A stretch of DNA of 62,710 bases, the filler included, from Dugesia japonica (Eukaryota), in assembly GCA_001938525.1 (NCBI GenBank). It is 5 parts of 5 records of this genome, joined end to end, with 100 filler letters (N's around TTAATTAATTAA, not from the genome) between each part and the next. Parts side by side here need not be neighbours in the genome. Positions count along the whole stretch, not along the records: positions 40,167 to 50,983 come from MQRL01591836.1; positions 51,084 to 62,710 come from MQRL01638843.1; 3 more parts are not named here. One strand, 5' to 3'. The notes beneath the pieces were generated by a model that ran no database searches, was not told the DNA's origin, and saw only the letters and a list, made by a program, of their open reading frames with translations. The position numbers were made by a program, and so were the translations under genes. Each line of letters opens with the position of its first letter. Within the stretch, counting starts at the first letter, position 1. This document shows, one piece after another, positions 1-62,710 of the stretch.

Positions 1-2879
1 TTTTATTAGTTTCATTGCTAATTGAAGATATAAATCTAATGTTGATCCTAGAACAACATAATTTTTCTTGTCGAATTGATTTAGTGTAAGTTTAATGTTA
101 TTTTTTGGTATTTTCTTTCCAAATGACTTTTGATAATTACTTAACATGTCTTCTGTAATATTTATTCTTTCTGGTGCTAATGGAAAATATTTAGTTTTAT
201 CATGAATTTCTCTCGGATAATCTAAATCAACTTCATAAATAAAATTAATGTTATCAGTTGACATTTCATATTCTAAATTTTCACACTCGGTCATTTCACC
301 TGTTGGTAAAGGTCTAGTCATACAACTAGCATATAAAGAGTTTTCATCTAAATATTTTATAAATGTTTCTTCAAATAAACTTTCAAGATATTCATCTGGA
401 ATAAACTCATGAGTATTCATCGTTTTTATTAAATCTTCAAATTGAGATTTATTCATTTGTTTGGTATATGGATTTTTATTTTTATCATGACTAAATACTT
501 GTCTTTCACCTAAAACTCCAGAATATCCACCTCTAATTCCTTCTTCAACTAATNAGAAAAGATCATAAGTTTCAGGTTTAGCATATTTCAATTTAACATT
601 AGCATTTAACATTCCTGTTTCCCAACTATAATCTGGTGCTGAATAAGAATAACATGGATCTAATTTTTAAATATTATTTAAACATGATTCACGAAAAGTT
701 TCTAAGAAATCTGTTAGAATTAAATATCTAACTTCATATAATGTAACATGTAATCCCACATACTATCATATTCTCCCGAGGTAAAATCATTATAAAATAT
801 TTGATAGTCTTCATCTGATATTTCTTTTTGTGTTAATGTATTAAAGAAATCTTCTTTGTTTGGTATAAAANNATCTTTTAATAATTCTTCTACTTCTTGA
901 ATACTATCACCTTTTACATATTCATATGGAAAGAAAGCCTTTTTATATGGATAATTATTATTTAATTGTTTTAATAATTTTCCCATTGTTTCAACAGATG
1001 TAAATGGAAGTAATCTTGCTGAATCTAAAAATTTAATATTTCCAAATTGAAATGCAATATAATTATCTGAAGAATNTGGAATTATTTTTTTCACTTTTCC
1101 TGGAAACTTTGTTAATAATTCTCTAAAAAATAAATGATTATCATAACCTGATGCATTATGGAAACAAAATGGTATAAATAAATTCTTTACACTTTTATCA
1201 TTTATGTTACAACTTTCATATGTCCATCCTCTAAATTCTCCATTTATATGATTATGATCTTTAATTGGAGTGCCGCATATACTTTTTTCACAATATCTAC
1301 AATTTTCATTTCTAAATTCTTCATTTCCTATGTATTCTTCTATTAATTTATTTTCTTTAATATCTTGTAATTTATTATTAGTTTCTTCTAAAAATTCAAA
1401 GAAACAATCATAAATGTTTTCACCTACAAATACATAATATTTACTTTCTAATAATTCTGGATAATCACTTTTAAGATAAACACCCAAGGATAATGCTTTT
1501 TGTTTTTTAGTTTGAATGTTTGTGTATGCTTCAAAATCTCCAATTAGTACAAATGGTATTTTATTTTTCTGATAATATTTTCTAAAAGAATAATAATCTT
1601 CATATTGAAAAANNNNNNNNNNNNNNNNNNNNNNNNNNNNNNNNTCTTGATGTTTAATTAATAATTCTTCACTTGAATAACAATTCATACATCTTATGCA
1701 TGGATAATTTGTGTTTCTATTTGCTGATGTAAAAAATACAGTTAGATCTCTACATAAAATATAATGATCTTTATACACCAACAAATTACATTTATTTTCT
1801 TTTGGTGTTGGATTTCTTTTTTAATGTGAAATGTGTAATGGTTCAAGTTTTTTATTATCATTTACACCAAACACATTTATTTCTAATTCATTTAATTTCT
1901 CAAATTTATTTATATCATCAATGTTCATAGGAAATTTAAAACATTGATATTTTAATTCTGTTAAATGTGGAATGTAATTACTTACACGTGTTGGATTTTC
2001 AAATAAATGTTTATGTGCTAAAATCGAATAAAGAAAACATTTATTATCATCTTTATTTTTTATGTTGATTACACCCGGTTTTTGAAATGACAATTTGCGA
2101 TATGTTGCTCCAGCTAATGATTGATATTTAGAAAGATCTAATTTATAATCTATAATGTGTGACATTGTCCATCCTGAGCCTTCTCTATCTTCATCTTCAA
2201 TATATCTTTCTAATTCATGAAAAATTTCATTAACACCATTTCCTATTCCACTTTCAATTGTAAATCTTTTATTGTTTGAATAAGAAGAAAAATCTTTTTC
2301 AGAATTTTCGTTATTTATTAATTTTNNNNNNNNNNNNNNNNNNNNNNNNNNNNNNNNNNNNNNNNNNNNNNNNNTAAAATATTTTGTAACAATTTCTTTC
2401 ACATCATTTTTAAATGCATTAATATTTCTAATTTTCATAGTAAACAATTTATCTACATTAAATTTCATCACCACTTTAATTTCTTTAAAATATTCAATTT
2501 CAAAATCTTTATATTCTCTTAAAAGATCTCTAATTTCAGCTTCATAATTAATTGCTTCTTCAGTAGGTAATTCTTCATATAAAACTTTGTTTGCCATTTC
2601 TTTGTGTTTGTCAGAATTGAAATGTGCTTTTGCAAGATTTTGTTTTGTAAATGTTTGATTACAAATTTTACAGAATAATGGAACATTTTTTCTATTTCCA
2701 CATCTTGTAGAATTTAAATGTTCTTGTAAACAATTTTCTGTTCTAAATGTTTTATTACATTTTCTACATTTAAATCTTATTTCATTTCTATAACAAATTC
2801 TTGAATTAAAATGTCCTGCTAACCCTGCTAAATTCTTAAACACTTTTCTACAATTTTCACATCTTATTATTGCACTCAT
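1..2879 (-). pseudogene. Protein-primed family B DNA polymerase (Polinton type) with N-terminal zinc fingers; several in-frame TAA stops
   Basis: Motifs in order: GSGW, INIKNKDDNKCFLYSILAH, DFEAY (ExoI), KDHNHINGEFRG, FHNASGYDNHLF (ExoII), FLDS, FFPYEY, GIRGG, YLDENSLYASCM (Pol motif A). ORFs 1821-2879 and 720-1784 and the 1-719 segment share one frame. Confidence 0.92.
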
Positions 2880-2947
2880 TTTTCTAAAGAAATGATTTAA
2901 TCATACACCCACTAAAAGGAGGTAAATTTTCCATTTAACATTTTATA

Positions 2948-3335
2948 TTTTATGAAGTGTTTTGTATTGAGATTATTTTTTAATTTTAATGTCACTCATC
3001 AAACTTTTCTTGATGGGGGAGTTTTTGAAAATTTTAATGTCTAGCACTAAAAATAAAAAAATAATGTCTTTGAAAAAATATTTCTTTGTGTAAAATTTTT
3101 ACATAAAATATAAAATGTTAAATGTAAAAAAATTCTTTATACTTTTATGAAGTGTTTTGTATTGAGATTATTTTTTAATTTTAATGTCACTCATCAAACT
3201 TTTCTTGATGGGGAAGTTTTCGAAGAAAACTTTTTCATTTTTGAAAATTTTGATGTCTGACACTAAAAATAAAAAAATAATGTCTTTGGAAAAACATTTA
3301 TTAATGTAAAATTTTTACATTTAACATTTTAACAT
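2948..3335. repeat. Two-copy direct repeat (~195-bp period) in the Polinton sub-terminal region
   Basis: TTTTATGAAGTGTTTTGTATTGAGATT...CTTGATGGG starts at both 2948 and 3143. Confidence 0.9.
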
Positions 3336-3901
3336 GGAATTTTGAAAAAAAGGCTACCCCCTTGAATTTTATTCGTCGTTTCACCACTACTTATATATAT
3401 TCAATAAAAGGAAAAATAACAACCAAATGAAATTAAAAGAAAAATTGATCCAATTCAAAAGCATCAAAAAATTCTAATTATAAAAAAAATTCTCATTTGA
3501 AAATAAGAAAAAAATCGCTAATTAATGATTTTTATTTGTTCGGATTCCTGTTATAAAATTTTGTGTAAATTATTTTCATTACTTGAAATAAACTTGCTAA
3601 GTGAAAAGAGAGAATCCATTGAGATTCTAATTTTTTTGATAGCATTTATTTAACAAGTTTTCAGTAAAATCAGTTTCTGTTTTGTTTAAAATTTAGTTTC
3701 AAAATATTTATCATACTAAATTAATAAAAATTTGAAACTGAAATCAAAATTATAACTAAATTATAATTAACAACAACAATTAGTGAAAAGTAAATAGTCT
3801 ATGAAATTACTGCTTAATTGGTAAAATAGAGTCAATAATTAACAAAAATCGCATTAATACTATTTTGAATAAATTAAAACAATAATTAAATAGTTTTATA
3901 A

Positions 3902-4040
3902 TTACAGTTATTGAGAGAATAATTGTAGGACTTAACCATTGGTCGCATTTGAGATTTCATCAAAATAAAGAAAAAGCTTCGATCCAAATAAAATGTATTA
4001 GTAAAAAAGTTCAAATTTTCGACAATTGTCTTCGAAGACT
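3902..4040 (-). mobile_element. Degenerate copy of the Penelope-like/hammerhead short repeat family
   Basis: Shares GAGAATAATTGT(A/T)GGAC..ACCATTG and AAAGCTTCGATC with 58930-59175 and 60213-60417. It has a degraded GAC-AATT-GTC-GAAA core. Confidence 0.65.
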
Positions 4041-4437
4041 ATTTTTTTCTCCTTTATTTTAACCTTTTTAATCTTTTTCTTTATTTTAATGAAATAATTA
4101 AATAAACTATTTAAGGATTAGTGACTATTTAATTTAATATTTTAATCGCAAAATTAATTTCTACGAAGTAAAAATATTTTAGTACAAGTTACTGTAGATA
4201 AGTAATTTTACATTATAAATTTAGGAATTTCGCGAATTAAAACGAATAATACAGCAAAAATACTAATTTTATTATTACATAATATATTAATGTGATTGAA
4301 AAGTATTTAACATTAATGTTAATATTTGTTTAAACTAATAAATTAAGGAATTGCACTAAAAGTCATTTTTAAATATATAGTAAATATATTTTACTGTTGA
4401 TAATTAATTAAAAATCCGGAATAATAGAAAAGAATAT

Positions 4438-4990
4438 TGGATTTAATCCTAGAGATATTCGCGTATTAATCGGTTACTTGTTAAAGAGAAATATGTTCGT
4501 GATAGACACCACTATTGAAATTATTGGTGCTGTACGGCCAAATACGGTAACGTACTCCTTCGTTAAAAATGGTTCCATAACTGTCAAAAGGGCAGAACAT
4601 CCTTTGATGACCTTCTATGTTCAGGTCAGCTAATAGAAGTGAGAACTGAAGAAAACGTGGCTGCTGTTCGATATTTGATCAGGAAAGACAAATGGTGGAA
4701 ATAACGAAAATGTCTGGAGAGCGAATACATAACATTTTGTACAAATATCTGGGCGGTAGACATCTTTGTTCCCAATCGGTACCTCATGTTCTCACACTCG
4801 AAAAAATAGAGGTCCGTCTGAAATTGTACCAAACGAATCTGGCGAAATTCGAAATAGAAGGTCCCGACATTGTTAATCGACTGGTGACAGATGATCGGAC
4901 TTGGGTATACTTTTTATTAGAATTTTTCGTTGAGTAAGGCAAGGTATCGGTTCCTGAACAAGTAAGTTGTAGCAAAAGCTAAAATCGTCT
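4438..4990 (+). pseudogene. mariner transposase remnant
   Basis: TEENVAAV, IHNIL, SVPHVLT (WVPHEL motif), LVTDDRTWVY (first catalytic D region). Confidence 0.85.
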
Positions 4991-5986
4991 GCAATGCTGC
5001 TTTTGCCTACTGTTCTAAGTAAAATTGTTCAAACTCTTACTGGCTACTATCGCCTTTTACCGCTTAATTTGCACGCGCAAACCATTTAAAGTTAAACAAT
5101 AAACGTTTATAGTTTGAAGTTGTTTTTTGGTGGGAGGGAGTTCTCCAAGCTGAAAATCAGCAAATTTTACGTTAACCGTGGCAAGTGAATGTACAAACAA
5201 AAAATTCACTAATAAATTCACTGGGAAATATAATTTTCAAATTTTAATAAGGTTTATTAGTGGTTTGGTGTACTAAAGTATATGCTTACCACGAATCTGT
5301 CGAAATTCGCAAGAAAATTTGGTCCCTTGAATCGTGACAGGCAATTGTACAAAATAGTTTGCGCGCAAATTAATTTTAAAAAAATTAATTACAGTTTTTA
5401 TTAACTTTCGAGTAACGAAACTTCAAAAATGAAATAAAGGACTGGAATGGGGTAGATAGTGACCCCATTAAATTTCACAATAAGCTATAAACATCTCTAT
5501 ATTACGTATTAGATACCGAATAATAGAGAATAACTGCAAGTAATGAAAAAATATCACAAAGATACTTTTTGTATTTCACAAAATTTGAACATAATAAGAA
5601 TTTTGGGATAGATTATAACCTCATTCAGGAACGGGAGGGTTAAAAAGAATTTCTTTTAAAAAACTGGATAGTTTGCGAGTGTAGACTAAGCGATGAAAGA
5701 TGGTAGTTTCCATTGAAATATTAAATAATGCGTTAAATATTGCACTTCCAGTTAAGAAAGATGAGAAGATGACTGGGTTTTATTGTTCCTGTTTTTATAT
5801 TATTTAATTTTTATATATACAATATGTACGAAAAAAATCTGAACACTATTCAAATCAGACAAATCACTTGAAACAATTTAATAAAAATCCGATCACATAA
5901 CATTTCATATTGATTAACTGCGAACTTTGTATTGTTTTGCGTAAATTTAAATAGTTTAAATGGCGCATTTGGATGAAATTATTTCA

Positions 5987-6190
5987 ATGACACAGCTAAC
6001 TAATTTTGAAAACGGATAGAGTGTAGCATATTCAAATTGCGAATTATCTGGGAGAGAAAATAGCAAAGAAAATGGGGAAATCTCAATTGTTAGTCACTAC
6101 ATTTCTTAAAAATTACAAAGCAACTGGAAATTACGAACGTAAAATTGGTAATGGAAGACTTAGAAAAACGATCAATACTGAAGATCAAAC
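5987..6190 (+). pseudogene. Tc1-like transposase N-terminal HTH fragment
   Basis: IAKKMGKSQLLVTTFLKNYKATGNYERKIGNGRLRKT resembles the Tc1/Tc3 paired-like domain plus GRPRK motif. Confidence 0.65.
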
Positions 6191-6231
6191 NNNNNNNNNN
6201 NNNNNNNNNNNNNNNNNNNNNTGCTCGTACC

Positions 6232-6900
6232 ATTACGTACTCCCATTGATAATGATGGATTTCCAACGAAATATTGAATTTTAATAAATTGTTTCCAGTA
6301 TTTTGTGCTATATACTATGCTAAAATTGTATTTATAATTTTCACTGGGTTGCAATAACTCATAATATAGAACGCCCTTAATATCCCACCAAATGCAGAGC
6401 ATTACTTTTTTCTAAAACGATTGGGTTTTGAGACCGATGTTAATGGTTCTACGGGATTTAACCATGGCTTAATACATTTTGGATTATAATATTGTATCCA
6501 TTTCTCATCTCTTGTCATTATTTTCACAAGAACGACTTTCGACGCTAGCTATTGAGAAGAGAAAGACAAGTTTCATTTCGTTGATTTGTGTCAGTTCATT
6601 CGGGACCCATTTTCCTTCTTTTTGGATTTTACCCTTCTCATGTAGATGGTGAGAAACAGTTTACTGAGTCTCTCCCAATTNTTTTGTAAGCTCCANCTGT
6701 GCTGTGCCAAATTATCAGAGAGTAGTTGTTCCAGATATTCATTGCTGCATGTTCTAGCAGCACCAAGACGTTGTTTGTCTGTGACACTGAAATTATCGTT
6801 TTTAAAGAGCCTGAACCAAAATGCGACACTGCATCTTTGTCGAAAACGGAAGAAATGGATATTCACATGCTCTTGTCGCATGTTTCCTTGCTGAAATTCA
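6232..6900 (-). pseudogene. mariner (Mos1-like) transposase remnant
   Basis: WFRLFKNDNFSVTD, GKWVPNEL, TRDEKWIQY, KVMLCIWWDIKGVLYYELLQP, read across frameshifts. Confidence 0.9.
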
Positions 6901-7891
6901 TACAGAATAAAGTGTTAAATATGCACTTTAATTGTTCCCATGTAGGGGGGCACTGGTGGATTGAAATGTTTTGAATCTTGATTCTTTTGCAAACTCAATA
7001 CCATTTTAATATTTGATTTGAAAATTGATTGTAAATTGGAATATTAAAACAATTGCATTACTTATTGCAAATCTCATCATAGAAATTGTGGATTATTTAT
7101 CTGTAGACCTCATATGTTTATAGGAAACCCTGTAAACTGTAAATATGAGTGCGTATAATATTCTCTTTGTGTAATTATTTTTAAATGTAAATTTATGGTA
7201 ACCGGACAAACAGTTNNNNNNNNNNNNNNNNNNNNNNNNNNNNNNNNNNNNNNNNNNNNNNNNNNNNNNNNNNNNNNNNNNNNNNNNNNNNNNNNNNNNN
7301 NNNNNNNNNNNNNNNNNNNNNNNNNNNNNNNNNNNNNNNNNNNNNNNNNNNNNNNNNNNNATATTTTACTCACTCAAATTAGAAGAGATGTAACATTGTA
7401 TTTGGCACATTATACGATTTTAATAAGCCTTATTTCTTAACAAACTAATAAAATTAATTAATTAAATAAACATGTGAATTTTCAATGTTAACGTAATGTG
7501 AAAATGATTATTTTAATTTGTGTTAAGGTATTTTACTTGATTTTTACCTACATTAAACTTTCATTTAAGGAAATTTTGTTATTCTATATTTACTATCTTA
7601 ATCATTCCTACTTTAAATCGTAATTTGTATTTGTCATAAATAAATATTTCAACACTATCCTAGAAAAATATTTAACTCCGATGACACTTTAAAGTCCCGA
7701 TAACTTAATTTTACATAACTGATATTTCAATATTAAATANNNNNNNNNNNNNNNNNNNNNNNNNNNNNNNNNNNNNNNNNNNNNNNNNNNNNNNNNNNNN
7801 NNNNNTAATTTAAATTTACTAATTAATATTAAATAATTTAAAATTTCTGTAATATAAAGTTAAATAAAAACTATTAACAAATTATTATTAC

Positions 7892-8254
7892 CAATAACGC
7901 CATGCATGCAGTTAAATATCCACTGCCAGAACCGACATCTAAAACTGAATTACCAGGTTTCAAATGATCACGTAAAGCTTCTAGTGCTATAGCATGCTAA
8001 AATTACATCATTTAATTGAAAATAAATAATTCAACTAACCATATGTGGTGCACTAATAGTCACACCATATCCGATTGGCTGTGGCGAATCCACATAAGGG
8101 CTATTATGAGAAAAATGAGATCTATCAACAGTTTTCAAAACTTCTTCTATTTGAGGTGTTTTAATAATTCCTTGGTCTAAATTTATAGTTTAAATAAATA
8201 TAAATATATTATATTACGCTTCAAATTTTGNATAAGACGGTAATGTGAACTCAT
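7892..8254 (-). CDS. PCMT1: Protein-L-isoaspartate O-methyltransferase, first three exons (8254-8218, 8176-8040, 7996-7892)
   Basis: Spliced translation [87 protein letters not shown]. The GT-AG introns are 41 and 43 bp with matching phases. It is absent from the ORF track. Confidence 0.95.
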
Positions 8255-8759
8255 TAAAACCGAAAATTATTTTAATTATAAATATTATCTAAGTATTAGT
8301 AAAGAATTATGTAAAGATACCTTTTAACAAAAGGTATTTTATCAATTTAATTCAAAAATATTGCGTTTTTAATAATTTATTTTTAAGTTTACTCGAGTAA
8401 AACAAATTTCTTTTTTAAGCTTGTTATAAAGACGAATATTATTAACTCAAAACCAATTTGAAATTAAATTTTATAATTGAAACAACTCAGAAAACGTAAA
8501 ATAATAAATTAATTAAAAAATCAGACGAAAATAAAATAATTACTAATATCACAAAAATATATAGCAGAACCTTTCAAAAGTGACAGTTTTTTACGGTGAT
8601 GGTTACTTTTTGATGTTATGCTAAAATTACTAAAAACAAACAGAAAAGAATATTTAAATATTTATTTTACCAAATATCTAAAAATATTTTCTTTCGGTTG
8701 CTTTGATGACTGAATCAGCTCATTTTCCAGCAAACTGATCAGGACAGTTATTTTATATA

Positions 8760-9290
8760 TAGTATACTTCTGCATATGAGTTTTACCGTCATGGATTTGG
8801 AACTATCTAGTTCATCACTATTGCATATTTGCAGGTCATAGATAATATCATTTAATTAATTATCAAAAATTTCATTTTTTTATCTTCGTCGGTATAATTT
8901 ATTATAGGATCGTAATATATGTTCGAATAAAATTTTAATATTGTTTTAAAACCAGTTGTAACTGTATTCACCCTTACTTGATCTAATAGAAGCTTTGGCT
9001 ACATTATTACATCTTATATCGTTACGGAAGACATAAGTCTCTCCAGTAATAGATTTTTGTATATTGTCTTTAAAATTGTTAATAATTTTAGCTTCCAGTG
9101 ATTGAATAAAACTGGAGGTATTGGAAAAATAAATCAGTGTCAATATGAGCGGTGCAATTATCAAGAATTATAAATGTTTCTATTCTCNTTCTCAAAATTT
9201 TAATTAAGTTTTGGTAATCAATTAACAAAAATTTCTTTTGACATCCTGTTAGATNCCTGTGCGTTTGAGGCTCAAACACATTTTTTTTAC
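8760..9290 (-). pseudogene. Tigger/pogo (CENP-B-like DDE) transposase remnant
   Basis: IILDNCTAH and FSNTSSFIQSLEAKIINNFK match the LLDNxxAH and PPNTTSxxQPLDxGII motifs. Confidence 0.75.
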
Positions 9291-10715
9291 TTCAAATAAG
9301 TCATTTATTGGTGTGTATGTTTTTATTTATAAAATAATTATAAAATAATATATTAATTAAAAAAACGCTTTTCTTTATTTTCAAAACTTTCTTGATTATA
9401 AACAATTTTACAAAATATACATAATTAAATTCACATGCATTAAAAAATATAACAATAATTAAAATTTTGGGCCCGAACTGAGCTAAATTCGTTTTTAAAT
9501 AAGTTTAAATTTGAAAGATATCGAATTAGATACTAAATGCCCTAAAAGTTTATTCCGTCGGTGTTGCTTAGCAAATTAAACTCGTCAATTTAATTTTCAC
9601 AAGAATAAAAGTAATGGTTTTGGAAACCGTTGAAATTAATAATGATTTTATGGAAAGGTTGTTCCTCTGCATTTATCTAGCAGAGACAACTCAATTAACT
9701 TTAGAAAATGCAAAAAATATAAAACTTAGTACCAGATGATAATCAAACTAAATCAAAACAAAGTTAAAACCTATACAATGTAAAATGAATTTAAAAAACT
9801 TTACTAAAGAACAATTTCAACACTTAACGGTACTGAATTATTTTATTCTTTAGAAATTACAAAAAATAACAAAACAAAGACTACTAGCCATATTCAATCT
9901 TTTTTTCAAATAAATTTTATTCCCAAAATTATTCTTATTTGTTTATGTCGCCTATAAGCTTACATTTATGTTCATACAATTTTCTTTATTTTGCAAACAT
10001 TTTGTAAATGTGTGTAATTTTTTGTAATTTCTCATTTTTAGTCTCCCAAGTGCTTAACTGACTTAAATGAATAATTAATTATTTTATATTTTAACTCTTC
10101 TCTTGACATTTAGAATTCACACATACTTTATCATTATTATTATCAAATTTTATTTTCTTTATTGCTTTGTTAACTATAAATTCATTTCAGTTCAAAATAA
10201 TATTTGTTGAATAACACAAACAGAAGTGCGAGTAATTTATTCAAGTATAATTCAAAATTTAAATAAATTATCAATAAAAAAATACAAACCGTTCGCAAAA
10301 TTTAAATATTATTAAAAATTTCACCACATTTTTATAAAAAATTTAAATAATGTCTATGATTATTTTAAATTTAAATGAAAAATAATTTTTATTTCTTTTA
10401 TCTCAAAATTGGCCAAATAATTTAATATTTCATTTTTGGTTTGTTCGTTTAAATCCCTTAGATTTTATGGTTTCCATTTTCTTTCGATTTAAAAAAATAA
10501 ATAATTGGAAATGTTTTAAAATTTTAAATTTTTTTTAAGACTTTAACAACTAACTAAAAATCATGAGCTCTAATCTTTGCTCTAATGTTTGTGTNNNNNN
10601 NNNNNNNNNNNNNNNNNNNNNNNNNNNNNNNNNNNNNNNNNNNNNNNNNNNNNNNNNTATTGCTGTGACAGCTAAATAATTGTTGTCTTTCACTGTAAAG
10701 TTGTCTTTCAATCTA

Positions 10716-13700
10716 ATGAATAATAAAGTTTCCGATAATAAATCATCTCAATTTATACTTCCCAAAATTCCAAGTAAACGAACCATCAATGATCAGCGTG
10801 TAAATTTAAAAGGAAATGGAAGCAGTGATAGTGGAGCTGAAACTAGTGATTCTGACGATAGAACATTTTCTATCGAAACACTCAGATGTTCATTTTGTTC
10901 TTATGCAATAAATGAATTGTCAGCTTATGTAAACCATCTAAAAAACTTACATGGTACTGAATCTCTACAATGTATGACTTGTCATCAATTTCTTTCACTT
11001 GAAAATTTTCAAAGGCATACCTCTAAATGCAAAGGAACTCATTCTTGCGATTATTGCGGAGCAACATTTGCTCAGAAGTCATATCTACAACGTCATATAT
11101 CTAGAATTCACTTAAAATCTAACTCTGGATTTCTATGTGAAATATGTGGTCATATATTGTCTTCTAATAATAATTTAAAGCAGCATAAATTAATTCATAC
11201 TGGTTAGTCTAAATAAATTTGAATTAATATAATACTACGCTTTTTTTGTGAATTAATGACTTAAAATACTTAATTAATATTTTGGAAGCAAACGACGAAT
11301 ATTAAGAAAATAAATAAATTTTTATTTAATTTATTTTAATAACTATATAATAAAGTTGATTCTTGTTAAATATTTGAAAATGATGGAATGATANNNNNNN
11401 NNNNNNNNNNNNNNNNNNNNNNNNNNNNNNNNNNNNNNNNNNAGATTTTCGTTTTAAAATTGAATTTTTGAAAATAATTAGGATAATAATAAGTAAAATT
11501 CATATTGTAATATAGTGTTTAGTAATATAAATCGATGATTTTCAGCAGTTCACTGTTCAATTTAATTGTTAAAATTATGGTTTAGTTTTACGGAAGTCAT
11601 CAGTTTGACAGGTTCTGATTTTATTGAAAAATATTTTCCTTTGAAATCTGTTTTTAATGATATAACGATGGGAATACACGCAATTCTGTTTTTACATGAT
11701 AGAGATGTTTCAGAAAAATTCGTGTAAAAATTGTTTAAAAAAAGATGACATACAATAAGCGCTGCTTATTGTGATCACTGGTTATTAGAATCAATCGCTT
11801 TATAGAATCCAATTAAAAAAAACCGTTGTTTTTTGTGTTCTAATAATAACATTGTTATTAATTTATTATTAATCACCCATTATTCATAATCGAAATTTGA
11901 TAATTAGTGTAAATAAAATGGAGTGAATTAATTAAAACAATTTCATTTGATATTTATTGTGTACTCATTTACACACGAATAAACTATATCAGTTTTCATT
12001 GAGTATCTTGCTATACCTTACTCTTGTTCTTGGCGGATTATTTTCCGGTCAATTTTTATCCTCATTGCTTTATTTCCCCATTGAAGTTCAATAGAAGTTA
12101 TAATTCCATATTGTTAAAGAGCCTTATTAGTTCAAAGAATGTTGACAAACATGATCATAATAAGCGGCGCTTATTGTATATGATTAACTTCTGAATTCTT
12201 GCCTCCGTGAATAATTACAAAAGTTCATTGTGCAATGAAAAAGACTCTTATTTCGTTTATAAATTAAACTTTATTTACAAAATAAATTCAAAGATATTTG
12301 AAAATCTGTAAAAAATAATTCTTTATATTGACCTTTTGTTTACTAAACTGAATTTATTGTGGAAAAGTATCGAGGGGTTTAGGAATTTATAAAAGAAACA
12401 ATTAGACTCTGGTGCAGAGATGACAGGAAGTTTCACCAATGCATGGGGCGTTACACCCGTTACATTTAAATAGATAGACTAGATCGGAACACAAGCCTAA
12501 ATGGGTTATGGATTTATTATTGAACATATTTATAAACTTATGGGATTGAAAACCAATTTTATTCATCGGAGCAACTTCCTCTCATCTCAGCACCAGACTC
12601 CAAGAGCATAGTCAAATAGTGGAAATAGTAATTGTTAGATGAATCTGTAACACTCATCAATGAATTTAACAAATCAGATTGCTCCATAAAACTTTATTAA
12701 TAAAACTATTAAAACAATAATTGTTTATTCAAACAAAGTAAAAACAATTTCAAATCTGGTCGAAATATCTCAATATTATACAAGTGAGTTTCGATTTTAC
12801 ATCAATTAAAAAGTAATTTTTTTAATTCCAAATAATTATTTTACCCTTAATTAAAGAAACTATAAAATTGTTATGGCCAGAAAAACATACGAACCATTTA
12901 AGCATCCTTTACGCTTTTTGAACATATTGTCTCGCAAAATATTCTCGTCACATAATCTTGGACTCATTTCAGCACATCGTCTGTGCATATCGTCTCAACA
13001 ATCGTCTCAGCACACTGTTTTTCACTTTGACAAACTAAAGATGACTGAATACTTAGCTGACTTTTCAGCATGTGTATATTGAATTGGTTGATTTGATAGA
13101 CTGACTGAATTGATGAGTATGACAACTTGCACTGATATATAACAGGAGTCAGATTTGAGTAGTTTAAAAAGATAACCTTGAAAGTTTAAATAAAACAAGT
13201 ATTTAAATTAGTTATCACAATGTAATCAACTCATCTTATGTTAAGAGATGTTTTTATATAATTCTGTTAGTTTTAATTTTTTCCGTAAAATCGAACAGAA
13301 TTTTCATATTTTATTTAAATTAAAAATAAGGGTGGCGTAAAATCGAAATTTACTTGTACGCTTTTAAATTTTTTTCTTGTCTAAAATTTTTTTAAAAATA
13401 AAATGACTTTATTATTTTAACACGCTTGTTTTTTTATATATATTTAATAATCTTATTTAAAATAAATATTTATTATATCAACTTGTATAATTTTTAAAAT
13501 AAAATACAAAGATATTTTGAATCACAAAAATAAAAGCTTCAATCAAATTTTGTTTCTTTAGATTTTGAAAATAATTCTATATTTTGACTTTGTCTTCTTC
13601 AGGAATTGAATTTTTTTTAAAAATCTTTTAATAATGTGTATTTGAAAAATATATTTAATGCATTATTATTGTAATTTATATTTTATAAAATTGTGACTGA

Positions 13701-16700
13701 TTTTAAATTAAATAGACCTTTATTAATGAAATGTAAGTTATTTTATAATTAATGAAGCTCTGGATTATATTGTTTATTAAAAATATATGTCAACAATGAA
13801 TAGTCATGTAAACAAAGTACAGCTAAGCCCTGGGCTTAAAAAATCTTGAAAATGTAGACTTTGAAATAATTTAAAATAAAATGAAATTTAATTATTTGAA
13901 TAAATACATTATTTCATTATGTATAAGTTAATTTATAAATGCTTTCATTTTTTGAAATGTATATTTTAATAGAACATTCAACATTCTTTTAACTAATGAA
14001 GCTCTTTAAAAATATGAAATTATTATAAGTTCTAAAGAACCTCAATAAGGAAATAAAGCACTGAGAGTAAAAATTGATCGGATAATAATACGCCGAAAAC
14101 AAGGATAAGGTATAGTAAGATACCTAATGCAAACTAGTATAGTTTAATCATGTTGGTTTATGTGCAAAAGAGTACATAATAAATATCAAATGAAATTGTT
14201 TTAATTAATTCACTCTATTTTATTTACACTAATTGCCCCATTTCGATTATTAATAATGGGTCATAAATATTAAGTAACCAAGAAAGTTCATTTGGTTTTT
14301 GTATATACAGAGTGGTGATATAAAATCAGAGATGGAAAACTTACAAACAATGCACAAAAATATAAATATTATTTATAAGCAACGTATCGAAAAATGATAC
14401 GCCTGTTCAAAATGGAACATAAATTTTTTTCATTTTTAAGAATCTTCCGTACAATCAAGCTTAAAAATTACTTCCAAAATCTAAACTTTTTTGAAATATA
14501 ATTGTTAAATGACAATTCTAGAAGTTTTCATAAACCTCTAGACTTAAAAATTAGTGCGAATTTTCCATAAGAACCAGGAAAAGTCTTTTCCCCGAATATT
14601 CTTTGAGTTACAAACTGCATATATAAACCATTTAGAACTTCGTTTGTTGTCATAAGTTAAATAATTAACAGTAGTTAAGGTATTTTGTGATAAAATTTTA
14701 TATTTTGTGCCATATAATTTTTCATCATTGATGAATTTTAAAATTTCGTGAATAAAGATTCAGTAATGTGATCAGACTTGGAAACAGATTTGAAGGTAAA
14801 TGTATCAGCAAAGAAGGTTGGAACCAGGAAGATTTGGAAACTATACAAAGATTAGTATTTCTGGACAGGGCTTAATTTTGCCCGGAACGGCGTTTCAGTT
14901 CTTTTTTAAAAAATATTACGTGAAAATTTTTCTTATTAGTTTTTGTTTTTCAATTCCTATTCCTTGCCTATCAGCGAAAAAAATAAAATATAATTTTTTT
15001 TGGTTATTTAAAAAAATTGTATTTTGCACATATTTCTTTTGCAATTTGAATATTTTAATAAAGAAATTCAAATTTATTCACATAGTAAGCTATATGTTTC
15101 AAAGGTAGTTAAGACACNNNNNNNNNNNNNNNNNNNNNNNNNNNNNNNNNNNNNNNNNNNNNNNNNNNNNNNNNNNNNNNNNNNNNNNNNNNNNNNNNNN
15201 NNNNNNNNNNNNNNNNNNNNNNNNNNNNNNNNNNNNNNNNNNNNNNNNNNNNNNNNNNNNNNNNNNNNNNNNNNNNNNNNNNNNNNNNTATTTTGATTAT
15301 TTTATAATGTTTCTTATGTTTTTTAAGTTTTCGCTGTTTCGTAAATATTTTATATTTGTAGTTTTCCATAGTATATTATAGTATTTTTTATATTAATATT
15401 TCATATTTAAAATAATTTCCTACATTTTAACGATTGACAGTGGAATTTGTACAAATTTAAATAAACTTTTTACAGCAATATCTACAATAGCAATTTCAAG
15501 TGCGGAATGTGAGCGAGAATTTTCAGCTATGAATTTAATAGTTACACNNNNNNNNNNNNNNNNNNNNNNNNNNNNNNNNNNNNNNNNNNNNNNNNNNNNN
15601 NNNNNNNNNNNNNNNNNNNNNNNNNATATGTTCGCAGCTAGCTGGCCAAAGGAAAACATAGTGCTCTAGACATTCAATCAAGATCTAGGAGTGTTAAAGT
15701 ATATGACGAAAATATGGAATTTATTAAAATGGTTTTTGTATAATAAATATTTAAACTGAAATTAACTCTAACTAGTAGAAGTCTTTAAAATTGTACTGTT
15801 GTATAAAAAATAAATATATTTGAAAACTTTATCGACAAGTATATGGATCAACACATTATAAACCAAACTACTTTTTAACAACAGCAAAATAAAATGAAAA
15901 CATTTTCCTGACTTTATTGGAGCGAGCTCCATATAAATAAGACCTAGACAAGTATGCACTGTTTATTCGAAGAACGAAATTGAATGAAAATCAATATACA
16001 AATGTGAATAATGCGATGTCAAGCTATTTGTTGAACTTGTTTTAAGCTTTGACATGATGAAAAAAACATGATGGAAATTACTAAATGTTGAATAAACCTT
16101 TTTGAATTTATTCAATTTTTTGTGAATCCTGTGAAAATTTTGAAAATTTTATCTTCAACCATGAAGGTTTTCACAACGTATGCCCTTCAAATATATGTTA
16201 TTCGTGTGCATACTTCCTAAAAATGTTAATTCAAAATTTATATCGGAAAGTAGTACGAACTTCATTGGGAATATTTGACGAAAACAGATTAAGTAATATC
16301 GCATTAAACGTTAATAGTTGTACTAAAATTATAGCAAATGACTAAAGGTTTCTTATTACGCAAGAAGATAGGCGAAGAAAACTGTTAATGCAACTAACAT
16401 TGGATATAGTTGACTTTAAAAATAAGTATGTTGGAAATACTATCGATTTTTAACTAGATTTAAAGAAAACATTTGCATTTAGTTAATAATTAGATTAAAT
16501 AAATAAATAAGTAAATCGACTTCATATTTCTAATTATTTAAAATAAAGACCAATTTTTAATTTATTTTTAAATATTTTGTCAATAATTTTACAAAAAATA
16601 TTTTTAGACAATATAAAATTCACTTGTGAATTTTGCAATAAAGGATTTTTTCAAAAAATTCACTATAATACCCATTTGGATTCCAAACATTCAAAAACTG

Positions 16701-17265
16701 AATTGGCAAATACTAGCAAACCATTTATTTGTTTATTTTGTAATCAGCAATTTCTTTTCCAAACTAGTCTACAGCAACATCTAAATCAATACTGCTTCAA
16801 AAAAGAAAGCAAGCTTATTATTACTGTTTTTCCTTAATTTTTAGTGTATAATTAGGGCGTTTTATGTGTAGATCATGTGGTAAATCTTTTATGTACCCAA
16901 GTGAATTGAAAAGGCATGAACAAGTTCATTTGAGTAAATACGACAGAATTTATTCGTGCCCCTATTGTAACAAATCATATAATCGACTGTATCAGTTTGT
17001 TGAACACTTATTCTTTCATAAAAATACTAGTGCTTTCAAGTGCCCAAAATGTGGTAAAATTTTACAGGAATTGTCTTATTTAAAAAAGCATTACAAACGT
17101 CATTTCATTAATTCAAATGATTTGAATTTTAGTGATAAAATCGATCCGGTTTTGACTAATGAAATAAGATTGGAAGACGAAGTAGTTAATGACAGTAATT
17201 TTTTAACTGTAGAGGATGCTGAGAGTGCAGCTTTAATAGATAGTTTTATTGAGGAGGTTTGTTAA
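10716..17265 (+). CDS. Multi-C2H2 zinc-finger protein; exons 10716-11202, 16608-16808, 16856-17265
   Basis: About 9 C2H2/C2HC fingers. A phase-1 GT-AG join restores HTDNIKFTCEFC across a 5.4-kb intron. The second intron is 47 bp and GC-AG. The gene ends in an acidic tail and TAA. Confidence 0.85.
11753..12176. mobile_element. MITE with 25-bp TIRs and TA target duplication (Tc1/mariner-pogo type)
   Basis: CAATAAGCGCTGCTTATTGTGATCA ... TGATCATAATAAGCGGCGCTTATTG, with TA on both sides. Confidence 0.85.
12409..12596. mobile_element. Small MITE with ~24-bp TIRs
   Basis: CTGGTGCAGAGATGACAGGAAGTT / AACTTCCTCTCATCTCAGCACCAG; possible ACT duplication. Confidence 0.7.
12781..13356. mobile_element. 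MITE with ~20-bp TIRs and TA duplication
   Basis: TA|CAAGTGAGTTTCGATTTTAC ... GTAAAATCGAAATTTACTTG|TA. Confidence 0.8.
13573..13607 (-). ncRNA. Minimal type I hammerhead ribozyme motif (G12>A, probably inactive) in a Penelope-like repeat copy
   Basis: AAUUC-CUGAAGA-A-GAC-AAA-GUC-AAAA-UAUA-GAAUU: perfect 5-bp stem I, 3-bp stem II, palindromic AUAU in place of stem III. Confidence 0.7.
14040..14250 (-). repeat. Inverted partial copy of the 11753-12176 MITE interior
   Basis: AAATATCAAATGAAATTGTTTTAATTAATTCACTC is the reverse complement of ~11920-11955, and the flanks also align. Confidence 0.8.
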
Positions 17266-17294
17266 ATTTATATTATATATATATATATATTATA

Positions 17295-17394
17295 NNNNNN
17301 NNNNNNNNNNNNNNNNNNNNNNNNNNNNNNNNNNNNNNTTAATTAATTAANNNNNNNNNNNNNNNNNNNNNNNNNNNNNNNNNNNNNNNNNNNN
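17295..17394. other. Artificial contig spacer
   Basis: N44-TTAATTAATTAA-N44, which has stops in all six frames. Confidence 0.95.
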
Positions 17395-18177
17395 GGCATT
17401 TTATCTTCGTGCAAAAACGCTTTATGTGTTCGGTCGATCCGCATCCGAAACATTTTCTTTTGCGTGTCGATGGGCAGTCTTTTCTTATATGCCCGGTTTA
17501 TTGCAACCATAACATAATATCTCATTTTGTTTGTTGTTCATGGGCCTTGAATTTCTGCTTGTGTGGTAATCCTCTCGTCGTTTGAACGTATTGTATTGTT
17601 GGTTATTGTTCATTAGGGCTGGGATTTGTAACTGGGACGCATTGTATTTATTGTTTTTATATCCTTAATTCTATCAAGGCTTTGTATCAACGTATTAATA
17701 CCGTCAGAATCTTCGATGTTCTGGATTGCCACATTTCTTTTAATTTCGCTGCTGTTACAACAATGCGTAAGAAGTTTTTTCCTTATCGTTGCATGTCATC
17801 AGTAACTCAACCATCTTGTCAATTTCTTCCACAAAGCTTTCAGCATCCTCGTCTTTTCGTCTGTATGACAATACGCTTCCGATATTTTTTACAAATGACT
17901 TTTCCTTGACGAATAAACGTCTTAGTCTATCTTAGTAACCCTTCCATCATCGGTTTTTTTCGAATCTTCTCCGCAATTTATCATCCATTAGACCCACAAT
18001 TACCAGTTCTCTGGTACTTTTGGATACTTTTGCTGCATCGAAATACTTTCGGCATTCGATTATAAACTTCTCAATGTCATCTCCTTTATGATGTTTTTTA
18101 GCTTGTACGAACAGGTCCTTTGTCACACTTGCGTAGAACGCCATGTTAGCCGCTGCTATACTTTCTGCAGTTTTCAT
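17395..18177 (-). pseudogene. Gypsy/Ty3 gag with CCHC zinc knuckles
   Basis: GDDIEKFIIECRKYF capsid-like start, then CYGCNKPG(H)IRKDC and CFGCGSTEHIKRFC across a frameshift. Confidence 0.8.
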
Positions 18178-19419
18178 CTATAAATATTTATTAATAAGTT
18201 ACAGTTAAGAATTATGAACAATTTATTCTAACAAAATAACAATATTAAAACAATTAATTGTTTTAATTATTTTTTTTTAATTGAAATATCTTCAATTATT
18301 ATTAAATAAATTTTTTATGAAACTTTTCATAAAATTTTTATGTATAATATTAAAACATCTTAACAATGTCAATCGAACATTAATTTCAACATTAGTAATT
18401 ACAAGATCTACACGTTCCAAGAGCAAAAGAACAAATTTTTTCTTCAACTACAATGACATCAAGAGACGATATATGACCAACAATTATGTTTAAACATTTA
18501 TAATGTATTTCTTAAATAATCGACAAATAATAATTTTTTGAATAGAGAAAATGTATTAAATAGATTCTGAGTTTCAACATTAGGTAAAAGTACTAATTTA
18601 TTATCAGTTGAACTATTATTACTAGTAATCTATCTAATAAATTAAGATAAACAAAGTTGTCATTCTCTAATTAAATATTTGATTTTATTATTAAACCTGG
18701 TAATATACAACTTTAAATTAAATATTTAAGAATTTTATTAATTTTTTTTTATTTATGCTGTGGGCTTTGAATTAATATAGTTGAAGCTAGTTCACTCGAC
18801 AAAGAAAACAAAATCTCTTAAATGATTATCGAACAAGAACAAAATTATTTCAGCATCTTATCTCAACAATTTAATTTTAGATAAGGTAAATAGTTTTAAC
18901 AATTTTTGGCTTATTAGTCTTAGAACCTTCAGACATTTTAATTGCTACACAAAAATTAAAATTTCTTTAGAATAGATGAAAGTTATCAATTTTAANATAA
19001 TCATTTAAATTTGAAATATTTTTAATTTTATTATTAATTGTCTTATATTTATGAAAAGACTCTTTGATTTTAATTATTGTTTAAAAATTAGGAAATGACT
19101 CAAAAAGTTTTCTTTTCTCGCCATTTGTGAGTATTAGTGACCATAAATCTTTTGTCCTTATCATTACATATATTGTTAATTTTAAATTTACAGAACTTTT
19201 TATTATATTAGAGAATTTAATATTACCTTCAGTATTTGACTGAATTAATTTGCGGATTTAGACTTCTGCATCAGAAGTTTCAGGGATAAAACAACTGCTT
19301 CGAAAACATCATTGAAACATTTTTTATTGCTGGTTATCCGAGCGCAGAAATTTGTGTTAAAAAACTTCATAAATAGAATTACTAATTAAAAAATTAAAAT
19401 CCTTACTCTCTAAATAATC

Positions 19420-19610
19420 TCGAAATCCAGATTTTACCATATCTGGGATGCTTTTCCTGACGAGAATCAACCTTTTTCTTTTCACACATTTCATGCATGA
19501 TTAAACATTTATCATGTCTTTCTTTAAAAAGCGACATGTTAGGGACGCAATTCTGAAGAACATGGTACATGGATTCTTCGTTTTTGCAATTACGACTGCA
19601 TTTCCATCTT
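19420..19610 (-). pseudogene. C-terminal CCHC/RH fragment of an RLE-type (R2/NeSL-like) non-LTR retrotransposon; related piece at ~20690-21030
   Basis: CSRNCKNEESMYHVLQNC...KERHD. The sequence TTCTTTTCACACATT(T/G)CATGCAT recurs at ~21000. Confidence 0.55.
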
Positions 19611-19799
19611 GCTGTGTAAAAAATCCTAAAGCACTTCTAAGAATAGATTTATTTATAGAGTTTTAATATGTCGGCGTATAAACTATACAATACTGCAACT
19701 ATGAGAATATGCAAAATATTCTTTCTATCAGATTCGTTGATAACATATATACATAGTACCTTTTATAGGTGTTTTTAGTCTTAACATAAATTTGTTTTC

Positions 19800-20522
19800 A
19801 ACATTCTATTTTAAGTATAATTTTATGACTACCTTTAAAGTGATTAATTGCCATTCTTACTCGCCCAAACAAGGTTTTATAAAACACTTAAGTCGTAGAA
19901 CTGTATTTCCATTCAACCATTCTAAACAATCTAGGATTGAAGGATTACATTTTAAGGGTTTATTAATTGCAACAAAACGTAAAGAATTTATCATTACAGA
20001 TTGTCTGACTTTACTCACCAATTCACGTCTTTGGATATCAGTTAACTTCGGTTGGAGGAAAAATGATTTCTTCAACTTTTTGCTCAGCATTCCATTATTT
20101 ATAAACAATGTAGCTATTTCATCTATTGACTTTTTAATTGAAAATACTTCATTGACCATCTTACTAACTGTAATTTCAAAATTTTGATATTTACCACTTT
20201 GCTTCTACATTTATTTGGACATGGTTAAAACTTTTCAACCAATGTTTTCTGTATTATGAATGATTCTTGAAACCAATGTTCACAAATTTTATTAGACAAT
20301 TTGTNNNNNNNCTTTATTTTTTTCTAATGACTCTAACTCTTTTGTAATTTGAAGCCACTCTCTAGCTGTATCTGATGATCCATCAAGAAAACGCCGTTTT
20401 GGTTTTAATAACTACTGAGTTGAAGATGGCAATTTTGAAGAAATGTTTCTTTTGCTTTTTTCTTTCGTTGCTATCGTATCCACTGTGACGTGGTCTCCAG
20501 TCAGAATACAAGATTTTTCCAT
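19800..20522 (-). pseudogene. gag-like remnant, paralog of 21960-22860
   Basis: FLDGSSDTAREWLQITKE and VNEVFSIKKSIDEIATLF..LQPKLTDIQRREL align with the second copy. Confidence 0.55.
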
Positions 20523-21199
20523 AATATTAATTAATTAAAATTCAAAAACATTTAGGGGTGCAATTTTGAAGAACATAACACATGAACTCCTCGCTATTGC
20601 AATTACATCTGCATTTTCATTTTTTTAATTTTGAATTGAGGAGCATTAACAGGAAGTGTGTTGCCTACGTTTTGAATAAAGATCGAGGTTAAAGTTCCTA
20701 AAGCAAATCTAAGTATAGATCTATTCTTCATATGTGAGAGTTTTTAAATGTCGGCTTCTAAGTTACTTCTAAAAGATTTATTTATGAAATAATTTTTATT
20801 CTTTGGGAGCTCAATTCTGTTTGGAATTGTCTATGTTTTTGATTTGATTTTCTTGAAATAGATTCAAATTTTCATAACTTTCGGTAACTGTTTTCTGTAA
20901 GTGGTTTTCACAATATTTAAAATTCATGAAAACTACAATCTGATTGATCAAATTTATAGAAACTACATCATTTTAATCAATCAGATGAGAATCAACATTC
21001 TTCTTTTCACACATTGCATGCATTTGAATTTAGAGTTTTTTTAAACAAATTAAATCTTTTATTTATTTTTTGAAAAAAGAATACTTTTTATTTTTATTAT
21101 AATTTTTAATATGAAAATTTGAAAATATTCCAATTATGTATAAAAAAATTACAATAGTATTTGATAAATTCGGGTATGTTCATAATACATTAAATTCCC

Positions 21200-21760
21200 A
21201 AAAACGTACAGAATTCTGTATATTGGAGATTGCACATTTTCTTAAAAATTTATCTATTGAACTCTTTGATACACCAATTTTCTGAAGGACCTACAGGTGG
21301 AATAGTTCCTAAAGATCCTATTTTACAGGTGTAAAATTCTACATAGTAACAAGGTTTTACTACTTGTATCTTGTTTTTTAAATTATCATATTTCATTTTA
21401 TTCCCTTGATCTGTTTTTAAGAAGCCTTTAACTGAGTCAATAGGGCATTTTTCATCAACCAGAAATAATCTTTTCTTTTCCGAATCAGTAACTATAATGA
21501 ACCAAAGAACAAGTACTATCAGTTACGATTATTAAATCAGAGGATATTAAATACTGATCAATTATTCCAATGCATCCATAATGACGCTTTATTCCTAGTG
21601 ATTTGTAGGAACATGTAACATTGTTTCATTGTGAGAATGACATCATCGACCTAATCTTTCATCAAAAGTAATGTCATTGGGTCGAGCATTTATTGAAAAT
21701 GTATTTGTGCGTGCTTTGTGTGTTTTTAGCCGCTTATTTACTTTCTGCAGTTTCCATCTA
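21200..21760 (-). mobile_element. Fragmented LTR-retroelement piece sharing its start with the 18177 gag
   Basis: The sequence CTTTCTGCAGTTT(T/C)CATCTATAAATATTTATTAATAAGTTA occurs at both ~18160 and ~21740. Confidence 0.55.
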
Positions 21761-21959
21761 TAAATATTTATTAATAAGTTAAGTAATTCTAGTGAAAAAT
21801 TTATATCTTTTTTTATTTGAAATTTCTTCAATTATTATTACNNNNNNNNNNNNNNNNNNNNNNNNNNNNNNNNNNNNNNNNNNNNNNNNNNNNNNNNNNN
21901 NNNNNNNNNNNNNNNNNNNNNNNNNNNNNNNNNNNNNNNNNNNNNNNNNNNNNNNNNNT

Positions 21960-22860
21960 ACTTTTGACAACTTTGAAGGCTCTATGGGTTGGGTATATTT
22001 CGCAACTGATGAATTCCTCTTATACGTTTTCATTATTGATCCATCTTTCTCTTCTAATCTTTCTTCCGTACACCATCGAGTATCGAGGAAAACTATTGTT
22101 TTGAGCCCATCCTTGGGTCTGAATTTCATTTGCACAATACTGATTCTCTTTGAAAACAATTGGTCGACTTCTTATACTTGAATCGTTTAGAGAATTCATT
22201 AATGGATAAGTTTTTGAAAACTTTGACTGATACTCATCTTTCTTCGCTGCATCTGCATAGCTATTTTTACCACATTAACAGAATATGTCGGCATCAATTT
22301 ATCCAAATTGTTAGCTAATTCTCGTCTTTGAATATCAATAAGTTCTGGTTGAAGAACAAAAGATTCTTTCAATTTTTCGCCTCTTTCACCATTAATTACA
22401 AATATTGTTGCAATTTCATCTAAAGTTTTTTTACTAGCAAAAACTTCATTTACTATTTTTCTTACCATTACGATTCAAAATTACGATATATTTCCGTTGG
22501 GTTTTTTTGATCTTCGACAAAAATGTTATTTTATCCACGATACCATTTTTCGCAGACTTCGTTTGTCAAAATTACATCTTCTTTGCATTTTCTACCCATA
22601 ATTCTTTCGTATCTCGTCTCATTAACATATCAAACGCGAATGATAGCTCCATTTGATTAAACGCAGCAAATTCTTTCGTCGTTTGAATCCATTCATCAGC
22701 CGCTTCTGATAAACCCTCGAAAAACTTGGTTTTGGTATAAGTAATTCTTGTATTGAAGATGACAGCTTTGCGAAATTTATTTGCGATCATCTTTTTCATA
22801 TTTCGTCAACACGCTTATTTTGGCATGGTTGTCAGTTAAAAGACTTGAAGTTTTCATAAT
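21960..22860 (-). pseudogene. Internally deleted LTR retroelement: gag-like region joined to an integrase-tail-like segment
   Basis: FFEGLSEAADEWIQTTKEF, VNEVFASKKTLDEIATIF, then RYSMVYGRK. Confidence 0.55.
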
Positions 22861-23229
22861 TATTTATCATAACAAAAACTATTTATTAATAATGAATTAT
22901 TTAAACAAATAATATCATTTAATTTTAANAAATTTAAATCTTAATATCAATATCAAATAAAATATTAATTATAAATAAAATAATAGAATTAAAATAATGT
23001 TTTATAAATCAAGTTAAAAAATATTCACTATTAAGGTAAAATATTCAAGTTCAAATATGATAATGTTCAGCAATAGAAATGTCTATGGAATATTTGATTC
23101 TTCTTGAAGAGTTTCTGATTTGGATTGGATTGATTGGAAGCTTCTGGGAATTCAAGGTTTCTGGTTGTGTAAATATGTTTTGGGTGTTTAACTTTGCTTG
23201 CATGTGGTGTGATGCTTTGCACTTTACAT

Positions 23230-23620
23230 ATGATAGTTTACATGTGATGTTTTGATATTTTGTATAGGATGTTTCCCAACCCAACAAATGCCTTCTGTTG
23301 CAATATATCACCAATAATACTGATATTTATTGTTCTCTGAATCTGGAACCATTCATACAGGATGTCATCAACTTGATATCCACTACGTATTATAAAACTC
23401 AATTGTTTTTCTTTTCTGTTTGGTATTCAAGTTTGACTTCAAAATGAAGTCTATAGATTTCATAAGATTATTTATACAGCCTAATGAAAGATTGTATTTT
23501 GATGAAAGAAAGCATTGAAAACAACCTTTATCTTTAATAAATAATTTTAACGATTTCTGTTTCTCTTCGATGCTTAAATCTTTTCTCTTTCGTTTTGGAT
23601 TTATATTTTTCATGTTCATA
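23230..23620 (-). pseudogene. Tigger-like transposase N-terminus (psq-type HTH + CENP-B HTH)
   Basis: KRKRKDLSIEEK..LSSKYNLSLGCINNLMK, and after a frameshift YEWFQIQR..IIGDILQQKA. Confidence 0.75.
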
Positions 23621-24069
23621 AAAGACAGTTTAAAATGAATATTTAAACACAAAATGGAGAAATTATTAATTTATTTTACACTAATTATTGCTCATTGTTC
23701 AAAATAAACAGTGTTATATTATAAAACTCAATTTTCCATGAAAACCATATGGTGTACTTTAATAACAAAGTCGTTTACCTTGGTGGTACTACAATCTTAT
23801 AAACGCTATTACGTTCAATGCTTATCAAATCATCTTCTACAAATTAATGATTCAAGTGTTTTCTGTAAATTGATTCGTTTAAGAATCTCTTTTTCTTCTC
23901 CAGAGAGGTATTTCTTCACTTTAATAAACAATTCGTTGCTCCCAAATTTGTTAATATAGCTATCCACATTGCCTGCAGAATCATCTAACACACTAAAATA
24001 TTTTACTTAAAACATCTTGACTTTATCATCCGTATGTTCGGTTTGACATTGAGAACCAAAGTTTATTTT

Positions 24070-24310
24070 CAATGGTTTACTCACTTTTTGCCGGTGTTCA
24101 GTCATCAATGTTCTGTTCACTGTGTATTGGTCTTCAGCCATCAATGGTTTTCCCGCTGTTTATTGATCTTCACTCTCACGTAATAGTCTTCGCTTTTCAC
24201 TGGCTTTTTTTATATCAATTATTTGTTTTCTCAATGTTTGCTGATCTTTGCTCTTCAAGGTTTTCTCGATCTTTGCAGGTCTTCACTCTCATTTACTGGC
24301 TTTCTTCTGC
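24070..24310. repeat. Degenerate 36-bp tandem repeat
   Basis: CAATG..(T)..CAC/CGC T.T.TA(T/C)TG.TCTTCA units start at ~24070, 24106 and 24142 and decay after that. Confidence 0.6.
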
Positions 24311-25246
24311 TATTTGATGGTCCTCATTATTAATTGGCGGTAAATATACTGTTTGATTAATGTTTTTCTACATTGGAATTCATAGTAAACCAAAATTTCA
24401 ACTTATAAATTTAAACTTTAATCCAAATAAATGCAAATATCGATTTTATACTTTATAACCAAGTATTTTGCAAATACTTTTTATCTATGATTGACAATTA
24501 ATGTGAAAGCATCAAATTATTGTTGTTAACACATCAAGCTATGAGAATTTATGTAATACACTGGGGGTTACTACAATTGTATTTACAATTGGGAGTTAAA
24601 ATTTCGAAAATTCATATACCAGTGAAGAGAATTATGTGATCCGATATTCAAGAGACATTTTTAAACATATTTTTGATTATTGTATATTAGAAGATTTTAG
24701 AATTGTATACATCAAAATTTTGATTAGATCAATTGATTAATTAATTTATTAACAGAGGTCTTTTTAAGTCATTATTGATTCTTTTTTAATTAATTATTTT
24801 GAGGAAAAGATTATAATTAATTACATAAATTTTTAATATAAACTTCTTCATAGAATAAATATTAATTTTGAAGATGAAAAATAACCAGTGGAGACACATG
24901 GTAAATGAATTCAGTAAGTATTTAAAATAGTTATTGAAATTAATTATTAAAAAAATTAAACAATAAATTTTAATTATTAATTAATTTAATTATTTTAATA
25001 AATTTATTTATTACAAAATGTAACTACAAATCTTTGAACTTGTACGATTATCAATATCAACAACACGATCAATGATACCTCTTCATTTCTATCAAATATA
25101 TAGAATTGCCTGGATAAATATGAAATAACAAATAATTAGAAATCAAAATAATTTATGGATCAAATAATTAATTCATTCATCGATGATAAATAATTAGTTG
25201 AACATGAACATGTCGATGAAAGATAAGCTTGATTAATTATACATTT

Positions 25247-26239
25247 ATGAATCTTACGGCACTGGATGTTAACGAAGGATGGCCAATGAAATCTCAGTTC
25301 TATTATAATAATAGTACAACAATCACCAATAATTATGACATGTTTAGTCGTGATCAACTTTCTAAAGACTATCATTATGAGTCTAATAATTCTCCCAGTA
25401 TGTTTAATAGTCCAGGTGAAAAAGAACCGATTTCCGAAGGATTTTATAATCAACATTCTCATTTAATCGACCATTCAAATGATGAATATTATATGAATGA
25501 AAGAAATTCTAGAAATCTTTCAACAAATCATTGTAAAAATGAATTCAACTTCTATCCAGTTGACACAAGTAATTCAAATTGTCCATTAAATTCTCAACAT
25601 TCGTCGTTTATAACAAATTACAATCTTTTTCCAATTTCAACAACTTCTCAACATTCAAGAAATTCTTCGATTAATGAGAAGAAATTTATTTCCGAAATTC
25701 ATATCAACATTAAAGAGCCTTTTCCCGGTGAAGTTGAACCAAAACCAAATCTCAGTTCAAGTGCAATATTTCCGAATGAATATGTTAGTTATAATAAAAT
25801 CCCAGAAAACAATAACCACCAAACTGGTTATCATATATCAAGTTTGGAGGCTTTTATTTCAAATCAAAATGAAATAGAAATTCCGACAAATTTTCGATCG
25901 AAAATCTCTGAAATTCGATCAAATTCTGGCAGTCCAAACAGAAAACGTGAATGTCATCATTCGGAAAAATTTATCTATCTCGGCTGTGATACACAACTGA
26001 CACCACAAATATTTGAAGAGAATAATGAAATCAATAGTTTTAATTCACAAACTGTATTTGAAAAAAATCTTGAAAGGCCTCTTTGTTTACATTCGAGAAA
26101 TTCTGATATCAATGATGATTTGAAATCATTCTCAACAAAATCCGTACAAACGTCAAAACAAATTGATTGTATATTCAAATCTACTTGTGACAGATCAATG
26201 ATAACTGATATCATTGATGCAAAACCATTAATAAAAGAG
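25247..26239 (+). CDS. Large N/S-rich low-complexity exon of an unidentified host gene
   Basis: About 330 open codons in very AT-rich DNA, ending at a strong donor GAG|GTAAGA. No recognisable domain. Confidence 0.65.
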
Positions 26240-26399
26240 GTAAGATTGTTTTTAGGGCTAGTTTCGTTCTGTCCCAACAATATTATTGCGTAATTTAAGT
26301 GTCTATGGTGAGAAAAATAATAAATCTAAATGAAATTTAAAGCTAGCGAAAAGTTAAGTCTATTTAAAAATTAATTTAGTTTATAAAGATGTTTCGTGC

Positions 26400-27060
26400 A
26401 TCACTAAAGAAACTTATGAATGTGCATGTCAAAGTTGGACTACATTATATCAGATATTTATTTCCGTTTTAATGTTCACCACAGAAATTCAATAGTTGGT
26501 GTGTTTGCATCAGTGTGTCAATATTAAAAAATTCCTCAGAAAGATTTACTGTCAAATGTTCAAATCCGAAATGTTTAGTGAGTTTATAATATGCTCTCCA
26601 TTGATCAGAATAAATCATTGTTCCAACTTCCACATATTTTTGTAATAAAGGTTGCAGCACATTTCTACGATTATCTTGGCAAATTTCAGGTATAAATTCA
26701 CCATCACAACATTGAACATGATTAGTTGCAATTTCTAATAATTAAAAAATCCGTGACCCTTCATCTATTCGTCTTTTATTATATTTTCTTTTTCTAATTT
26801 TTGTCTCTTCAAATTCGACAATAACACCATTACCACCAAGTTTTCTTTGTGCTTGTTATTTGTTGCACCAATCTATTGTCAATTTTCTGCGGAGGTTTCT
26901 CTTATTATTCGATCATAATTTGTGTCGCTGACTGAAAACATGGATGTTATAGTCATTACTATTCATTGAAATATTTGAAACCATGAATTTTTTGATGAAA
27001 GTTTTTTAATCTCATGCGTTCATTATTGCCATGTCTATCGATCAATTCTTAGCCACATTT
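26400..27060 (-). pseudogene. Merlin/IS1595 (ISXO2-like) transposase remnant
   Basis: LGGNGVIVEFEETKIRKRKYNKRR; GTMIYSDQWRAYYKL..FEHLTVNLS. Confidence 0.85.
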
Positions 27061-27418
27061 TCATTTCATCGGCGCAAATATTCACATTAGTCTTTCTTTT
27101 TAAATTAGAAATTTTACCAACTTTTTAAATTAATAAGTTTTATAAAATTGATTTTCTAAAAAAAACAAAAAACTAATTAATAAGATTTTTTAATTAGAAG
27201 TTTTATATTAGGCCATTCAATAAGTTCTGGGACAGTTGAACTACTTAATATACTAATCGCCTCTAAATTACACTAGCTTTACTCTATTTTACTAATTTGA
27301 AGGTTAATTAATTAAAGGAAACAGAACGGCACTATAACCTTAAAAGTCAATAAAAAATTCCAATAAAATTTTTTTTTGATCGATATCAAGTTAGTAGGTA
27401 ATTAGGCAGGGTCGAGCG

Positions 27419-27431
27419 CGGAAGTGACGCA
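27419..27431 (+). promoter_or_regulatory. ETS-CRE-like composite motif in a GC-rich patch
   Basis: CGGAAGTGACGCA in otherwise AT-rich DNA at a contig end. Confidence 0.35.
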
Positions 27432-27465
27432 ATCACCGTTCACGCCTTTTTATGTAAACAACAAT

Positions 27466-27565
27466 NNNNNNNNNNNNNNNNNNNNNNNNNNNNNNNNNNN
27501 NNNNNNNNNTTAATTAATTAANNNNNNNNNNNNNNNNNNNNNNNNNNNNNNNNNNNNNNNNNNNN
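27466..27565. other. Artificial contig spacer
   Basis: N44-TTAATTAATTAA-N44. Confidence 0.95.
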
Positions 27566-29101
27566 CTGTCGGACGCCTCTTTTGTTTCCAATAGGACTAG
27601 TGGAAGTTACATTGCAAGTGTAGTGACTGGAGCAGTCCGAGTACAATGCTTTTAAGAGATTGATGGATTTTTCATGGACACCCATTCTTGTGAGCAGGCC
27701 AACTTATGTTTTAAGTTTATTACATTATATCTGTAATAAGTTTATATTACAGATATAATTTATTTCAGTAATTTATTACCTTTTAAAATATTCTTTTTTT
27801 TGAGAATATAAACTTATAAAACAGGCCATTGTAATTCACATTATAAACATTTTCTAACCCCAATATTGGTTTCGATAATTTAGTACAGGCATGCTTAATC
27901 TGTGCCTCATAGCATAATTTTTTGTGGCCTTCCTGATATTATATTATATATTAGGTATTACATGCGTCTCCGACTTTAGTTATCTTCGGTTAATCAGCTG
28001 CGTATAGCTACAACTAAAATTGAAATTGATTTAAACATTTTATCAATAAAAAGGGAGAAACTAAATTCACATTAAAATAACTGTCACTAAAAATAATCGT
28101 CNNNNNNNNNNNNNNNNNNNNNNNNNNNNNNNNNNNNNNNNNNNNNNNNNNNNNNNNNNNNNNNNNNNNNNNNNNNNNNNNNNNNNNNNNNNNNNNNNNN
28201 NNNNNNNNNNNNNNNNNNNNNNNNNNNNNNNNNNNNNNNNNNNNNNNNNNNNNNNNNNNNNNNNNNNNNNNNNNNNNNNNNNNNNNNNNNNNNNNNNNNN
28301 NNNNNNNNNNNNNNNNNNNNNNNNNNNNNNNNNNNNNNNNNNNNNNNNNNNNNNNNNNNNNNNNNNNNNNNNNNNNNNNNNNNNNTTTTTTGGAAAAACA
28401 TATAAAGATTGTATTTTCATAATGGAAGTAAATATGACATTTATCTGATTTTCCTAGAATTATTTAAAAAATTTAAAAATTAAAAAGATAAATATAAAAT
28501 CTTTAGCCAAAACAATGAAGAATATTTATTTACAAGTTGACTGTATAACAATTCTAAATTCTTATAGATTATTGCCAGTTTCATTAAAAAAATGAAAGTG
28601 TTTTCAAAACAGATCAATGCAAAATATTACAAAAATATAATTTACTGCCAACAGGAAAACCGATGAAAAATATATATTGTAAAAATATATTGTAAGAGAA
28701 GAAAATGAAACTGTTATTAAAAATAAATTAGTTAACTNNNNNNNNNNNNNNNNNNNNNNNNNNNNNNNNNNNNNNNNNNNNNNNNNNNNNNNNTCTCCGA
28801 TATATCACAATCCCATTTCTTTTAATAGTTGATTGTATATGTTGGATTCGGCTTCTTGCCTATCGTTGAATATCACGTTTTACATTGTTCTGAGTTGTGT
28901 ATAACAGAAGGTTTTACATTGCTGGTTTTAACTGTCGAAAATGGGGCACTACTAGTTGATTCATCAACCAATTTTTTATGGTCTGAATTATACATTGAAT
29001 CGTTTAACTTGGTGAAAATTTCGACGAATTATTAGGGTTTTCAAATTGAAAGTTCGTTTTTTTTGGAAAATTAAATGTTATTTAGACATATCAAAAATAA
29101 G

Positions 29102-29400
29102 TCAATCAAGTATATATTCTCCATTTTTATCTACAACCTCTTCCCAACGTTTGATCAAACCTTTAATGCCATTCCTATACCAGGGACTGGACTTTTCATT
29201 AAAGAACTGAGTAAGGGCAGTTTCGATATCATGCATTCTGTCAAAAGTTTTGTCACGAAGGAAATGTTGTAGAGATCGGAACAAATAGTAATCTGAAGGT
29301 GCGATGTCTGGGTTATATGGAGGCTGGGGCATTACTTCTCATTGAAAGGATTTCATCTTCTGCTGGGTCACTTTTGCAGTGTGTGGCCTAGCCCCGCCGT
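29102..29400 (-). pseudogene. mariner transposase C-terminal fragment
   Basis: ARPHTAKVT, PPYNPDIAPSDYYLFRSLQHFL, WEEVVDKNGEY. Confidence 0.92.
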
Positions 29401-29429
29401 GATAAAAATATTATTTTGTTTCTGCTTTC

Positions 29430-32165
29430 CTTTCAATGTTTCTTTCGTTCCTCGTCTAATTCTAAATTATAATTAAGTAGAAACTTGCTTACCATCCACG
29501 GCTCTGTATATCTTTTTTTTAAGTAACCCACACTCTTTGGTTTTCACCATTACCAAATCTCCAATCTTTAATGTAGTGTTCTTATTTTTTGCTTTATTTT
29601 CTTTTGGAACCTGTTTTCTCTATTCTGTATTTCTCTCCATTTGTTTTTTTAAAGTTATTCTGAAAATTCATCTTGTCGATTTCTACATTTACAGTCAAAA
29701 TATCCGGTGTCAAATACATCTTTTTCCCAAATAAAATTTCTTAAGCTATCATTTCATTACTTTGATGGTAATATGAAGCTGAAAATGATTGCTTTATTTG
29801 TAATTTATTACACACTTGCTTCGTCATTTCCGATTTAAATTCCATTATCAGAATTAATGATCCTCGGAATCCCAAAGTACGCTATCCATATTTCGAATAT
29901 TAGTTCGGTAACTGTCTTTGCAGAAATATTCTTCAATGGTATTAACGCTATATATCTAGAAAAAACATCGATGATTCCTAAAATATATGAATACCCTTAG
30001 GAATTTTGTGGCGGTTCAATTATATCACAACAGATCATTGCAAATGATTATGTCGCTATAAAATAAAATTTTTAATATTGTACCCCGTTTTATTTCATTG
30101 CTTTCTCTAAGCATATAGCATACAATTTGCCACAAATTTCTCCTTATCTTTTTCCATGTCTATCCATTCATGATATCTCTTGAAATCAGTCAAAGTTTGT
30201 TTAGTATTTGAATGGCCTAATTGACCGTGAAAATATTTTAAAATATCATTGATTTTCTTTTCATTAAACCCTTTATGAGTATCTTTTATTTCATTGATTT
30301 GTCGATAACCTTCATTATCTGAACCATTCTTGTTGGAATTTGACACTGAATAATTTTTTGAATTTTTATTGATACCAATTGAATTTCTGTTTATAATCGT
30401 ATTTGTTATACATTGGGTATGCCCCATTCCAATATCCTGATAATTCTACTAATATTTCCAATATTATCTTCCGTATTTTCTACAATATCAATACAACGTA
30501 ATCTCGTATTTCTAAACATTGTAATATTTTTATTTTTTAGGTTAATTATTCTTACTGAGATTTTACCAGTTCCCGTAAGAAATGAAACACTATTAGCAGC
30601 TACACCACAAATATTTGCTAACATATCTTTATAAGGACTAATTAAAACTTCTTTCAAGCAAAAAAATATCGCTATCCTAACTCGCTGAAACAGTTACTTC
30701 CTATTTTCACAAAATTGTAAGTGTATTGTCTAATATAGCTCTCACTGTACACATCTGAGCTCACTTCACACTTCTCGCACTATTATATGGACTTTCGGAT
30801 ACAGTACTATTTAGTTTTCAATCAGCTTTCTTATTTTGGATATGACAGGTACTTTTATTTCATCTAAAGTTACACAATCTATTTTAGTTAAAATTGTGAG
30901 GTTTATCCTTTTCATCTCTTATTCCTATTATGAGTTTTCAGAATAATTTATCCACAACAGTCATCATAATTATATTGCTTTATTTCCTATAGCCACATTG
31001 ATAAAAAAATATTCAATTACCTAAATCTGTGAGTCATTTGCACATTATTGGATCGAAACAGCTTAATTTTTTTGGATTATTTGAAACAGTTTTAAATCCT
31101 GAATCTATATTAATTTTCTCTTGTTCTATTTTGCCTTTAACTATTGATTTGTTTTCTGTGGGTTCGCTTCTTGTATCTGATATCATTGTTCTTAGTCCTT
31201 TGCGAATTAGAAATTTGTATCTTGAACCTCGAATATACTCGTCCAACTTAATTATATCGTCTTGTCATCATTAATTCATTGTCATAATCACAACTGGCTT
31301 CATCATATTCAATATTCGAATTGTACTTTGTTTCTTCAAATTTTCGAAATTCTTCTTTCTGAATATTGGATCTTTTTTCCGTTTTACCAAATCTATTTAT
31401 ATGTCCGGATTCGTTACAGTTCATGCATAATAATGGTTTATTACAATTTCGGGCAATATGATCCTTCCAATTGCAACTATAACATTTTATCTCGTGATCT
31501 TTTGAACTGGATATTTTGGTGAATCTGTTTCGTGGTTTCTTTCCAAATACTTTATACGATGTTCAAGCTCAATTATTCTCGGTTTTAAGATTTCCATTTA
31601 TTGCTATTTTTCCGCCTTGATGTCATTGCTAATAATTCGTAATTTATCTCTATATCGAGTTTCATCTTCTTTTTCATGAAATTAAAAGCTTCTTCAAGAG
31701 TTTATGGTTTCATAATTTCTGTGGCTGTCAAACGATTATTAACGCCTTTAAAAAATATTGATGGGTGTTCTCTGTATCAGATTCCTCGTAATCTAGCATT
31801 TCAAGAATTCCAGCAACTCTGTTGGCAGTTAGATACTGTCTAAAAGTCATATCTTCCTGTTTTAAGGATAAAATATTAATTATTTGAGTTACATTAGTTG
31901 AATTAACATTATATGGTTCGATTAACTTTGTCTTCAGTCATTCGTAGTTTGATTTATTTTATTTAAATTCTGGAATTAATTGGATTTCTAAACGTGTCAA
32001 TAGCTTTTCTGATTATTGTGCTGAATCCGCGGTTTTTGTTCTTCAGTGAATTTTAGAATTCATTAATATGAATAGGAATATTTTCTCCGATAGTAATTTT
32101 TTGGGAAACATCTTTTTTTCATTTAACCAATCGATTAATTCCTGCGGCAATGATCGTGATGCCAT
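29430..32165 (-). mobile_element. Degenerate Gypsy element (gag, CCHC, protease-like region, integrase); no RT/RNase H recognised
   Basis: CMNCNESGH knuckle; FHGQLGH...VANC zinc domain; GIIDVFSRY and FGIPRIINSDNG (rve core). Confidence 0.8.
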
Positions 32166-33789
32166 GTTATTAAAAAGAAATTAGTTGACTAAAAATGTAT
32201 TTAAAATGTACACATACTACTATTATGCAAACAACAATATATCTCAAATATCACAGAAACATTTGAAAATATAAATGAAATTTTACATACAATATAATTT
32301 CATAGTAAATAAAATCAATAAGCACTATCCGAACAAGATTATCCACTAGNACATGCAAATTCGGAAATATTTGAAGCTTTAAACATGTATGAATAAACGT
32401 TGACAGATTTAATAATTGATGTTTTGCTTCTATCAAACGTAATTAACATAACATAATAAAAATATCTCATAGAAGGCAGAATGTTACAATGGTATCTAGA
32501 TCACGCAATTATTATTTAAAAAATACATGGAAAAATAGAATATGAAAAATAATCGTTGGAAAATTACATTAAATTTAATGTTAAATTGAGAAATGAATTT
32601 AAAGCCAAAGACCATAAATTTGGAGATATGTATTTCGTAATATGCAAATAATTTTATTACATTTATATTTTGGCAATAGAAAACTGTTTAATAACCACAT
32701 TTATTAATAAAAGTCTAGAAAAGGAAGAATAAATATGTATTTAATTATGACTTCAGTTATCAACATACCTAAATCAGTAAACAAACACCGTTCTATTATA
32801 CTATATAATATACATCTGAACTCACAGTTAAGTATTAATTACGCAACATTCAACTTTAATGATTATTTATAATATATATAATATAAATCACATGATGTAT
32901 ATAAAATATGTATAAAACAGGCATAATACANNNNNNNNNNNNNNNNNNNNNNNNNNNNNNNNNNNNNNNNNNNNNNNNNNNNNNNNNNNNNNNNNNNNNN
33001 NNNNNNNNNNNNNNNNNNNNNNNNNNNNNNNNNNNNNNNNNNNNNNNNNNNNNNNNNNNNNNNNNNNNNNNNNNNNNNNNNNNNNNNNNNNNNNNNNNNN
33101 NNNNNNNNNNNNNNNNNNNNNNNNNNNNNNNNNNNNNNNNNNNNNNNNNNNNNNNNNNNNNNNNNNNNNNNNNNNNNNNNNNNNNNNNNNNNNNNNNNNN
33201 NTAATTAACAGATTCTCGCAAGAATTTATTCTACTATGTACTTATTTAATATCATTCATTTCTGCCATATTTAATAACAATAACAACTATTCGAAATATA
33301 GACAACAATTCTCTAGGGATTTCTGCCACCGAACTACATTGATGCGGATCTGGTATAAGTATCACGTTGGTTTCTTAGAGCTTAAAAACTGTTGGCAAGT
33401 CAAGTCAACGTTATCAAATGATTCGAAACAACTACCACACAAAAATTGTTCCATTAAGCGAAAGATGCCCTTTTTAGAAAGAGCAGCATCTGGACTATAG
33501 GCTTAATGCGACAGGACATTGACACCATTCAACTCGTGAACTTTTACTCGAACCTCATAATTAGAATTTAGTTGTTTTCTGATATAAAATAACTTTTTTT
33601 AAACTATGGTTAATATTTATTTTGAATTTTTGGAACCATTTACTTTATATTCAAACTGTGATTTTCATGAACATTTAGAGCAAACCGCATGCGAGCAAAA
33701 AATATCAGTTTAAGCTTTAAAAAATTTGCTTTTATCAATTTTGAAATAACGCTTAAGTTCATTGTTATGATTTTTTTAATCTAAATTTT

Positions 33790-34400
33790 AGATGGAGTTT
33801 CTAAGGGATTTTATCTTACTTTCTCAGGAAATTAAAAACTCACTGTTCTAAAATTGGAATGCTTCTTTCATTTAATTTACAAACTCTTACAGCGGATCTT
33901 GCACCACAATTTGATTCTTTAATGAAGAAGAAATTTAGAGATAGCACAAGATTGCATTGTTGGTTTCATGTTAAGGGAGCGATACAAATGGACGCTGCTA
34001 CAACAAAAAACTAATCGAGCATGATTCTTCATGACATTGATATTATTCAAAGGACTCCAACAGAAGAAATATTTTTGATTNNNNNNNNAAAGTTGTATTA
34101 AAAATATCAAAAAATCAAACAATGCGCTACTTTTTTTACGAACTTTGAAAGATTGAGAATTAATTGGAATAAAAACTGGTATGAAGAACCTTTTCGACAC
34201 ACCATCTACAAATTCACATATTGAATCCTTTAATGGTTCTTTTAAACGGTTTCATTTAAATGGTTTAGTTGTCAAGCCATATGTAATGATAGAAAAAGTT
34301 TTTTCAATGTATGGCCAGTATTCAAAACTAGTATTTGCAGAAAAACATATGTATGCCAGAGACAAAATTGTGGAAAGCATAGAAAATTTGANNNNNNNNN
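33790..34400 (+). pseudogene. MULE/Mutator-like transposase remnant
   Basis: RLHCWFHVK (CxxH motif) and TPSTNSHIESFNGSFK (catalytic E region). Confidence 0.75.
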
Positions 34401-34744
34401 NNNNNNNNNNNNNNNNNNNNNNNNNNNNNNNNNNNNNNNNNNNNNNNNNGGATTTTATTAACTTATTCCAAATATCCGTAGAGTTCTTTGATGATGCTGC
34501 TAAGTTTTTAAGTGAAAATATTTGTGTTTATTCATCTTTTAACTTTTAATTTAGATTTTGAATTTAATTAATGGTTGAAATATAAAAATAATTATCGCAA
34601 AGATAATTATAATCATAAAAATTTTAATTTGTGTTTATTTGTAATTATTAGATTTTCTGTACTATCAGAAACCGAAAAAATTATTATTAATTATTGATAC
34701 TAAATTAATTTATTTTTAAGTTATTTATAACGTTATTCGTTTAG

Positions 34745-35750
34745 ATGGTTTAGTTGATGTAATGATATTTGCTGCCAAAACTGGAAACGGAGAAATGGAT
34801 TCCAAACGTCACAGAGGTTTTGTATTTCTAGAATATGAAACCCATTCAGCCGCAGCGAATGCTAGAAGAAAACTTTCTAAACCTGGATTCCGTTTATGGA
34901 ATCGAGAACTCAAAGTTGACTGGGCAGCTAAAAAGCAAGAACCATCACAAGAAGTTATGTCCAAAGTGTGTCTACAATATTAGGAGAAGTAGATGTTTAT
35001 AATTGATTTTTTCTTCAAATTCCAGGTTAAATCTATTTACGTCAGAAATCTCACTGCTGAATGTACTGATCAGAATCTCAGAGATTATTTTTCTAAATAC
35101 GGTGAAATCGAGTCTATCAAAAAAGTCAGAGATTTTGCTTTCATTCATTTTAAGGATAGAGCCTCAGCAATCAGTGCTTTAGATGTTAGTAATAAGACTG
35201 TTTTACCAAATGATATTAGTAATGGCACAATTGATGTGGAACTAGTCAAACCAAATATAAATTCTCAATACAAATCGGTTGGATTCTCTTTTTCTAACCT
35301 TCTTACTCCACCATTTCTCTCTTATCCATATGGATTACCAATACCTCCTCCAGCGCATTTACTACCTCCGCCTCATCTCATGTATGGAATGACTAGTCCT
35401 TCTCATTTGCCTATATCAAATAAAAATAGACGTAATTTTGCTCATTTAATATATATAAAAACTTAGAATTTTTGTCTCTAGCGTCAACAGCGTGGCATAT
35501 CATGAATGGAATCAAAAGTCCAAATATTTCTAATTTACGTCCAAATAAGGTGAACATCCAAAATAATCGTTCACCTGCTTTCGATACCGGTGTTTCCAAG
35601 TGGACTAATAATATAGATAATCAGAACTTTTCAAATTCTACCACACGTCATAATGTGTCTGTTGGTGCTAGCGGGGATAATTCTGGAATTTCTCAAATTA
35701 ATACTTCAGAAAATAAACCACCTAATTTATATTCTGGAAGTAATTATTAA
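34745..35750 (+). CDS. hnRNP Q/R (SYNCRIP)/A1CF/RBM47-family RRM protein, 3' exons 34745-34965, 35026-35431, 35467-35750
   Basis: GLVDV..HRGFVFLEYETHSAAANARRKL..VDWA..EVMSKVKSIYVRNL..KKVRDFAFIHF. Introns of 60 and 35 bp have matching phases. The 5' exons are not visible. Confidence 0.92.
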
Positions 35751-38700
35751 ATTTTAAAAAATATAAGAATATTTACTTATTAACAATATTAATAAAATAT
35801 TAGAAATAAAATTTCCCTTTCAAAATGAAAATTTTTCTATTATGTAGAATGTTATTATTTACAATCAAGATAGTTTGGAATATTTTTAATGTTTATTATA
35901 CAATATTTTTGGTTTTTATAATTTATTAAAGTGCTCAAATATTTTAAAATGTTAATTCTCTTAGTGTTAAATTTTAATTCGAATATATATTAAACAACAA
36001 TTGAATTTGATCGAAGCTATTATTTCAATGAAATTTCAACAAATGTAAGAACTGTAGTTGAATTAAGAATCATTAGAATAAATTATAATATTTTCCCCAT
36101 CGATAACTCACATCTTATGTATACGATGGATCTAGAGTTTTATAATGAAAATGTTTAAATAAAACGTAACCAGTATATCTTGCACTTATTTAATACTATG
36201 ATATATGGTTTTCTTACTGTTTTTGTTTTCTTTTAATGCGCTTTGTATCTTGCGTGTTATCGATTGGAGAATAGGGTATTGGAATTGGACTTCCTTCTTT
36301 ATAAGAAAACTATCGAACTAAAAGAGTTCTATTGGAGTTCACCCCAAATCTATCACATACTACAGAATACGAAATCCAGTGGTGTATATTTATTTGTGCG
36401 TGCGTGCGTGATGCTCAAAATTTTAAACCTCAAAACTAATGATACAGATTTATATTTAGTTTATTGAAAATTTATAAAAGTTGAAATTTGATAAATATAA
36501 TGACAATAATTCAAAAAATGACCCGGAAAATTTTTAAACTTTCAGTGAAATTAGTGTATTAAAAACCCAGTGGTTTATGTTTGTTTGTTTCTTTGTGCGT
36601 GATTCTCAAAATTTTTAACTTAAAACTACAGCTAAAATACAAAAACATGTAGAGTGAACATGATCAGGCAATTTCCTGAAGTCATTGATGTGTCAAATAA
36701 GGCGGGTAGTTTGTGAGGAAATCAAAGTGGATATGAGTTCATTTAGACNNNNNNNNNNNNNNNNNNNNNNNNNNNNNNNNNNNNNNNNNNNNNNNNNNNN
36801 NNNNNNNNNNNNNNNNNNNNNNNNNNNNNNNNNNNNNNNNNNNNNNNNNNNNNNNNNNACCTCGTTAGAATGCCATAATGGAGGTAAGTATGCATCTTTT
36901 TATCTTTTCTTTGTAAAAATACAATGACACATAAATAAAATTATATTCAAAAAAAAATTCTGCAAATGTTTTTTTTCTACACGTCTTTTTTTATTATGGG
37001 GTGGCTTGCCGCCCATAAACCACTTAGTTATAATATGAAAGGTGTAGAATTATAAAGACTTTTAGCTTAGTCCGCTTGTAGAGATTTCTATGTGGATTCT
37101 TAAGTGAGTAATTTGTGGGTTTATTTATTTTAATAATAATATTTCGGGGACTAGACAGTTCGACACATGATAAATCGCTACAAAGACAAATGAACACAGA
37201 CAAATTGACACATCATCATAATTTTTATATTGTATTTATTATTTTTATTAGTAATTATAANNNNNNNNNNNNNNNNNNNNNNNNTAATGCATTTTTTTAT
37301 ATTTTTAGTAATTTGTACTGGTAATTATAATAACAAATCTTTTGGTATAATTTTTTATAATGTATTTTCTATTGTATTTTTTGTAGTGATAATTATAATT
37401 GTTGTTATGATTTTGAGATTATTACAAAAACAAATCAACGATTGCGTGATTTTGAAATTATATCACTCCAATAATCCGCGAGCTTTAAATTATACAAAGT
37501 GATAAATGTGGATCTTATAACTTAATATGTTTAATATATAATAGATAAATATATTATAATATATAAACTATATAGTATCTGTTNNNNNNNNNNNNNNNNN
37601 NNNNNNNNNNNNNNNNNNNNNNNNNNNNNNNNNNNNNNNNNNNNNNNNNNNNNNNNNNNACCTGGTCGTTTTCCTTAGACTCTAAGGCTTAGAGGAATGA
37701 GATCTTTTTGCTAATTAAAAAAATAGATAATGAACTAATTTTTAAACCGGTATTTATGTAAAATTTTTAGCATGTATGACTTAGAGTATTTACATAAAGA
37801 TACAACATTTTTATATTGTGAATTAAATGTTTACATGAAATCAAGAGAATCTCGTATAATTATTTAAATACGATATAAATTTTATATAATTTCTTACTGA
37901 TTAATAATAGACATTGTTAGATGAGTTTTGAGTACTCATCGGATCATCAACATCAAAATTTAACTCCACAGTAAAATTTATTTCAAACAATAAATTTAAC
38001 CATCATTATTGGTTTATTCAAACACATCAAAACTTTATGCTCTAATTGGAAATTATTTTTCAATAGATTTAAAATTTCAGATTTCATTCAAAATAAATTG
38101 AAGATTTAAAAAAAAATTATTTCAATAACAATTGCAAAATTTTAGATCAAACTTCCATTCAAAATAATTATTTTAAATTCTTAATTAGTTTGTGACTTTC
38201 AATTTTTTTNNNNNNNNNNNNNNNNNNNNNNNNNNNNNNNNNNNNNNNAAAAATTCCAGCTCACTTTTCAAAACAAACTCAGAGACATAATTGTAAAATA
38301 AATAAAAATCGACTATGTTAAATAAAACTTGTTAGTAAACAGAATTCAATAATCGAGTAAATAAAATAAATAGAATTCGAAAATATAGAATTTGTACAAA
38401 AATTTACACAATTTTACCAAAATATAAAATGTAAAAATTATAAAAAAATAATATAAAAAATTATAAAATAAAAGTACATTGTCAAGGGATCATATCAGAT
38501 AAAAGTGTGCTGTCAAAGGGTTGTATTGAATTTGCATTGATTTGCCTTTGTGTCGATTTGTTATGTAACCAAATCTTTCATGTTGATTATTTATTTTATA
38601 ATTCTAAATTATCTTGCAACTATAAGGCACATATTTCTCAATATACTCAATATTTCATTATTCTCTTAAATTGTTCAAAATGAAATATTAATACATAATT

Positions 38701-39437
38701 CATAATGGGGTATTCTTGTGTCGTTTATTGAACAAATTCTAAACGAGTTGAAGAATTTGCATATTTATCAAAGCGGAAATTTTTAACAATATTAAATAAA
38801 ATTTTGAAAAATTTGAATAAATATTAAAATTCATTTAAATTAATTTATCACTAGATTTTTTTGTTACAAAAGTATCATTTAAAAATTGAGTTTTCCGGTT
38901 GAAAAAGCTTAAACTATCAAAATAATACAAAATTATTTGAATAAGCAATATATCAAATCTCGATATTCACATACATTCTCTTATTTTGACTTTGACTTTG
39001 AAATATAAATGTTTAGAAATGCTTTTATAAGTATTTTATTTTTATTATAATTTAAATTATTATTGACATTATTTTAGAAATGTTTTATAAATCTATCTTT
39101 GATTTCAATAAAGCTCATGTTAAATCAAGTAATAAGTTTGTTTTTGTTAAGTTTATTTTTGAATAATCGTTGAAATCTCTCGTTGGGCGACATTAATGTT
39201 ATCCCACAATGTTACCTCTTGAGTAGTTTAATTGTACTTTGTTGATTTTCATGTTAAAATGTCGAAAAATGAACTATATTTAATATATTGTTAGATTCTA
39301 AAATCGACATAATTAAAAGATACGATTAATAGATAAGTAAAATAAATATTACATAACAATCTATATTAAAACAAAGTTTTAATATTTTTGGTTTTTTAAT
39401 TTCAATATAAATTGAAATTAATTTCACTTTATATTAC

Positions 39438-40066
39438 ATCCCTCTCTTTGATCATCTGTACTTTGGGTTCGGATTCTTGGTGGTTCGCATTGGGTAGCGC
39501 CTCTTTGTTTGATCTTCTTCCTCTTGTTTATGGTTAAGTCGTGTTCTTATTGACGTTCTTTCGCTCATTGATTTAGAGCTATGTGTATCTTGGGGAATAT
39601 TTTTGATTTGATTGTAGTTAGTTTGTATTATATCATTCCTGTTTAGTAAAATAAAAGTCCATTTATCTGTTATTTCTTTAACTACAAACGGTCCGATGTA
39701 TCTTCGTTTAAATGCTCCATTTTCTTGGGATTTTCTAGATCATAACCTTGTCTCCCAACACGATCTCCTTGCTCCATCGATTTCTGTTATAATTCTCTTG
39801 TTTCTTAATATTGCGATATTCAATATTGTCTCGCACTTTATTANNNNNNNNNNNNNNNNNNNNNNNNNNNNNNNNNNNNNNNNNNNNNNNNNNNNNNNNN
39901 NNTTTGTTAGTGTTTGCAATATTCCATAGGTCAATTTTCGGTCTTCTTCCAAACAGGATTTCATGTGGTGAATATCTGATTGTTTTCTATTTTGTATTTC
40001 GAATTCCGTATTCTACTATAGGTAATGTCGAGCTCCAGTCCTTGATTCCTCTGTCTTCCATAACTG
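39438..40066 (-). mobile_element. Gypsy 3' end: integrase tail, polypurine tract and start of the 3' LTR
   Basis: YSPHEILFGR, LGDKVMI, YIGPFVV; AAAGAGAGGGA is immediately followed by TGTAAT at 39438. Confidence 0.8.
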
Positions 40067-40166
40067 NNNNNNNNNNNNNNNNNNNNNNNNNNNNNNNNNN
40101 NNNNNNNNNNTTAATTAATTAANNNNNNNNNNNNNNNNNNNNNNNNNNNNNNNNNNNNNNNNNNNN
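40067..40166. other. Artificial contig spacer
   Basis: N44-TTAATTAATTAA-N44. Confidence 0.95.
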
Positions 40167-40336
40167 AATTTAAATCTAATGTTACTAAATTAGATATTCA
40201 GTGTGGAGTGGTTGACCTTCAACCTTTACGGGAGGTTCACACACACACCTTTGGTTTGGGTTAGTTTGTTTCCCTATTATTTTAATCGTCAAATAAAGAA
40301 ATAAGATGTTAGTAGTAACATATATTATTTAATAAT

Positions 40337-40597
40337 TCACATCTCATCCAGAGCACCCGGGTCTAACCACTGGGTAGGCTCTTCTGGTAAAAAATCGAAC
40401 AACACTGAGTCGTCATTGTCGTCCCATTGTAAGCATGATACATTGCCTAATTGGCGGGACAGGTCCGATATATAATTCTTTAAAAAATTCATCTTGTTTT
40501 GGAGGAGCTGTTTAGTTTGCTCCGCCAAGTCTCCCTGTTTTTTAACTATTAAATCTAATTTTTTGGTTAATTTATTTCTTTGGGACAAATGCTTCAT
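40337..40597 (-). CDS. Small orphan coiled-coil ORF with acidic tail
   Basis: ORF track, 86 aa; heptad-like L/I spacing; lies inside the LTR-like unit. Confidence 0.45.
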   Translation of the reverse strand: MKHLSQRNKLTKKLDLIVKKQGDLAEQTKQLLQNKMNFLKNYISDLSRQLGNVSCLQWDDNDDSVLFDFLPEEPTQWLDPGALDEM

Positions 40598-40828
40598 GAG
40601 AGCATACTCGTTCTATCGTTTGACATGACGTTCAACTAATAATCGTTGTATCAGGCGGTGGCATCGTCTTAAACTTTTTTGGGAGTTGGATTCTTGGCAT
40701 TAAACAAGAAAGTATCAATTAATGTAACTCTTTTAACAGAAACTAATCTTTGTACAATAAATAACTCGACAGAAAATCAAATTAAAAACATAAAATGGTT
40801 TATTAAATAAATTTATAAATAAACGACA

Positions 40829-41188
40829 TCACAGACGCGTGGTATGCATACCCTTATCGACCATTAACGACTCGAGAGGCATTGCTACTATTAACTTTAA
40901 GACATCATTGACCAGTTTATTCTCTCGGTCTTGATAGGACCGGATGACCTCGATGAAAGATTCTATTTGGGTTTTCCATATTCGCTCTTGATTATGGGAG
41001 GCTTCCGCCTCCTTTTTAAAAGCGAGGCACTTGGCCTTATATCTTTTTACTTTACTCACGGAATTATCAATGTCTGCTTTCCATAGCCATTTCGCTAGGC
41101 GGTATAGGTCCCAAGTCACCTCTTAGTCTTCGTCGATTTCACGTAATTTTTTGGTGGGTGGTATGGTACGAGTTAACGAGGAATGCAC
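40829..41188 (-). pseudogene. Divergent 'MADIIK'-family coiled-coil ORF (one in-frame stop)
   Basis: KWLWK...FIEVIRSYQDRE aligns with LMADIIKTYADRK; starts at TTTAG|TG. Confidence 0.5.
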
Positions 41189-44100
41189 TAAATCAAAATG
41201 AATCATTAGTGAAGTTTACAATTAATTAGTGTAGACAAAAGAAAACACCTTCACAAATCATAGCCTTAAACTAGGCTGGATATTACTTACGACTTGTTCC
41301 TATTTATAAAGAATAATAATCTTAATCAAACGAGAAGACATAAGACTGGTGGTGAAATTACAAAAATTATTATTATTATTACAGCACTTAATAAAAATAA
41401 CAACTATCGTTATCAATGTCAAGTCTCATTATTGGGTGCATTATTTTCGGATTCACCCCCGTCAGCGATATTTCTCAGGTCCCATAAAGTGTTACCTATA
41501 TCACTGTATAATCTTGTGTTGGGAGGTAAATGCTCGACCAAGATGGGGGTCACTGATGGGCCTGCACGCCATTTGCTGGTAGTCGCAATCTCCTCACTAT
41601 TTATAGGTGAAAATGCCGTGGTAGAATGAAATACTTCTCGGCTTCGATCTGGGCCATCCCAAGCATAAAAAGCCTGGAGTTTGGCTTCGGCTCATTCCCG
41701 CTCGTTCTCAGCCTCCTTTGACAAATTTGAATAATCTATAAGAACACCCGCATTCCGATTATAGGGATTCGTATACTTCCTAAATATGGTGCGACCCGTG
41801 CGTCGATCCAACAAAACTTCCCATTTGTGATTCACTAAAAAAATAAAAAATGGTTTTTTATTTATAGACGAAATTTTGTTAAATCATTAATTAAATTTAT
41901 AAGAAACTCAAACAAAGATTTAACAATTTAATTATCCTTTAAAAAAACGTTAACTATAATACTTTCTTATTCAGCGTCGATATCCACATGAAAATTCAGT
42001 GGAACCATCTCAACGAAACAACATAAGTCAGTTTCGTCGGGATATTCGATTTTCTCCTGTGACAATATATAAGCGAGCAGTTGTCTTAACCTGACTGCCT
42101 TACGTTGTTACTTAATCTTCCAGAGCGCATGTTTTAGTTCCGCAGGCATTCTCTAAATATTATGAACGATTTAGACTTAGATTAAGGAATAGAAATATGA
42201 TGACCCCTAAGTGTAATACCGATAAAAAAATAAAACTTAAACGGTAAGTTCCGGTGCTTGCAAAAATAAAATTTAATTAAAATTGAGTGACGATCAAAAT
42301 GCAACAATGCCAATAACAAAGTGTCAAAAACATTGTTCATGATCATAATAAATAAAATCGCATAAAACCTTCCATAATAAGTTTGTTAATCAACTTTTTA
42401 CCTGCTATTATATTAAAACTGTTAGAGTGATCCTCAAAAATTAAAGGAATTATTAACTCGAAAACCGTCGGTAACTTTAAGCTGGGGAATCTGATACAAA
42501 CGACATTTAAACGAACAAAAACAAATAAAGTTGAATCATATAATAAATAACACATACAATAACTAAATAAGTTTTCTGATCTTAAAATCATGATTCCTGG
42601 ATGATAGCAGAACTCTAGTTTGAACAGGTTAACACATTATGTATACTCAGGACACTTCCACTGATAACTACCTACAACCCAGATTGATTTTTCTTGGGGG
42701 TGCAATTTGGATCATTACATTTTCCGGGTGATTTCCTATTGTCTTTTTATTGTCGAAACTTGCTCACATCGCTAGGGTTTGCCGAACATCTGTTACGCCA
42801 AGTGAGAGAAAAGAAATCAGTGCTTAGTTCTATAAGATGGATACGACCAAACAGTTATCTCGCACTACTTCGGGAGATTTTTTCGTCAAGAATGAGTATT
42901 TCGTTTTCTTCTGGCGAAACATTTCCACTCTTTAATTATATTATAGATTATACAAGAAATTCTTTTTCTGATGATTTAATCGATGATCATACGTGATTCC
43001 TTTGTCGCCTGAATTTTAACATCAAGTGGCAGATGCATGAATTGCTAGTGCCTTGCACATATTCACTCAACAAATTATGTTCATATCGGTGCATGGTTGT
43101 ATTAGATAAAATATCGGTATGTGCATTAGTATCGATTTTATTTCCTTTCCCCGACGTAACTACTGATTTAGCTATTGTGATAGTGAGGCAGCAGATGATC
43201 ACCAGATTTTCTTAAAGTAATGTACAGTTTATGAATGGTACCGATCGCATGTAACTAAAATTAGTAACACAAGAAGACCTTATTACTCAATGCGGTTGTC
43301 TAAAAATAAATCTTATAATATCAGGTAATCATTCCATGATTTATTAGCACAAATACTGAATGATTAAATTATTCAATAAATATTATATTTTATTAACAAT
43401 GATCTTCATTCACATAAACTATATGCAATAAAATGCATTAAAATAAAAAGATGAATTACTTACTAAGTGATTTGTTTTGTAAAATATTCTGCAACGGTGG
43501 CCTTTGATTAAGGCTATGGTTAGCTAATTAATGATTTCTACTGTGAATTATCTTCTGGCTCTTTTAGACTACTTTCTTCTACTAATCTAATAAAGTTCTC
43601 GGTTAATTAATTTATCAGTAACGGCGATCTTACAATTTTTTGGTAATCCAATTGAGTACGTAATGCTTCTTAAAAAATCTCGTTTTTTCGTGAACAAGTT
43701 TATACGTAAGTCACTCAAAGAATTTGTAGTAAAAGTTGTTGTTTTTCATCTAAAATTTGGGGTCCTTTTATAGGATTTTCTGAAGCTTCCCGACACCATT
43801 ACCATTGGTTACTTATTTTTAGTTTGAAATTTACATTTCTCATTGGAGATGTTACTAATTTTTAGATTTTTTTAGAGTTTTTTGTGCTTCAATTGGCTTC
43901 TATTTTTGGAGTGACATGTGATTGTCATTTCTTTGTCCTATTTTTATTTTTCGGCCCTTATTGGTTCATTCTCCCAACCCTTGTAAAAACCTTCTGCATG
44001 GTCGTAAGATTTTCTATTGACAAGATCCTAATACTTCGGCACAAATTCTTCTCGAATTTTCTTGTACCAAGCTCCTGTGACTTTCCTGGGCAAAGTTATT

Positions 44101-44671
44101 CGTATAAAACGAATTTTTGAATTATTTTGTTTTATTTTATTTCAAAATTAATTGACATTTTCTGGTAAATAATTGTTTTCCTTTAATAATTTTCTTGGCT
44201 TTTATTATTAATTTAATAATTTCTTTTAATTCTTGGCATTGATGCGTGTTAGCTTTATTCACCCCGGTTCTTCGTATCCATTTTCACTTTTATTTTTTTT
44301 AACGGTTATTTTCATTATAGCCTATCTGGATTCTTAATTGTTTCTCCTTTTGAATTCCATTATTGATGATTATAATAGCCCTTTTGTTCTTCTTTACTGA
44401 TTTGAGATTTTGGGCCTTCTTTTCTTTTCTAANNNNNNNNNNNNNNNNNNNNNNNNNNNNNNNNNNNNNNNNNNNNNNNNNNNNNNNNNNNNNNNNNNNN
44501 NNNNNNNNNNNNNNNNNNNNNNNNNNNNNNNNNNNNNNNNNNNNNNNNNNNNNNNNNNNNNNNNNNNNNNNNNNNNNNNNNNNNNNNNNNNNNNNNNNNN
44601 NNNNNNNNNNNNNNNNNNNNNNNNNNNNNNNNNNNNNNNNNNNNNNNNNNNNNNNNNNNNNNNNNNNNNNN

Positions 44672-46102
44672 TATACCAGCGATAGGTAAACTCGAAATTC
44701 AAAAGAATGTCACAAGAAGGAAAATGAAGAATACAGACAAAAGAAAGAGTCAGACCAGTTACCAAAAGGAATAATTAAAGAAAAAACCGAAATTAAGGAA
44801 CTGAATATGGAGGATGATCAGTAACCTATTAAGTCGCAAAAAGAGAAAAGAAATGTTGGAAGACACAAACAGACTAAGAGAACAAAGAAAGAACAATTAA
44901 TAACAGTAGAAATTAATTCATTAACTGAAAGAAAGAAAGTCAAAAATAATGAATAATTAACGTACAGAAAATAAATTAAATGAATTAATTAGTAGAAGAA
45001 AACAGCGAAATTAAATCAAATTTATATCGGGAGAACAAAGAAATAAACATATAATTAAATTTTATGAATAAAATAAAATAAAATAATTTATTTATTTAAA
45101 TAAAATAAATTATATGAATTAAAATGATTTATTTTGAAGCAGAAAACAAATTATTTGTCAAAAATAAGAAAAATGAAGGTTTTCGATAGTTAAAATTGGC
45201 AGATAAGAAAATTATGGACAAGAAAAAATCGGGGAATTCAAAAATGCAAGTTAGGAAAAAGAAAAGATCCAGAGAAAAGTTATAAGGATCTGAATGTTGA
45301 CCAATAGAACTCCAGTAATTTTGGAATTCCAAAATTCTACCCAATAAGAAGAAATCCTGTGATAAAATTAAAATAACCGGCCAATAAAAATGCCAAGAAT
45401 AATAGAAGGAACGAGGGGGTGAAGAGAAACCGGTATAAATACCGATGAAATTTTCACCAAAATATCATCCTTTTTATCAAAAAAATACTGATGTTGAACG
45501 GAAAATTTTTAATTATCACAGAAGTTGATTATTTTTGCTATTTGATTACTGGTGCAACGATTTTTGGCTCGACTCGAAAATGAAAGATTATGGAGGACCT
45601 CTTGAATCGTTAATGACTACTGAAATAGTGTCAATTCACATGCTATGCTTGCTCCAGATCGGGATTCAGGTCATGTTAGTTGTTTTGCTTATTATAATTG
45701 TTAAATTTATGTACAAGTGACAGTAAAATTTATAATATATTTTTCACTTGTTAAACTTGTTTCTTTTTATTTTTTATTGATTAATTGAACCATAAACTAG
45801 AAAAATCATGATTAATTACGATTAAAATAGATAATACGCTAAAATAGAAACGGATAAAATAAGAGTTACTAGGAGAATAAATAGTAAGAATCAAGTATGA
45901 TTGAAAAACCAAGCGAGTATTATGAAATATGAACCCAAACCAAAGGAGTGCAAGTCTGTACTCGGATTCTGAGTCAACGGCTTCATTCCAAAGATCGAGA
46001 TTTTTGGGGACACCAGATTAAATTCTTTTCGTGGTTTACTAAGCCAACCACCTCAGCCTTGATTATTAAAAAATCACCCCCCCCCTAGATGAAACCCCAA
46101 CA
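44672..46102 (+). mobile_element. ~1.5-kb LTR, empty-site copy of the 51146-55895 LTR; left end lies in the N gap
   Basis: Colinear with 51177-52254 plus 55465-55895. TATAAATA at 45434; ends CCCCAACA. Confidence 0.85.
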
Positions 46103-46296
46103 TTATTATTATTATTATTATTATAATTATTATTGTAATGACTTTTAATCATATTACATTTTAAATTAAAAATATACTTTAAGCAAATTCATTTTGTTTA
46201 AATATTATATTTTAATAGAAAAGCATAAATTAGAATTTATAAAATATTGCCATGTTTGTCTCGTACTATGGAATCAAAATTGTACGAACTCATCAC

Positions 46297-48135
46297 TGGT
46301 GTCAGAAGCTGTTCACACGAGAGCACTCAAATAACTACAAAATTTCCACAATACTTCGAATATCCATCAATGTTGTTCAAGCAAGTTGAAGCAATCTTCA
46401 GGATTTCAAGAATATGAAGAGAAGATTCCAATCTTCTCATGACGGATGGAAGGAAAACCACTGATACATCAATGACCGACATTAGAGCAAAATGGTTCTC
46501 CATACAGAAGAAGTTAAAGAGTGAGATCACGGATCTGAAACAAAGGAATGCACAACTCAGAAGTAAAATTGATAAGATGAAGGAAAGAGAACTGTTGCTA
46601 TCACAAACATGCCGAGCCATGGCAGATATTATTAAGGCCTACGCGGATCAGGCAGGAGTACTGATTTTTAAGTTTTTATGCCCGTTTTTAAATTTCTTTT
46701 AAATTTTTATGCCCGTTTTTTTACTAAGCCTATTTTAAAATGTCTATGAAATATTTTATAACATATTTTAAATTTGATGGTAATTTTTATTTTTTATTTA
46801 TTTGCCAGGGGAGGGGGGTTTTAGGGGGGTCTTCAATGAAAAATCAATGCGGGCAATGCGCCACTATCTACCTACAATCTTATCTACAACTTACTGTCAG
46901 CAGTTCTAGCTACAGAATCCGAAACACCATATACAGTTCTTCGAGAAGCTTAAATCAGCAGTAGCAAACTACCAATCTCAAAACATGTGGATAAAATGCT
47001 TCTCCTCGAACCTCTGGGAGATCAAAGACCATCAGATCGCCTTCAACAACTAGGGAAACACTTCCAAGTGATAGAACCAAATTACAAAGGTACAGACAAT
47101 AGCATGCTGTTAATAGATGCCTTCATAAGAGCAATGCCTCAAAGTATCAAGCCTTATCTCGTCTCTAAGGAAAGCTGCTCATTGACAGAACTAGGACAAT
47201 TGGCTGACAGACTTGCGCAAATTGAATCTTCACAAATTTTACACAGCATCTCAAGTCAAACAAATACAAGCAAAATACAGGAGCTACGAGATGAGATAAA
47301 TCAACTTCAAATGGTTTATGCACAAAAGTCAATATGAACAGATGGAACTTGCTATTACCAGCGCAAATATGAAAAATTAGCCACAAAATGCCGTGAGCCA
47401 TATGATTGGAATTCTAAACAAACACAGGAAAACAGCAAAGGGTCTCAATAATTCCAGTGATTGAAAACCCTATCACTATTGAACCGGAACTCATCTCTAC
47501 AATATTGACTGTTCCAGCAAATTATCAAAGTCAGGTAATAAATTTTCTAATCGACACAGGATCAGATGTTAGTATTCTATCAGCCAAACAATTTCACATC
47601 GATCAATGTGAAACTACCAAACAACTAATTTCAGCTGGTGGTAGCACAATTCTAACTCGAGGACAACGCACTTTAAGCTTTAACATCGTTGGACTTCCAC
47701 AAAAATTCAAGTGGAGATTGATTGTCGCAGAAGTTCGTCAACCGATATTGGGATCAGACTTTTTCAGACATAATGGCATTATAATAGACTGTCGAAGGAA
47801 TCGTATTATTCTTGACAACAACACTGCGCAAGAATCACAAAAGAATGATCATTCCAATAGAACAGCGCACAATTATAATCTACAACACAAACCAGAACTT
47901 TGAATCATGAAAACTGGACCACCTATATCTCAAAGATCTCGAAGGCTAGCTGGAACAATACTTGAAACAGTTCGCCATAAATTTGACAAAACTTCTAGAA
48001 AAAGGAATTGTCAGAAGAAACACGAGCACCAGGGCATCAACGTTGATTGTTGTCAAAAAGAAAGATAATACCTATCGCCCATGCTGTGACTACCAGCTAC
48101 TAAATTCAGTTCCCATTCCTGACAGGTATCCTTTA
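46297..48135 (+). mobile_element. Gypsy internal region: PBS, gag, aspartic protease, 5' RT; truncated
   Basis: TGGTGTCAGAAG PBS (tRNA-Leu-type 3' complement); KFPQYF..LFKQVEAIF; LGDQRPS; FLIDTGSDVSIL..ILGSDFF; IVVKKKDNTYRPCCDYQLLN..PDRYPL. Confidence 0.9.
46439..46702 (+). CDS. 'MADIIK'-family coiled-coil ORF lying inside gag
   Basis: KW..QKKLKSEITDLK..MKERELLLSQTCRAMADIIKAYADQ aligns with 48149-48469 and 54757-55130. Confidence 0.6.
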   Translation: MTDGRKTTDTSMTDIRAKWFSIQKKLKSEITDLKQRNAQLRSKIDKMKERELLLSQTCRAMADIIKAYADQAGVLIFKFLCPFLNFF

Positions 48136-48139
48136 TTAA

Positions 48140-50900
48140 TTTGCATTACTACAAGTCCAGGTACACCGTGGCATTATTCTTTCTTGGTTCCTTCGGTGGA
48201 CTTCGGTACAACAGCCACATCGATCTTAAATTATGAAATAACGTCACCTCTCGATCGGTGAAGATCTTTATGATGTCCGCCATTAATCGGTTGGCTTGTT
48301 GCAGAGCCACCTCCTTTTCTTTCAACTGTTGGTATTTAGTGGTATGCTTTGTTGCCTGGCTCTTCAACTGCAACACTTCATTTCGCAGCCCTCGACGTCT
48401 CTCCTTCCACTTCTTCTGCATATTAAGTACTTCTTTCATGGTTATTTTATTTTCCGCTGTTCTGTCCACTAAATCATAATGAAAATTTAAAATGTTTTAG
48501 CACTACAAACGAATTAGATAGGCAAGCAAAACAATATTATAATTAAACTTGTAATCGACAAAATTTCAAATATGAAAACGACCAATGTGTGAACACTCAA
48601 ATGCAACAATCACTTGTGTCTCGAAACAATAATAACACCCGAATGAAAATTTAAATATAACAATGTCATGACACCACTGCCTTTGCAAAACTTTTGCTCT
48701 GAATCGTGTCTTACATATCACACTCTTTAACGCAAATAATTTCATTAAAATTGAACAAAAATTTCTCAACTCGAAAATTACACTCTAATAATTTCATTGA
48801 TAGTACAATTTATTCAGGCACAGTACCGCTCAAGCCCATCAAATCTTGTATTATCTCACGTTCCGCTGCTTCTTCGTCCATCTCGGCAGCATGTGAAAGA
48901 CAGTAAGTACTAACGATTTTCAGTGGATCACCGGAGAGCTCCTCTTTGAGTTGTTTTATCTGGAACATCGGGGACTCTCGTGCCATTTGAATCTGGAATT
49001 CCAATGATCTGATTCTCGTATTTTTCATTGCCAGCTGCAGACGGACAGTCTTATTGTCAGCCTCTAAATTCCTGATTTCATCGCGCTGAATTTCCGTCTA
49101 CTTCTTCATCTACGCCTGTACTTTGTTCCATTCAATATAATAACGTCCCGCCTCATCAATGTAAGGCCATACATAACGAGGTCTTTAAAGTGATCGTTTG
49201 TTCTTCATCACCTAATAAATGCAAAGTAAACAATATTTATAAATGGAAATATAAATGAGTTCATAATATCAATGATGGATCAGTTTTTATTACGGTTTCT
49301 TCGGCCCGCGGCCTATTATTTTGTTTCCACCGCTGTATAACACGAACCAGAGAAGATGATCACTTAAAGCAAGCATCTTTTCTCGTTCCGGTTATCGTCA
49401 AGCTCTATTAAGAATTCCTTACATCGTTACCATGCAATTTTCCCTGTAGAGATGGTACAAAATGTCTCCTTTCATAATAATAACGATATTAAAAATATAA
49501 ATTAAAAACAGACGCCAATACTGACTAGTTATCGAATTCATTTTTAACTAACTTAATTTTTTGACTGTATCATCAATTACTGCATTGAACCATGAGGTTA
49601 ATATTCATTTACAAAATTTTTATTTTTCGAGAAAATAATTAGTAATAAATAAAATAAAATATATGCCAATTAACCTATTTAAAATTATAGACTGAGCAAA
49701 ATTAAATAATGAATATAATATTTATTATCAGAATTTTCTTTATCGACAAAAATTAAATAAAAATAAAATTTACAAAACCTATAACGTTCATGATTAAAAA
49801 AATTCATATCTCAAATAAAATAAATAGAAGTTGAACATCGATAATCTCTTCCACATAATTGACCAAGCTCCCCAACGTTCCTCGTTTGAACATTACCATA
49901 TTTTACGATTAATTACCCTTAACCTCGACTCGATACATTTCACACCAATCCTTTCTACTCATCTCATAATACTCTTGTACCCTCTTTTCATATCTTTATT
50001 TCCTATCGGCAATAATAAATTTCAATAAATTTCAATATTTCAATATATTTCAATAAATTTTTAAATCTTCTCATTGCTCTCTTGTCATTCTCTCCTGTCT
50101 TACATCGAATTAAATCAAAATATCATTTTTCATAAACAGGAGCCTGGTCATTCAGATGAAATTGATTTTCGGTAATGGCACTCAGAAAAATATTTACAGC
50201 AAAATGTTACAAACAATTAATAATAATACTTGTTTTAATTTCGAAATCGTTTGTCCAAAGATTTAAATCGACTATACTAGTAATATTTGCTTATGTTGAA
50301 AAATACTAAAGAATGATACTATCAAAATTTATTTTAAATTATGCTATCTTTTGTCCTCATCATCTGGTTTTATTCTTCGTTGTAGTAAGACATTTTGGCC
50401 CTCGATTAGCCTGCCAATGATTTTATGATTTTCTCTCTCCGAGTTTCCCGATTGGTTTCCCCTTCCTCGTGTTTGGTGTACATCTCTCAGTGTTTTTGCA
50501 TGTGAACTCAGACATTTCGGATTTCGATAAGTTTCGACTGTCACCTCGAATGTGACCTCTTATTAATCCGTTGGGTTCCATGCAAAGTCCTTGCCTGATT
50601 CCTGGTGAATAAGCAGTTTTCGTAGTTTATTTGCGAGTATTATCACCCGATTCAGACAAGACAATATGACTGGACCAAACTTAATTATCTTTATAATAAT
50701 ATCAAACGCTAATTAGCGTTATTTATAATAAACAAAACTGGTCGTAGAGACCCTTCTAATATTTTATTATATTATTGTAGATTATTTTTATTATTTAATT
50801 CGTCATATCCTTTTATCTCATATAATTTTCATTCAAATGTGATGACATTTGGGTCTTCTACGCCTGATTTTCGATTTTCGACATTTTCATAAATAATTTC
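48140..50900 (-). mobile_element. Truncated homolog of the 52255-55460 gene cassette
   Basis: Same order: WNxT..VTVE ORF (~50690-50340), conserved hairpin/GGCC block (~49290-49400), coiled-coil ORF B (~49210-48810), MADIIK ORF (48469-48149). Confidence 0.75.
48149..48469 (-). CDS. 'MADIIK'-family coiled-coil ORF, intact frame
   Basis: KKWKERRRGLRNEVLQLK..KEKEVALQQANRLMADIIKIFTDR..LRSMWLLYRSP. Confidence 0.7.
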   Translation of the reverse strand: MDRTAENKITMKEVLNMQKKWKERRRGLRNEVLQLKSQATKHTTKYQQLKEKEVALQQANRLMADIIKIFTDREVTLFHNLRSMWLLYRSPPKEPRKNNATVYLDL

Positions 50901-50901
50901 A

Positions 50902-50925
50902 TAATAATTATTATAATAATAATTA

Positions 50926-50983
<58 letters not shown>
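50902..50983. repeat. (TAA)n microsatellite
   Basis: Direct reading. Confidence 0.95.
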
Positions 50984-51083
50984 NNNNNNNNNNNNNNNNN
51001 NNNNNNNNNNNNNNNNNNNNNNNNNNNTTAATTAATTAANNNNNNNNNNNNNNNNNNNNNNNNNNNNNNNNNNNNNNNNNNNN
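50984..51083. other. Artificial contig spacer
   Basis: N44-TTAATTAATTAA-N44. Confidence 0.95.
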
Positions 51084-53225
51084 TTAGAATATTTAAAAAT
51101 TAATTAGAATTAAGTATTTAAATATGATATTTTAAGTAATGCATCTGTTGGGGTGAATCACTTGATATTGAAAAATAAACCAGCAATTAGGTACACCTGA
51201 AATTCGAAAGAATGTATACGAAATAAAACGAAGAATACAAACAACAGAAGGAGTAAAATCAGTTACGGAAAGGAATAATTGAAGAAAAAGACCGTGATTA
51301 CCGAACTAAAGAAGGAGAGATGACTCGTACAAAGAGAAGGAAATGTTGAAAAAACACAAACGGACTGAAAGAACAAAAAAAGGACAATTGATAACAAATA
51401 AAATTAATTCATTAACTAAAAGAAAGAAAGTCAAAGAAAATGGATTATCATCTCACAGAAAATAAATAAAAACGAATTAATTAGCAAAAGAAAACAGCGA
51501 AATTAAATTAAAGTTAATCAGGAAGACAAAGAAATGAACAANNNNNNNNNNNNNNNNNNNNNNNNNNNNNNNNNNNNNNNNNNNNNNNNNNNNNNNNNNN
51601 NNNNTAAAATAAATCTAAGAATTTAAAATAAATTATTTTTAAAAGAAAAATAATTGTTTCATGAAAAATGGCAAAAACAACGACTTTCCATAGTGAAAAA
51701 TTAGCAATTAAAATGGTTCTGGTCTAGAAAAAATCGGAAATCTTGAAAATCTAAGTTAAAAAATCGTTAGGAAAAAAGATACAAGGGTTGGAAGGTTGAC
51801 CAATAGATTCTAAGTCCAAAAATATCAACCAATAAAAGAGCTCACATGACGTTCAAGCCAATGGAAACGTCAGAAAAGTCGTACTATTCCAAATAACCAA
51901 TGAACGAAATTGGGGTGTGAAGAGAAACCGGTATAAATACCGATGAAAATTTCACCAAAAATCAATCTTTATCAGGGAAAATATCGAGTTTGACCGGAAA
52001 ATATTCAATTATCACAAAAGGTGATTATTTTTACTCTTTGATTCATGGTGCAACGATTTNNNNNNNNNNNNNNNNNNNNNNNNNNGGAACCCACAATAAT
52101 CAGTGTCGTTATGAAGATGGGGATCCAAGTTCATGGTTAATTGTTACGCAATTGGTGGTCATGATAAATACAATAAATCCTGTGTGCTTGCTCCGGATCG
52201 GGATTCAGTCATGTTAGTTGTTTGCTTATTATAATCGTTAAATTTATGTACCAGTGTTGGGCTAGAACACCAAAAATGGTGAAATAATAGAGTATGCAAA
52301 GATTGGCAAAATATTCCGAAAGTAAAGAAAAGTAAATATAAGATGGATGAGCTGGACCAGAAAATTGATTATTATGCATAAAATTATTATTATTATTGTT
52401 GTTATTATTATTATAATTATTATGAGAATATTATAAATAACGAAAATAAAAAATTGGGCAGGAAAGAACCAAATTTTATGTTACAAAACTGAAAATAATA
52501 TTAGAAGAAAGGAAANNNNNNNNNNNNNNNNNNNNNNNNNNNNNNNNNNNNNNNNNNNNNNNNNNNNNNNNNNNNNNNNNNNNNNNNNNNNNNNNNNNNN
52601 NNNNNNNNNNNNNNNNNNNNNNNNNNNNNNNNNNNNNNNNNNNNNNNNNNNNNNNNNNNNNNNNNNNNAGCTGATGAAAAATAACACGAAAATAATCAGC
52701 AGATTAGCTGAATCATTCCCTGCTAGACAAGGACTTTCTCTTGGTAACAATCCGAGGTCACACGAGGTGACTGACTGGAGAAACTAAGTCCTTTCCGAAG
52801 CGATGTATCGAAATTCGTACGACACAACACAACAATGAAGACGAAGACAACAACCAATCAGAAACCCGGATTGGACGAAAAACGAAGACGATTGGCGAGC
52901 AAATGAAGCAGGCCAAGTTGGGGTGTAAACGATTAATAAAACTCGTTTGCACCAGAGAATTAAACAGAAAATTTTTAAAATTTTAAAAAGAAAAAAAATA
53001 TTTTACTTAACGAAATTTTATTTTTTAACTATTCATTGGTAAAAACAATTTGGAAATTGCCACCAACTCGTGTCAAGAAGAAGAAAGACAAACCCACAAA
53101 TTTATTATCCAAATTTTTCGGAAAAAGGAGAATTGAAATAAATTCGATTAGTAAGCAATATTTTTTTTATTATTTTATCAAATTTCAAAAATAAAAACCT
53201 TTATTTTTTTCGTTTTCTACATGTG

Positions 53226-53500
53226 ATGCCGAGTGCCCTTGAAACGGTCATACTGCTAGTATCAAGAAAATTAGATGGAGAAATTATGGCCGAAATCTTA
53301 GGGTGGCAGAAAGTTGGAATTCAAAAATGGAATAGAACCAGAGAATTTGATGGGAAAATTATGCAGATCAGAAGGGTGACAGTCGAGTAACAGTATAAAA
53401 TTATTGAAGTTGAAATGACGGACGAACGATAAATTTGTTGGATTGTACCTGATAGAAAATGTCGCCAGAAATTGAATGATTTATGAGAGCTCGATTAATA
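53226..53500 (+). pseudogene. Cassette ORF A (orphan, disrupted)
   Basis: LETVILLVSRKL..KWNRT..RVTVE aligns with LNRVIILANKL..AWNPT..EVTVE at ~50690-50530 (-). Confidence 0.45.
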
Positions 53501-54029
53501 CCTTTGTTGTTTTTTAAATAATGCGTTGTAGCAGGCGGAACCGTGTCGTTAATGCTGAATTGACTTGAAATATTATAGTTTTGTAGTTGTGATTTCCACT
53601 TGTTATCTTTTAATTTTTATCATTTAATAATAAGAGGGTATTGAACTAATTTCAGTATTATAATACCTAAATTAAAAACGTGATTTCAATTGGTACTCAT
53701 TCATTTTTATAATTATAGCAGTAACCAATTTTGTGAAAATTTATAATTTAATTTTTTTTCTACCGCCAGAGAAGTATTTTTTTATTTACATCTCTTTTAT
53801 TTTACATCTCTTGCGAGAGTTCCATAAACATGAGAACGAGGAAAGATGATGGTTAAATCGTCATCTTCTCTGGTTCGCATATTCGGAGCAAGGAATCAGA
53901 ACTGATAGGCCGCAGGCCGAAGAAACTATAGCCAATTATTTATCTCATTGATCAATTATTGCTTAAAATTATACTTATATTCATGCCAAAAGAATAATTA
54001 AATTTAAATATTTTTTTATTATACAGATT

Positions 54030-54497
54030 ATGACAGTCTATTTTAAACCGCACATCTTGCTTGTGCTTACGAATGACGGAGAGGAGGGAACTTTCTGGAT
54101 TCCCTGGAGAAACGCGGTGGAATTGTTGGATGAACAGAAAGCGGTATACGAAAAAGGAAAAACTGATTTACTCTACAAAGGCGGCCAACTGGTTACGAAA
54201 TTCCGGGGCCTAAAACAATAGCTAAGGGATACCAAATCGAAGTTGCTGTTATGTCAACAAGAAAATGATAGACTCCGGCAGGGGAGACAAGCAATTAGAG
54301 AAAGTACGGAAAACTTGATTCGGCAACAAATGGAGCATAATTTATTATTGGGTCAGGTTTTGGCACTGACACCTGAAAGCACACAGGAGTCGAGTGGTGT
54401 CCAGCAGTTGGTCATCGTAAAGAGTAGCTTGCGACAAAGAATCAAAAAAAATTTTGAGTATTTCGGGATTTTGATCTTGTTTTTCAATTTTTATTAA
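54030..54497 (+). pseudogene. Cassette ORF B (coiled coil, one in-frame TAG)
   Basis: The two track ORFs share a frame. GEEGTFWIPW resembles DEAGRYYIEW at ~49160 (-). Confidence 0.5.
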
Positions 54498-54756
54498 AGA
54501 GGTCTAAGTGATATGTATGTCACTCAATGGTTACTAATTGTGAAATCTGCAGAGGCAGTAGTAGATAGAAATGTATGTTATCAAATCTAAATTTTTTTTG
54601 GTGTAAGCCAAACACAGAGTCAATTTTCTTTTATTCTAATAACAATCGGTTAACGTTAACTAAGTTTGGGTTCCTTTACTGGAGTATTACTTTAGTTCAT
54701 TTAAAATTTATTATAATCGTATTAGTGTTACAGATATTAAATGTTGACATTTATTA

Positions 54757-55130
54757 GTGAATAAATCGAAAGATACAAAGCTGTCGAGAGGAGAGGAAAA
54801 CGGACCACAAAGATGGAAAGAGGAGCGTCGAGAGTTAAAAAATGAAATCTTGAGGTTGAAGGGGCAGGTCTTGAAATNNNNNNNNNNNNNNNNNNNNNNN
54901 NNNNNNNNNNNNNNNNNNNNNNNNNNNAATCGACAGCCAAATATAATCAAATCAAGGAGAAGGAACTGTCCCTTCAGCACGCGAATCGATTGATGGCCGA
55001 CATCATCAAGACGTACGCGGATCGAAAAGGCTCCATGTTCGTTTCGCTGCGGACATTATGGCTCAATTATCGATCCCCAGAGGAAACAAGTACAGTTACG
55101 GAATCGACGATCGATTTGGATGCCAAATAA
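54757..55130 (+). CDS. Cassette ORF C, 'MADIIK' family (frame broken only across the N gap)
   Basis: QRWKEERRELKNEILRLK..KYNQIKEKELSLQHANRLMADIIKTYADRK..LRTLWLNYRSP. Confidence 0.7.
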
Positions 55131-57537
55131 ACGGAGTATACTGTAAAAATAAATGTTATTCAGTGTTGGTTGGAGTGATTCTGTATTATAGTACTACTTA
55201 TTTATTTGCATCCACTAGATTTATTTTTACTGAGCATGTTAGATTAGTACAGACCGGGTTCACAGGTTTTATAAGTAAGACGCGGTACCGCAAAGTCGCG
55301 CTGAACCTGTGGAAATAAAGGGGTATGTCACAGAGGTGACATAAATACTTGTGGTTTTTAGGTATGCCCCTAGACAGGTAATTGTAATAGAAATTATTGG
55401 AAACGAGATCGGTAAATTTGAAGCTAACATTTTAAAATACCAAATCCTAAAAACCCAACACCAGTAACAGTAAAATTTAGAATATATTTTTTCACTCGTT
55501 GAATTCTTCTATTCCTTATAACAGTAAAAACATAAGGTATTGATTTTTAACCTAAAAGTAGTAATTAAGCAAACTCGATTAAAAATGTTTAACCGTTAAT
55601 GTGAAAAGATTTTAATTAATGAGGACCTCAATAATTGATAAAATGAAATCTAATAAACGAGTTATAAGCTAAAGTCTAATAAACTAATGACTTATAAGTA
55701 ATAAGCATGATTTATAATAAATTTGGACCCAAAACAAAGGAGTGTGAGTCTGTACTCAGATTTCGAGTCAACGGCTCCATTCCGAAGATCTGGATCTTTG
55801 GGGACACCAGATTAAATTCTTGACGGGGTTTTATTAGGCCAATCACCCTAGACATAATTATTAAAAAATCGGCCCACATAGATAAAACCCCAACACATCT
55901 TTGAAAAAAGAAATGAAAGCTATTTGATATATAAATTTTTTAAAATTCGATATTTTGAATATCTTCAATTTTTTGATTTAAGTCTTTTATTCCATCAGCT
56001 TTATAGTTTTCAATAAAACAAGAATCTGTATGTTTATTAAATTGTTTTTTACTAATTTTAAATTTTTCATTAAAATAATTACATTTCCATTGGTAAGTTA
56101 AAGTTTTACAATTTCCAGTACCAATAAATTTTTCTTGACAAACATATATATTCTCTCATTTTAATCAATAAATATTTAATGTGAGTAAATGAGAATATAA
56201 AATGAGGAAATGAGGACTTTGTTCGCATCTTGAAAAAAATTGAATCAAATTAAAACATCTTGAAATAAAAATTATTTAAATATAAAAATGTCTCAGATTT
56301 CAAAATCGAAAGAAGTTAGTCTTGATATTTTAAATAAAATAAAAATGAATATACTAAATAAATTGAAAGATAAAAAATTAGAACATCCAATAAAATCAAA
56401 TAGTAAAATAGCTAAAGAAATAAATTATCCAATAAGAAAATTAAATGAAATATTAAGGAAAATGAATTGATTGAAGAAATTAAAGTTAGAAAAGCAACGC
56501 ACAGATATTCATATGATCCTATTTTAAAAAATAATTTAGAAATTCAATAGGTGAATATATATGATAAAAAATTAAAAATATTTAAAGAATCTGAAATAAA
56601 AAGAAAATTAAAACATAATGAAATATTAGAAGAAAGAAATAAAAAACATGAATTATATTTAATTGCATATGCTAAAAATCCAAATAAACATCCAAAATTA
56701 TGTGATTTAATAAAAAAGTATCCTGAAATTAATTTATCGCAGAGCTATGCTCGAGATTCTGATAATAATCCAAAAGCTGGTGGTATAAATATAAATCTCG
56801 AGCAAAGCTCTGCGAGTAATGAACTTGAACCTGAAATTTTTGATCCTCGAACAGAATTCTGTGAACAAAATTCTATTCAAGAAATTAAACAAAATGACAT
56901 TTATAAAATTACATCTAATATGGATAATATGGATAATATTGATCGAGAATTGATAATAAATTTTAAAAAGTCATACAAAATTTAAAATTCTCAAATTCTT
57001 TCAATAAAAAAATGGATGATTATCTTGATAATGTAAAAAAAGATCCAGAGTTTTTAAATGATTTNAAAAAGATTATCCAATAGTATGTAAATTAACACCT
57101 AAAGAACAAAGTGTAATGTTAAAAGAAATTTATTCAAATTATAAAGCAATTATAAAAACTGGTGAAATTTTAGTTGAAACTATATGTGAAATGAAAATGT
57201 TGAATTAACAGAAGAAAATATTCAATTAAAATATGTATTAAATGATAATAATTTATATAATGATGAAAATTTAAAATTTTATAGACAGAATAATAATAAA
57301 AAAAGAATATTCAAAAGATATCAAATCAATAGTAAATTATAGGTTAAATAAAACTTTGAATAAATTAAATAGTTTAAAATAATGCTTTAATAAATAAATT
57401 ATTATTTAAACAGAAAAAGTTATAAAATTATATGAAGGATGTGATTATTTAATTTTAGAGGTGGAATTTTTAAAATATTTTTTAAAAAACAATATTTTTA
57501 ATTTTTTTTTATTTTTGTAATGTTCTTATCATAGAAA

Positions 57538-58825
57538 ATGGAAGGATTAAAATTAGATATAGACAATAATTATGTTTTTAATCATGTAATATCTAAAAAG
57601 GATTTATTAAAAATATCACCAACAAGTAGTTCAATAGTTAAATTAAATCAACCTGGTGATATATTATTTCAATCATTACAATCAACAAATCCATTAGATA
57701 TTGGAAAATGCAATGTTATATTACAGAATAAAAATTGATACAACTACAGAAACTAAAATAAAATTGGAAAATAATTGGTTTCCAGCATTATTTAAAACAA
57801 TGAGATTTAAATTAGGATCAACAGTAGTTGAAGAAATGAATGATCCAGGAATTATATCAACAATGTTAAATTTAATTTTATATGATGAAGCAGTAAAACA
57901 TTATATAAAAGCATATGGTTGGATTCCAGATAATGAAGATGGTCTTGCAACAACAACAAATAAAGGATATCAATCCAGATTAAAATTATATACTGGTAAA
58001 AAATATGAAGGTTATTTTCCATTAAATAATTTATTTGGATTTATTCAACATTTTAATAGATTATTATATAATGTATTTATACAATTAGAACGTAATAGAC
58101 AAATAGATGATAAATTAATATTTTATGGCAAGTTTAAAATTATTAGCTTTAGAATTACATATTCCAGAATATACATTAAATCCAATAAAGGAAATGGAAT
58201 ATATAGAAGTAATAACAACTAATAAACCTATTCCAGTGTCATTTTTAAATCGAATTTCTGGAAATTAATCAATGGAAGCAGGAACTAATTATTCAATTAA
58301 AATGGCAAATTTAGCATATAAACCAAAATTTATTTTAATTGTATTTAAACCAGCAGAAATATCATTTGATAAAAATAATAATTTATTTATGCAACAAAAT
58401 AGTATAACTAAAAAAATGATAAAAAAGAAAAAGTTACAACAAAATATTGTATAAAAAGTATTCAAATTCAATTAAATAATACATATTATTCAATAAATAG
58501 AATGGAAATGAATATTAATAATAATGAAGAAATATTTCCATATCAAGCATATGTAGAAAAATATTAAAATTTTTTTTAATCAACCACAATCAACATGAAT
58601 TTAATGGAAAACTTTATATTCAATGTTTTGTATGAATGTATCAAAACAAGATTCAAAATTATCAATAAATAATGTAGATGTACATTACATATAACAAAAG
58701 AAACAAATTTTAAATTAAATATATATTGGTGTATATTAGAAAAAAAACATGTAGAATTAAAATTAGCAACTGATAAAATTGTATTTGTTGAAGATGTTAG
58801 AGGATAAGATGTTTCAAAAGGTTAA
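57538..58825 (+). pseudogene. Double jelly-roll major capsid protein (Polinton/adintovirus type), frameshifted
   Basis: LNQPGDILF, IKLENNWFPALF..LGSTVVEEMNDPGIISTMLNLI, FPLNNLFGF, KPKFILIVF; span about 430 codons. Confidence 0.75.
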
Positions 58826-59040
58826 TTTATAATTTATATAGAACATGGAGAATTGTTTGTAAGACTTCACAAAGAAAACATTTACTTGTATTTTTTGTAA
58901 TCAAATAAAATCTAAACATAATAAATCAATTGCAATTATTGCGAGAATAATTGTTGGACGCTACCATTGATCGTTTTTTAGAATTCATTTAAAATAAAAG
59001 CTTCGATCAAAAAAATTTTTGTTATATTTTTTTGGAGATT

Positions 59041-59075
59041 GAATCGATATTTCGACTTTGTCTTCGTCAGGAATT
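59041..59075 (-). ncRNA. Minimal hammerhead ribozyme motif
   Basis: AAUUC-CUGACGA-A-GAC-AAA-GUC-GAAA-UAUC-GAUU. Confidence 0.75.
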
Positions 59076-59088
59076 AAATTGAAAAGTC

Positions 59089-59123
59089 AATTCCTGACGA
59101 AGACAAAGTCGAAATATCGATTT
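59089..59123 (+). ncRNA. Minimal hammerhead ribozyme motif
   Basis: AAUUC-CUGACGA-A-GAC-AAA-GUC-GAAA-UAUC-GAUUU; intact core with a predicted AUC cleavage triplet. Confidence 0.75.
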
Positions 59124-59288
59124 AATCTCAAAAAAACAACATAAAAAAATTTTTTGATCGAAGCTTTTATTTTTTAATCAAGACATTTAAAATTATGAAT
59201 TACAAAGAAAGGGGCGATTTACAAAATAATAAATTAGTTTCATTATTATTAACACAATTTCCACAAGAAACATTTAAAGGAAAAAAGA

Positions 59289-60600
59289 CATATTCCTGGT
59301 CATAATTTTACTGGTCCAGGAACAAATTTTGAGAAAAGATTAGATGAAAATAATAATCCATTTCCAGGAAATGAACCAATAAATCAAGTTGATAAAGCTG
59401 CATATAAATATGATTTAGTATATAAAAAAGAAGATATTGGAGATAGACATATTGTTGATTTAAATATGATTCATGATTTAAATAATATGATTAATCCAAC
59501 ATTAAGAGAAAAATTAGAAGCTGAATTAGTTAAATTAATATTTAAAAGAAACATTCTTATTGGAAAAAGTATTTCAGGAGAAAATTTAGCGACAGAATTA
59601 CATAAAAATATAGAAAACCTAAAAAATATTTAAAATTTATAATTAATGAAATTGATGAAACATGGGGATGTGATATTGCTGATATGGTTAAAAAATCTAC
59701 GGATTCAAAATTTCGTTATATATTAGTTTGCATTGATTTATATTCTAGATATGAATTTTGTGTTCCAATGATTAATAAAATTCAAGAATCATTAAAAGAA
59801 CCATTTGAATTTATATTTGAAGAAAATAATAGAATTCCAAATAGTATATGGTTTGATAAAGAATCCTCAATAAAATCAAAATATTTTGATAAATTTATCA
59901 AAGAAAATAATATTAATTTATATCATACAGAGAATGAGGGAAAATCAGTTTTTGCAAAAAGATTTATTAAAACTTTAAAAAAAAAGTAGAAATATTTTAC
60001 ATCAATTGGAAACTAAAAATGGAATAATAATTTATTATAACAAATTGTCAATGAAAATAATAATACAATTCATAGTTCTATAAAAACAACACCAAAATAT
60101 GCTAGTGAAAATCCAGATAAAATAAAAGAAATTATTAATTAACATAATCATGAAAACTCCAACTTTAATTTTAAACAAAATTTAAAAATAGGAGATCGAG
60201 TTAGAATATTTATTTTTACAATTGCAATCATTGCGAGAATAATTGTTGGACATAACCATTGATCATTTTAGGGAATTCATTTAAACTAAAAGCATCGATC
60301 AAAATTTTTGTTTTTTTATTGATATTTGATAACAATTATAACAATTATAAACAATTCAATTGTTATTAAATATCAAAATAAACAAAACTTTTTATCGAAG
60401 CTTTTATTTTAAATGAATAGAATATTTAAATATAAATAAAAATTTGAAAAAGGATTTACAGATAAATGGACAAATGAAATAATTATAATAACAGAAGTAT
60501 ACAAGACAAAACCAATAACATATGGAATTACTGATTTAGATAATGAAAAGATTTTGGGTAGATTTTATGATAATGAACTTCAAAAAACTATATTTAAAAT
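59289..60600 (+). pseudogene. Parvovirus-VP1-like PLA2 domain in frame with a Polinton rve integrase
   Basis: HIPGHNFTGPGT..PINQVDKAAYKYDLVY reads on to LATELHK. Then WGCDIADM, YILVCIDLYSRY, IWFDKES, GDRVRI, FEKGFTDKWT, GRFYDNELQK, with frameshifts and stops. Confidence 0.9.
60213..60417. mobile_element. Second Penelope-like inverted-repeat insertion, no hammerhead core
   Basis: Same tail and arms as 58930-59175. An 11-bp TSD TAGAATATTTA (60202-60212 / 60418-60428) splits the integrase at GDRVRIF|KYK. Confidence 0.85.
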
Positions 60601-60925
60601 TTTTGTTTTTATAAATTTATAAAATATAATGTAAAAATAAATATAAGAATGGTTAAATATAGAAAGTATAAGATGAAATATATGAATCACTTGAGTTTTG
60701 TAATGAATTAAATTTAATTACTAATATTAGTCCTGGTTTTTGTATATTATAATATTTTATAATATAATATAATATTTCATTTGGCAAATAAAATATCCAA
60801 TGATTTAATTAATAAACAAAAAAGTTGGAATTAGAAAAATTAAAACAAGAAAATAAAAATCTAAAATTAGAAAATGAGAACCTAAAATTAGAAAATAATA
60901 AACTTTAATTTTTATTAAAAAGAAA

Positions 60926-61670
60926 ATGTCTAAAATCTCGCAAAGCACTGCTCGAGTAAAATCCCGCTGATTTGGAATAAAAATAAAAAATTATTTAATA
61001 ATAAAATATTTCCATCAAATTTTAGATTATTAATTATAGGATCATCAGGATGTGGGGAAAATGTATTATTATTAAAAATGTTAATTAACACCGGACTTTA
61101 TACATTATAATAATTTAATTATTTATTCAACAACTATAAATCAATTTGAATTACAATTAATGAGAGAAGGATTTGAAAATGGTTTATCAAAAGAAGATAT
61201 TATTTTAATTATTGAAAAACANNNNNNNNNNNNNNNNNNNNNNNNNNNNNNNNNNNNNNNNNNNNNNNNNNNNNNNNNNNNNNNNNNNNNNNNNNNAAAA
61301 AACCACAAAGTATATTTATAACATTAAGTAATAAACCTAATGATATAATTCCATGTGATCAATTATCGAATGCCTCTGCAAAAAAGAATTTAATTATTTT
61401 TGATGATGTTGTTAATGAAAAAAATCAAGAAATACAAAAATCATATTTTACAAATAATAATTGTAATGTAATTTATATAACACAAACATATTTTCATTTA
61501 GATAAAAATTCAATAAGAAATAATAGTAATTGTTTTATATTTTTTAATTAAATAAAACAGATAAAGATAATTTATATCATGATTTATTTAGTAATATTTT
61601 TTATAATAAAATGGAATATGATTATCAAGTAACATTGCATTGGAAAACAAAATATAATTATTTTTATTTN
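60926..61670 (+). pseudogene. A32/FtsK-like genome-packaging ATPase
   Basis: FRLLIIGSSGCG(K) Walker A, NLIIFDD Walker B, VIYITQTYF, SIRNNSN. Confidence 0.88.
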
Positions 61671-61735
61671 NNNNNNNNNNNNNNNNNNNNNNNNAAAGAT
61701 TTCTTTGAGTAATAAGCGAAAATTATTTGAGAATT

Positions 61736-61870
61736 GATAAAATCATGACTTATAATTTTATAAGAATTTTGTTTTTGAAAAAAATGATAAAATCATGATT
61801 TATGATTTTTATAAGAATTTTATCTCTGAAAAAAATGAGAAAATAATGATTCCTGATTTTATAAGAAACG
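61736..61870. repeat. ~50-bp tandem repeat x3 in the Polinton intergenic region
   Basis: GATAAAATCATGA(C/T)TTAT(A/G)ATTTTTATAAGAA units at ~61736, 61786 and 61837. Confidence 0.75.
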
Positions 61871-62710
61871 ACTAAAAAATTTATTAATAAAATGACTTCT
61901 ACTGATTCTATTAAAGATTTATTTTTAAATTTTTCAAAAAGTAAAAAAAATAATATTTTAGTATATGATTATTTAAAAACAAATTTATCGAATACTGATT
62001 TTAATAAATTTCAAATATTTTATCTAATAATACAATTCCGGGAGCAATTAAAAAAATAATTCTAACAAAAAATTTAGAAGAAAAATCTGTCGCAATTGCT
62101 CCAGAAGTTAAAACTGAATAAGTAAAAGAACTTCAGATTTTGTAGAATTTAGATTTAGAAAATTCGGAAAAATTTGAAGACAGATGAAATTGAATATAAT
62201 ATAAATAAAGAAATTCTTTCTGTTCAAGATTCCGTCTCTAATAATAAGAATCACGAAACAATCTCTAATAATAAGAATCTAGAAGCTGTCACAACTCCAG
62301 GTGATAATTAAATTAAATAATTAAATTAATTGATGCAGAAAAAGAAAAAGCTAAAATATCATCATTTGAACAAAAGGTTTTGTCTTCAATTGGAAAAAAC
62401 GAAATGAAACAAAGAAATATATTTATACCATTAAATGATATTCATACTGAATCATCATTAGAAAAATGTGATTATTATTATTATGAGATTACATGAATGT
62501 AATAATCAATTAAATATAATATTAAGAAGTGCATTATGTTATTTTCATCAATTAGGATGTATATTAGAAGTAATGAAAAGAAAATTTTTAATAAAAGAAC
62601 AATTTTATGAACATTTAAATGAAATTAATATTAATTTTTCACCGGGTTAAATAAATAAATTAATATTATTTTATGGAATAACATTTTATAATCCTTTTAT
62701 ACTAAATTGT

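Follow-up and report, generated by a model that had tools for sequence, protein, structure and literature searches.

Coding sequence that lies within an LTR or overlaps it is familiar from MMTV sag, HIV nef and HTLV-1 HBZ, where reading into U3 starts from upstream or antisense promoters. Small accessory proteins of Gypsy-like elements have also been described. The sORF1 of the MDG1 group (412, mdg1, Stalker, Blood) is presented as a nuclear protein of ~110 aa made from a short transcript (bioRxiv 2025.03.14.642691), and the ORF3s of bdelloid LTR elements are given as typically spliced (PMC6431247, PMC5408684). Transposon-encoded protein suppressors of silencing are rare, and one review singles out VANC of plants as the most convincing example (PMC6719617). 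On the host side, piRNA silencing in Drosophila is reported to require SUMO (bioRxiv 533091). SUMO-interacting motifs (SIMs) are described as a consensus hhXh with an acidic flank, VIDL in the case of K-bZIP; the same source points out that SIMs are degenerate and that many predicted ones are not real (PMC8616421).

We analysed a stretch of 62,710 nucleotides from Dugesia japonica, called here the window. It carries four copies (c1-c4) of a small coiled-coil protein family, and this family is real: there is very little doubt that it is a stand-alone family of ~90-110 aa, under selection and carried inside insertion units. The features are collected in Table 1.

Table 1. Gene copies, insertion units and associated features in the window (slash, predicted splice junction)
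Feature	Position	Strand	Description
Unit E	40804..44432	-	Built like C; holds c4; termini not established; AATAAA at 40804
Copy c4	40829-41188	-	Distant member; in-frame stop at codon 22 (41123-41125); no SIM-like tail
Predicted intron of E, 2276 nt		-	Acceptor at 41188 with CTAAT branch-like site
Gene signals of E		-	Four CCAAT boxes (43964-43808); TATA at 43773; candidate donor TTA/GTAAGT at 43463
Unit A	44672..46102	+	Relative of B (79% identical) lacking the C insertion; 5' end masked by N gap; no gene
Copy c1	46439-46702	+	Has MADIIK; in a fragment flanked by unit A and a Gypsy gag-pro-RT remnant
Copy c2	48149-48469	-	Open frame of 106 codons starting at TTAG/TG; has MADIIK; tail VYLDL
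Unit D	48149..50955	-	Relative of C; holds c2; four collinear matches to C, 63-72%
Decayed coiled-coil-like frame in predicted intron of D	48810..49180	-	No detectable homology to the C frame (137/200 shuffles score equally well)
Hairpin copy in D	49295..49395	-	z -5.7
Unit B	51146..55895	+	~1.5-kb LTR-like element TGTTGGGGT...ACCCCAACA; TSD CATC; CCAAT boxes and TATA; received C; no gene
Unit C	52255..55460	+	3206-bp LTR-like element TGTTGGG...CCCAACA; 7-bp terminal inverted repeat; holds c3; defined by junctions and empty site in unit A
Promoter-like region of C	52854..52941	+	CCAAT/ATTGG boxes at 52854, 52870, 52891; non-canonical TATA-like at 52932; motif scan, putative function
Predicted intron of C, 1607 nt	53151..54757	+	Donor TTA/GTAAGC, acceptor TTAG/TG; would form the c3 ATG
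Hairpin of C	53830..53926	+	~55 nt plus small GGCC stem-loop; inside predicted intron; z -5.5
Decayed coiled-coil-like frame in intron of C	53967..54497	+	Internal stop 54219-54221; behind acceptor-like site
Copy c3	54757-55130	+	Has MADIIK; tail TIDLDAK; AATAAA at 55148

A small protein family in the window and outside it

In BLASTP comparisons c2 and c3 are 48% identical (E 2e-33), c1 and c3 37% (E 2e-13) and c1 and c2 30% (E 6e-12). The initial annotation gave all four copies a common MADIIK pattern. This holds for c1, c2 and c3, whose coordinates are as first given; c4, besides its in-frame stop, has neither MADIIK nor KE(K/R)E and reads IRSYQDRE at this place. The segment LRx(M/L)WLxYRSP, attributed to two copies, is indeed common to c2 and c3 only. 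Copy c3 does not form a single open frame: its pieces, separated by a 50-N assembly gap (54878-54927), are in different frames, and its protein was read across the gap with an X at the break. The similarity of c1 to its relatives weakens beyond YADQ.

A profile search over 1.84 billion representatives gave eight matches, of which P0004, P0007 and P0008 were dropped as repeat or generic coiled-coil proteins; they were absent from the later homologue search. A single-sequence search with c2 had returned two candidates and no match. The family extends to at least 18 outside homologues of 63-115 aa. With a profile of c1-c3, copy c4 fell short of significance (E 2, rank 9 among 1743 window segments). 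Against a profile built from the 18 outside homologues alone it reached 16.3 bits (E 7e-4), a score equalled by none of 2000 shuffles, the next non-family window segment being at E 2.4. By this profile evidence, c4 is a distant family member. The core [AT]NR..[ML][AVI][DE]..[KN].Y.DR is family-wide, each part being present in all 18 outside proteins, and MADIIK is a local variant found in two of them.

The proteins had been called unrecognised, and they match no family significantly in Pfam, NCBIfam or PDB, where sub-threshold coiled-coil matches only were obtained; no match to VANC was reported in the Pfam scans. Profiles of gag and other known retroelement domains did not match either. In prokaryotic genomes, 32 pattern matches were found and none was confirmed. 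Atlas searches with P0001 and P0009 gave coiled coils of generic type; the top two ranks (0.94, 0.91) went to an unnamed cluster of 74 members and 92 aa, which we take as a lead only.

Differences between c2 and c3 fall on codon positions 1, 2 and 3 in the numbers 42, 28 and 66 (p 1.7e-4). For this pair pS is 0.85 and pN 0.32, giving a pN/pS of 0.38 (bootstrap 0.28-0.51), and for the pairs with c1 the ratio is 0.51 and 0.54 (upper bounds 0.76); all these values are rough and probably too high because pS is saturated. The past purifying selection first proposed is thus borne out by c2-c3, in pN/pS and in codon-position bias alike; in the c1 pairs the third-position excess is not significant (p 0.08 and 0.13). 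Since units C and D diverged as wholes to synonymous saturation and the protein was kept, selection acted during replication of the element.

Predicted helix and dimer

A family protein is predicted to fold as a single helix spanning residues 16-94 (mean pLDDT 83), followed by a tail of low confidence; in P0001 the tail has no secondary structure and a pLDDT of ~50. A homodimer model scored 0.37, against 0.17 for the best of three controls, with runs agreeing on at least 91% of contacts and a pLDDT of at least 76. The mark used is reached by 21/30 microbial homodimers and 0/23 single chains (eukaryotes: 17/29 and 0/30); the family passes it exactly at the margin, eukaryotic homodimers without an older relative passed in 1/7 cases, and coiled coils can pass by likeness. 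In this model residues ~15-80 are likely to form a parallel in-register coiled-coil dimer, with the invariant polar patch NR..D..K.Y.DRE at the distal end for a putative partner. Of the suggested bZIP-like dimeriser, a plain parallel coiled coil is what stays, and this on a marginal model. The bZIP Pfam profiles gave 16-17 bits with c1, over the zipper half only and below the cut-offs of 22-28, a weak below-cut-off match was obtained in 2/23 members, and no basic DNA-binding region was recognised ahead of the zipper in the family.

An acidic tail resembling a SUMO-interacting motif

[VI]DLD occurs within the last 10 residues of 11/17 full-length homologues, and the looser [VI]x[LF]D in 16/17, at three spacings (21, 26 and 31 residues from ADRE), the motif being kept despite changes in linker length. 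Net charge of the tail is -1 to -6 in all 17. As read from sequence, this acidic (V/I)DLD tail resembles a SIM. The strict hhXh form is present in 7/18 outside proteins and in none of the four window copies, and the form xhDL[DET] in 11/18 outside proteins and in c3; within the window, c3 meets the loose form, c2 is atypical, and c1 and c4 have none. We put at even odds that the two tails of a dimer would act as SIMs, allowing bivalent binding of SUMOylated nuclear proteins.

Alternatively, the protein could serve the element's own machinery as a structural or self-limiting partner: its coiled coil and invariant patch would bind Gag or integrase so as to act in assembly, targeting or copy-number control, and the tail would be incidental or bind another ubiquitin-like fold. 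Conservation is in keeping with this, since the most conserved residues (Q52, N54, R55, D59, K62, Y64, D66, R67, E68; alignment A5) lie on the helix and not in the tail, and since the tail motif is missing in 2/4 window copies and 2/18 outside proteins. However, this motif survives linker-length changes, the family has no Gag or Pol similarity, and no fused or longer form was found among 8000 longer candidates scored, this last being weak evidence. We consider a Gag or integrase partner improbable and retain SUMO binding as the candidate role of the tail.

A predicted spliced gene with a splice-formed ATG

The GTG starts of c2, c3 and c4 all lie at splice-acceptor-like sites TTAG/TG; TTAGTG occurs 9 times in 33,470 positions. 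In c1 the homologous position holds an ordinary ATG, and there is no acceptor. TTA/GTAAG donors are present in both C and E, as is a poly(A) signal just 3' of the stop. Pol II promoter and poly(A) motifs are predicted from sequence, and a canonical TATA is found in A, B and E only. Joining of the donor to the acceptor would create the start codon. What is new here is that the GTG starts of c2-c4 lie in a splice-acceptor context, together with the promoter, donor and poly(A) signals in the C and E units. In D, the donor-like site has T as its final base and its use would not yield ATG; for E, the donor was chosen among 6 GTRAG sites, of which it is not the first; and 24/59 of the GTAAG sites of the window are preceded by A. 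Outside the window, P0001 and P0010 have V where their relatives have M, preceded by a residue compatible with YAG. As for the M of database proteins, a prokaryotic gene finder could have taken a GTG for the start.

The unit is thus probably a self-contained spliced gene whose ATG is made by splicing. In the course of events that we favour, the LTR promoter would give a short leader ending in A, removal of a 1.6-2.3-kb intron would join this A to TG as the start codon, and the RNA would be polyadenylated just past the stop, so that each LTR would be a self-contained mini-gene. Flatworms also use spliced-leader trans-splicing; a spliced leader supplying the whole AUG was considered and rejected, since c2 would be out of frame.

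A hairpin in the predicted intron

The hairpins of C and D are 77% identical, with 2/22 pairs changed on both sides. Their distance to the W-K is constant (979 vs 980 nt) and the adjoining DNA has diverged. Rfam has no family at the hairpin and gave two chance-level matches elsewhere (E 4.2 and 8). A hammerhead reading of the GGCC stem was discarded, there being no Rfam match and no conservation of the core. The splice-acceptor context, the tail motif and this conserved hairpin are features absent from the initial annotation. As for the small frames nearby, the decayed frame of C has no significant family match, and none of 10 pairs of neighbouring small frames is significantly homologous (best 22/200 shuffles).

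Such a hairpin recalls Rev/Rex-like RNA regulators: a protein made from the spliced RNA would oligomerise and bind the intronic hairpin, unspliced genomic RNA being thereby kept and exported. The position of the hairpin and its conservation at constant distance within diverged DNA speak for this, and an intron within the LTR would have to stay in the genomic RNA. The first 30 residues contain 6-10 K/R, and c2, c3 and P0001 show, by eye, a leucine-rich spacing like that which we take to be the NES consensus. But the hairpin is not found in E or near c1 (leaving aside both training copies with their reverse strands, no match is better than E 0.14), there is no conserved arginine-rich motif, the fourth hydrophobic position of the NES-like spacing is Q in the large outside clade, and the acidic VDLD tail is left unexplained. 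A Rev/Rex-like role is unlikely on balance; the predicted intron with its hairpin is kept below as part of a proposed LTR gene for a putative SUMO-binding protein.

Insertion units and retroelement context

Unit C is flanked by a 4-bp target-site duplication, CCAG, and is nested in B; the empty site is seen in the paralogue A. Unit D has its 5' end predicted near 51068, inside the N spacer, and its 3' end lost at a Gypsy RT fragment. The DNA of E has no significant homology to C or B (best 11/300), and c1 lies in a fragment with no full unit around it. We also considered c1 as the end of the 5' LTR of the adjacent gag-pro-RT piece; that gag appears 5'-truncated, no PBS was seen by eye, and the idea was abandoned. 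A check proposed at the outset was whether copies always lie in TGTTGGG...CCCAACA units. Only c3 does so with both ends present, and A and B share these termini yet carry no gene.

Within the window no gag-pol, PBS or PPT is joined to C, D or E, and no direct repeats of a unit bracket a gag-pol, so their LTR identity rests on ends and motifs. On these, unit C is best read as a solo LTR, and the gene-bearing unit is probably the solo LTR of a Gypsy-like element. The initial proposal of a retroelement accessory protein is supported by the location of c3 in a TG...CA unit with a 4-bp TSD, by the purifying selection and by the lack of any gag or host domain match.

Non-autonomous DNA transposons of Ginger type, or virus-derived pieces, with an intron-containing passenger gene would account for some of the same features. 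Ginger elements are described with TGT ends, 4-bp TSDs and introns (PMC2836005), DNA elements retain introns more easily, and no gag-pol link is seen in the window. In contrast, the terminal inverted repeats given for Ginger1/Ginger2 are 40-270 bp (PMC2836005), against 7 bp in C and 9 bp in B; CCAG and CATC fit neither their CCGG/CCGT nor their RTATAY targets; the scanned frames of C gave no transposase match, whereas Ginger elements encode an integrase-like transposase; and the CCAAT/TATA layout is LTR-style. We therefore hold DNA transposons for doubtful and keep the LTR reading. Least likely is a captured host gene fragment, passively carried, conserved by the host gene's past and doing nothing for the element: it would suit the three window copies out of four that are broken, gapped or truncated, and homologue contigs of 508-2243 nt, compatible with ordinary mRNAs, but C and D diverged as whole elements with the protein kept, and no named host family matched in the database scans.

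Discussion

Taken together, we read the four frames as accessory-gene copies of an LTR-type retroelement family, situated inside the LTR, where a spliced mini-gene would encode a coiled-coil dimer with SUMO-binding tails and a nuclear regulatory role; we give this combined reading a probability of about 0.4. As to the putative function, our best guess is a nuclear accessory factor that would bind SUMO bivalently and counter silencing. An anti-silencing role is plausible, with the SIM-like tail as candidate mechanism. More tentatively, and with the odds against it, tail binding might compete with or redirect SUMO-dependent silencing of the piRNA/PIAS/SetDB1 type, favouring transcription of the element.

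The most far-reaching version is improbable as a whole: in an animal LTR lineage, the LTR would have become a complete gene with promoter, an intron that contains a conserved RNA element, an ATG formed by splicing, and poly(A), and its product would be a dimeric decoy that binds SUMO and weakens SUMO-dependent piRNA silencing. If true, every solo LTR left by recombination would stay a potential source of a trans-acting anti-silencing factor. Solo LTRs are usually regarded as non-coding debris and may here be intact genes, which ORF finders would overlook, since an intron divides the start codon. With a 100-residue protein and a four-residue testable motif, attack of an animal retrotransposon on SUMO-dependent silencing becomes directly testable. 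Even without a SUMO role, there remains an unannotated protein family under selection, which has at least 18 members outside the window and whose profile can serve to find the parent elements.

Compared with MMTV sag, HIV nef and HTLV-1 HBZ, the units differ in that promoter, intron, ORF and poly(A) signal all apparently lie in one unit, the ORF being downstream of its own promoter. The planarian giant Gypsy element Burro and the bdelloid ORF3 elements are comparable to the units, being Gypsy elements of invertebrates that carry additional ORFs, some of them coiled-coil or SUMO/ubiquitin-related, and in the accounts cited these ORFs are placed in the internal region or polyprotein and not described inside the LTR (PMC6431247, PMC5408684). 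VANC of VANDAL transposons is likewise a transposon accessory protein proposed to act against host silencing, but it belongs to plant DNA transposons and is described as acting on DNA methylation via short sequence motifs (PMC6719617). KSHV K-bZIP is parasite-encoded, with a VIDL-type SIM, SUMO-dependent chromatin control and a name that implies a zipper dimer (PMC8616421); it is a herpesviral SUMO ligase with a bZIP domain, whereas neither a basic region nor a ligase feature is recognised in our family. The sORF1 of MDG1 elements is also a ~110-aa LTR-retrotransposon accessory protein under purifying selection, whose transcript ends just past the ORF and which has a second small ORF adjacent. 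As described, it is set apart by being unspliced, situated between the element's 5' LTR and its gag, and of helix-turn-helix type, whereas the present gene lies inside a TG...CA unit with a TSD, is apparently spliced and encodes a single long helix, predicted to be a coiled coil with an acidic tail.

The protein family and its relatives

Three of the four copies proposed by the initial annotation (c1, c2 and c3) were recovered where stated, and BLASTP shows them to be homologous (E 6e-12 to 2e-33, 30-48% identity); c3 is interrupted by a 50-N gap and was translated with X there. The MADIIK motif by which the family had been named is shared by these three; it is absent from c4, which also carries a stop in frame at codon 22. 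A profile of c1-c3 failed to detect c4 (E 2). Its kinship was established with a profile of outside proteins only (16.3 bits, E 7e-4 over 1743 window segments), for which the next non-family match had E 2.4 and none of 2000 shuffles equalled c4. Placement of c4 in the tree is unsure because its branch is very long.

Past purifying selection, suggested previously, is borne out by c2 and c3: their differences at the three codon positions number 42/28/66 (p 1.7e-4) and their pN/pS is 0.38 (0.28-0.51), a rough value since synonymous sites are saturated. Pairs involving c1 gave 0.51 and 0.54, likewise rough, with a third-position excess that was not significant. Two further small frames were observed. 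One of 62 codons lies 5′ of c1, in the same frame with one stop between, and has no family match and no homology to other small frames; the other, of 91 codons, is coiled-coil-like with an acidic end and lies directly downstream of c4.

As a single query, c2 found no relatives. The c1-c3 profile, searched against 1.84 billion representatives, matched 8 proteins, 5 of them true relatives; the other three were discarded as repeats or generic coiled coils. A widened profile, whose query already included these 5, retrieved from 3827 candidates 18 proteins of 63-115 aa (E 7e-37 to 6e-15); none has a name or a Pfam domain, and their contigs measure 508-2243 nt. One of them, P0001, clusters with c2 and c3 and separates from the 16 remaining full-length relatives (support 95/83). 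Longer forms were sought among 8000 candidates and none scored, which is weak evidence; no member was confirmed in prokaryotic genomes. The family matched no recognised domain: Pfam, NCBIfam and PDB gave only coiled-coil matches below threshold, and the Atlas comparison generic look-alikes. Gag identity was rejected, no Gag match being found in these three databases; that the protein serves as a partner of Gag or integrase is possible, if rather unlikely.

Predicted helix, dimer and acidic tail

Invariant residues concentrate in L..Q.NR...D..K.YADRE. For P0001, AlphaFold2 with a 9-row alignment predicted a single helix (16-94, mean pLDDT 83, pTM 0.45) and a low-confidence tail. Two c2 chains were modelled as a parallel in-register coiled coil, with a score of 0.37 against 0.17 for the best of 3 controls, contact agreement of at least 91% and pLDDT of at least 76. 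The dimer mark was reached by 21/30 microbial and 17/29 eukaryotic homodimers, by no single chain (0/23 and 0/30), and by only 1/7 eukaryotic homodimers without an older relative. The models thus marginally favour a c2 homodimer. Of the bZIP-like dimeriser first envisaged, this modelled dimer survives; judged by profile, the protein is no bZIP.

Of the 17 full-length relatives, which do not count as independent, 11 have [VI]DLD in the tail (shuffle mean 0.005) and 16 a looser motif, situated 21, 26 or 31 residues from ADRE; the tail is always net acidic. SUMO-interacting motifs (SIMs) are described as pairing a hydrophobic core with acidic flanking residues (PMC8616421), the PIAS core being VIDLT (PMC3901395), and the tail sequence fits this description. 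Strict hhXh occurs in 7 of the 18 outside proteins and in no window copy, c3 matching loosely.

Insertion units carrying the gene

Among the LTR-like units A to E, C (holding c3) is inserted into B. Unit A, which matches B at 79% identity across 1322 aligned bases, has the empty site of C; neither A nor B contains the gene. Four matches of 63-72%, in collinear order, link unit D (holding c2) to C, and the spacing from hairpin to conserved W-K is 979 nt in D versus 980 nt in C. Unit E (holding c4) is built like C, DNA similarity between them not being significant, and c1 sits in a fragment. The sequence CCCAAAA near 40678 is possibly a decayed end of E. A hairpin is also kept near the 3′ end of A and B.

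The units fit solo LTRs because of their TG...CA ends, 4-bp duplication, very short inverted repeats and CCAAT/TATA boxes, from which we infer that they are LTRs; within the window, no gag-pol is attached to any of them. The proposed retroelement accessory protein stands as regards family, selection and insertion anatomy, its LTR origin being conditional on this assignment. Alternatively, the gene could be a passenger of a DNA element. Ginger transposons have the same ends, but their repeats measure 40-270 bp against 7 bp in C and their targets differ (PMC2836005); we consider this reading doubtful.

Predicted splicing and intron content

Copies c2, c3 and c4 open with a GTG, the first G of which is also the last base of a T-rich TTAG. 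Of 33,470 positions, 9 carry TTAGTG, and three of these are the starts in question. The conserved W follows the start by 20 codons in c2 and 19 in c3, and the true ATG of c1 lies 18 ahead of it. P0001 has a V 20 residues before this W. In P0001 and P0010, another outside homologue, V preceded by I or A occupies the position of M in close relatives, as expected if an ORF finder reads back through a splice acceptor. A candidate donor, TTA/GTAAG, lies about 220 nt (C) or 310 nt (E) past a promoter-like element, and AATAAA lies 18 nt (C) or 24 nt (E) past the stop. Splicing of C and E would join A to TG, creating the start codon. Several points speak against such a split ATG: in D the corresponding donor-like site ends in T; among the 6 donor-like sites of E, an earlier one precedes the site chosen; A stands before 24 of the window's 59 GTAAG sites; and c1 has no acceptor. 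M in database proteins could also be a GTG start call.

The predicted introns of C and D each hold a decayed coiled-coil-like frame, with no detectable homology between the two. The hairpin common to C and D, which also lies in these predicted introns, has 17 identical bases in its 3′ arm and a variable apex; both sides changed in 2 of 22 pairs, and two sequences do not suffice to prove covariation. It matched no Rfam family and was absent on search of E and near c1. The hairpin, whose shape resembles that of a pre-miRNA or of an RNA element bound by protein, is followed by a GGCC-GCR-GGCC stem. A Rev-like protein binding this hairpin seems unlikely to us.

Other contents of the window

At 17-35% GC per 2 kb, the window is AT-rich; it has many N gaps and contains host gene pieces and transposon debris, in animal-type DNA; 39-56 kb consists of nested LTR-type fragments. 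Base composition and repeats might suit a planarian host. Neighbourhood across the four N spacers is uncertain because these are assembly joins. By eye, the integrase-like fragment precedes a polypurine tract and TGTAAT, likely the start of another family's 3′ LTR. Palindromes and the inverted-repeat pair are possibly transposon ends.

Features of the window and their positions
Feature	Position (strand)	Remarks
Maverick/Polinton-like pieces	1-2900 (-), 57698-58222 (+)	endonuclease VII-like and C2H2 Pfam matches among polymerase-region frames; double-jelly-roll-like frame, Pfam E 7e-4, under cut-off; frames with zinc-finger N-terminus presumably Maverick/Polinton
Mariner-like transposase fragments	6172-6411 (-), 29102-29338 (-)	presumed from motifs
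C2H2 zinc-finger genes	10680-11207, 16547-17265	
Inverted-repeat pair	11848-14288	long
N spacers	17295-17394, 27466-27565, 40067-40166, 50984-51083	four, identical, 100 bases, central TTAATTAATTAA
hnRNP Q/R-like RRM gene	34720-35750 (+)	host; short GT-AG intron
Gypsy integrase C-terminal-like fragment	39430-40012 (-)	
91-codon frame	40337-40612 (-)	
c4	40829-41188 (-)	
Hairpin of A and B	45940-45999, 55740-55799 (+)	
62-codon frame	46229-46414 (+)	
c1	46439-46702 (+)	
Gypsy gag-protease-RT remnant	46850-48150 (+)	decayed, both ends truncated; protease matches Pfam RVP; gag and RT presumed
c2	48149-48469 (-)	
Hairpin of C and D	53830-53926 (+), 49295-49395 (-)	about 55 nt; z -5.5 and -5.7
Unit B	51146-55895	CATC duplication
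Unit C	52255-55460	TGTTGGG...CCCAACA ends, 7-bp inverted repeat, CCAG duplication
c3	54757-55130 (+)	
Palindromes	58991-59173, 60275-60418	near-perfect, 183 and 144 bp

Possible function and comparison with known systems

In the reading we favour, an LTR-borne mini-gene would encode a small nuclear coiled-coil dimer presenting two SIMs, which would bind SUMOylated chromatin or silencing proteins and, once bound, favour the element's transcription. We infer SUMO binding and anti-silencing, and give a SUMO-decoy anti-silencer made from solo LTRs a probability of about 0.2. Drosophila piRNA silencing is reported to need SUMO and a PIAS ligase (bioRxiv 533091), and a herpesviral zipper protein to reactivate its own genome through a VIDL SIM (PMC8616421). 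Repression of LTR elements and Polintons by nuclear PIWI is described for planarians in a source that makes no mention of SUMO (PMC8532177). Capture of a host gene is improbable.

Among the titles and abstract openings searched, none describes this family or an LTR that contains a spliced gene; a description could exist in subscription journals, Repbase, preprint supplements or the original Burro paper. LTR elements with small accessory ORFs are already known (PMC6431247, PMC5408684, bioRxiv 2025.03.14.642691); what is new is the protein family, with its unusual location and gene structure. The family protein would work most like MDG1 sORF1, described as a nuclear protein of about 110 aa on a short transcript (bioRxiv 2025.03.14.642691), and differs from it in position, splicing and fold.

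Follow-up and report, generated by a model that had tools for sequence, protein, structure and literature searches.

Complex retroviruses have accessory genes that overlap U3, or RNA switches (MMTV sag; HIV nef, TAR/RRE), and solo LTRs are generally regarded as relics without coding function. The planarian elements Burro and GYPSM1 are giant Gypsy-like retrotransposons with accessory ORFs, as is Ogre of plants; Burro and GYPSM1 are described with a 25-kb internal region and a giant ORF1 (MATH, BIR, BCL2, env-like), and Ogre with LTRs of 1.9-6.5 kb (PMC6431247). In the Gypsy-type MDG1 group (Drosophila 412, Mdg1, Blood and Stalker), sORF1 and sORF2 of about 70-110 aa are reported to be under selection; sORF1 is described with a short polyadenylated transcript, as nuclear and with a predicted helix-turn-helix, and sORF2 as a membrane protein (PMC11952523). 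Fish foamy-like endogenous retroviruses (ERVs) are reported to combine a long LTR, a 4-nt duplication, internal promoters and selected accessory genes of unknown function (PMC5210030).

We analysed a window of 62,710 nucleotides, joined from five records of the Dugesia japonica assembly GCA_001938525.1, and compared two of its cassettes, X and Y. Y (52255-55460, plus strand) is a complete 3.2-kb insertion, likely a giant solo LTR. X (48140-50983, minus strand) is a diverged copy of the Y family, with its 5' end cut by the contig end and an unrelated Gypsy pol fragment in place of its 3' end. They lie on different contigs, as had been described, with the linker at 50984-51083. X and Y are probably old copies of one mobile element of 3 kb, likely the solo LTR of a large Gypsy-type retrotransposon. 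Both carry a promoter-like block, an RNA hairpin and a gene under selection, whose predicted coiled-coil product likely regulates the element. The element boundaries, the target duplication, the empty site, the colinear homology, the purifying selection on ORF C and the retention of the hairpin are directly supported for X and Y.

The ends of Y, TGTTGGG...CCCAACA, form a 7-bp inverted repeat and are flanked by the target-site duplication CCAG (left copy at 52251-52254, plus strand; right copy at 55461-55464). Y lies inside another element, R5 (51146-55895, plus strand), which is about 1.5 kb long without Y and has the ends TGTTGGGG...CCCCAACA; these are of the same kind as those of Y, with a 9-bp inverted repeat and an own 4-bp duplication, CATC. 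Beyond the inverted ends of Y and R5, identity falls to background. A paralog of R5 without the insertion, R4 (44672-46102, plus strand; 5' end hidden by an N gap), has a single site near 45705-45720 and provides the empty site. In BLASTN, R4 matches contig 5 up to 52256 and again from 55460; these BLASTN ends were used as breakpoints, since permissive local alignments overran them. Because this homology breaks at the ends of Y, the insertion is placed independently of the end motif. The motif (TGT...ACA ends, 7-bp inverted repeat and 4-bp duplication) was observed 7 times in the window against a null mean of 6.97, and at this chance frequency it proves nothing alone. Another element, Z (40167-44432, minus strand), is probably a further cargo-bearing terminal repeat, and its 3' end resembles R4 (z 4.2); no colinearity of Z with X or Y was seen in the DNA comparison, which gave only AT-rich noise. 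A tRNA gene search found none. Polinton-like pieces, with jelly-roll, PLA2-like and rve matches, are also present in the window at 57698-59986. Genes of animal type were the only kind seen, and a host RRM search returned a single unnamed match.

DNA blocks of X and Y were each scored against 200 nulls, and a windowed scan was also run. The results showed that the blocks follow the same order: the 5' end after the (ATT)n tract (z 3.9, 1/200 nulls), the promoter-like block, the conserved non-coding block (z 19.2, 0/200) and ORF C (z 17.7, 0/200). Since the non-coding blocks and ORF C are homologous, X and Y are of common descent, and they have the same order because both descend from one transposon. 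Conserved order is unsurprising in itself, being expected of two transposon copies, and what is of interest is that a putative LTR holds a hairpin and a gene under selection. The preliminary description had proposed an old multi-gene module of ORFs A, B and C, inherited as a unit and not made of random captured fragments. Inheritance as a unit was borne out, as descent from one mobile element and not as captured fragments, but the conserved three-ORF module was not: ORF A had been mis-paired, and ORF B is equivalent in position only. TBLASTX likewise gave coding HSPs for ORF C, but none for A or B and none colinear with 40167-44432, and at the protein level neither A nor B has significant similarity, the outcome that the same description had set against its module. 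The AT-rich spacers, said not to align, indeed do not between promoter and hairpin (z 0.7, 50/200), but the spacer between B and C aligns in part (z 2.5, 2/200).

The supposed ORF A of X lies in the promoter-like block (50366-50650, minus strand), which is homologous to 52669-52943 of Y on the plus strand (z 7.7, 0/200 nulls). The block of Y holds CCAAT boxes and a GTCAC-N-GTGAC palindrome (52757-52771), and that of X has its palindrome at 50540-50556; a promoter function is suggested by these motifs. A canonical TATA box is absent from the shared block in X and Y. CCAAT and AATAAA motifs are present, and a clear TATA box was seen only in Z and in R4, where it lies at 45433 along with three CCAAT boxes. 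The ORF A named in Y (53223-53390, plus strand, 55 codons) has no supported homolog. Its protein score with the X sequence is not significant (z 1.2, 138/1000 shuffles), it does not match its positional equivalent in X (z -0.9), and the X sequence aligns better with the non-coding block of Y than with this ORF (z 3.2, 1/200). On these three grounds ORF A was rejected as a shared gene. In X, moreover, two TAA stops separate the words of WNxT..VTVE, and VTVE overlaps the palindrome.

The conserved non-coding block lies at 53830-53926 in Y (plus strand) and 49295-49395 in X (minus strand), and in each consists of a long hairpin (53830-53880 and 49395-49337) followed by a short GGCC hairpin. We found the same sense-strand fold in X and Y (z -3.2 and -3.0; other strand, -1.8 and -2.0). 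Between the two sequences compared, 5/22 consensus pairs are changed on both sides, two of them basal pairs that depend on the alignment. When 18 random changes to the hairpin were simulated, only 9 and 20 of 2000 copies remained as stable. These comparisons indicate that the hairpin is kept through the divergence of X and Y. Z and R4 gave no such hairpin (z -1.2 and -1.1), and Rfam covariance models (microRNA, ribozyme, cis-element) gave 0 matches at E up to 1 across 40167-56300.

ORF B follows an acceptor-like AG in both cassettes: in Y (54027-54497, plus strand) the AG is at 54026 and the frame has one stop, and in X (48810-49211, minus strand) the AG is at 49212, the frame has three stops and the C-terminal part is coiled-coil-like. 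The word G-x-aromatic-aromatic-I-x-W lies about 21 codons after the AG in both copies; this pattern, picked post hoc, occurs at only these two places in six frames. Local similarity is not significant, however (protein z 0.6, DNA z 0.4), and an anchored comparison was marginal (z 2.1, 61/2000). ORF B has no Pfam family, its first part in Y has no Atlas match, and the ORF C profile does not detect it. A reassigned stop codon as the explanation of its TAG stops was set aside: ORF B of X also has a TAA stop, and other long ORFs have no stops when read with the standard code.

ORF C, in agreement with the preliminary description, is common to X and Y (protein z 10.2 and 29.5 for the two Y halves, 0/1000 shuffles each). 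In X (48149-48469, minus strand) it has 106 codons without a stop and is predicted to form a single long helix; in Y (54757-55130, plus strand) it is interrupted by a 50-N gap and followed by AATAAA at 55148. A third copy, W (46439-46702, plus strand), has its own ATG, with homology ending near 46655, and a fourth, very distant copy inside Z (40829-41122, minus strand) was detected by a profile of external homologs (iE 0.012), its pairwise comparison not being significant. Codon-position identity between X and Y is 60/75/37%, and pN/pS is 0.36 (bootstrap 0.25-0.50, 89 codons); the antisense frame gave 0.52, as expected of a mirrored frame, and the test is not frame-exclusive. Judged from these substitutions, ORF C is under purifying selection, which cannot be dated since the synonymous sites are saturated (pS 0.85).

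Besides the 4 copies in the window, the relatives of ORF C are 18 unnamed database proteins of 63-115 aa, none of them on a contig longer than 2.2 kb. A profile built solely from 17 external proteins recovered ORF C of W, X and Y with values from 1e-13 to 4e-12. We discarded P0005 and P0007 (2/7 matches in the relative search), which matched through repetitive coiled coil. A search with the single sequence gave no match, ORF C has no counterpart among Pfam families, solved structures or named proteins, and the Atlas gave generic matches with recognition below threshold and the PDB one designed protein. DNA scans found no ORF C locus in JGI metagenome DNA, IMG/VR (2.9 million viral contigs) or GTDB. 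In the ORF C tree the branches were long and the window copies formed no starred clade; hence it was not used for origin. The predicted structure is one helix (residues 11-88, mean pLDDT 84) followed by an acidic, SIM-like tail, with the word [VI]-x-[LF]-D at the terminus in 16/22 rows of the alignment; we take the tail to resemble a SUMO-interacting motif, a short hydrophobic-acidic motif. ORF C defines a small, previously unannotated and directly testable protein family, and its modelled product may be an uncatalogued small helical protein that serves as the element's own regulator.

Y has TG...CA ends that match the TGTNR pattern, which Gypsy termini fit (PMC2836005), together with a short inverted repeat; 4-bp duplications flank Y (CCAG) and R5 (CATC), and a homolog carries the empty site of Y. 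These are hallmarks of a solo LTR. The window showed neither a full-length element nor a primer-binding site, a polypurine tract or a linked gag-pol, and no internal region is attached to X or Y. Y is complete between its duplications, with no second repeat seen, which would also suit non-autonomous Ginger-like DNA transposons, moved by a transposase resembling Gypsy integrase and carrying a passenger gene. Ginger elements are reported with TGTNR termini, 4-bp duplications, lengths of 2.6-7 kb, similar to Y, and introns, but Ginger1 and Ginger2 need inverted repeats of 40-270 bp, against 7 bp in Y and 9 bp in R5, and a transposase, and Ginger1 targets CCGG/CCGT, against CCAG and CATC here (PMC2836005). 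No transposase remnant was found in X or Y, although a non-autonomous copy would not need one. We consider this origin unlikely, and because the 7-bp inverted ends speak against Ginger, Y is likely, on its sequence features, a giant Gypsy-type solo LTR.

The acceptor-like sites ahead of B and C (for C at 48470 and 54756), the saturation that leaves selection undatable and the broken ORF B in both copies could also mean that ORF C originated as a host gene that an LTR-like element took up together with promoter and introns and that has been decaying since, its selection being older than the element or independent of it. This we regard as quite unlikely, given that four ORF C copies, with 13-52% identity to that of X, lie in one 16-kb repeat nest, that ORF C lacks a Pfam, solved or named match, and that its 18 relatives are confined to the short contigs noted above. 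Fragments of an endogenous DNA virus or a Polinton with a row of small genes, which the Polinton-like pieces of the same window would suit, are a very improbable source, as Y has ends and a target duplication of its own within R5, R5 ends at 55895, before those pieces, and the 2.9 million viral contigs yielded no ORF C relative.

Under the solo-LTR reading, the Y insertion would have been made by an integrase, and recombination between two LTRs would have left the solo copy. Each LTR would form one small unit of transcription. Its spliced RNA would be driven by the CCAAT block, with ORFs B and C as alternative 3' exons, each preceded by a conserved acceptor-like site, and the unit would end at the AATAAA that follows ORF C. 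The hairpin would act as a cis-acting RNA signal, and ORF B, which is broken in X and in Y, may be a second accessory gene that evolves faster. Granted the rest of this explanation, we tentatively suggest that ORF C might associate with itself and act as an adaptor: its acidic hydrophobic tail would bind host silencing factors marked with SUMO, and transcription of the element would be protected in this way. It is conceivable, though doubtful, that these elements belong to 'complex' retrotransposons of an invertebrate lineage. The LTR itself would be a regulatory cassette, a spliced unit with a conserved hairpin and a coiled-coil anti-silencing protein tipped by a SUMO motif, and related LTR lineages would swap or lose cargo, with X/Y, W and Z and the near-empty R as examples. 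Every solo LTR would then remain as a dispersed, expressible regulator gene. If the solo-LTR reading is true, so that an LTR of several kilobases carries its own selected protein gene and an RNA structure, retrotransposons beyond vertebrate retroviruses would have LTR-borne regulators, and these would outlast deletion of the parent element.

Among known systems, Y resembles the fish foamy-like ERVs in its length, its 4-bp duplication and an accessory gene under purifying selection (PMC5210030). These and the complex retroviruses are vertebrate Retroviridae, however, and we found no sequence link between them and X or Y. With the MDG1 group the likeness is a small accessory ORF under selection, here ORF C; the sORFs are described between the 5' LTR and gag on unspliced RNA, and as a helix-turn-helix and a membrane protein (PMC11952523), whereas the ORFs of X and Y lie inside a duplication-bounded terminal unit behind acceptor-like sites, and ORF C is predicted to be one long soluble helix. 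The size of Y falls within the range given above for Ogre LTRs, but the extra coding capacity described for Burro and Ogre is in the internal region (PMC6431247), whereas here it lies in the putative LTR.

We aligned cassette Y (52255-55460, +) and its flanks with related repeats in the window. Y begins with TGTTGGG, ends with CCCAACA and has CCAG on either flank. It interrupts the repeat R5 (51146-55895), and in the alignment the paralog of R5, R4 (44672-46102), is continuous at this point and so represents the empty site. By BLASTN, homology between R4 and contig 5 ends at 52256 and restarts at 55460. R5 itself has ends of the same kind as Y and a CATC duplication of its own, and it is homologous to R4 exactly as far as the terminal CCCCAACA. 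Chance alone often produces such patterns of ends plus duplication: the window has 7, and the nulls average 6.97. One beginning with TGTTGGG occurred in 0 of 100 nulls, by a criterion set after the fact; the argument for the insertion is carried by the breakpoints, not by the end motif. The inverted ends measure 7 bp in Y and 9 bp in R5, with background identity beyond. Ginger transposons have a TGTNR end and a 4-bp duplication as Y does, but their inverted repeats are 40-270 bp (PMC2836005), and Y was therefore not placed among them. The simplest reading is a putative solo LTR, Y, nested within another, R5; solo LTRs are described as arising by recombination between an element's two LTRs (PMC6839031).

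The preliminary description held that Y and cassette X (48140-50983, -), on different contigs, share ORFs A, B and C in conserved order, as an old module inherited as a unit. The results showed that five DNA blocks align in the same order (200 nulls each). From the 5' end (z 3.9) they run through a promoter-like block (X 50366-50650, -; z 7.7) and the conserved block (z 19.2) to the B-C spacer (z 2.5) and, last, the DNA of ORF C (z 17.7). The long spacer ahead of the conserved block gave no alignment between X and Y (z 0.7, 200 nulls). X and Y are thus colinear homologs by DNA, but among the three ORFs only C is supported as common to both, and TBLASTX gave coding HSPs for ORF C and none for A or B. 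The ORF A proteins scored z 1.2 (138/1000), with two stops within the quoted motif in X. X's ORF A DNA belongs to the promoter-like block and has a better partner in Y at 52669-52943; its pairing with Y's ORF A had arisen because the two have a 12-base word in common (z 3.2). ORF B lies at the same position behind an acceptor-like AG in both cassettes, with 3 stops in X and 1 in Y, and its similarity between them was not significant (local z 0.6; anchored z 2.1, 61/2000). The described order is confirmed in part, and its interpretation is supported in part: inheritance as a unit holds, and the shared order is ordinary transposon paralogy.

The 'VTVE' of X's ORF A overlaps a spaced GTCAC-GTGAC palindrome found three times in the window, in X and Y only (50540-50556, 52757-52771 and 55327-55340), against 0.05 expected and 0 of 100 shuffles, for a pattern picked after the fact. 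The third copy lies close to the 3' end of Y, together with a TATA-like word and AATAAA at 55314. If it marks a second promoter, as it may, the ORFs would fall in U3.

For ORF C of X and Y, pS was 0.85 and pN 0.30, a ratio of 0.36 (bootstrap 0.25-0.50, 89 codons); between X and W, a third copy at 46439-46702 (+), it was 0.54. Control frames gave 0.86-4.2 in four of five cases, with 0.52 for the mirrored antisense frame. A first profile search of 1.84 billion proteins returned 7 matches, of which 2 were dropped as repetitive and 5 were real; a second found 18 proteins including those 5, unnamed, 63-115 aa long, on contigs of 508-2243 bases. A profile built from 17 of these 18, and so free of window sequence, found W, X and Y at 1e-13 to 4e-12 and weakly matched a fourth copy (0.012) at 40829-41122 (-) inside element Z, the best unrelated match being 3.7. 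The family has a common core ending in YADRE, and in 16 of 22 rows the terminus carries the word [VI]-x-[LF]-D, which resembles a SUMO-interacting motif. AlphaFold2 predicted a single helix over residues 11-88. Searches brought up neither a Pfam family above cut-off nor a solved relative, and no Atlas match was informative; DNA scans (viral, prokaryotic, JGI) gave no relative. X's copy is free of stops, W's is cut short, and an N gap interrupts Y's.

The conserved block (Y 53830-53926, +; X 49295-49395, -) has 77% DNA identity, versus 37% at ORF C third positions, and no open frame common to X and Y. Its sense strand folds into the same long hairpin in both (z -3.2 and -3.0; 1 and 2 of 200 shuffles), more weakly on the opposite strand, and in a window scan it ranked first among 140 windows in Y and third among 136 in X. 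Among 22 consensus pairs, 5 differ between X and Y in both bases and 2 in one base; when mutants were drawn at random at the X/Y distance, 9 and 20 of 2000 kept the hairpin as stable. Rfam gave no match. Coming from two sequences, these results are suggestive, not proof, of a conserved RNA hairpin, which would fit a microRNA precursor as well as a cis-acting signal.

The window has 27% GC and consists of AT-rich eukaryotic contigs joined by N-flanked linkers; its C2H2 zinc fingers, RRM exon, and Gypsy and Polinton pieces point to an animal genome. Between W and X lies a decayed Gypsy gag-protease-RT fragment with a protease match (46954-48140, +), probably an unrelated element. Polinton/Maverick-like sequence occurs at 56551-61551 (+), with jelly-roll capsid, PLA2-like and integrase matches, and at 1-2900 (-), where a B-family polymerase look was noted by eye and the sole domain match is endonuclease VII. 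Tandem duplicated coding segments at 19857-20204 and 22199-22474 (-) have ~51% identity over 70 residues and no Pfam match. Short MITE-like inverted-repeat elements lie at 58927-59173, 60219-60418 and 3111-3331, with relatives at 3891-3991 and 13526-13614. Two fragments at 29129-29317 and 33311-33499 (-), the first without a Pfam match, resemble mariner transposase C-termini. In the R element (45535-45720, + and 52090-52256, +), a small ORF without a Pfam match has a hydrophobic, membrane-like stretch at its end, with basic residues. Conservation within R peaks in the part that this ORF spans (93% over 74 bases); the ORF is broken in R5 and is a lead to a putative small membrane accessory protein. 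Element Z (40167-44432, -), whose 3' end resembles that of R4, is at least 4.3 kb long. It has CCAAT boxes and a TATA at 43773, and it contains several ORFs that are small or broken, among them one of coiled-coil type at 40337-40597.

Y is a mobile 3.2-kb unit with an ORF under selection and a retained hairpin. We infer an LTR doubling as a transcription unit, in which the CCAAT block would be followed by the hairpin, then by B and C as alternative 3' exons, and last by AATAAA at 55148; the ORFs would lie either in U3 or in a long R. For ORF C the likeliest role is that of a trans-acting regulator; that it acts as a coiled-coil adaptor whose SUMO-binding tail counters silencing is a motif-based guess, and a doubtful one. 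PIWI control is reported to act on planarian LTR elements (PMC8532177), and would give such an ORF C a purpose if the host is a planarian.

A literature search, mainly over openly available papers and without Repbase, found none that describes a protein gene within the LTR of an invertebrate Gypsy element, and the X/Y element may already be catalogued. What stands out is a putative LTR that carries both an uncatalogued protein gene under selection and a conserved hairpin. Additional genes are known from Tat-clade and fungal chromovirus elements (PMC2774666) and from fish foamy-like ERVs (PMC5210030). The Burro giants and Ogre, both large LTR elements, have their accessory ORFs in the internal region (PMC6431247), MDG1-group elements carry small selected ORFs upstream of gag (PMC11952523), and the solo repeats of cestode ta-TRIM are small, non-autonomous units that are transcribed (PMC4558846).

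Follow-up and report, generated by a model that had tools for sequence, protein, structure and literature searches.

A many-copy mobile element of Dugesia japonica, probably a solo LTR of a giant Gypsy-type retrotransposon

Boundaries and copies of element Z

The window, that is the whole stretch of 62,710 nucleotides of Dugesia japonica DNA analysed here, contains a genuine, many-copy mobile element, which we call Z, inserted in an LTR-like host unit, Y. From its 5' end Z presents an A-rich part, a hairpin-like block, a promoter-like cluster, a candidate splice donor, a second hairpin (block B), two coding segments (ORF A and ORF C) and a structured 3' region. The units X, V and W lie in the same window (Table 1).

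Table 1. Positions, strands and characteristics of the features in the window
Feature	Coordinates	Strand	Remarks
Element Z, likely solo LTR	52255..55460	+	3206 bp including 203 N; ends, duplication, empty sites
Left target-site duplication CCAG	52251..52254	.	
Right target-site duplication CCAG	55461..55464	.	
Z 5' terminus TGTTGGG	52255..52261	+	half of 7-bp inverted repeat
A-rich 5' part and ATT microsatellite, predicted U3	52262..52515	+	A 0.47 over 52255-52515; matched in V
Hairpin-like block upstream of promoter motifs, family-conserved	52669..52790	+	aligned with V; high summed depth
Promoter-like cluster, predicted start site	52854..52945	+	CCAAT, two ATTGG, GGGGTG, TATA-like run
Candidate splice donor GTAAG	53151..53155	+	sequence motif
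Block B, predicted conserved RNA hairpin, probably within first intron	53834..53930	+	77% to V
T-rich candidate splice acceptor directly before ORF A	54005..54026	+	sequence motif
ORF A	54030..54497	+	155 codons, one in-frame stop at 54219-54221
ORF C exon	54758..55130	+	split by assembly gap; predicted long helix, C-terminal DLD motif
Two structured domains either side of AATAAA (55314-55319)	55246..55375	+	folding, read depth
Z 3' terminus CCCAACA	55454..55460	+	half of 7-bp inverted repeat
Host unit Y	51146..55895	+	LTR-like, 1540 bp without Z; own CATC duplication
Unit X, 79% paralogue of Y	44672..46102	+	contains empty site 45714-45717; 5' end within N gap
Unit V, colinear diverged Z paralogue	48150..50983	-	truncated at both ends; open ORF C frame 48496-48152
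W, third ORF C paralogue	46418..46702	+	tblastn E 2.5e-8

An earlier note on this DNA had described the 7-bp ends, the exact CCAG duplication and two short N gaps, and all of these are present, the gaps measuring 153 and 50 N. The inverted repeat showed no extension past 7 bp when the termini were compared, and self-comparison of Z revealed no direct terminal repeats inside it. By themselves the ends and the duplication are weak evidence, because the window holds 31 TG-starting inverted pairs of 7 bp that are flanked by a 4-bp repeat, and 20 shuffles yielded similar counts (8-31). Heptamers with at least four G/C gave three real pairs in the window, two of which are those of Z and Y, versus 0-1 per shuffle. 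The terminal heptamer of Y is identical to that of Z, and Y has its own 4-bp duplication.

An empty site, with the joint 52249->55460, was found in four contigs of DNA run X1 and five of run X6, and unit X has a single CAAG at the place matching the Z insertion. The earlier note had placed such a site near 45715 in a sister LTR. The empty site stands, but X is an independent paralogue of Y (79% identity, 1047 of 1325 columns); given this identity and the separate duplication of Y, we rejected the reading in which X and Y are paired LTRs of a single provirus. The final ~19 bases of Z are common to relatives with a shorter spacer (joints 55374/5->55442 in X1, X6 and three X22 reads). Eight X1 and five X6 contigs join 54874 to 54928, and therefore the second gap likely conceals few or zero bases.

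The DNA contigs placed on Z numbered 7181 and 4669 in the two runs and covered 30 of 30 bins in both. One 209-bp contig stood at a depth of 325 and the seven further pieces listed for the same run at 4-19, which suggests a young subfamily of near-identical copies, depth not being copy number. Z presents the following features of a Gypsy/Ty3 solo LTR: a 4-bp duplication (4-6 bp in that class) with an empty site, TG...CA termini of the TGTNR type with a short inverted repeat, and a dispersed multi-copy family. TGTNR is the terminal pattern of Gypsy LTRs in the part of PMC2836005 available, and the Z ends fit it. The footprint of a Gypsy-type integrase, which the earlier note had read from the ends and the 4-bp duplication, is upheld.

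Conserved blocks and RNA reads

Z and V are colinear over ~2.8 kb, with conservation in blocks and AT-rich spacers near background. By sequence comparison, the promoter-like motifs and three structured blocks are conserved in the family. CCAAT boxes, AATAAA and a structured 3' end had all been proposed previously and were all found, the motifs at 52854 (CCAAT), 52870 and 52891 (ATTGG), 52920 (GGGGTG) and 55314 (AATAAA), with folds that beat shuffles. The CCAAT and the second ATTGG are conserved in V, and the order CCAAT cluster, GGGGTG, TATA is also found in the shorter units X and Y.

The block upstream of the promoter motifs contains a GTCAC..GTGAC palindrome at 52757, and its predicted fold reached z -2.27 in V and a non-significant z -1.18 in Z. 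A hammerhead at 52671-52720 was considered and is unsupported: helix II is unable to close, an alternative hairpin sequesters the core, and the core-like strings, which adjoin the N gap so that one hammerhead arm would fall inside it, are not conserved in V. The fold of block B reached z -3.2 in Z; in V it reached -4.05, and in either case 0 of 100 shuffles did as well. In its upper stem the two sequences differ and the pairing is kept. We rejected block B as a coding exon, since the Z and V frames differ and the fold is conserved. The 3' domains are the most widely common part of Z, with the top summed depth in both DNA and both RNA runs; the region folds with z -2.27 against shuffles (4 of 200) and its second domain with z -3.78 (0 of 100). 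Rfam gave no matches over 44000-56200 at E up to 1, no tRNA was found, and a 22-letter motif of the 3' structure had no matches in metagenome and viral contigs.

Only five of 427 RNA reads on Z were at least 99% identical; 95-98% of the reads fit only partially, and nearly all came from diverged relatives. RNA mapping gave no confirmation of the suggested start near 52.95 kb or of the poly(A) site near 55.33 kb, as the two RNA runs, with reads mostly of diverged relatives, showed no start or poly(A) pile-up at the proposed sites; nor were splice joints in Z seen in these reads. Reads of relatives do not stop at the AATAAA or at the hairpin that follows. Among poly(A)-selected reads, those of relatives are found upstream of the TATA-like motif and also continue through the 3' structure towards the terminus, which weakly suggests a unit bounding a longer transcript. 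There is no support for the proposal that this copy acts as an expression unit; it looks decayed and nearly silent.

Coding segments and the ORF C protein

The coding content announced by the earlier note is borne out, but its count of at least three small ORFs is not: we found two GC-richer segments, ORF A with one stop and ORF C with an assembly gap, at a GC of 0.44 versus 0.28 in the spacers. The ORF A stop is missing from 18 X1 and six X6 contigs. None of 44 candidates was an ORF A homologue, and seven comparisons with the V, U and W frames gave nothing significant (best z 2.3, 11 of 300 shuffles). With the ORF at the corresponding place in V, homology was undetectable (z 0.5).

ORF C is preceded by a candidate acceptor AG (54756-54757), found at the same place and in the same phase in V; an exon upstream of it was not identified. 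Over 104 codons, Z and V gave pS 0.883, which is saturated, and pN 0.316, with a bootstrap pN/pS of 0.26-0.49 and differences of 42/28/66 by codon position. The earlier note had named unconserved ORFs with dN/dS about 1 as evidence against its proposal; with this ratio, read with the saturation of pS in mind, the codon comparison of Z with its colinear paralogue V indicates that ORF C is under purifying selection.

Only two homologues of ORF C were found, both unnamed, and no named host homologue; ORF C thus represents a small protein family without a named relative, whose fold is testable. No Pfam family was above cut-off for ORF C, and bZIP matches for W (E 0.007-0.012) were below the Pfam cut-off. 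The top PDB sequence match had E 0.068, a viral fold search gave 0 of 6 matches at E 0.001, and the Atlas returned generic coiled coils whose recognition fell short of the mark. For the family member P0001, 327 pattern matches in metagenome contigs yielded none confirmed. Separately, a search with the neighbouring protease gave 0 of 801 longer candidates.

The predicted fold is a single helix (residues 16-94, pLDDT 82, pTM 0.43). As a homodimer it scored 0.53, against 0.01 for the best control, with agreement between runs of at least 60% of contacts and pLDDT of at least 75. Among microbial proteins, 21 of 30 solved pairs attained this dimer mark and 0 of 23 single chains did; among eukaryotic ones, 17 of 29 pairs attained it (animals 7 of 16; 1 of 7 without an older solved relative) and 0 of 30 single chains. 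ORF C is predicted to form a parallel homodimeric coiled coil, and the pass may be that of a generic coiled coil. Its variable tail terminates in a hydrophobic-DLD motif, which we take to resemble a SUMO-interacting motif; this idea is weakened because only three of five family members (Z, P0001 and P0002) have the exact DLD, V having a variant and W being without it. We favour a predicted role for ORF C as a small protein that helps the element in counter-silencing or in RNA handling.

Origin of Z and comparison with known systems

We consider that Z is probably, at about 0.68, the solo LTR of a giant Gypsy-type retrotransposon, with a long R region holding predicted spliced accessory genes. 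A two-LTR parent (LTR-PBS-gag-pol-PPT-LTR) would have inserted itself into Y, the older unit, and recombination between its LTRs would then have left one of them, which is Z. The U3 would span ~52255-52960 and transcription would start near 52965, the small proteins being made from a spliced, LTR-only RNA and block B being retained in unspliced read-through RNA, perhaps as a signal for export or packaging. The structured 3' domains may control use of the AATAAA, cleavage occurring behind the second hairpin or being skipped in a 5' LTR. LTRs are normally non-coding, and their recombination normally leaves non-coding relics; if Z is an LTR, recombination leaves behind whole units of promoter, gene and poly(A) site. 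Solo LTRs would in that case form a dispersed accessory-gene family, with possible trans effects on the element or on silencing by the host, and in annotation Z-type units would be mistaken for lineage-specific host genes.

Several points count against a giant LTR. No PBS, PPT or second LTR was found in the flanks after X, Y and Z or before Y and Z, no two-LTR copy was seen among the loose contig ends listed, and an R region of 2.4 kb is far above the usual length. To these are added the results above on RNA starts, poly(A) ends and splice joints, on an exon upstream of ORF C and on ORF A in V.

The earlier note had offered a giant LTR or a non-autonomous cassette, and by inference we favour the former. 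A stand-alone, LTR-only gene cassette, copied as one unit without an internal region by a Gypsy- or Ginger-type integrase in trans, would agree with the solitary state of Z and Y, which are all the units with readable flanks, and with the young subfamily suggested by the depth-325 contig. We regard it as unlikely because reverse transcription from an internal-promoter RNA loses both ends and introns, so that an intron-bearing unit of this type could not regenerate its ends. Moreover, Z has inverted ends of just 7 bp, versus 40-270 bp for Ginger, and lacks internal direct terminal repeats, and full-length giant elements are under-represented in fragmented assemblies. Equally doubtful is a new kind of mobile element, comprising only a gene-bearing giant LTR with its own promoter and no gag-pol parent, and using a Gypsy-type integrase in trans; if true, selected spliced coiled-coil genes and conserved RNA signals would be spread in large numbers.

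Somewhat less likely still is a giant LTR in which a secondary promoter drives genes within U3 and the conserved 3' structure marks a short R, in the manner of MMTV sag or foamy viruses. The 3' structure is indeed shared more widely than any other block and collects most RNA reads, and reads are also present ahead of the promoter-like cluster. However, no other cluster combines CCAAT boxes with GGGGTG and a TATA-like run, an order that matches X and Y, and a TATA match near the 3' structure was not found. In the portion of PMC12548423 consulted, Sag is encoded in the U3 of MMTV, a protein gene inside an LTR, as proposed for Z, and hence kept by solo LTRs; MMTV is nevertheless a retrovirus with the gene upstream of the LTR promoter. 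Z differs in having coding segments downstream of the promoter-like cluster and predicted start, apparent introns, and an ORF C without a Pfam family.

A non-autonomous Ginger-like or other DNA transposon with captured host exons is largely refuted and seems very improbable. According to the available part of PMC2836005, Ginger1 and Ginger2 share with Z the TGTNR termini, the 4-bp duplication, introns and a size range of 2.6-7 kb, but are defined by inverted repeats of 40-270 bp and a Gypsy-like transposase, and Ginger1's CCGG/CCGT targets are not matched by CCAG and CATC. The earlier note had seen no transposase and had given long terminal inverted repeats or a transposase in full copies as decisive against its proposal; the six Z frames scanned (with 203 N in Z) held no Gypsy-like DDE transposase or integrase family, which a non-autonomous copy would not need, and the repeat is 7 bp only. 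Nor was a named host homologue of ORF C found. An assembly chimera or chance boundaries, conceivable in a gappy assembly where no contig among those listed spans the whole stretch and where chance alone produces 7-bp ends next to a 4-bp repeat, is hardly credible given empty sites that join precisely at the Z ends in nine contigs of two runs, the colinear paralogue V and the terminal bases common to relatives.

Among known systems, LARDs and TRIMs have a non-coding interior between two direct terminal repeats, and Z differs from them by the lack of such a pair inside and by its coding interior. Plant retrozymes resemble Z as LTR elements whose LTRs hold conserved RNA structures, but as described in the accessible part of PMC4918200 they are non-autonomous with a hammerhead ribozyme in the LTR, and Z is coding and without an Rfam match. 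From the part of PMC6431247 at hand, Ogre LTRs in plants measure 1.9-6.5 kb and Burro/GYPSM1 elements in planarians exceed 30 kb. The multi-kb LTR class of Ogre, the Gypsy-type ends and the accessory ORFs of unknown function in giant elements recall Z, but the extra ORFs described there lie in the internal region or polyprotein and not in the LTR. Burro/GYPSM1 is marked by a giant internal polyprotein with gag, env-like and pol parts, and no internal region was linked to Z. The literature searched, with Repbase and Grohme 2018 outside its scope, yielded no account of a Gypsy LTR that contains a spliced gene under selection, and a search for family names in the supplement of PMC6884822 found none.

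The architecture of a giant LTR such as Z may already be catalogued, as the planarian Repbase family GLT2 appears similar by eye. In the part of PMC8532177 available, GLT2 is a PIWI-silenced transposon transcript of Schmidtea mediterranea. Read by eye on the reverse strand, its probe has an AT-rich intron-like stretch followed by an open heptad-like frame, with nine letters across the acceptor identical to the ORF C exon of V. We also counted, by eye, eight matches over 21 residues between GLT2 and the ORF A of V, a likeness that coiled-coil composition could give by chance.

Boundaries of the element and its neighbours

Z, a candidate solo LTR of 3206 bp including 203 N, begins with TGTTGGG and ends with CCCAACA, with CCAG directly outside each end and no extension of the terminal inverted repeat beyond these 7 bp. 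Such ends are by themselves not rare, since the window holds 31 TG-starting 7-bp inverted pairs with a 4-bp flanking repeat versus 8–31 in 20 shuffles. With at least four G/C required, three real pairs were found versus 0–1 per shuffle, and two of the three are Z and its host, the LTR-like unit Y. At the matching place in X, a paralogue of Y ending at 46102, a single CAAG (45714–45717) represents the empty site, and the empty-site joint 52249→55460 was found in DNA runs X1 (4 contigs) and X6 (5 contigs). The boundaries are thus fixed by these empty sites, and the ends, the CCAG duplication and the empty site near 45715 described in the earlier note were borne out by the window sequence and by the joints. 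X and Y share 79% identity (1047 of 1325 columns) and Y has its own duplication, therefore they are separate insertions. This rules out the two as LTRs of one provirus, and X is an independent paralogue rather than the sister LTR it had been called.

V, a colinear paralogue of Z, shares with it a microsatellite, the upstream block, promoter motifs, block B (a predicted RNA hairpin) and ORF C, with identity of 0.39–0.53 in most other bins. Unit U has a CCAAT cluster (43964–43808), a TATA at 43772, a 3' motif in common with X, and open frames at 41883–41422, 41122–40832 and 40612–40340. V and U are truncated, because the scaffold joins (17295–17394, 27466–27565, 40067–40166 and 50984–51083) are padded with 44 N, TTAATTAATTAA and 44 N, and the true distances across them are not given by the sequence. 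The palindrome GTCAC-N-GTGAC, possibly a repeated protein-binding site, occurs in the window twice in Z (upstream block, 52757–52771; 3' structure, 55327–55340), once in V (50540–50556) and nowhere else.

Positions of the studied element, related units and other features
Feature	Position	Strand	Description
Z	52255–55460	+	candidate solo LTR
Block B	53834–53930		predicted RNA hairpin in Z
ORF C	54758–55130		coding segment of Z
Y	51146–55895		host of Z; ends TGTTGGGG/CCCCAACA; CATC duplication; 1540 bp without Z
V	50983 to about 48150	−	paralogue of Z
W	46418–46702		third ORF C copy
U	40168–44432	−	LTR-like, at least 4.2 kb, bears ORFs
Gypsy remnant	46954–48150	+	gag–protease–RT, between X and Y; protease is Pfam RVP, E 1.4e-4
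Gypsy remnant	29400–32150	−	decayed; CCHC knuckle, integrase zinc finger
Gypsy remnant	39450–40066	−	decayed; integrase-like end, then purine tract and TGTAAT
Presumed Polinton- or adintovirus-like remains	720–2900; 57698–61551	−; +	phospholipase A2-like, integrase domains, zinc fingers; double-jelly-roll-like below cut-off
Inverted-arm element	11848–14288		2.4 kb; arms about 290 bp, 82% identity
Host-like exons	10680–11207; 16852–17265; 34993–35466		C2H2 zinc fingers and an RRM

Coding segments of Z

At least three small ORFs had been proposed; coding content is indeed present, in two segments only, ORF A and ORF C, with GC of 0.44 versus 0.15–0.28 in the spacers. The host organism is an AT-rich eukaryote, perhaps a planarian, with a GC of 0.2–0.3 in most 1-kb bins of the window. 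ORF A has its ATG at 54030, four bases past a T-rich acceptor-like AG, and comprises 155 codons with one in-frame stop, which is absent from 18 X1 and 6 X6 contigs. Homologue searches with ORF A gave no detectable relative.

V keeps the AG that precedes ORF C, in both position and phase. Across 104 codons, the Z–V comparison gave pS 0.883 and pN 0.316 (42/28/66 differences at codon positions 1/2/3; bootstrap pN/pS 0.26–0.49), a ratio that overstates dN/dS because pS is saturated. Comparisons with W had the same direction, with pN of 0.39 (Z–W) and 0.45 (V–W) at pS 0.86–0.87. The only database relatives of the protein are two unnamed singletons, P0001 (profile match E 9e-36, 1 of 76 candidates) and P0002 (E 6e-5). 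P0001 is predicted to fold as a single helix over residues 16–94, and its two-copy prediction, with a heptad interface, scored 0.53 versus 0.01 for the best control; this modelling favours a dimer without demonstrating one. At the C-terminal end of Z, P0001 and P0002, past a variable linker, lies a hydrophobic-DLD motif, which may resemble SUMO-interacting motifs. We hypothesise that the protein might be a dimeric helper countering silencing or handling the RNA of the element. The best non-self match of the ORF C profile was the second U frame (E 0.16; 8.7 bits versus 8.1 in the best of 500 shuffles), and the link of U to ORF C is weak.

Relatives, transcripts and RNA structure

Of the 24 runs listed, four were aligned to Z. 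At 82% likeness, 7181 contigs of X1 and 4669 of X6 matched, with all 30 bins covered. Summed X1 depth, which is not copy number and is inflated by short overlapping contigs, was about 600–27,000 in the interior, 30,000–79,000 at 52584–52946 and 320,000 at 55246–55366; from this non-quantitative measure we conclude no more than that far more relatives carry the promoter region and 3' structure than carry the ORFs. In relatives, a shorter spacer connects the 3' structure to the same terminal bases (joints 55374/5→55442: 6 and 5 contigs in X1, 5 and 9 in X6, 3 reads in run X22). Nearly all other copies differ at many positions, and therefore the Z copy has private changes.

Among 10.5 and 13.6 million RNA records scanned (about 6% and 25% of the two runs), 41 and 386 reads aligned to Z, 98% and 95% of them continuing into unlike sequence. 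Five reads are at least 99% alike to Z. Because the reads fall mainly on conserved blocks, diverged relatives are transcribed and the Z subfamily is nearly absent from these samples. A start near 52.95 kb and poly(A) near 55.33 kb, as previously proposed, were unconfirmed, since reads cover 52584–52946 and extend a median of 48–73 letters beyond 55363–55376, and the sole read-end pile-up among those listed was of 5 molecules at 55010. Splice joints were absent among the joints listed. The read-through weakly favours a Z-type unit bounding longer transcripts.

Block B is 77% identical between Z and V and folds with z of −3.2 and −4.05 respectively; its upper stem differs in sequence and keeps its pairing in both. 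If donor 53151 joins acceptor 54026, block B would be intronic, and given this predicted splice its position would be that of retroviral packaging and export signals. The AATAAA at 55314 sits between two structured domains, and an Rfam search gave no match.

Origin of Z and other remnants

Reverse transcription can rebuild a unit with an internal promoter, introns and complete ends only where that unit bounds a longer RNA on either side. Because a lone unit with an internal promoter and apparent introns could not be rebuilt in this way, and because Z has no long inverted repeats of Ginger type, the simplest account (probability about 0.68) is that Z is the solo LTR of a two-LTR Gypsy element, which would have recombined and left this one LTR behind, with its accessory genes inside a long R region. 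The first argument makes an LTR-only element, whose full ends would likewise not be restorable, unlikely. Placing the genes in U3, where MMTV carries a gene (PMC12548423), seems more doubtful still. A DNA transposon is very improbable given the missing Ginger repeats, and an artefact is scarcely credible.

Long LTRs are known from Ogre and giant planarian Gypsy elements from Burro (PMC6431247), but their extra ORFs are described as belonging to the internal region, whereas the coding segments of Z lie inside the candidate LTR. Judged by eye only, the planarian GLT2 probe (PMC8532177) looks like Z in its architecture; a text search of the supplement of PMC6884822 gave no match. In the literature covered, no Gypsy LTR holding a gene under selection was described; the entries of Repbase and Grohme 2018 including its supplement, which lie outside that coverage, may already describe the architecture of Z.

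The remnant between X and Y is a decayed ordinary gypsy (gag, protease and RT start) interrupted by V; its gag end looks like a degenerate CsRn1-clade CHCC motif (clade features as in PMC2582038). The other two gypsy remnants showed no link to the giant units. The inverted-arm element is probably a DNA transposon. A 90-bp near-perfect palindrome at 58991–59173 has partial copies at 13526–13614, 3891–3991 and 60211–60418.

Follow-up and report, generated by a model that had tools for sequence, protein, structure and literature searches.

A probable Penelope-like pseudo-LTR pair with minimal hammerhead cores, inserted head to head between two genes of a decayed Polinton in Dugesia japonica

An inverted insertion between two Polinton genes

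In the window, that is the whole stretch of 62,710 nucleotides of Dugesia japonica DNA that was analysed, a long hairpin at 58927-59173 sits between the capsid and PLA2 frames of a decayed Polinton (Table 1). Judged by sequence, the four features by which we recognise a Polinton/Maverick cluster (rve, double-jelly-roll (DJR) capsid, A32-type ATPase and PLA2-like domain) are present together in one cluster, all of them in pieces, and the element may run off the end of the window. In the Atlas the capsid frame falls nearest to clusters of DJR or major capsid proteins (0.97), at a recognition value below the threshold of the tool. A separate Polinton-type fragment occupies 1-2900 on the minus strand and carries C2H2 zinc fingers, an endonuclease VII domain and frames that by eye resemble a protein-primed polymerase; these last have no polymerase Pfam match. 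Short tandem duplications adjoin both fragments, at 2948-3327 (period about 195-216 nt) and at 61732-61867 (50 nt).

The insertion consists of two copies of a repeat placed head to head, just one of which carries a tail, of 64 nt. The inverted arms, 58991-59080 and 59084-59173, pair over 90 bp at 89% complementarity and include a perfect 34-bp pairing (59042-59075 with 59089-59122), and the region folds at -109.2 kcal/mol (z -15.9), an energy that none of 200 shuffles equalled. The preliminary description of this DNA had reported two identical cores, CUGACGA-A-GAC-AAA-GUC-GAAA-UAUC, in inverted orientation 23 nt apart, and we find them identical over 25 nt on either side of the spacer 59071-59093. 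Each contains the CUGANGA and GAAA boxes in type I order and a UH site, with AUC as the predicted cleavage site. An extra base, A, stands between 9 and 10.1 and is followed by a GAC/GUC helix II that includes the G10.1-C11.1 pair. The AUAU is self-complementary and, as already described, is a palindromic 15.2-16.2 element that stands in for helix III. Helix I at this locus reads C-G, U-A, U.U, A-U and then A-U or A.C, which amounts to 2 bp, a U.U mismatch and 1-2 further bp, compared with 4-5 bp in the majority of the family and 6 bp in one subfamily of the repeat.

A minimal-hammerhead descriptor has two matches in the window, compared with a mean of 0.005 in dinucleotide shuffles, none of 200 of which reached two; the two matches are a single duplicated motif and not independent finds. 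The covariance-model check that had been proposed for the hammerhead gave no match, in that an Rfam scan of the window returned no hammerhead family at E up to 5; the motif is without helix III.

Table 1. Coordinates in the window of the repeat copies, the hammerhead cores and the Polinton genes.
Feature	Position	Strand	Remarks
Head-to-head pair of repeat copies	58927..59173		
Full-length repeat copy	58927..59078	-	Sense on minus; helix I 5' strand, core, A/T-rich linker, conserved 3' part with terminal stem-loop; loose ends at 58927 and behind 59075 (RNA and DNA runs)
One-sided 64-nt tail	58927..58990	-	8-bp stem-loop near 3' end
Minimal type I hammerhead core, left arm	59046..59070	-	Predicted cut after C at 59046
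Junction between the perfect arms, 13 nt	59076..59088	.	Two 5' ends joined head to head
Second, inverted repeat copy	59086..59173	+	5' end intact; without the 64-nt 3' tail
Minimal type I hammerhead core, right arm	59094..59118	+	Predicted cut after C at 59118
Sister head-to-head insertion, related subfamily	60213..60418	.	Interrupts the Polinton integrase gene; no core; 56-nt one-sided tail
Old solo copy with tail	3891..4040	-	Core decayed; nhmmer E 5.5e-9
Solo copy without tail	13527..13614	-	Core 13602-13578; helix I perfect over 5 bp; G12 to A at 13585
Weak, old 5'-truncated copy	35965..36045 (approximate)	+	blastn E 3e-4; nhmmer E 0.58 (weak)
Polinton major-capsid-like gene, in pieces	57535..58910 (right end approximate)	+	Double-jelly-roll capsid, E 6.6e-4, below Pfam cut-off; left of the insertion
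Polinton PLA2-like domain frame	59253..59633	+	PF08398, E 7.7e-7, above Pfam cut-off; right of the insertion
Polinton rve integrase gene	59606..60622	+	PF00665, E 5.1e-8, above cut-off; broken by stops, frameshifts and the sister insertion
Polinton A32-like packaging ATPase fragments	60934..61551	+	PF04665, E 0.012, below cut-off

A dispersed host repeat and its RNA

By blastn and nhmmer we found five copies of the repeat in the 62.7 kb of the window (Table 1). Two of the five are head-to-head pairs, each tailed on one side (64 and 56 nt), the other three are single-armed, and two window copies have broken cores. The sister pair is flanked by a direct repeat of 11 nt (60202-60212 and 60418-60428), a match that 184 of 200000 random pairs of local positions gave at both boundaries by chance; the 58927-59173 locus and the two solo copies checked show no clean target duplication. 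Stem I had been called imperfect at the locus and perfect in the copy near 13573, and both statements are borne out; that the latter copy is the better ribozyme nevertheless finds no support. G12 is required for hammerhead catalysis, and its change to A breaks the GAAA box of that copy.

Four of 24 sequencing runs (two DNA, two RNA) were aligned to one arm, 58780-59093, at 80% likeness, which favours conserved copies of the repeat; the RNA reads covered were about 6% of run X21 and 25% of run X22. One DNA run placed 18677 contig records on the repeat arm and the other 14787. The summed contig depth in X1, to which single contigs contribute about 3-24 and which is a sign of great abundance and not a copy number, reached 2.1-2.8 million over 58945-58999, fell to 0.85 million over the core and was 43-714 over the Polinton flank. 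Overall, a summed depth near 2.4 million for the repeat compares with 30-714 in the flank, and the abundance so indicated agrees with five copies per 63 kb. The family ends sharply at 58927 and just behind 59075, beyond which the flanks are mixed and AT-rich (agreement about 0.55), and the repeat unit is therefore a dispersed monomer of ~150 nt whose 5' end is the 5' strand of helix I. Head-to-tail joints occur in single contigs only, and the window holds no tandem copy; an opposite-strand joint from 59012 to 59075 recurs in 10 and 5 contigs of the DNA runs and in 14 RNA reads.

The repeat is thus a very abundant, dispersed host family, not a viral one, that was secondarily inserted in the Polinton. 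We reject a virus-encoded ribozyme, since contig depth over the repeat exceeds that over the Polinton flank by more than three orders of magnitude and copies lie outside the Polinton. What had been described as ribozymes inside an endogenous virus does lie in a Polinton, as the PLA2-like, rve, capsid and A32 frames attest; a role tied to the virus is without support, because the family is host-wide and its insertion there secondary.

Among the 40 best-supported of 94 family differences, no core position appears, and a loop II variant at 59057 is the sole difference in the core region. A family consensus lacking the CUGANGA/GAAA core, which the preliminary description had named as refuting the hammerhead reading, therefore does not emerge from these 40 differences. 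No base-pair covariation of helix II was seen among the same 40 of 94, in an alignment favouring conserved copies. The base at 59043 that perfects helix I is found in 217 of 238 reads of X22, in 13 of 13 of X21 and in 92-94% of contig depth, overall in about 91-94% of the aligned family sequence. Both arms of the 58927-59173 locus share the minority mismatch, which points to one template; later gene conversion or fold-back self-priming would fit it too.

RNA reads of the family occur in both orientations, and 95% of them continue into unlike sequence. No pile-up of RNA ends or starts was seen in the two RNA runs, although short or circular RNAs would be missed by poly(A) libraries, and the ratio of core to tail depth was the same in RNA (0.30; by orientation 0.29 and 0.30, in a library that may be unstranded) as in DNA (0.31-0.36). 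The RNA runs therefore give no sign of cleavage. Their pattern shows read-through in host transcripts, with no sign of transcription of the locus itself, and at the coverage given above neither run has an RNA read on the Polinton flank 58780-58889.

Folding supports the earlier suggestion that the long hairpin may sequester the ribozyme. Whichever strand is read through, the antisense arm is transcribed ahead of the motif, the core bases are paired to it at 0.999, and the probability of helix II is about 0, even where the RNA stops 8 nt beyond the core. A transcript begun at the junction avoids the long hairpin yet misfolds, with a helix II probability of 0.002-0.003; by ViennaRNA, in whose model the non-canonical contacts of the core are not included, the active dimer is disfavoured, at +4.7 to +10.4 kcal/mol against -14.2 to -24.2 kcal/mol for the misfolds. 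Given this order of the arms in read-through RNA, and the helix I mismatch that the two arms have in common, the 58927-59173 locus is most likely an inactive passenger. The further suggestion, that the hairpin feeds RNAi against the Polinton, finds no support, since the hairpin consists of repeat sequence only and no RNA read falls on 58780-58889 in the two runs; small RNAs from the hairpin would match the repeat and not the Polinton genes.

Relation to Penelope-like elements

We consider that this head-to-head pair of a short, ORF-less and abundant repeat is probably a pseudo-LTR (pLTR) of a Penelope-like element (PLE) with a minimal hammerhead, inserted between two genes of a now decayed Polinton. 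As far as the cited portions of PMC4209133 go, the minimal hammerhead of PLEs is marked by the extra base between 9 and 10.1, the G10.1-C11.1 pair and the palindromic 15.2-16.2. The motif here shares with it the type I order, CUGANGA with the extra base, the G10.1-C11.1 pair, the GAAA-N-N-U-H palindrome without helix III, a short helix I (about 3-5 bp in that class), mostly solitary dispersed copies and the occurrence of opposite-strand pairs. Rows of the supplement quoted here have the same GAAA-U-A-U-C ending in Nematostella 1 and Latimeria 2 and a 3-bp helix II in C. briggsae. The repeat differs in that its helix II lies at the short extreme (3 bp and a 3-nt loop), that no ORF is attached, and that its sequence is unlike all compared rows of supplement Fig. 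S3. Dual motifs on opposite strands were reported in 2014 in the same source and supplement at a distance of 100-700 bp, compared with 23 nt here, and a Cotesia bracovirus locus there has a second, opposite-strand motif at the 5' end of a truncated PLE; the inverted layout and the viral setting thus have precedent. The earlier assignment to minimal type I hammerheads as in Penelope pseudo-LTRs, which often occur inverted, agrees with both the published traits and the layout. In the experiments given in that part of PMC4209133, single minimal motifs did not cleave and dimers did so weakly.

The insertions of EN+ PLEs offer a second comparison. In the sections cited of Arkhipova et al. (2013, PMC3846280) and Craig et al. 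(2021, PMC8557442), Penelope insertions commonly consist of inverted, 5'-truncated pLTRs head to head, with a tail of 30-40 bp at one end and duplications of 8-10 bp, and pLTRs suffice for mobilisation in trans. The 5'-joined inverted copies, the one-sided tail and solo pLTRs are shared with the repeat, whereas here there is only the pLTR, with a SINE-like fixed 5' end at helix I, and the duplication at the sister copy is 11 nt. The tail, at 56-64 nt, is longer than the published 30-40 nt, which counts against the PLE reading, as do the lack of a clean target duplication at 58927-59173, the absence of helix II covariation and the negative Rfam, RNA-end and dimer-folding results given above. 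Poseidon of Anolis (PAc; Frangieh et al. 2024, PMC11167929, in the parts cited) resembles the repeat in the position of its hammerhead, about 90-120 nt before the 3' end, in having two alternative 3' ends and in its AT-rich targets. The PAc repeat, however, runs into the start of an ORF, and no such ORF was found here in the window; and whereas that source gives no RNA ends at the PAc cleavage site, one genomic copy of the present family stops at its own predicted site. In the same parts, both target strands are nicked and extended by the Poseidon protein, which favours AT-rich DNA, begins at two sites delimiting the tail and helps the hammerhead; the hammerhead itself was dispensable for insertion in vitro.

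Non-LTR retrozymes, proposed to be non-autonomous PLE derivatives, are also short non-coding hammerhead repeats of which monomers occur (Cervera and de la Pena 2020, PMC7229834; Li et al. 2026, 10.64898/2026.07.22.740005; both as far as cited). Theirs are head-to-tail tandem arrays with mostly canonical hammerheads, whereas here tandem joints are rare and the hammerhead is minimal.

An ORF for RT and GIY-YIG linked to the repeat, for which a search had been proposed, was not found within the window: none of its 210 frames of 55 aa or more (210/210) is a PLE-type RT or GIY-YIG frame, and there is none in the insertion. PLE membership is for this reason something that we infer. The 3' part of the repeat, which we had presumed to resemble the end of a GIY-YIG gene, gave no such match. 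A 45-position profile compared with 1.84 billion proteins produced one repetitive, spurious match, a word search produced four candidates, none at E up to 10 (a short query being weak in both), and common family variants create or keep stops.

The anatomy of the pair, the family boundaries, the abundance, the one-sided tail and the target duplication of the sister copy are direct observations, from which we infer the following mechanism. A trans-acting PLE RT/GIY-YIG protein would nick both strands of AT-rich DNA about 10 nt apart, and each nicked 3' end would prime cDNA on the repeat RNA, one from a long start, which includes the tail, and one from a short start. The stem-loop tail at 58927-58990 is a candidate reverse-transcription start. 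The two cDNAs would then be joined at the ends that correspond to the RNA 5' end, giving the head-to-head layout seen twice in the window; fold-back self-priming, proposed in the cited part of PMC3846280, could yield the same product. In source copies, hammerhead cleavage after AUC would require either dimerisation through AUAU or help from the protein.

The sister copy bears on this last step. Loose ends before 59044 give a consensus, from 46 and 47 contigs with agreement 0.72 and 0.8, that by eye agrees with the left arm of the sister up to 60336, which ties the sister to a subfamily with a 6-bp helix I. On the subfamily reading, the left arm ends 1 nt before the predicted cut, two repeats of 9-11 nt come next, the last of these ends on the first post-cut base (60357), and the right arm begins at the second (60358). 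In this one case, the arm ends are possibly the product of a reverse transcriptase that had copied its RNA as far as a cleaved 5' end. By our estimate, in which the two arms are maybe not independent, a stop within 1 nt of the cut site has a chance of roughly 3 in 60.

From these observations we put forward, as a tentative and on balance doubtful hypothesis, that the family is a SINE-like, ORF-less PLE parasite of ~150 nt with dispersed copies on the order of tens of thousands, primed on both target strands, that some of its insertions were copied from hammerhead-cut RNA, and that the sister, with short slippage repeats between its arms, is a record of cleavage in vivo. If this is true, the family-wide 5' truncation points would test directly whether PLE minimal hammerheads cut during transposition. 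The role of the PLE hammerhead is stated to be unclear in the cited part of PMC8557442, and in that of PMC11167929 no RNA ends were detected at the cleavage site of an active Poseidon element. With its many independent insertions and fixed ends, the present family permits a genome-wide count of 5' truncations; if these peaked at the predicted cut, cleavage in vivo would be supported. We stress that the 58927-59173 locus alone is of little import, the back-to-back layout being known and the copy probably dead.

The inverted-pair layout is already known, and the family itself is probably unnamed so far: the published literature that we searched contains no description of it, although repeat libraries may already list it. 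Pattern scans for the hammerhead gave 0 matches in viral contigs and 0 in prokaryote genomes. Two metagenome pattern matches, in GC-richer, coding-looking DNA and without support from helix I or II, were dropped as chance.

Other readings and other contents of the window

The asymmetry of the pair, its 3' stem-loop, T-rich sites and high copy number resemble those of HINE/DINE-1 elements as portrayed in the cited portions of Thomas et al. (2014, PMC4067079). If the insertion were such a non-autonomous Helentron, the arms would be subterminal repeats, the 3' stem-loop a rolling-circle terminator, and the core captured or incidental. Read on the minus strand, one arm indeed lies at the 5' end and the other 56-64 nt from the 3' end, with the terminal stem-loop in addition, and the subTIRs of HINEs are placed in that source 2-4 nt from the 5' end and 38-60 nt from the 3' end. 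The same portions, however, give HINEs at T-rich sites without target duplication, whereas the sister copy has one of 11 nt; their subTIRs are short, about 12-13 nt as against arms of 60-90 nt here, and no hammerhead is described for them there. In addition, three of the five window copies are single-armed, the family end is sharp at the 5' strand of helix I, and depth does not double from the tail to the arm end, a weak point in that short pieces may be missed. We therefore regard a Helentron as unlikely. That the insertion is a foldback or Mutator-type MITE, whose long terminal inverted repeats chance to hold a hammerhead-like word, seems very unlikely to us. Mutator-type MITEs have target duplications of 9-11 bp, and long inverted arms with a duplication of 10-11 nt are indeed seen at the sister copy; but the ends are asymmetric by 56-64 nt, the length of the arms varies between copies, solo arms exist, and the motif has all the traits of the PLE minimal hammerhead at a chance rate of 0.005 per window.

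Two further readings concern the pair itself. It might be functional, with bidirectional transcription from the 13-nt junction giving two sense RNAs that cleave as a heterodimer, or with hairpin small RNAs silencing the locus. The two 5' ends are complete and adjoin at the junction, the arms match perfectly over 34 bp around the core but have mismatches and gaps elsewhere, and for Penelope a bidirectional promoter of head-to-head pLTRs has been proposed and small RNAs are known (PMC3846280, in the part cited). We think this quite improbable nonetheless, given the helix I mismatch in both arms, the misfolding of the free sense RNAs, the lack of any RNA read on the left Polinton flank and of any pile-up of RNA starts, and a hairpin without Polinton sequence; the perfect core is explicable by recent origin or gene conversion. 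It might also be a short-read assembly artefact, a chimeric fold-back of one repeat copy, in an assembly that is fragmented with many N gaps and in which no aligned contig spans the whole stretch. The arms have diverged, by about 5 substitutions and 4 gap positions per 90 columns, unlike a copied read, which makes an artefact unlikely; another pair, of different construction and flanked by a target duplication, is found 1 kb from this one, and two DNA runs and one RNA run contain opposite-strand joints. We rate the artefact reading as extremely improbable. The reading as a PLE pLTR pair is the one that we retain.

The window holds several other features. Imperfect inverted arms of ~250 nt, foldback or MITE-like, lie at 11848-12104 and 14022-14288 around 1.9 kb that include the 13527-13614 copy. 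The gap markers at 17295-17394, 27466-27565, 40067-40166 and 50984-51083 are identical (44 N, a 12-nt AT palindrome, 44 N) and are artefacts that inflate repeat counts. A low-complexity open frame of 357 codons at 25220-26293 (+) has no Pfam match. The stretch is dense in transposons, with fragments of mariner, Tc5/pogo and ISXO2-like (Merlin-type) transposases and an LTR-retrotransposon integrase and zinc knuckle at 6223-6411, 23241-23426, 26472-26741 and 30110-31562. Diverged direct repeats (70-86%) of LTR-like character, 44716-45563 with 51220-52059 and 45925-46037 with 55719-55831, surround a retroviral-type protease frame (47418-47900) and Gypsy-like gag and RT fragments. Frames for C2H2 zinc fingers of host-like type, together with an RRM gene, are found at 10680-11204, 16547-17262 and 34720-35750, and the RRM frame has relatives that are 95-97% identical.
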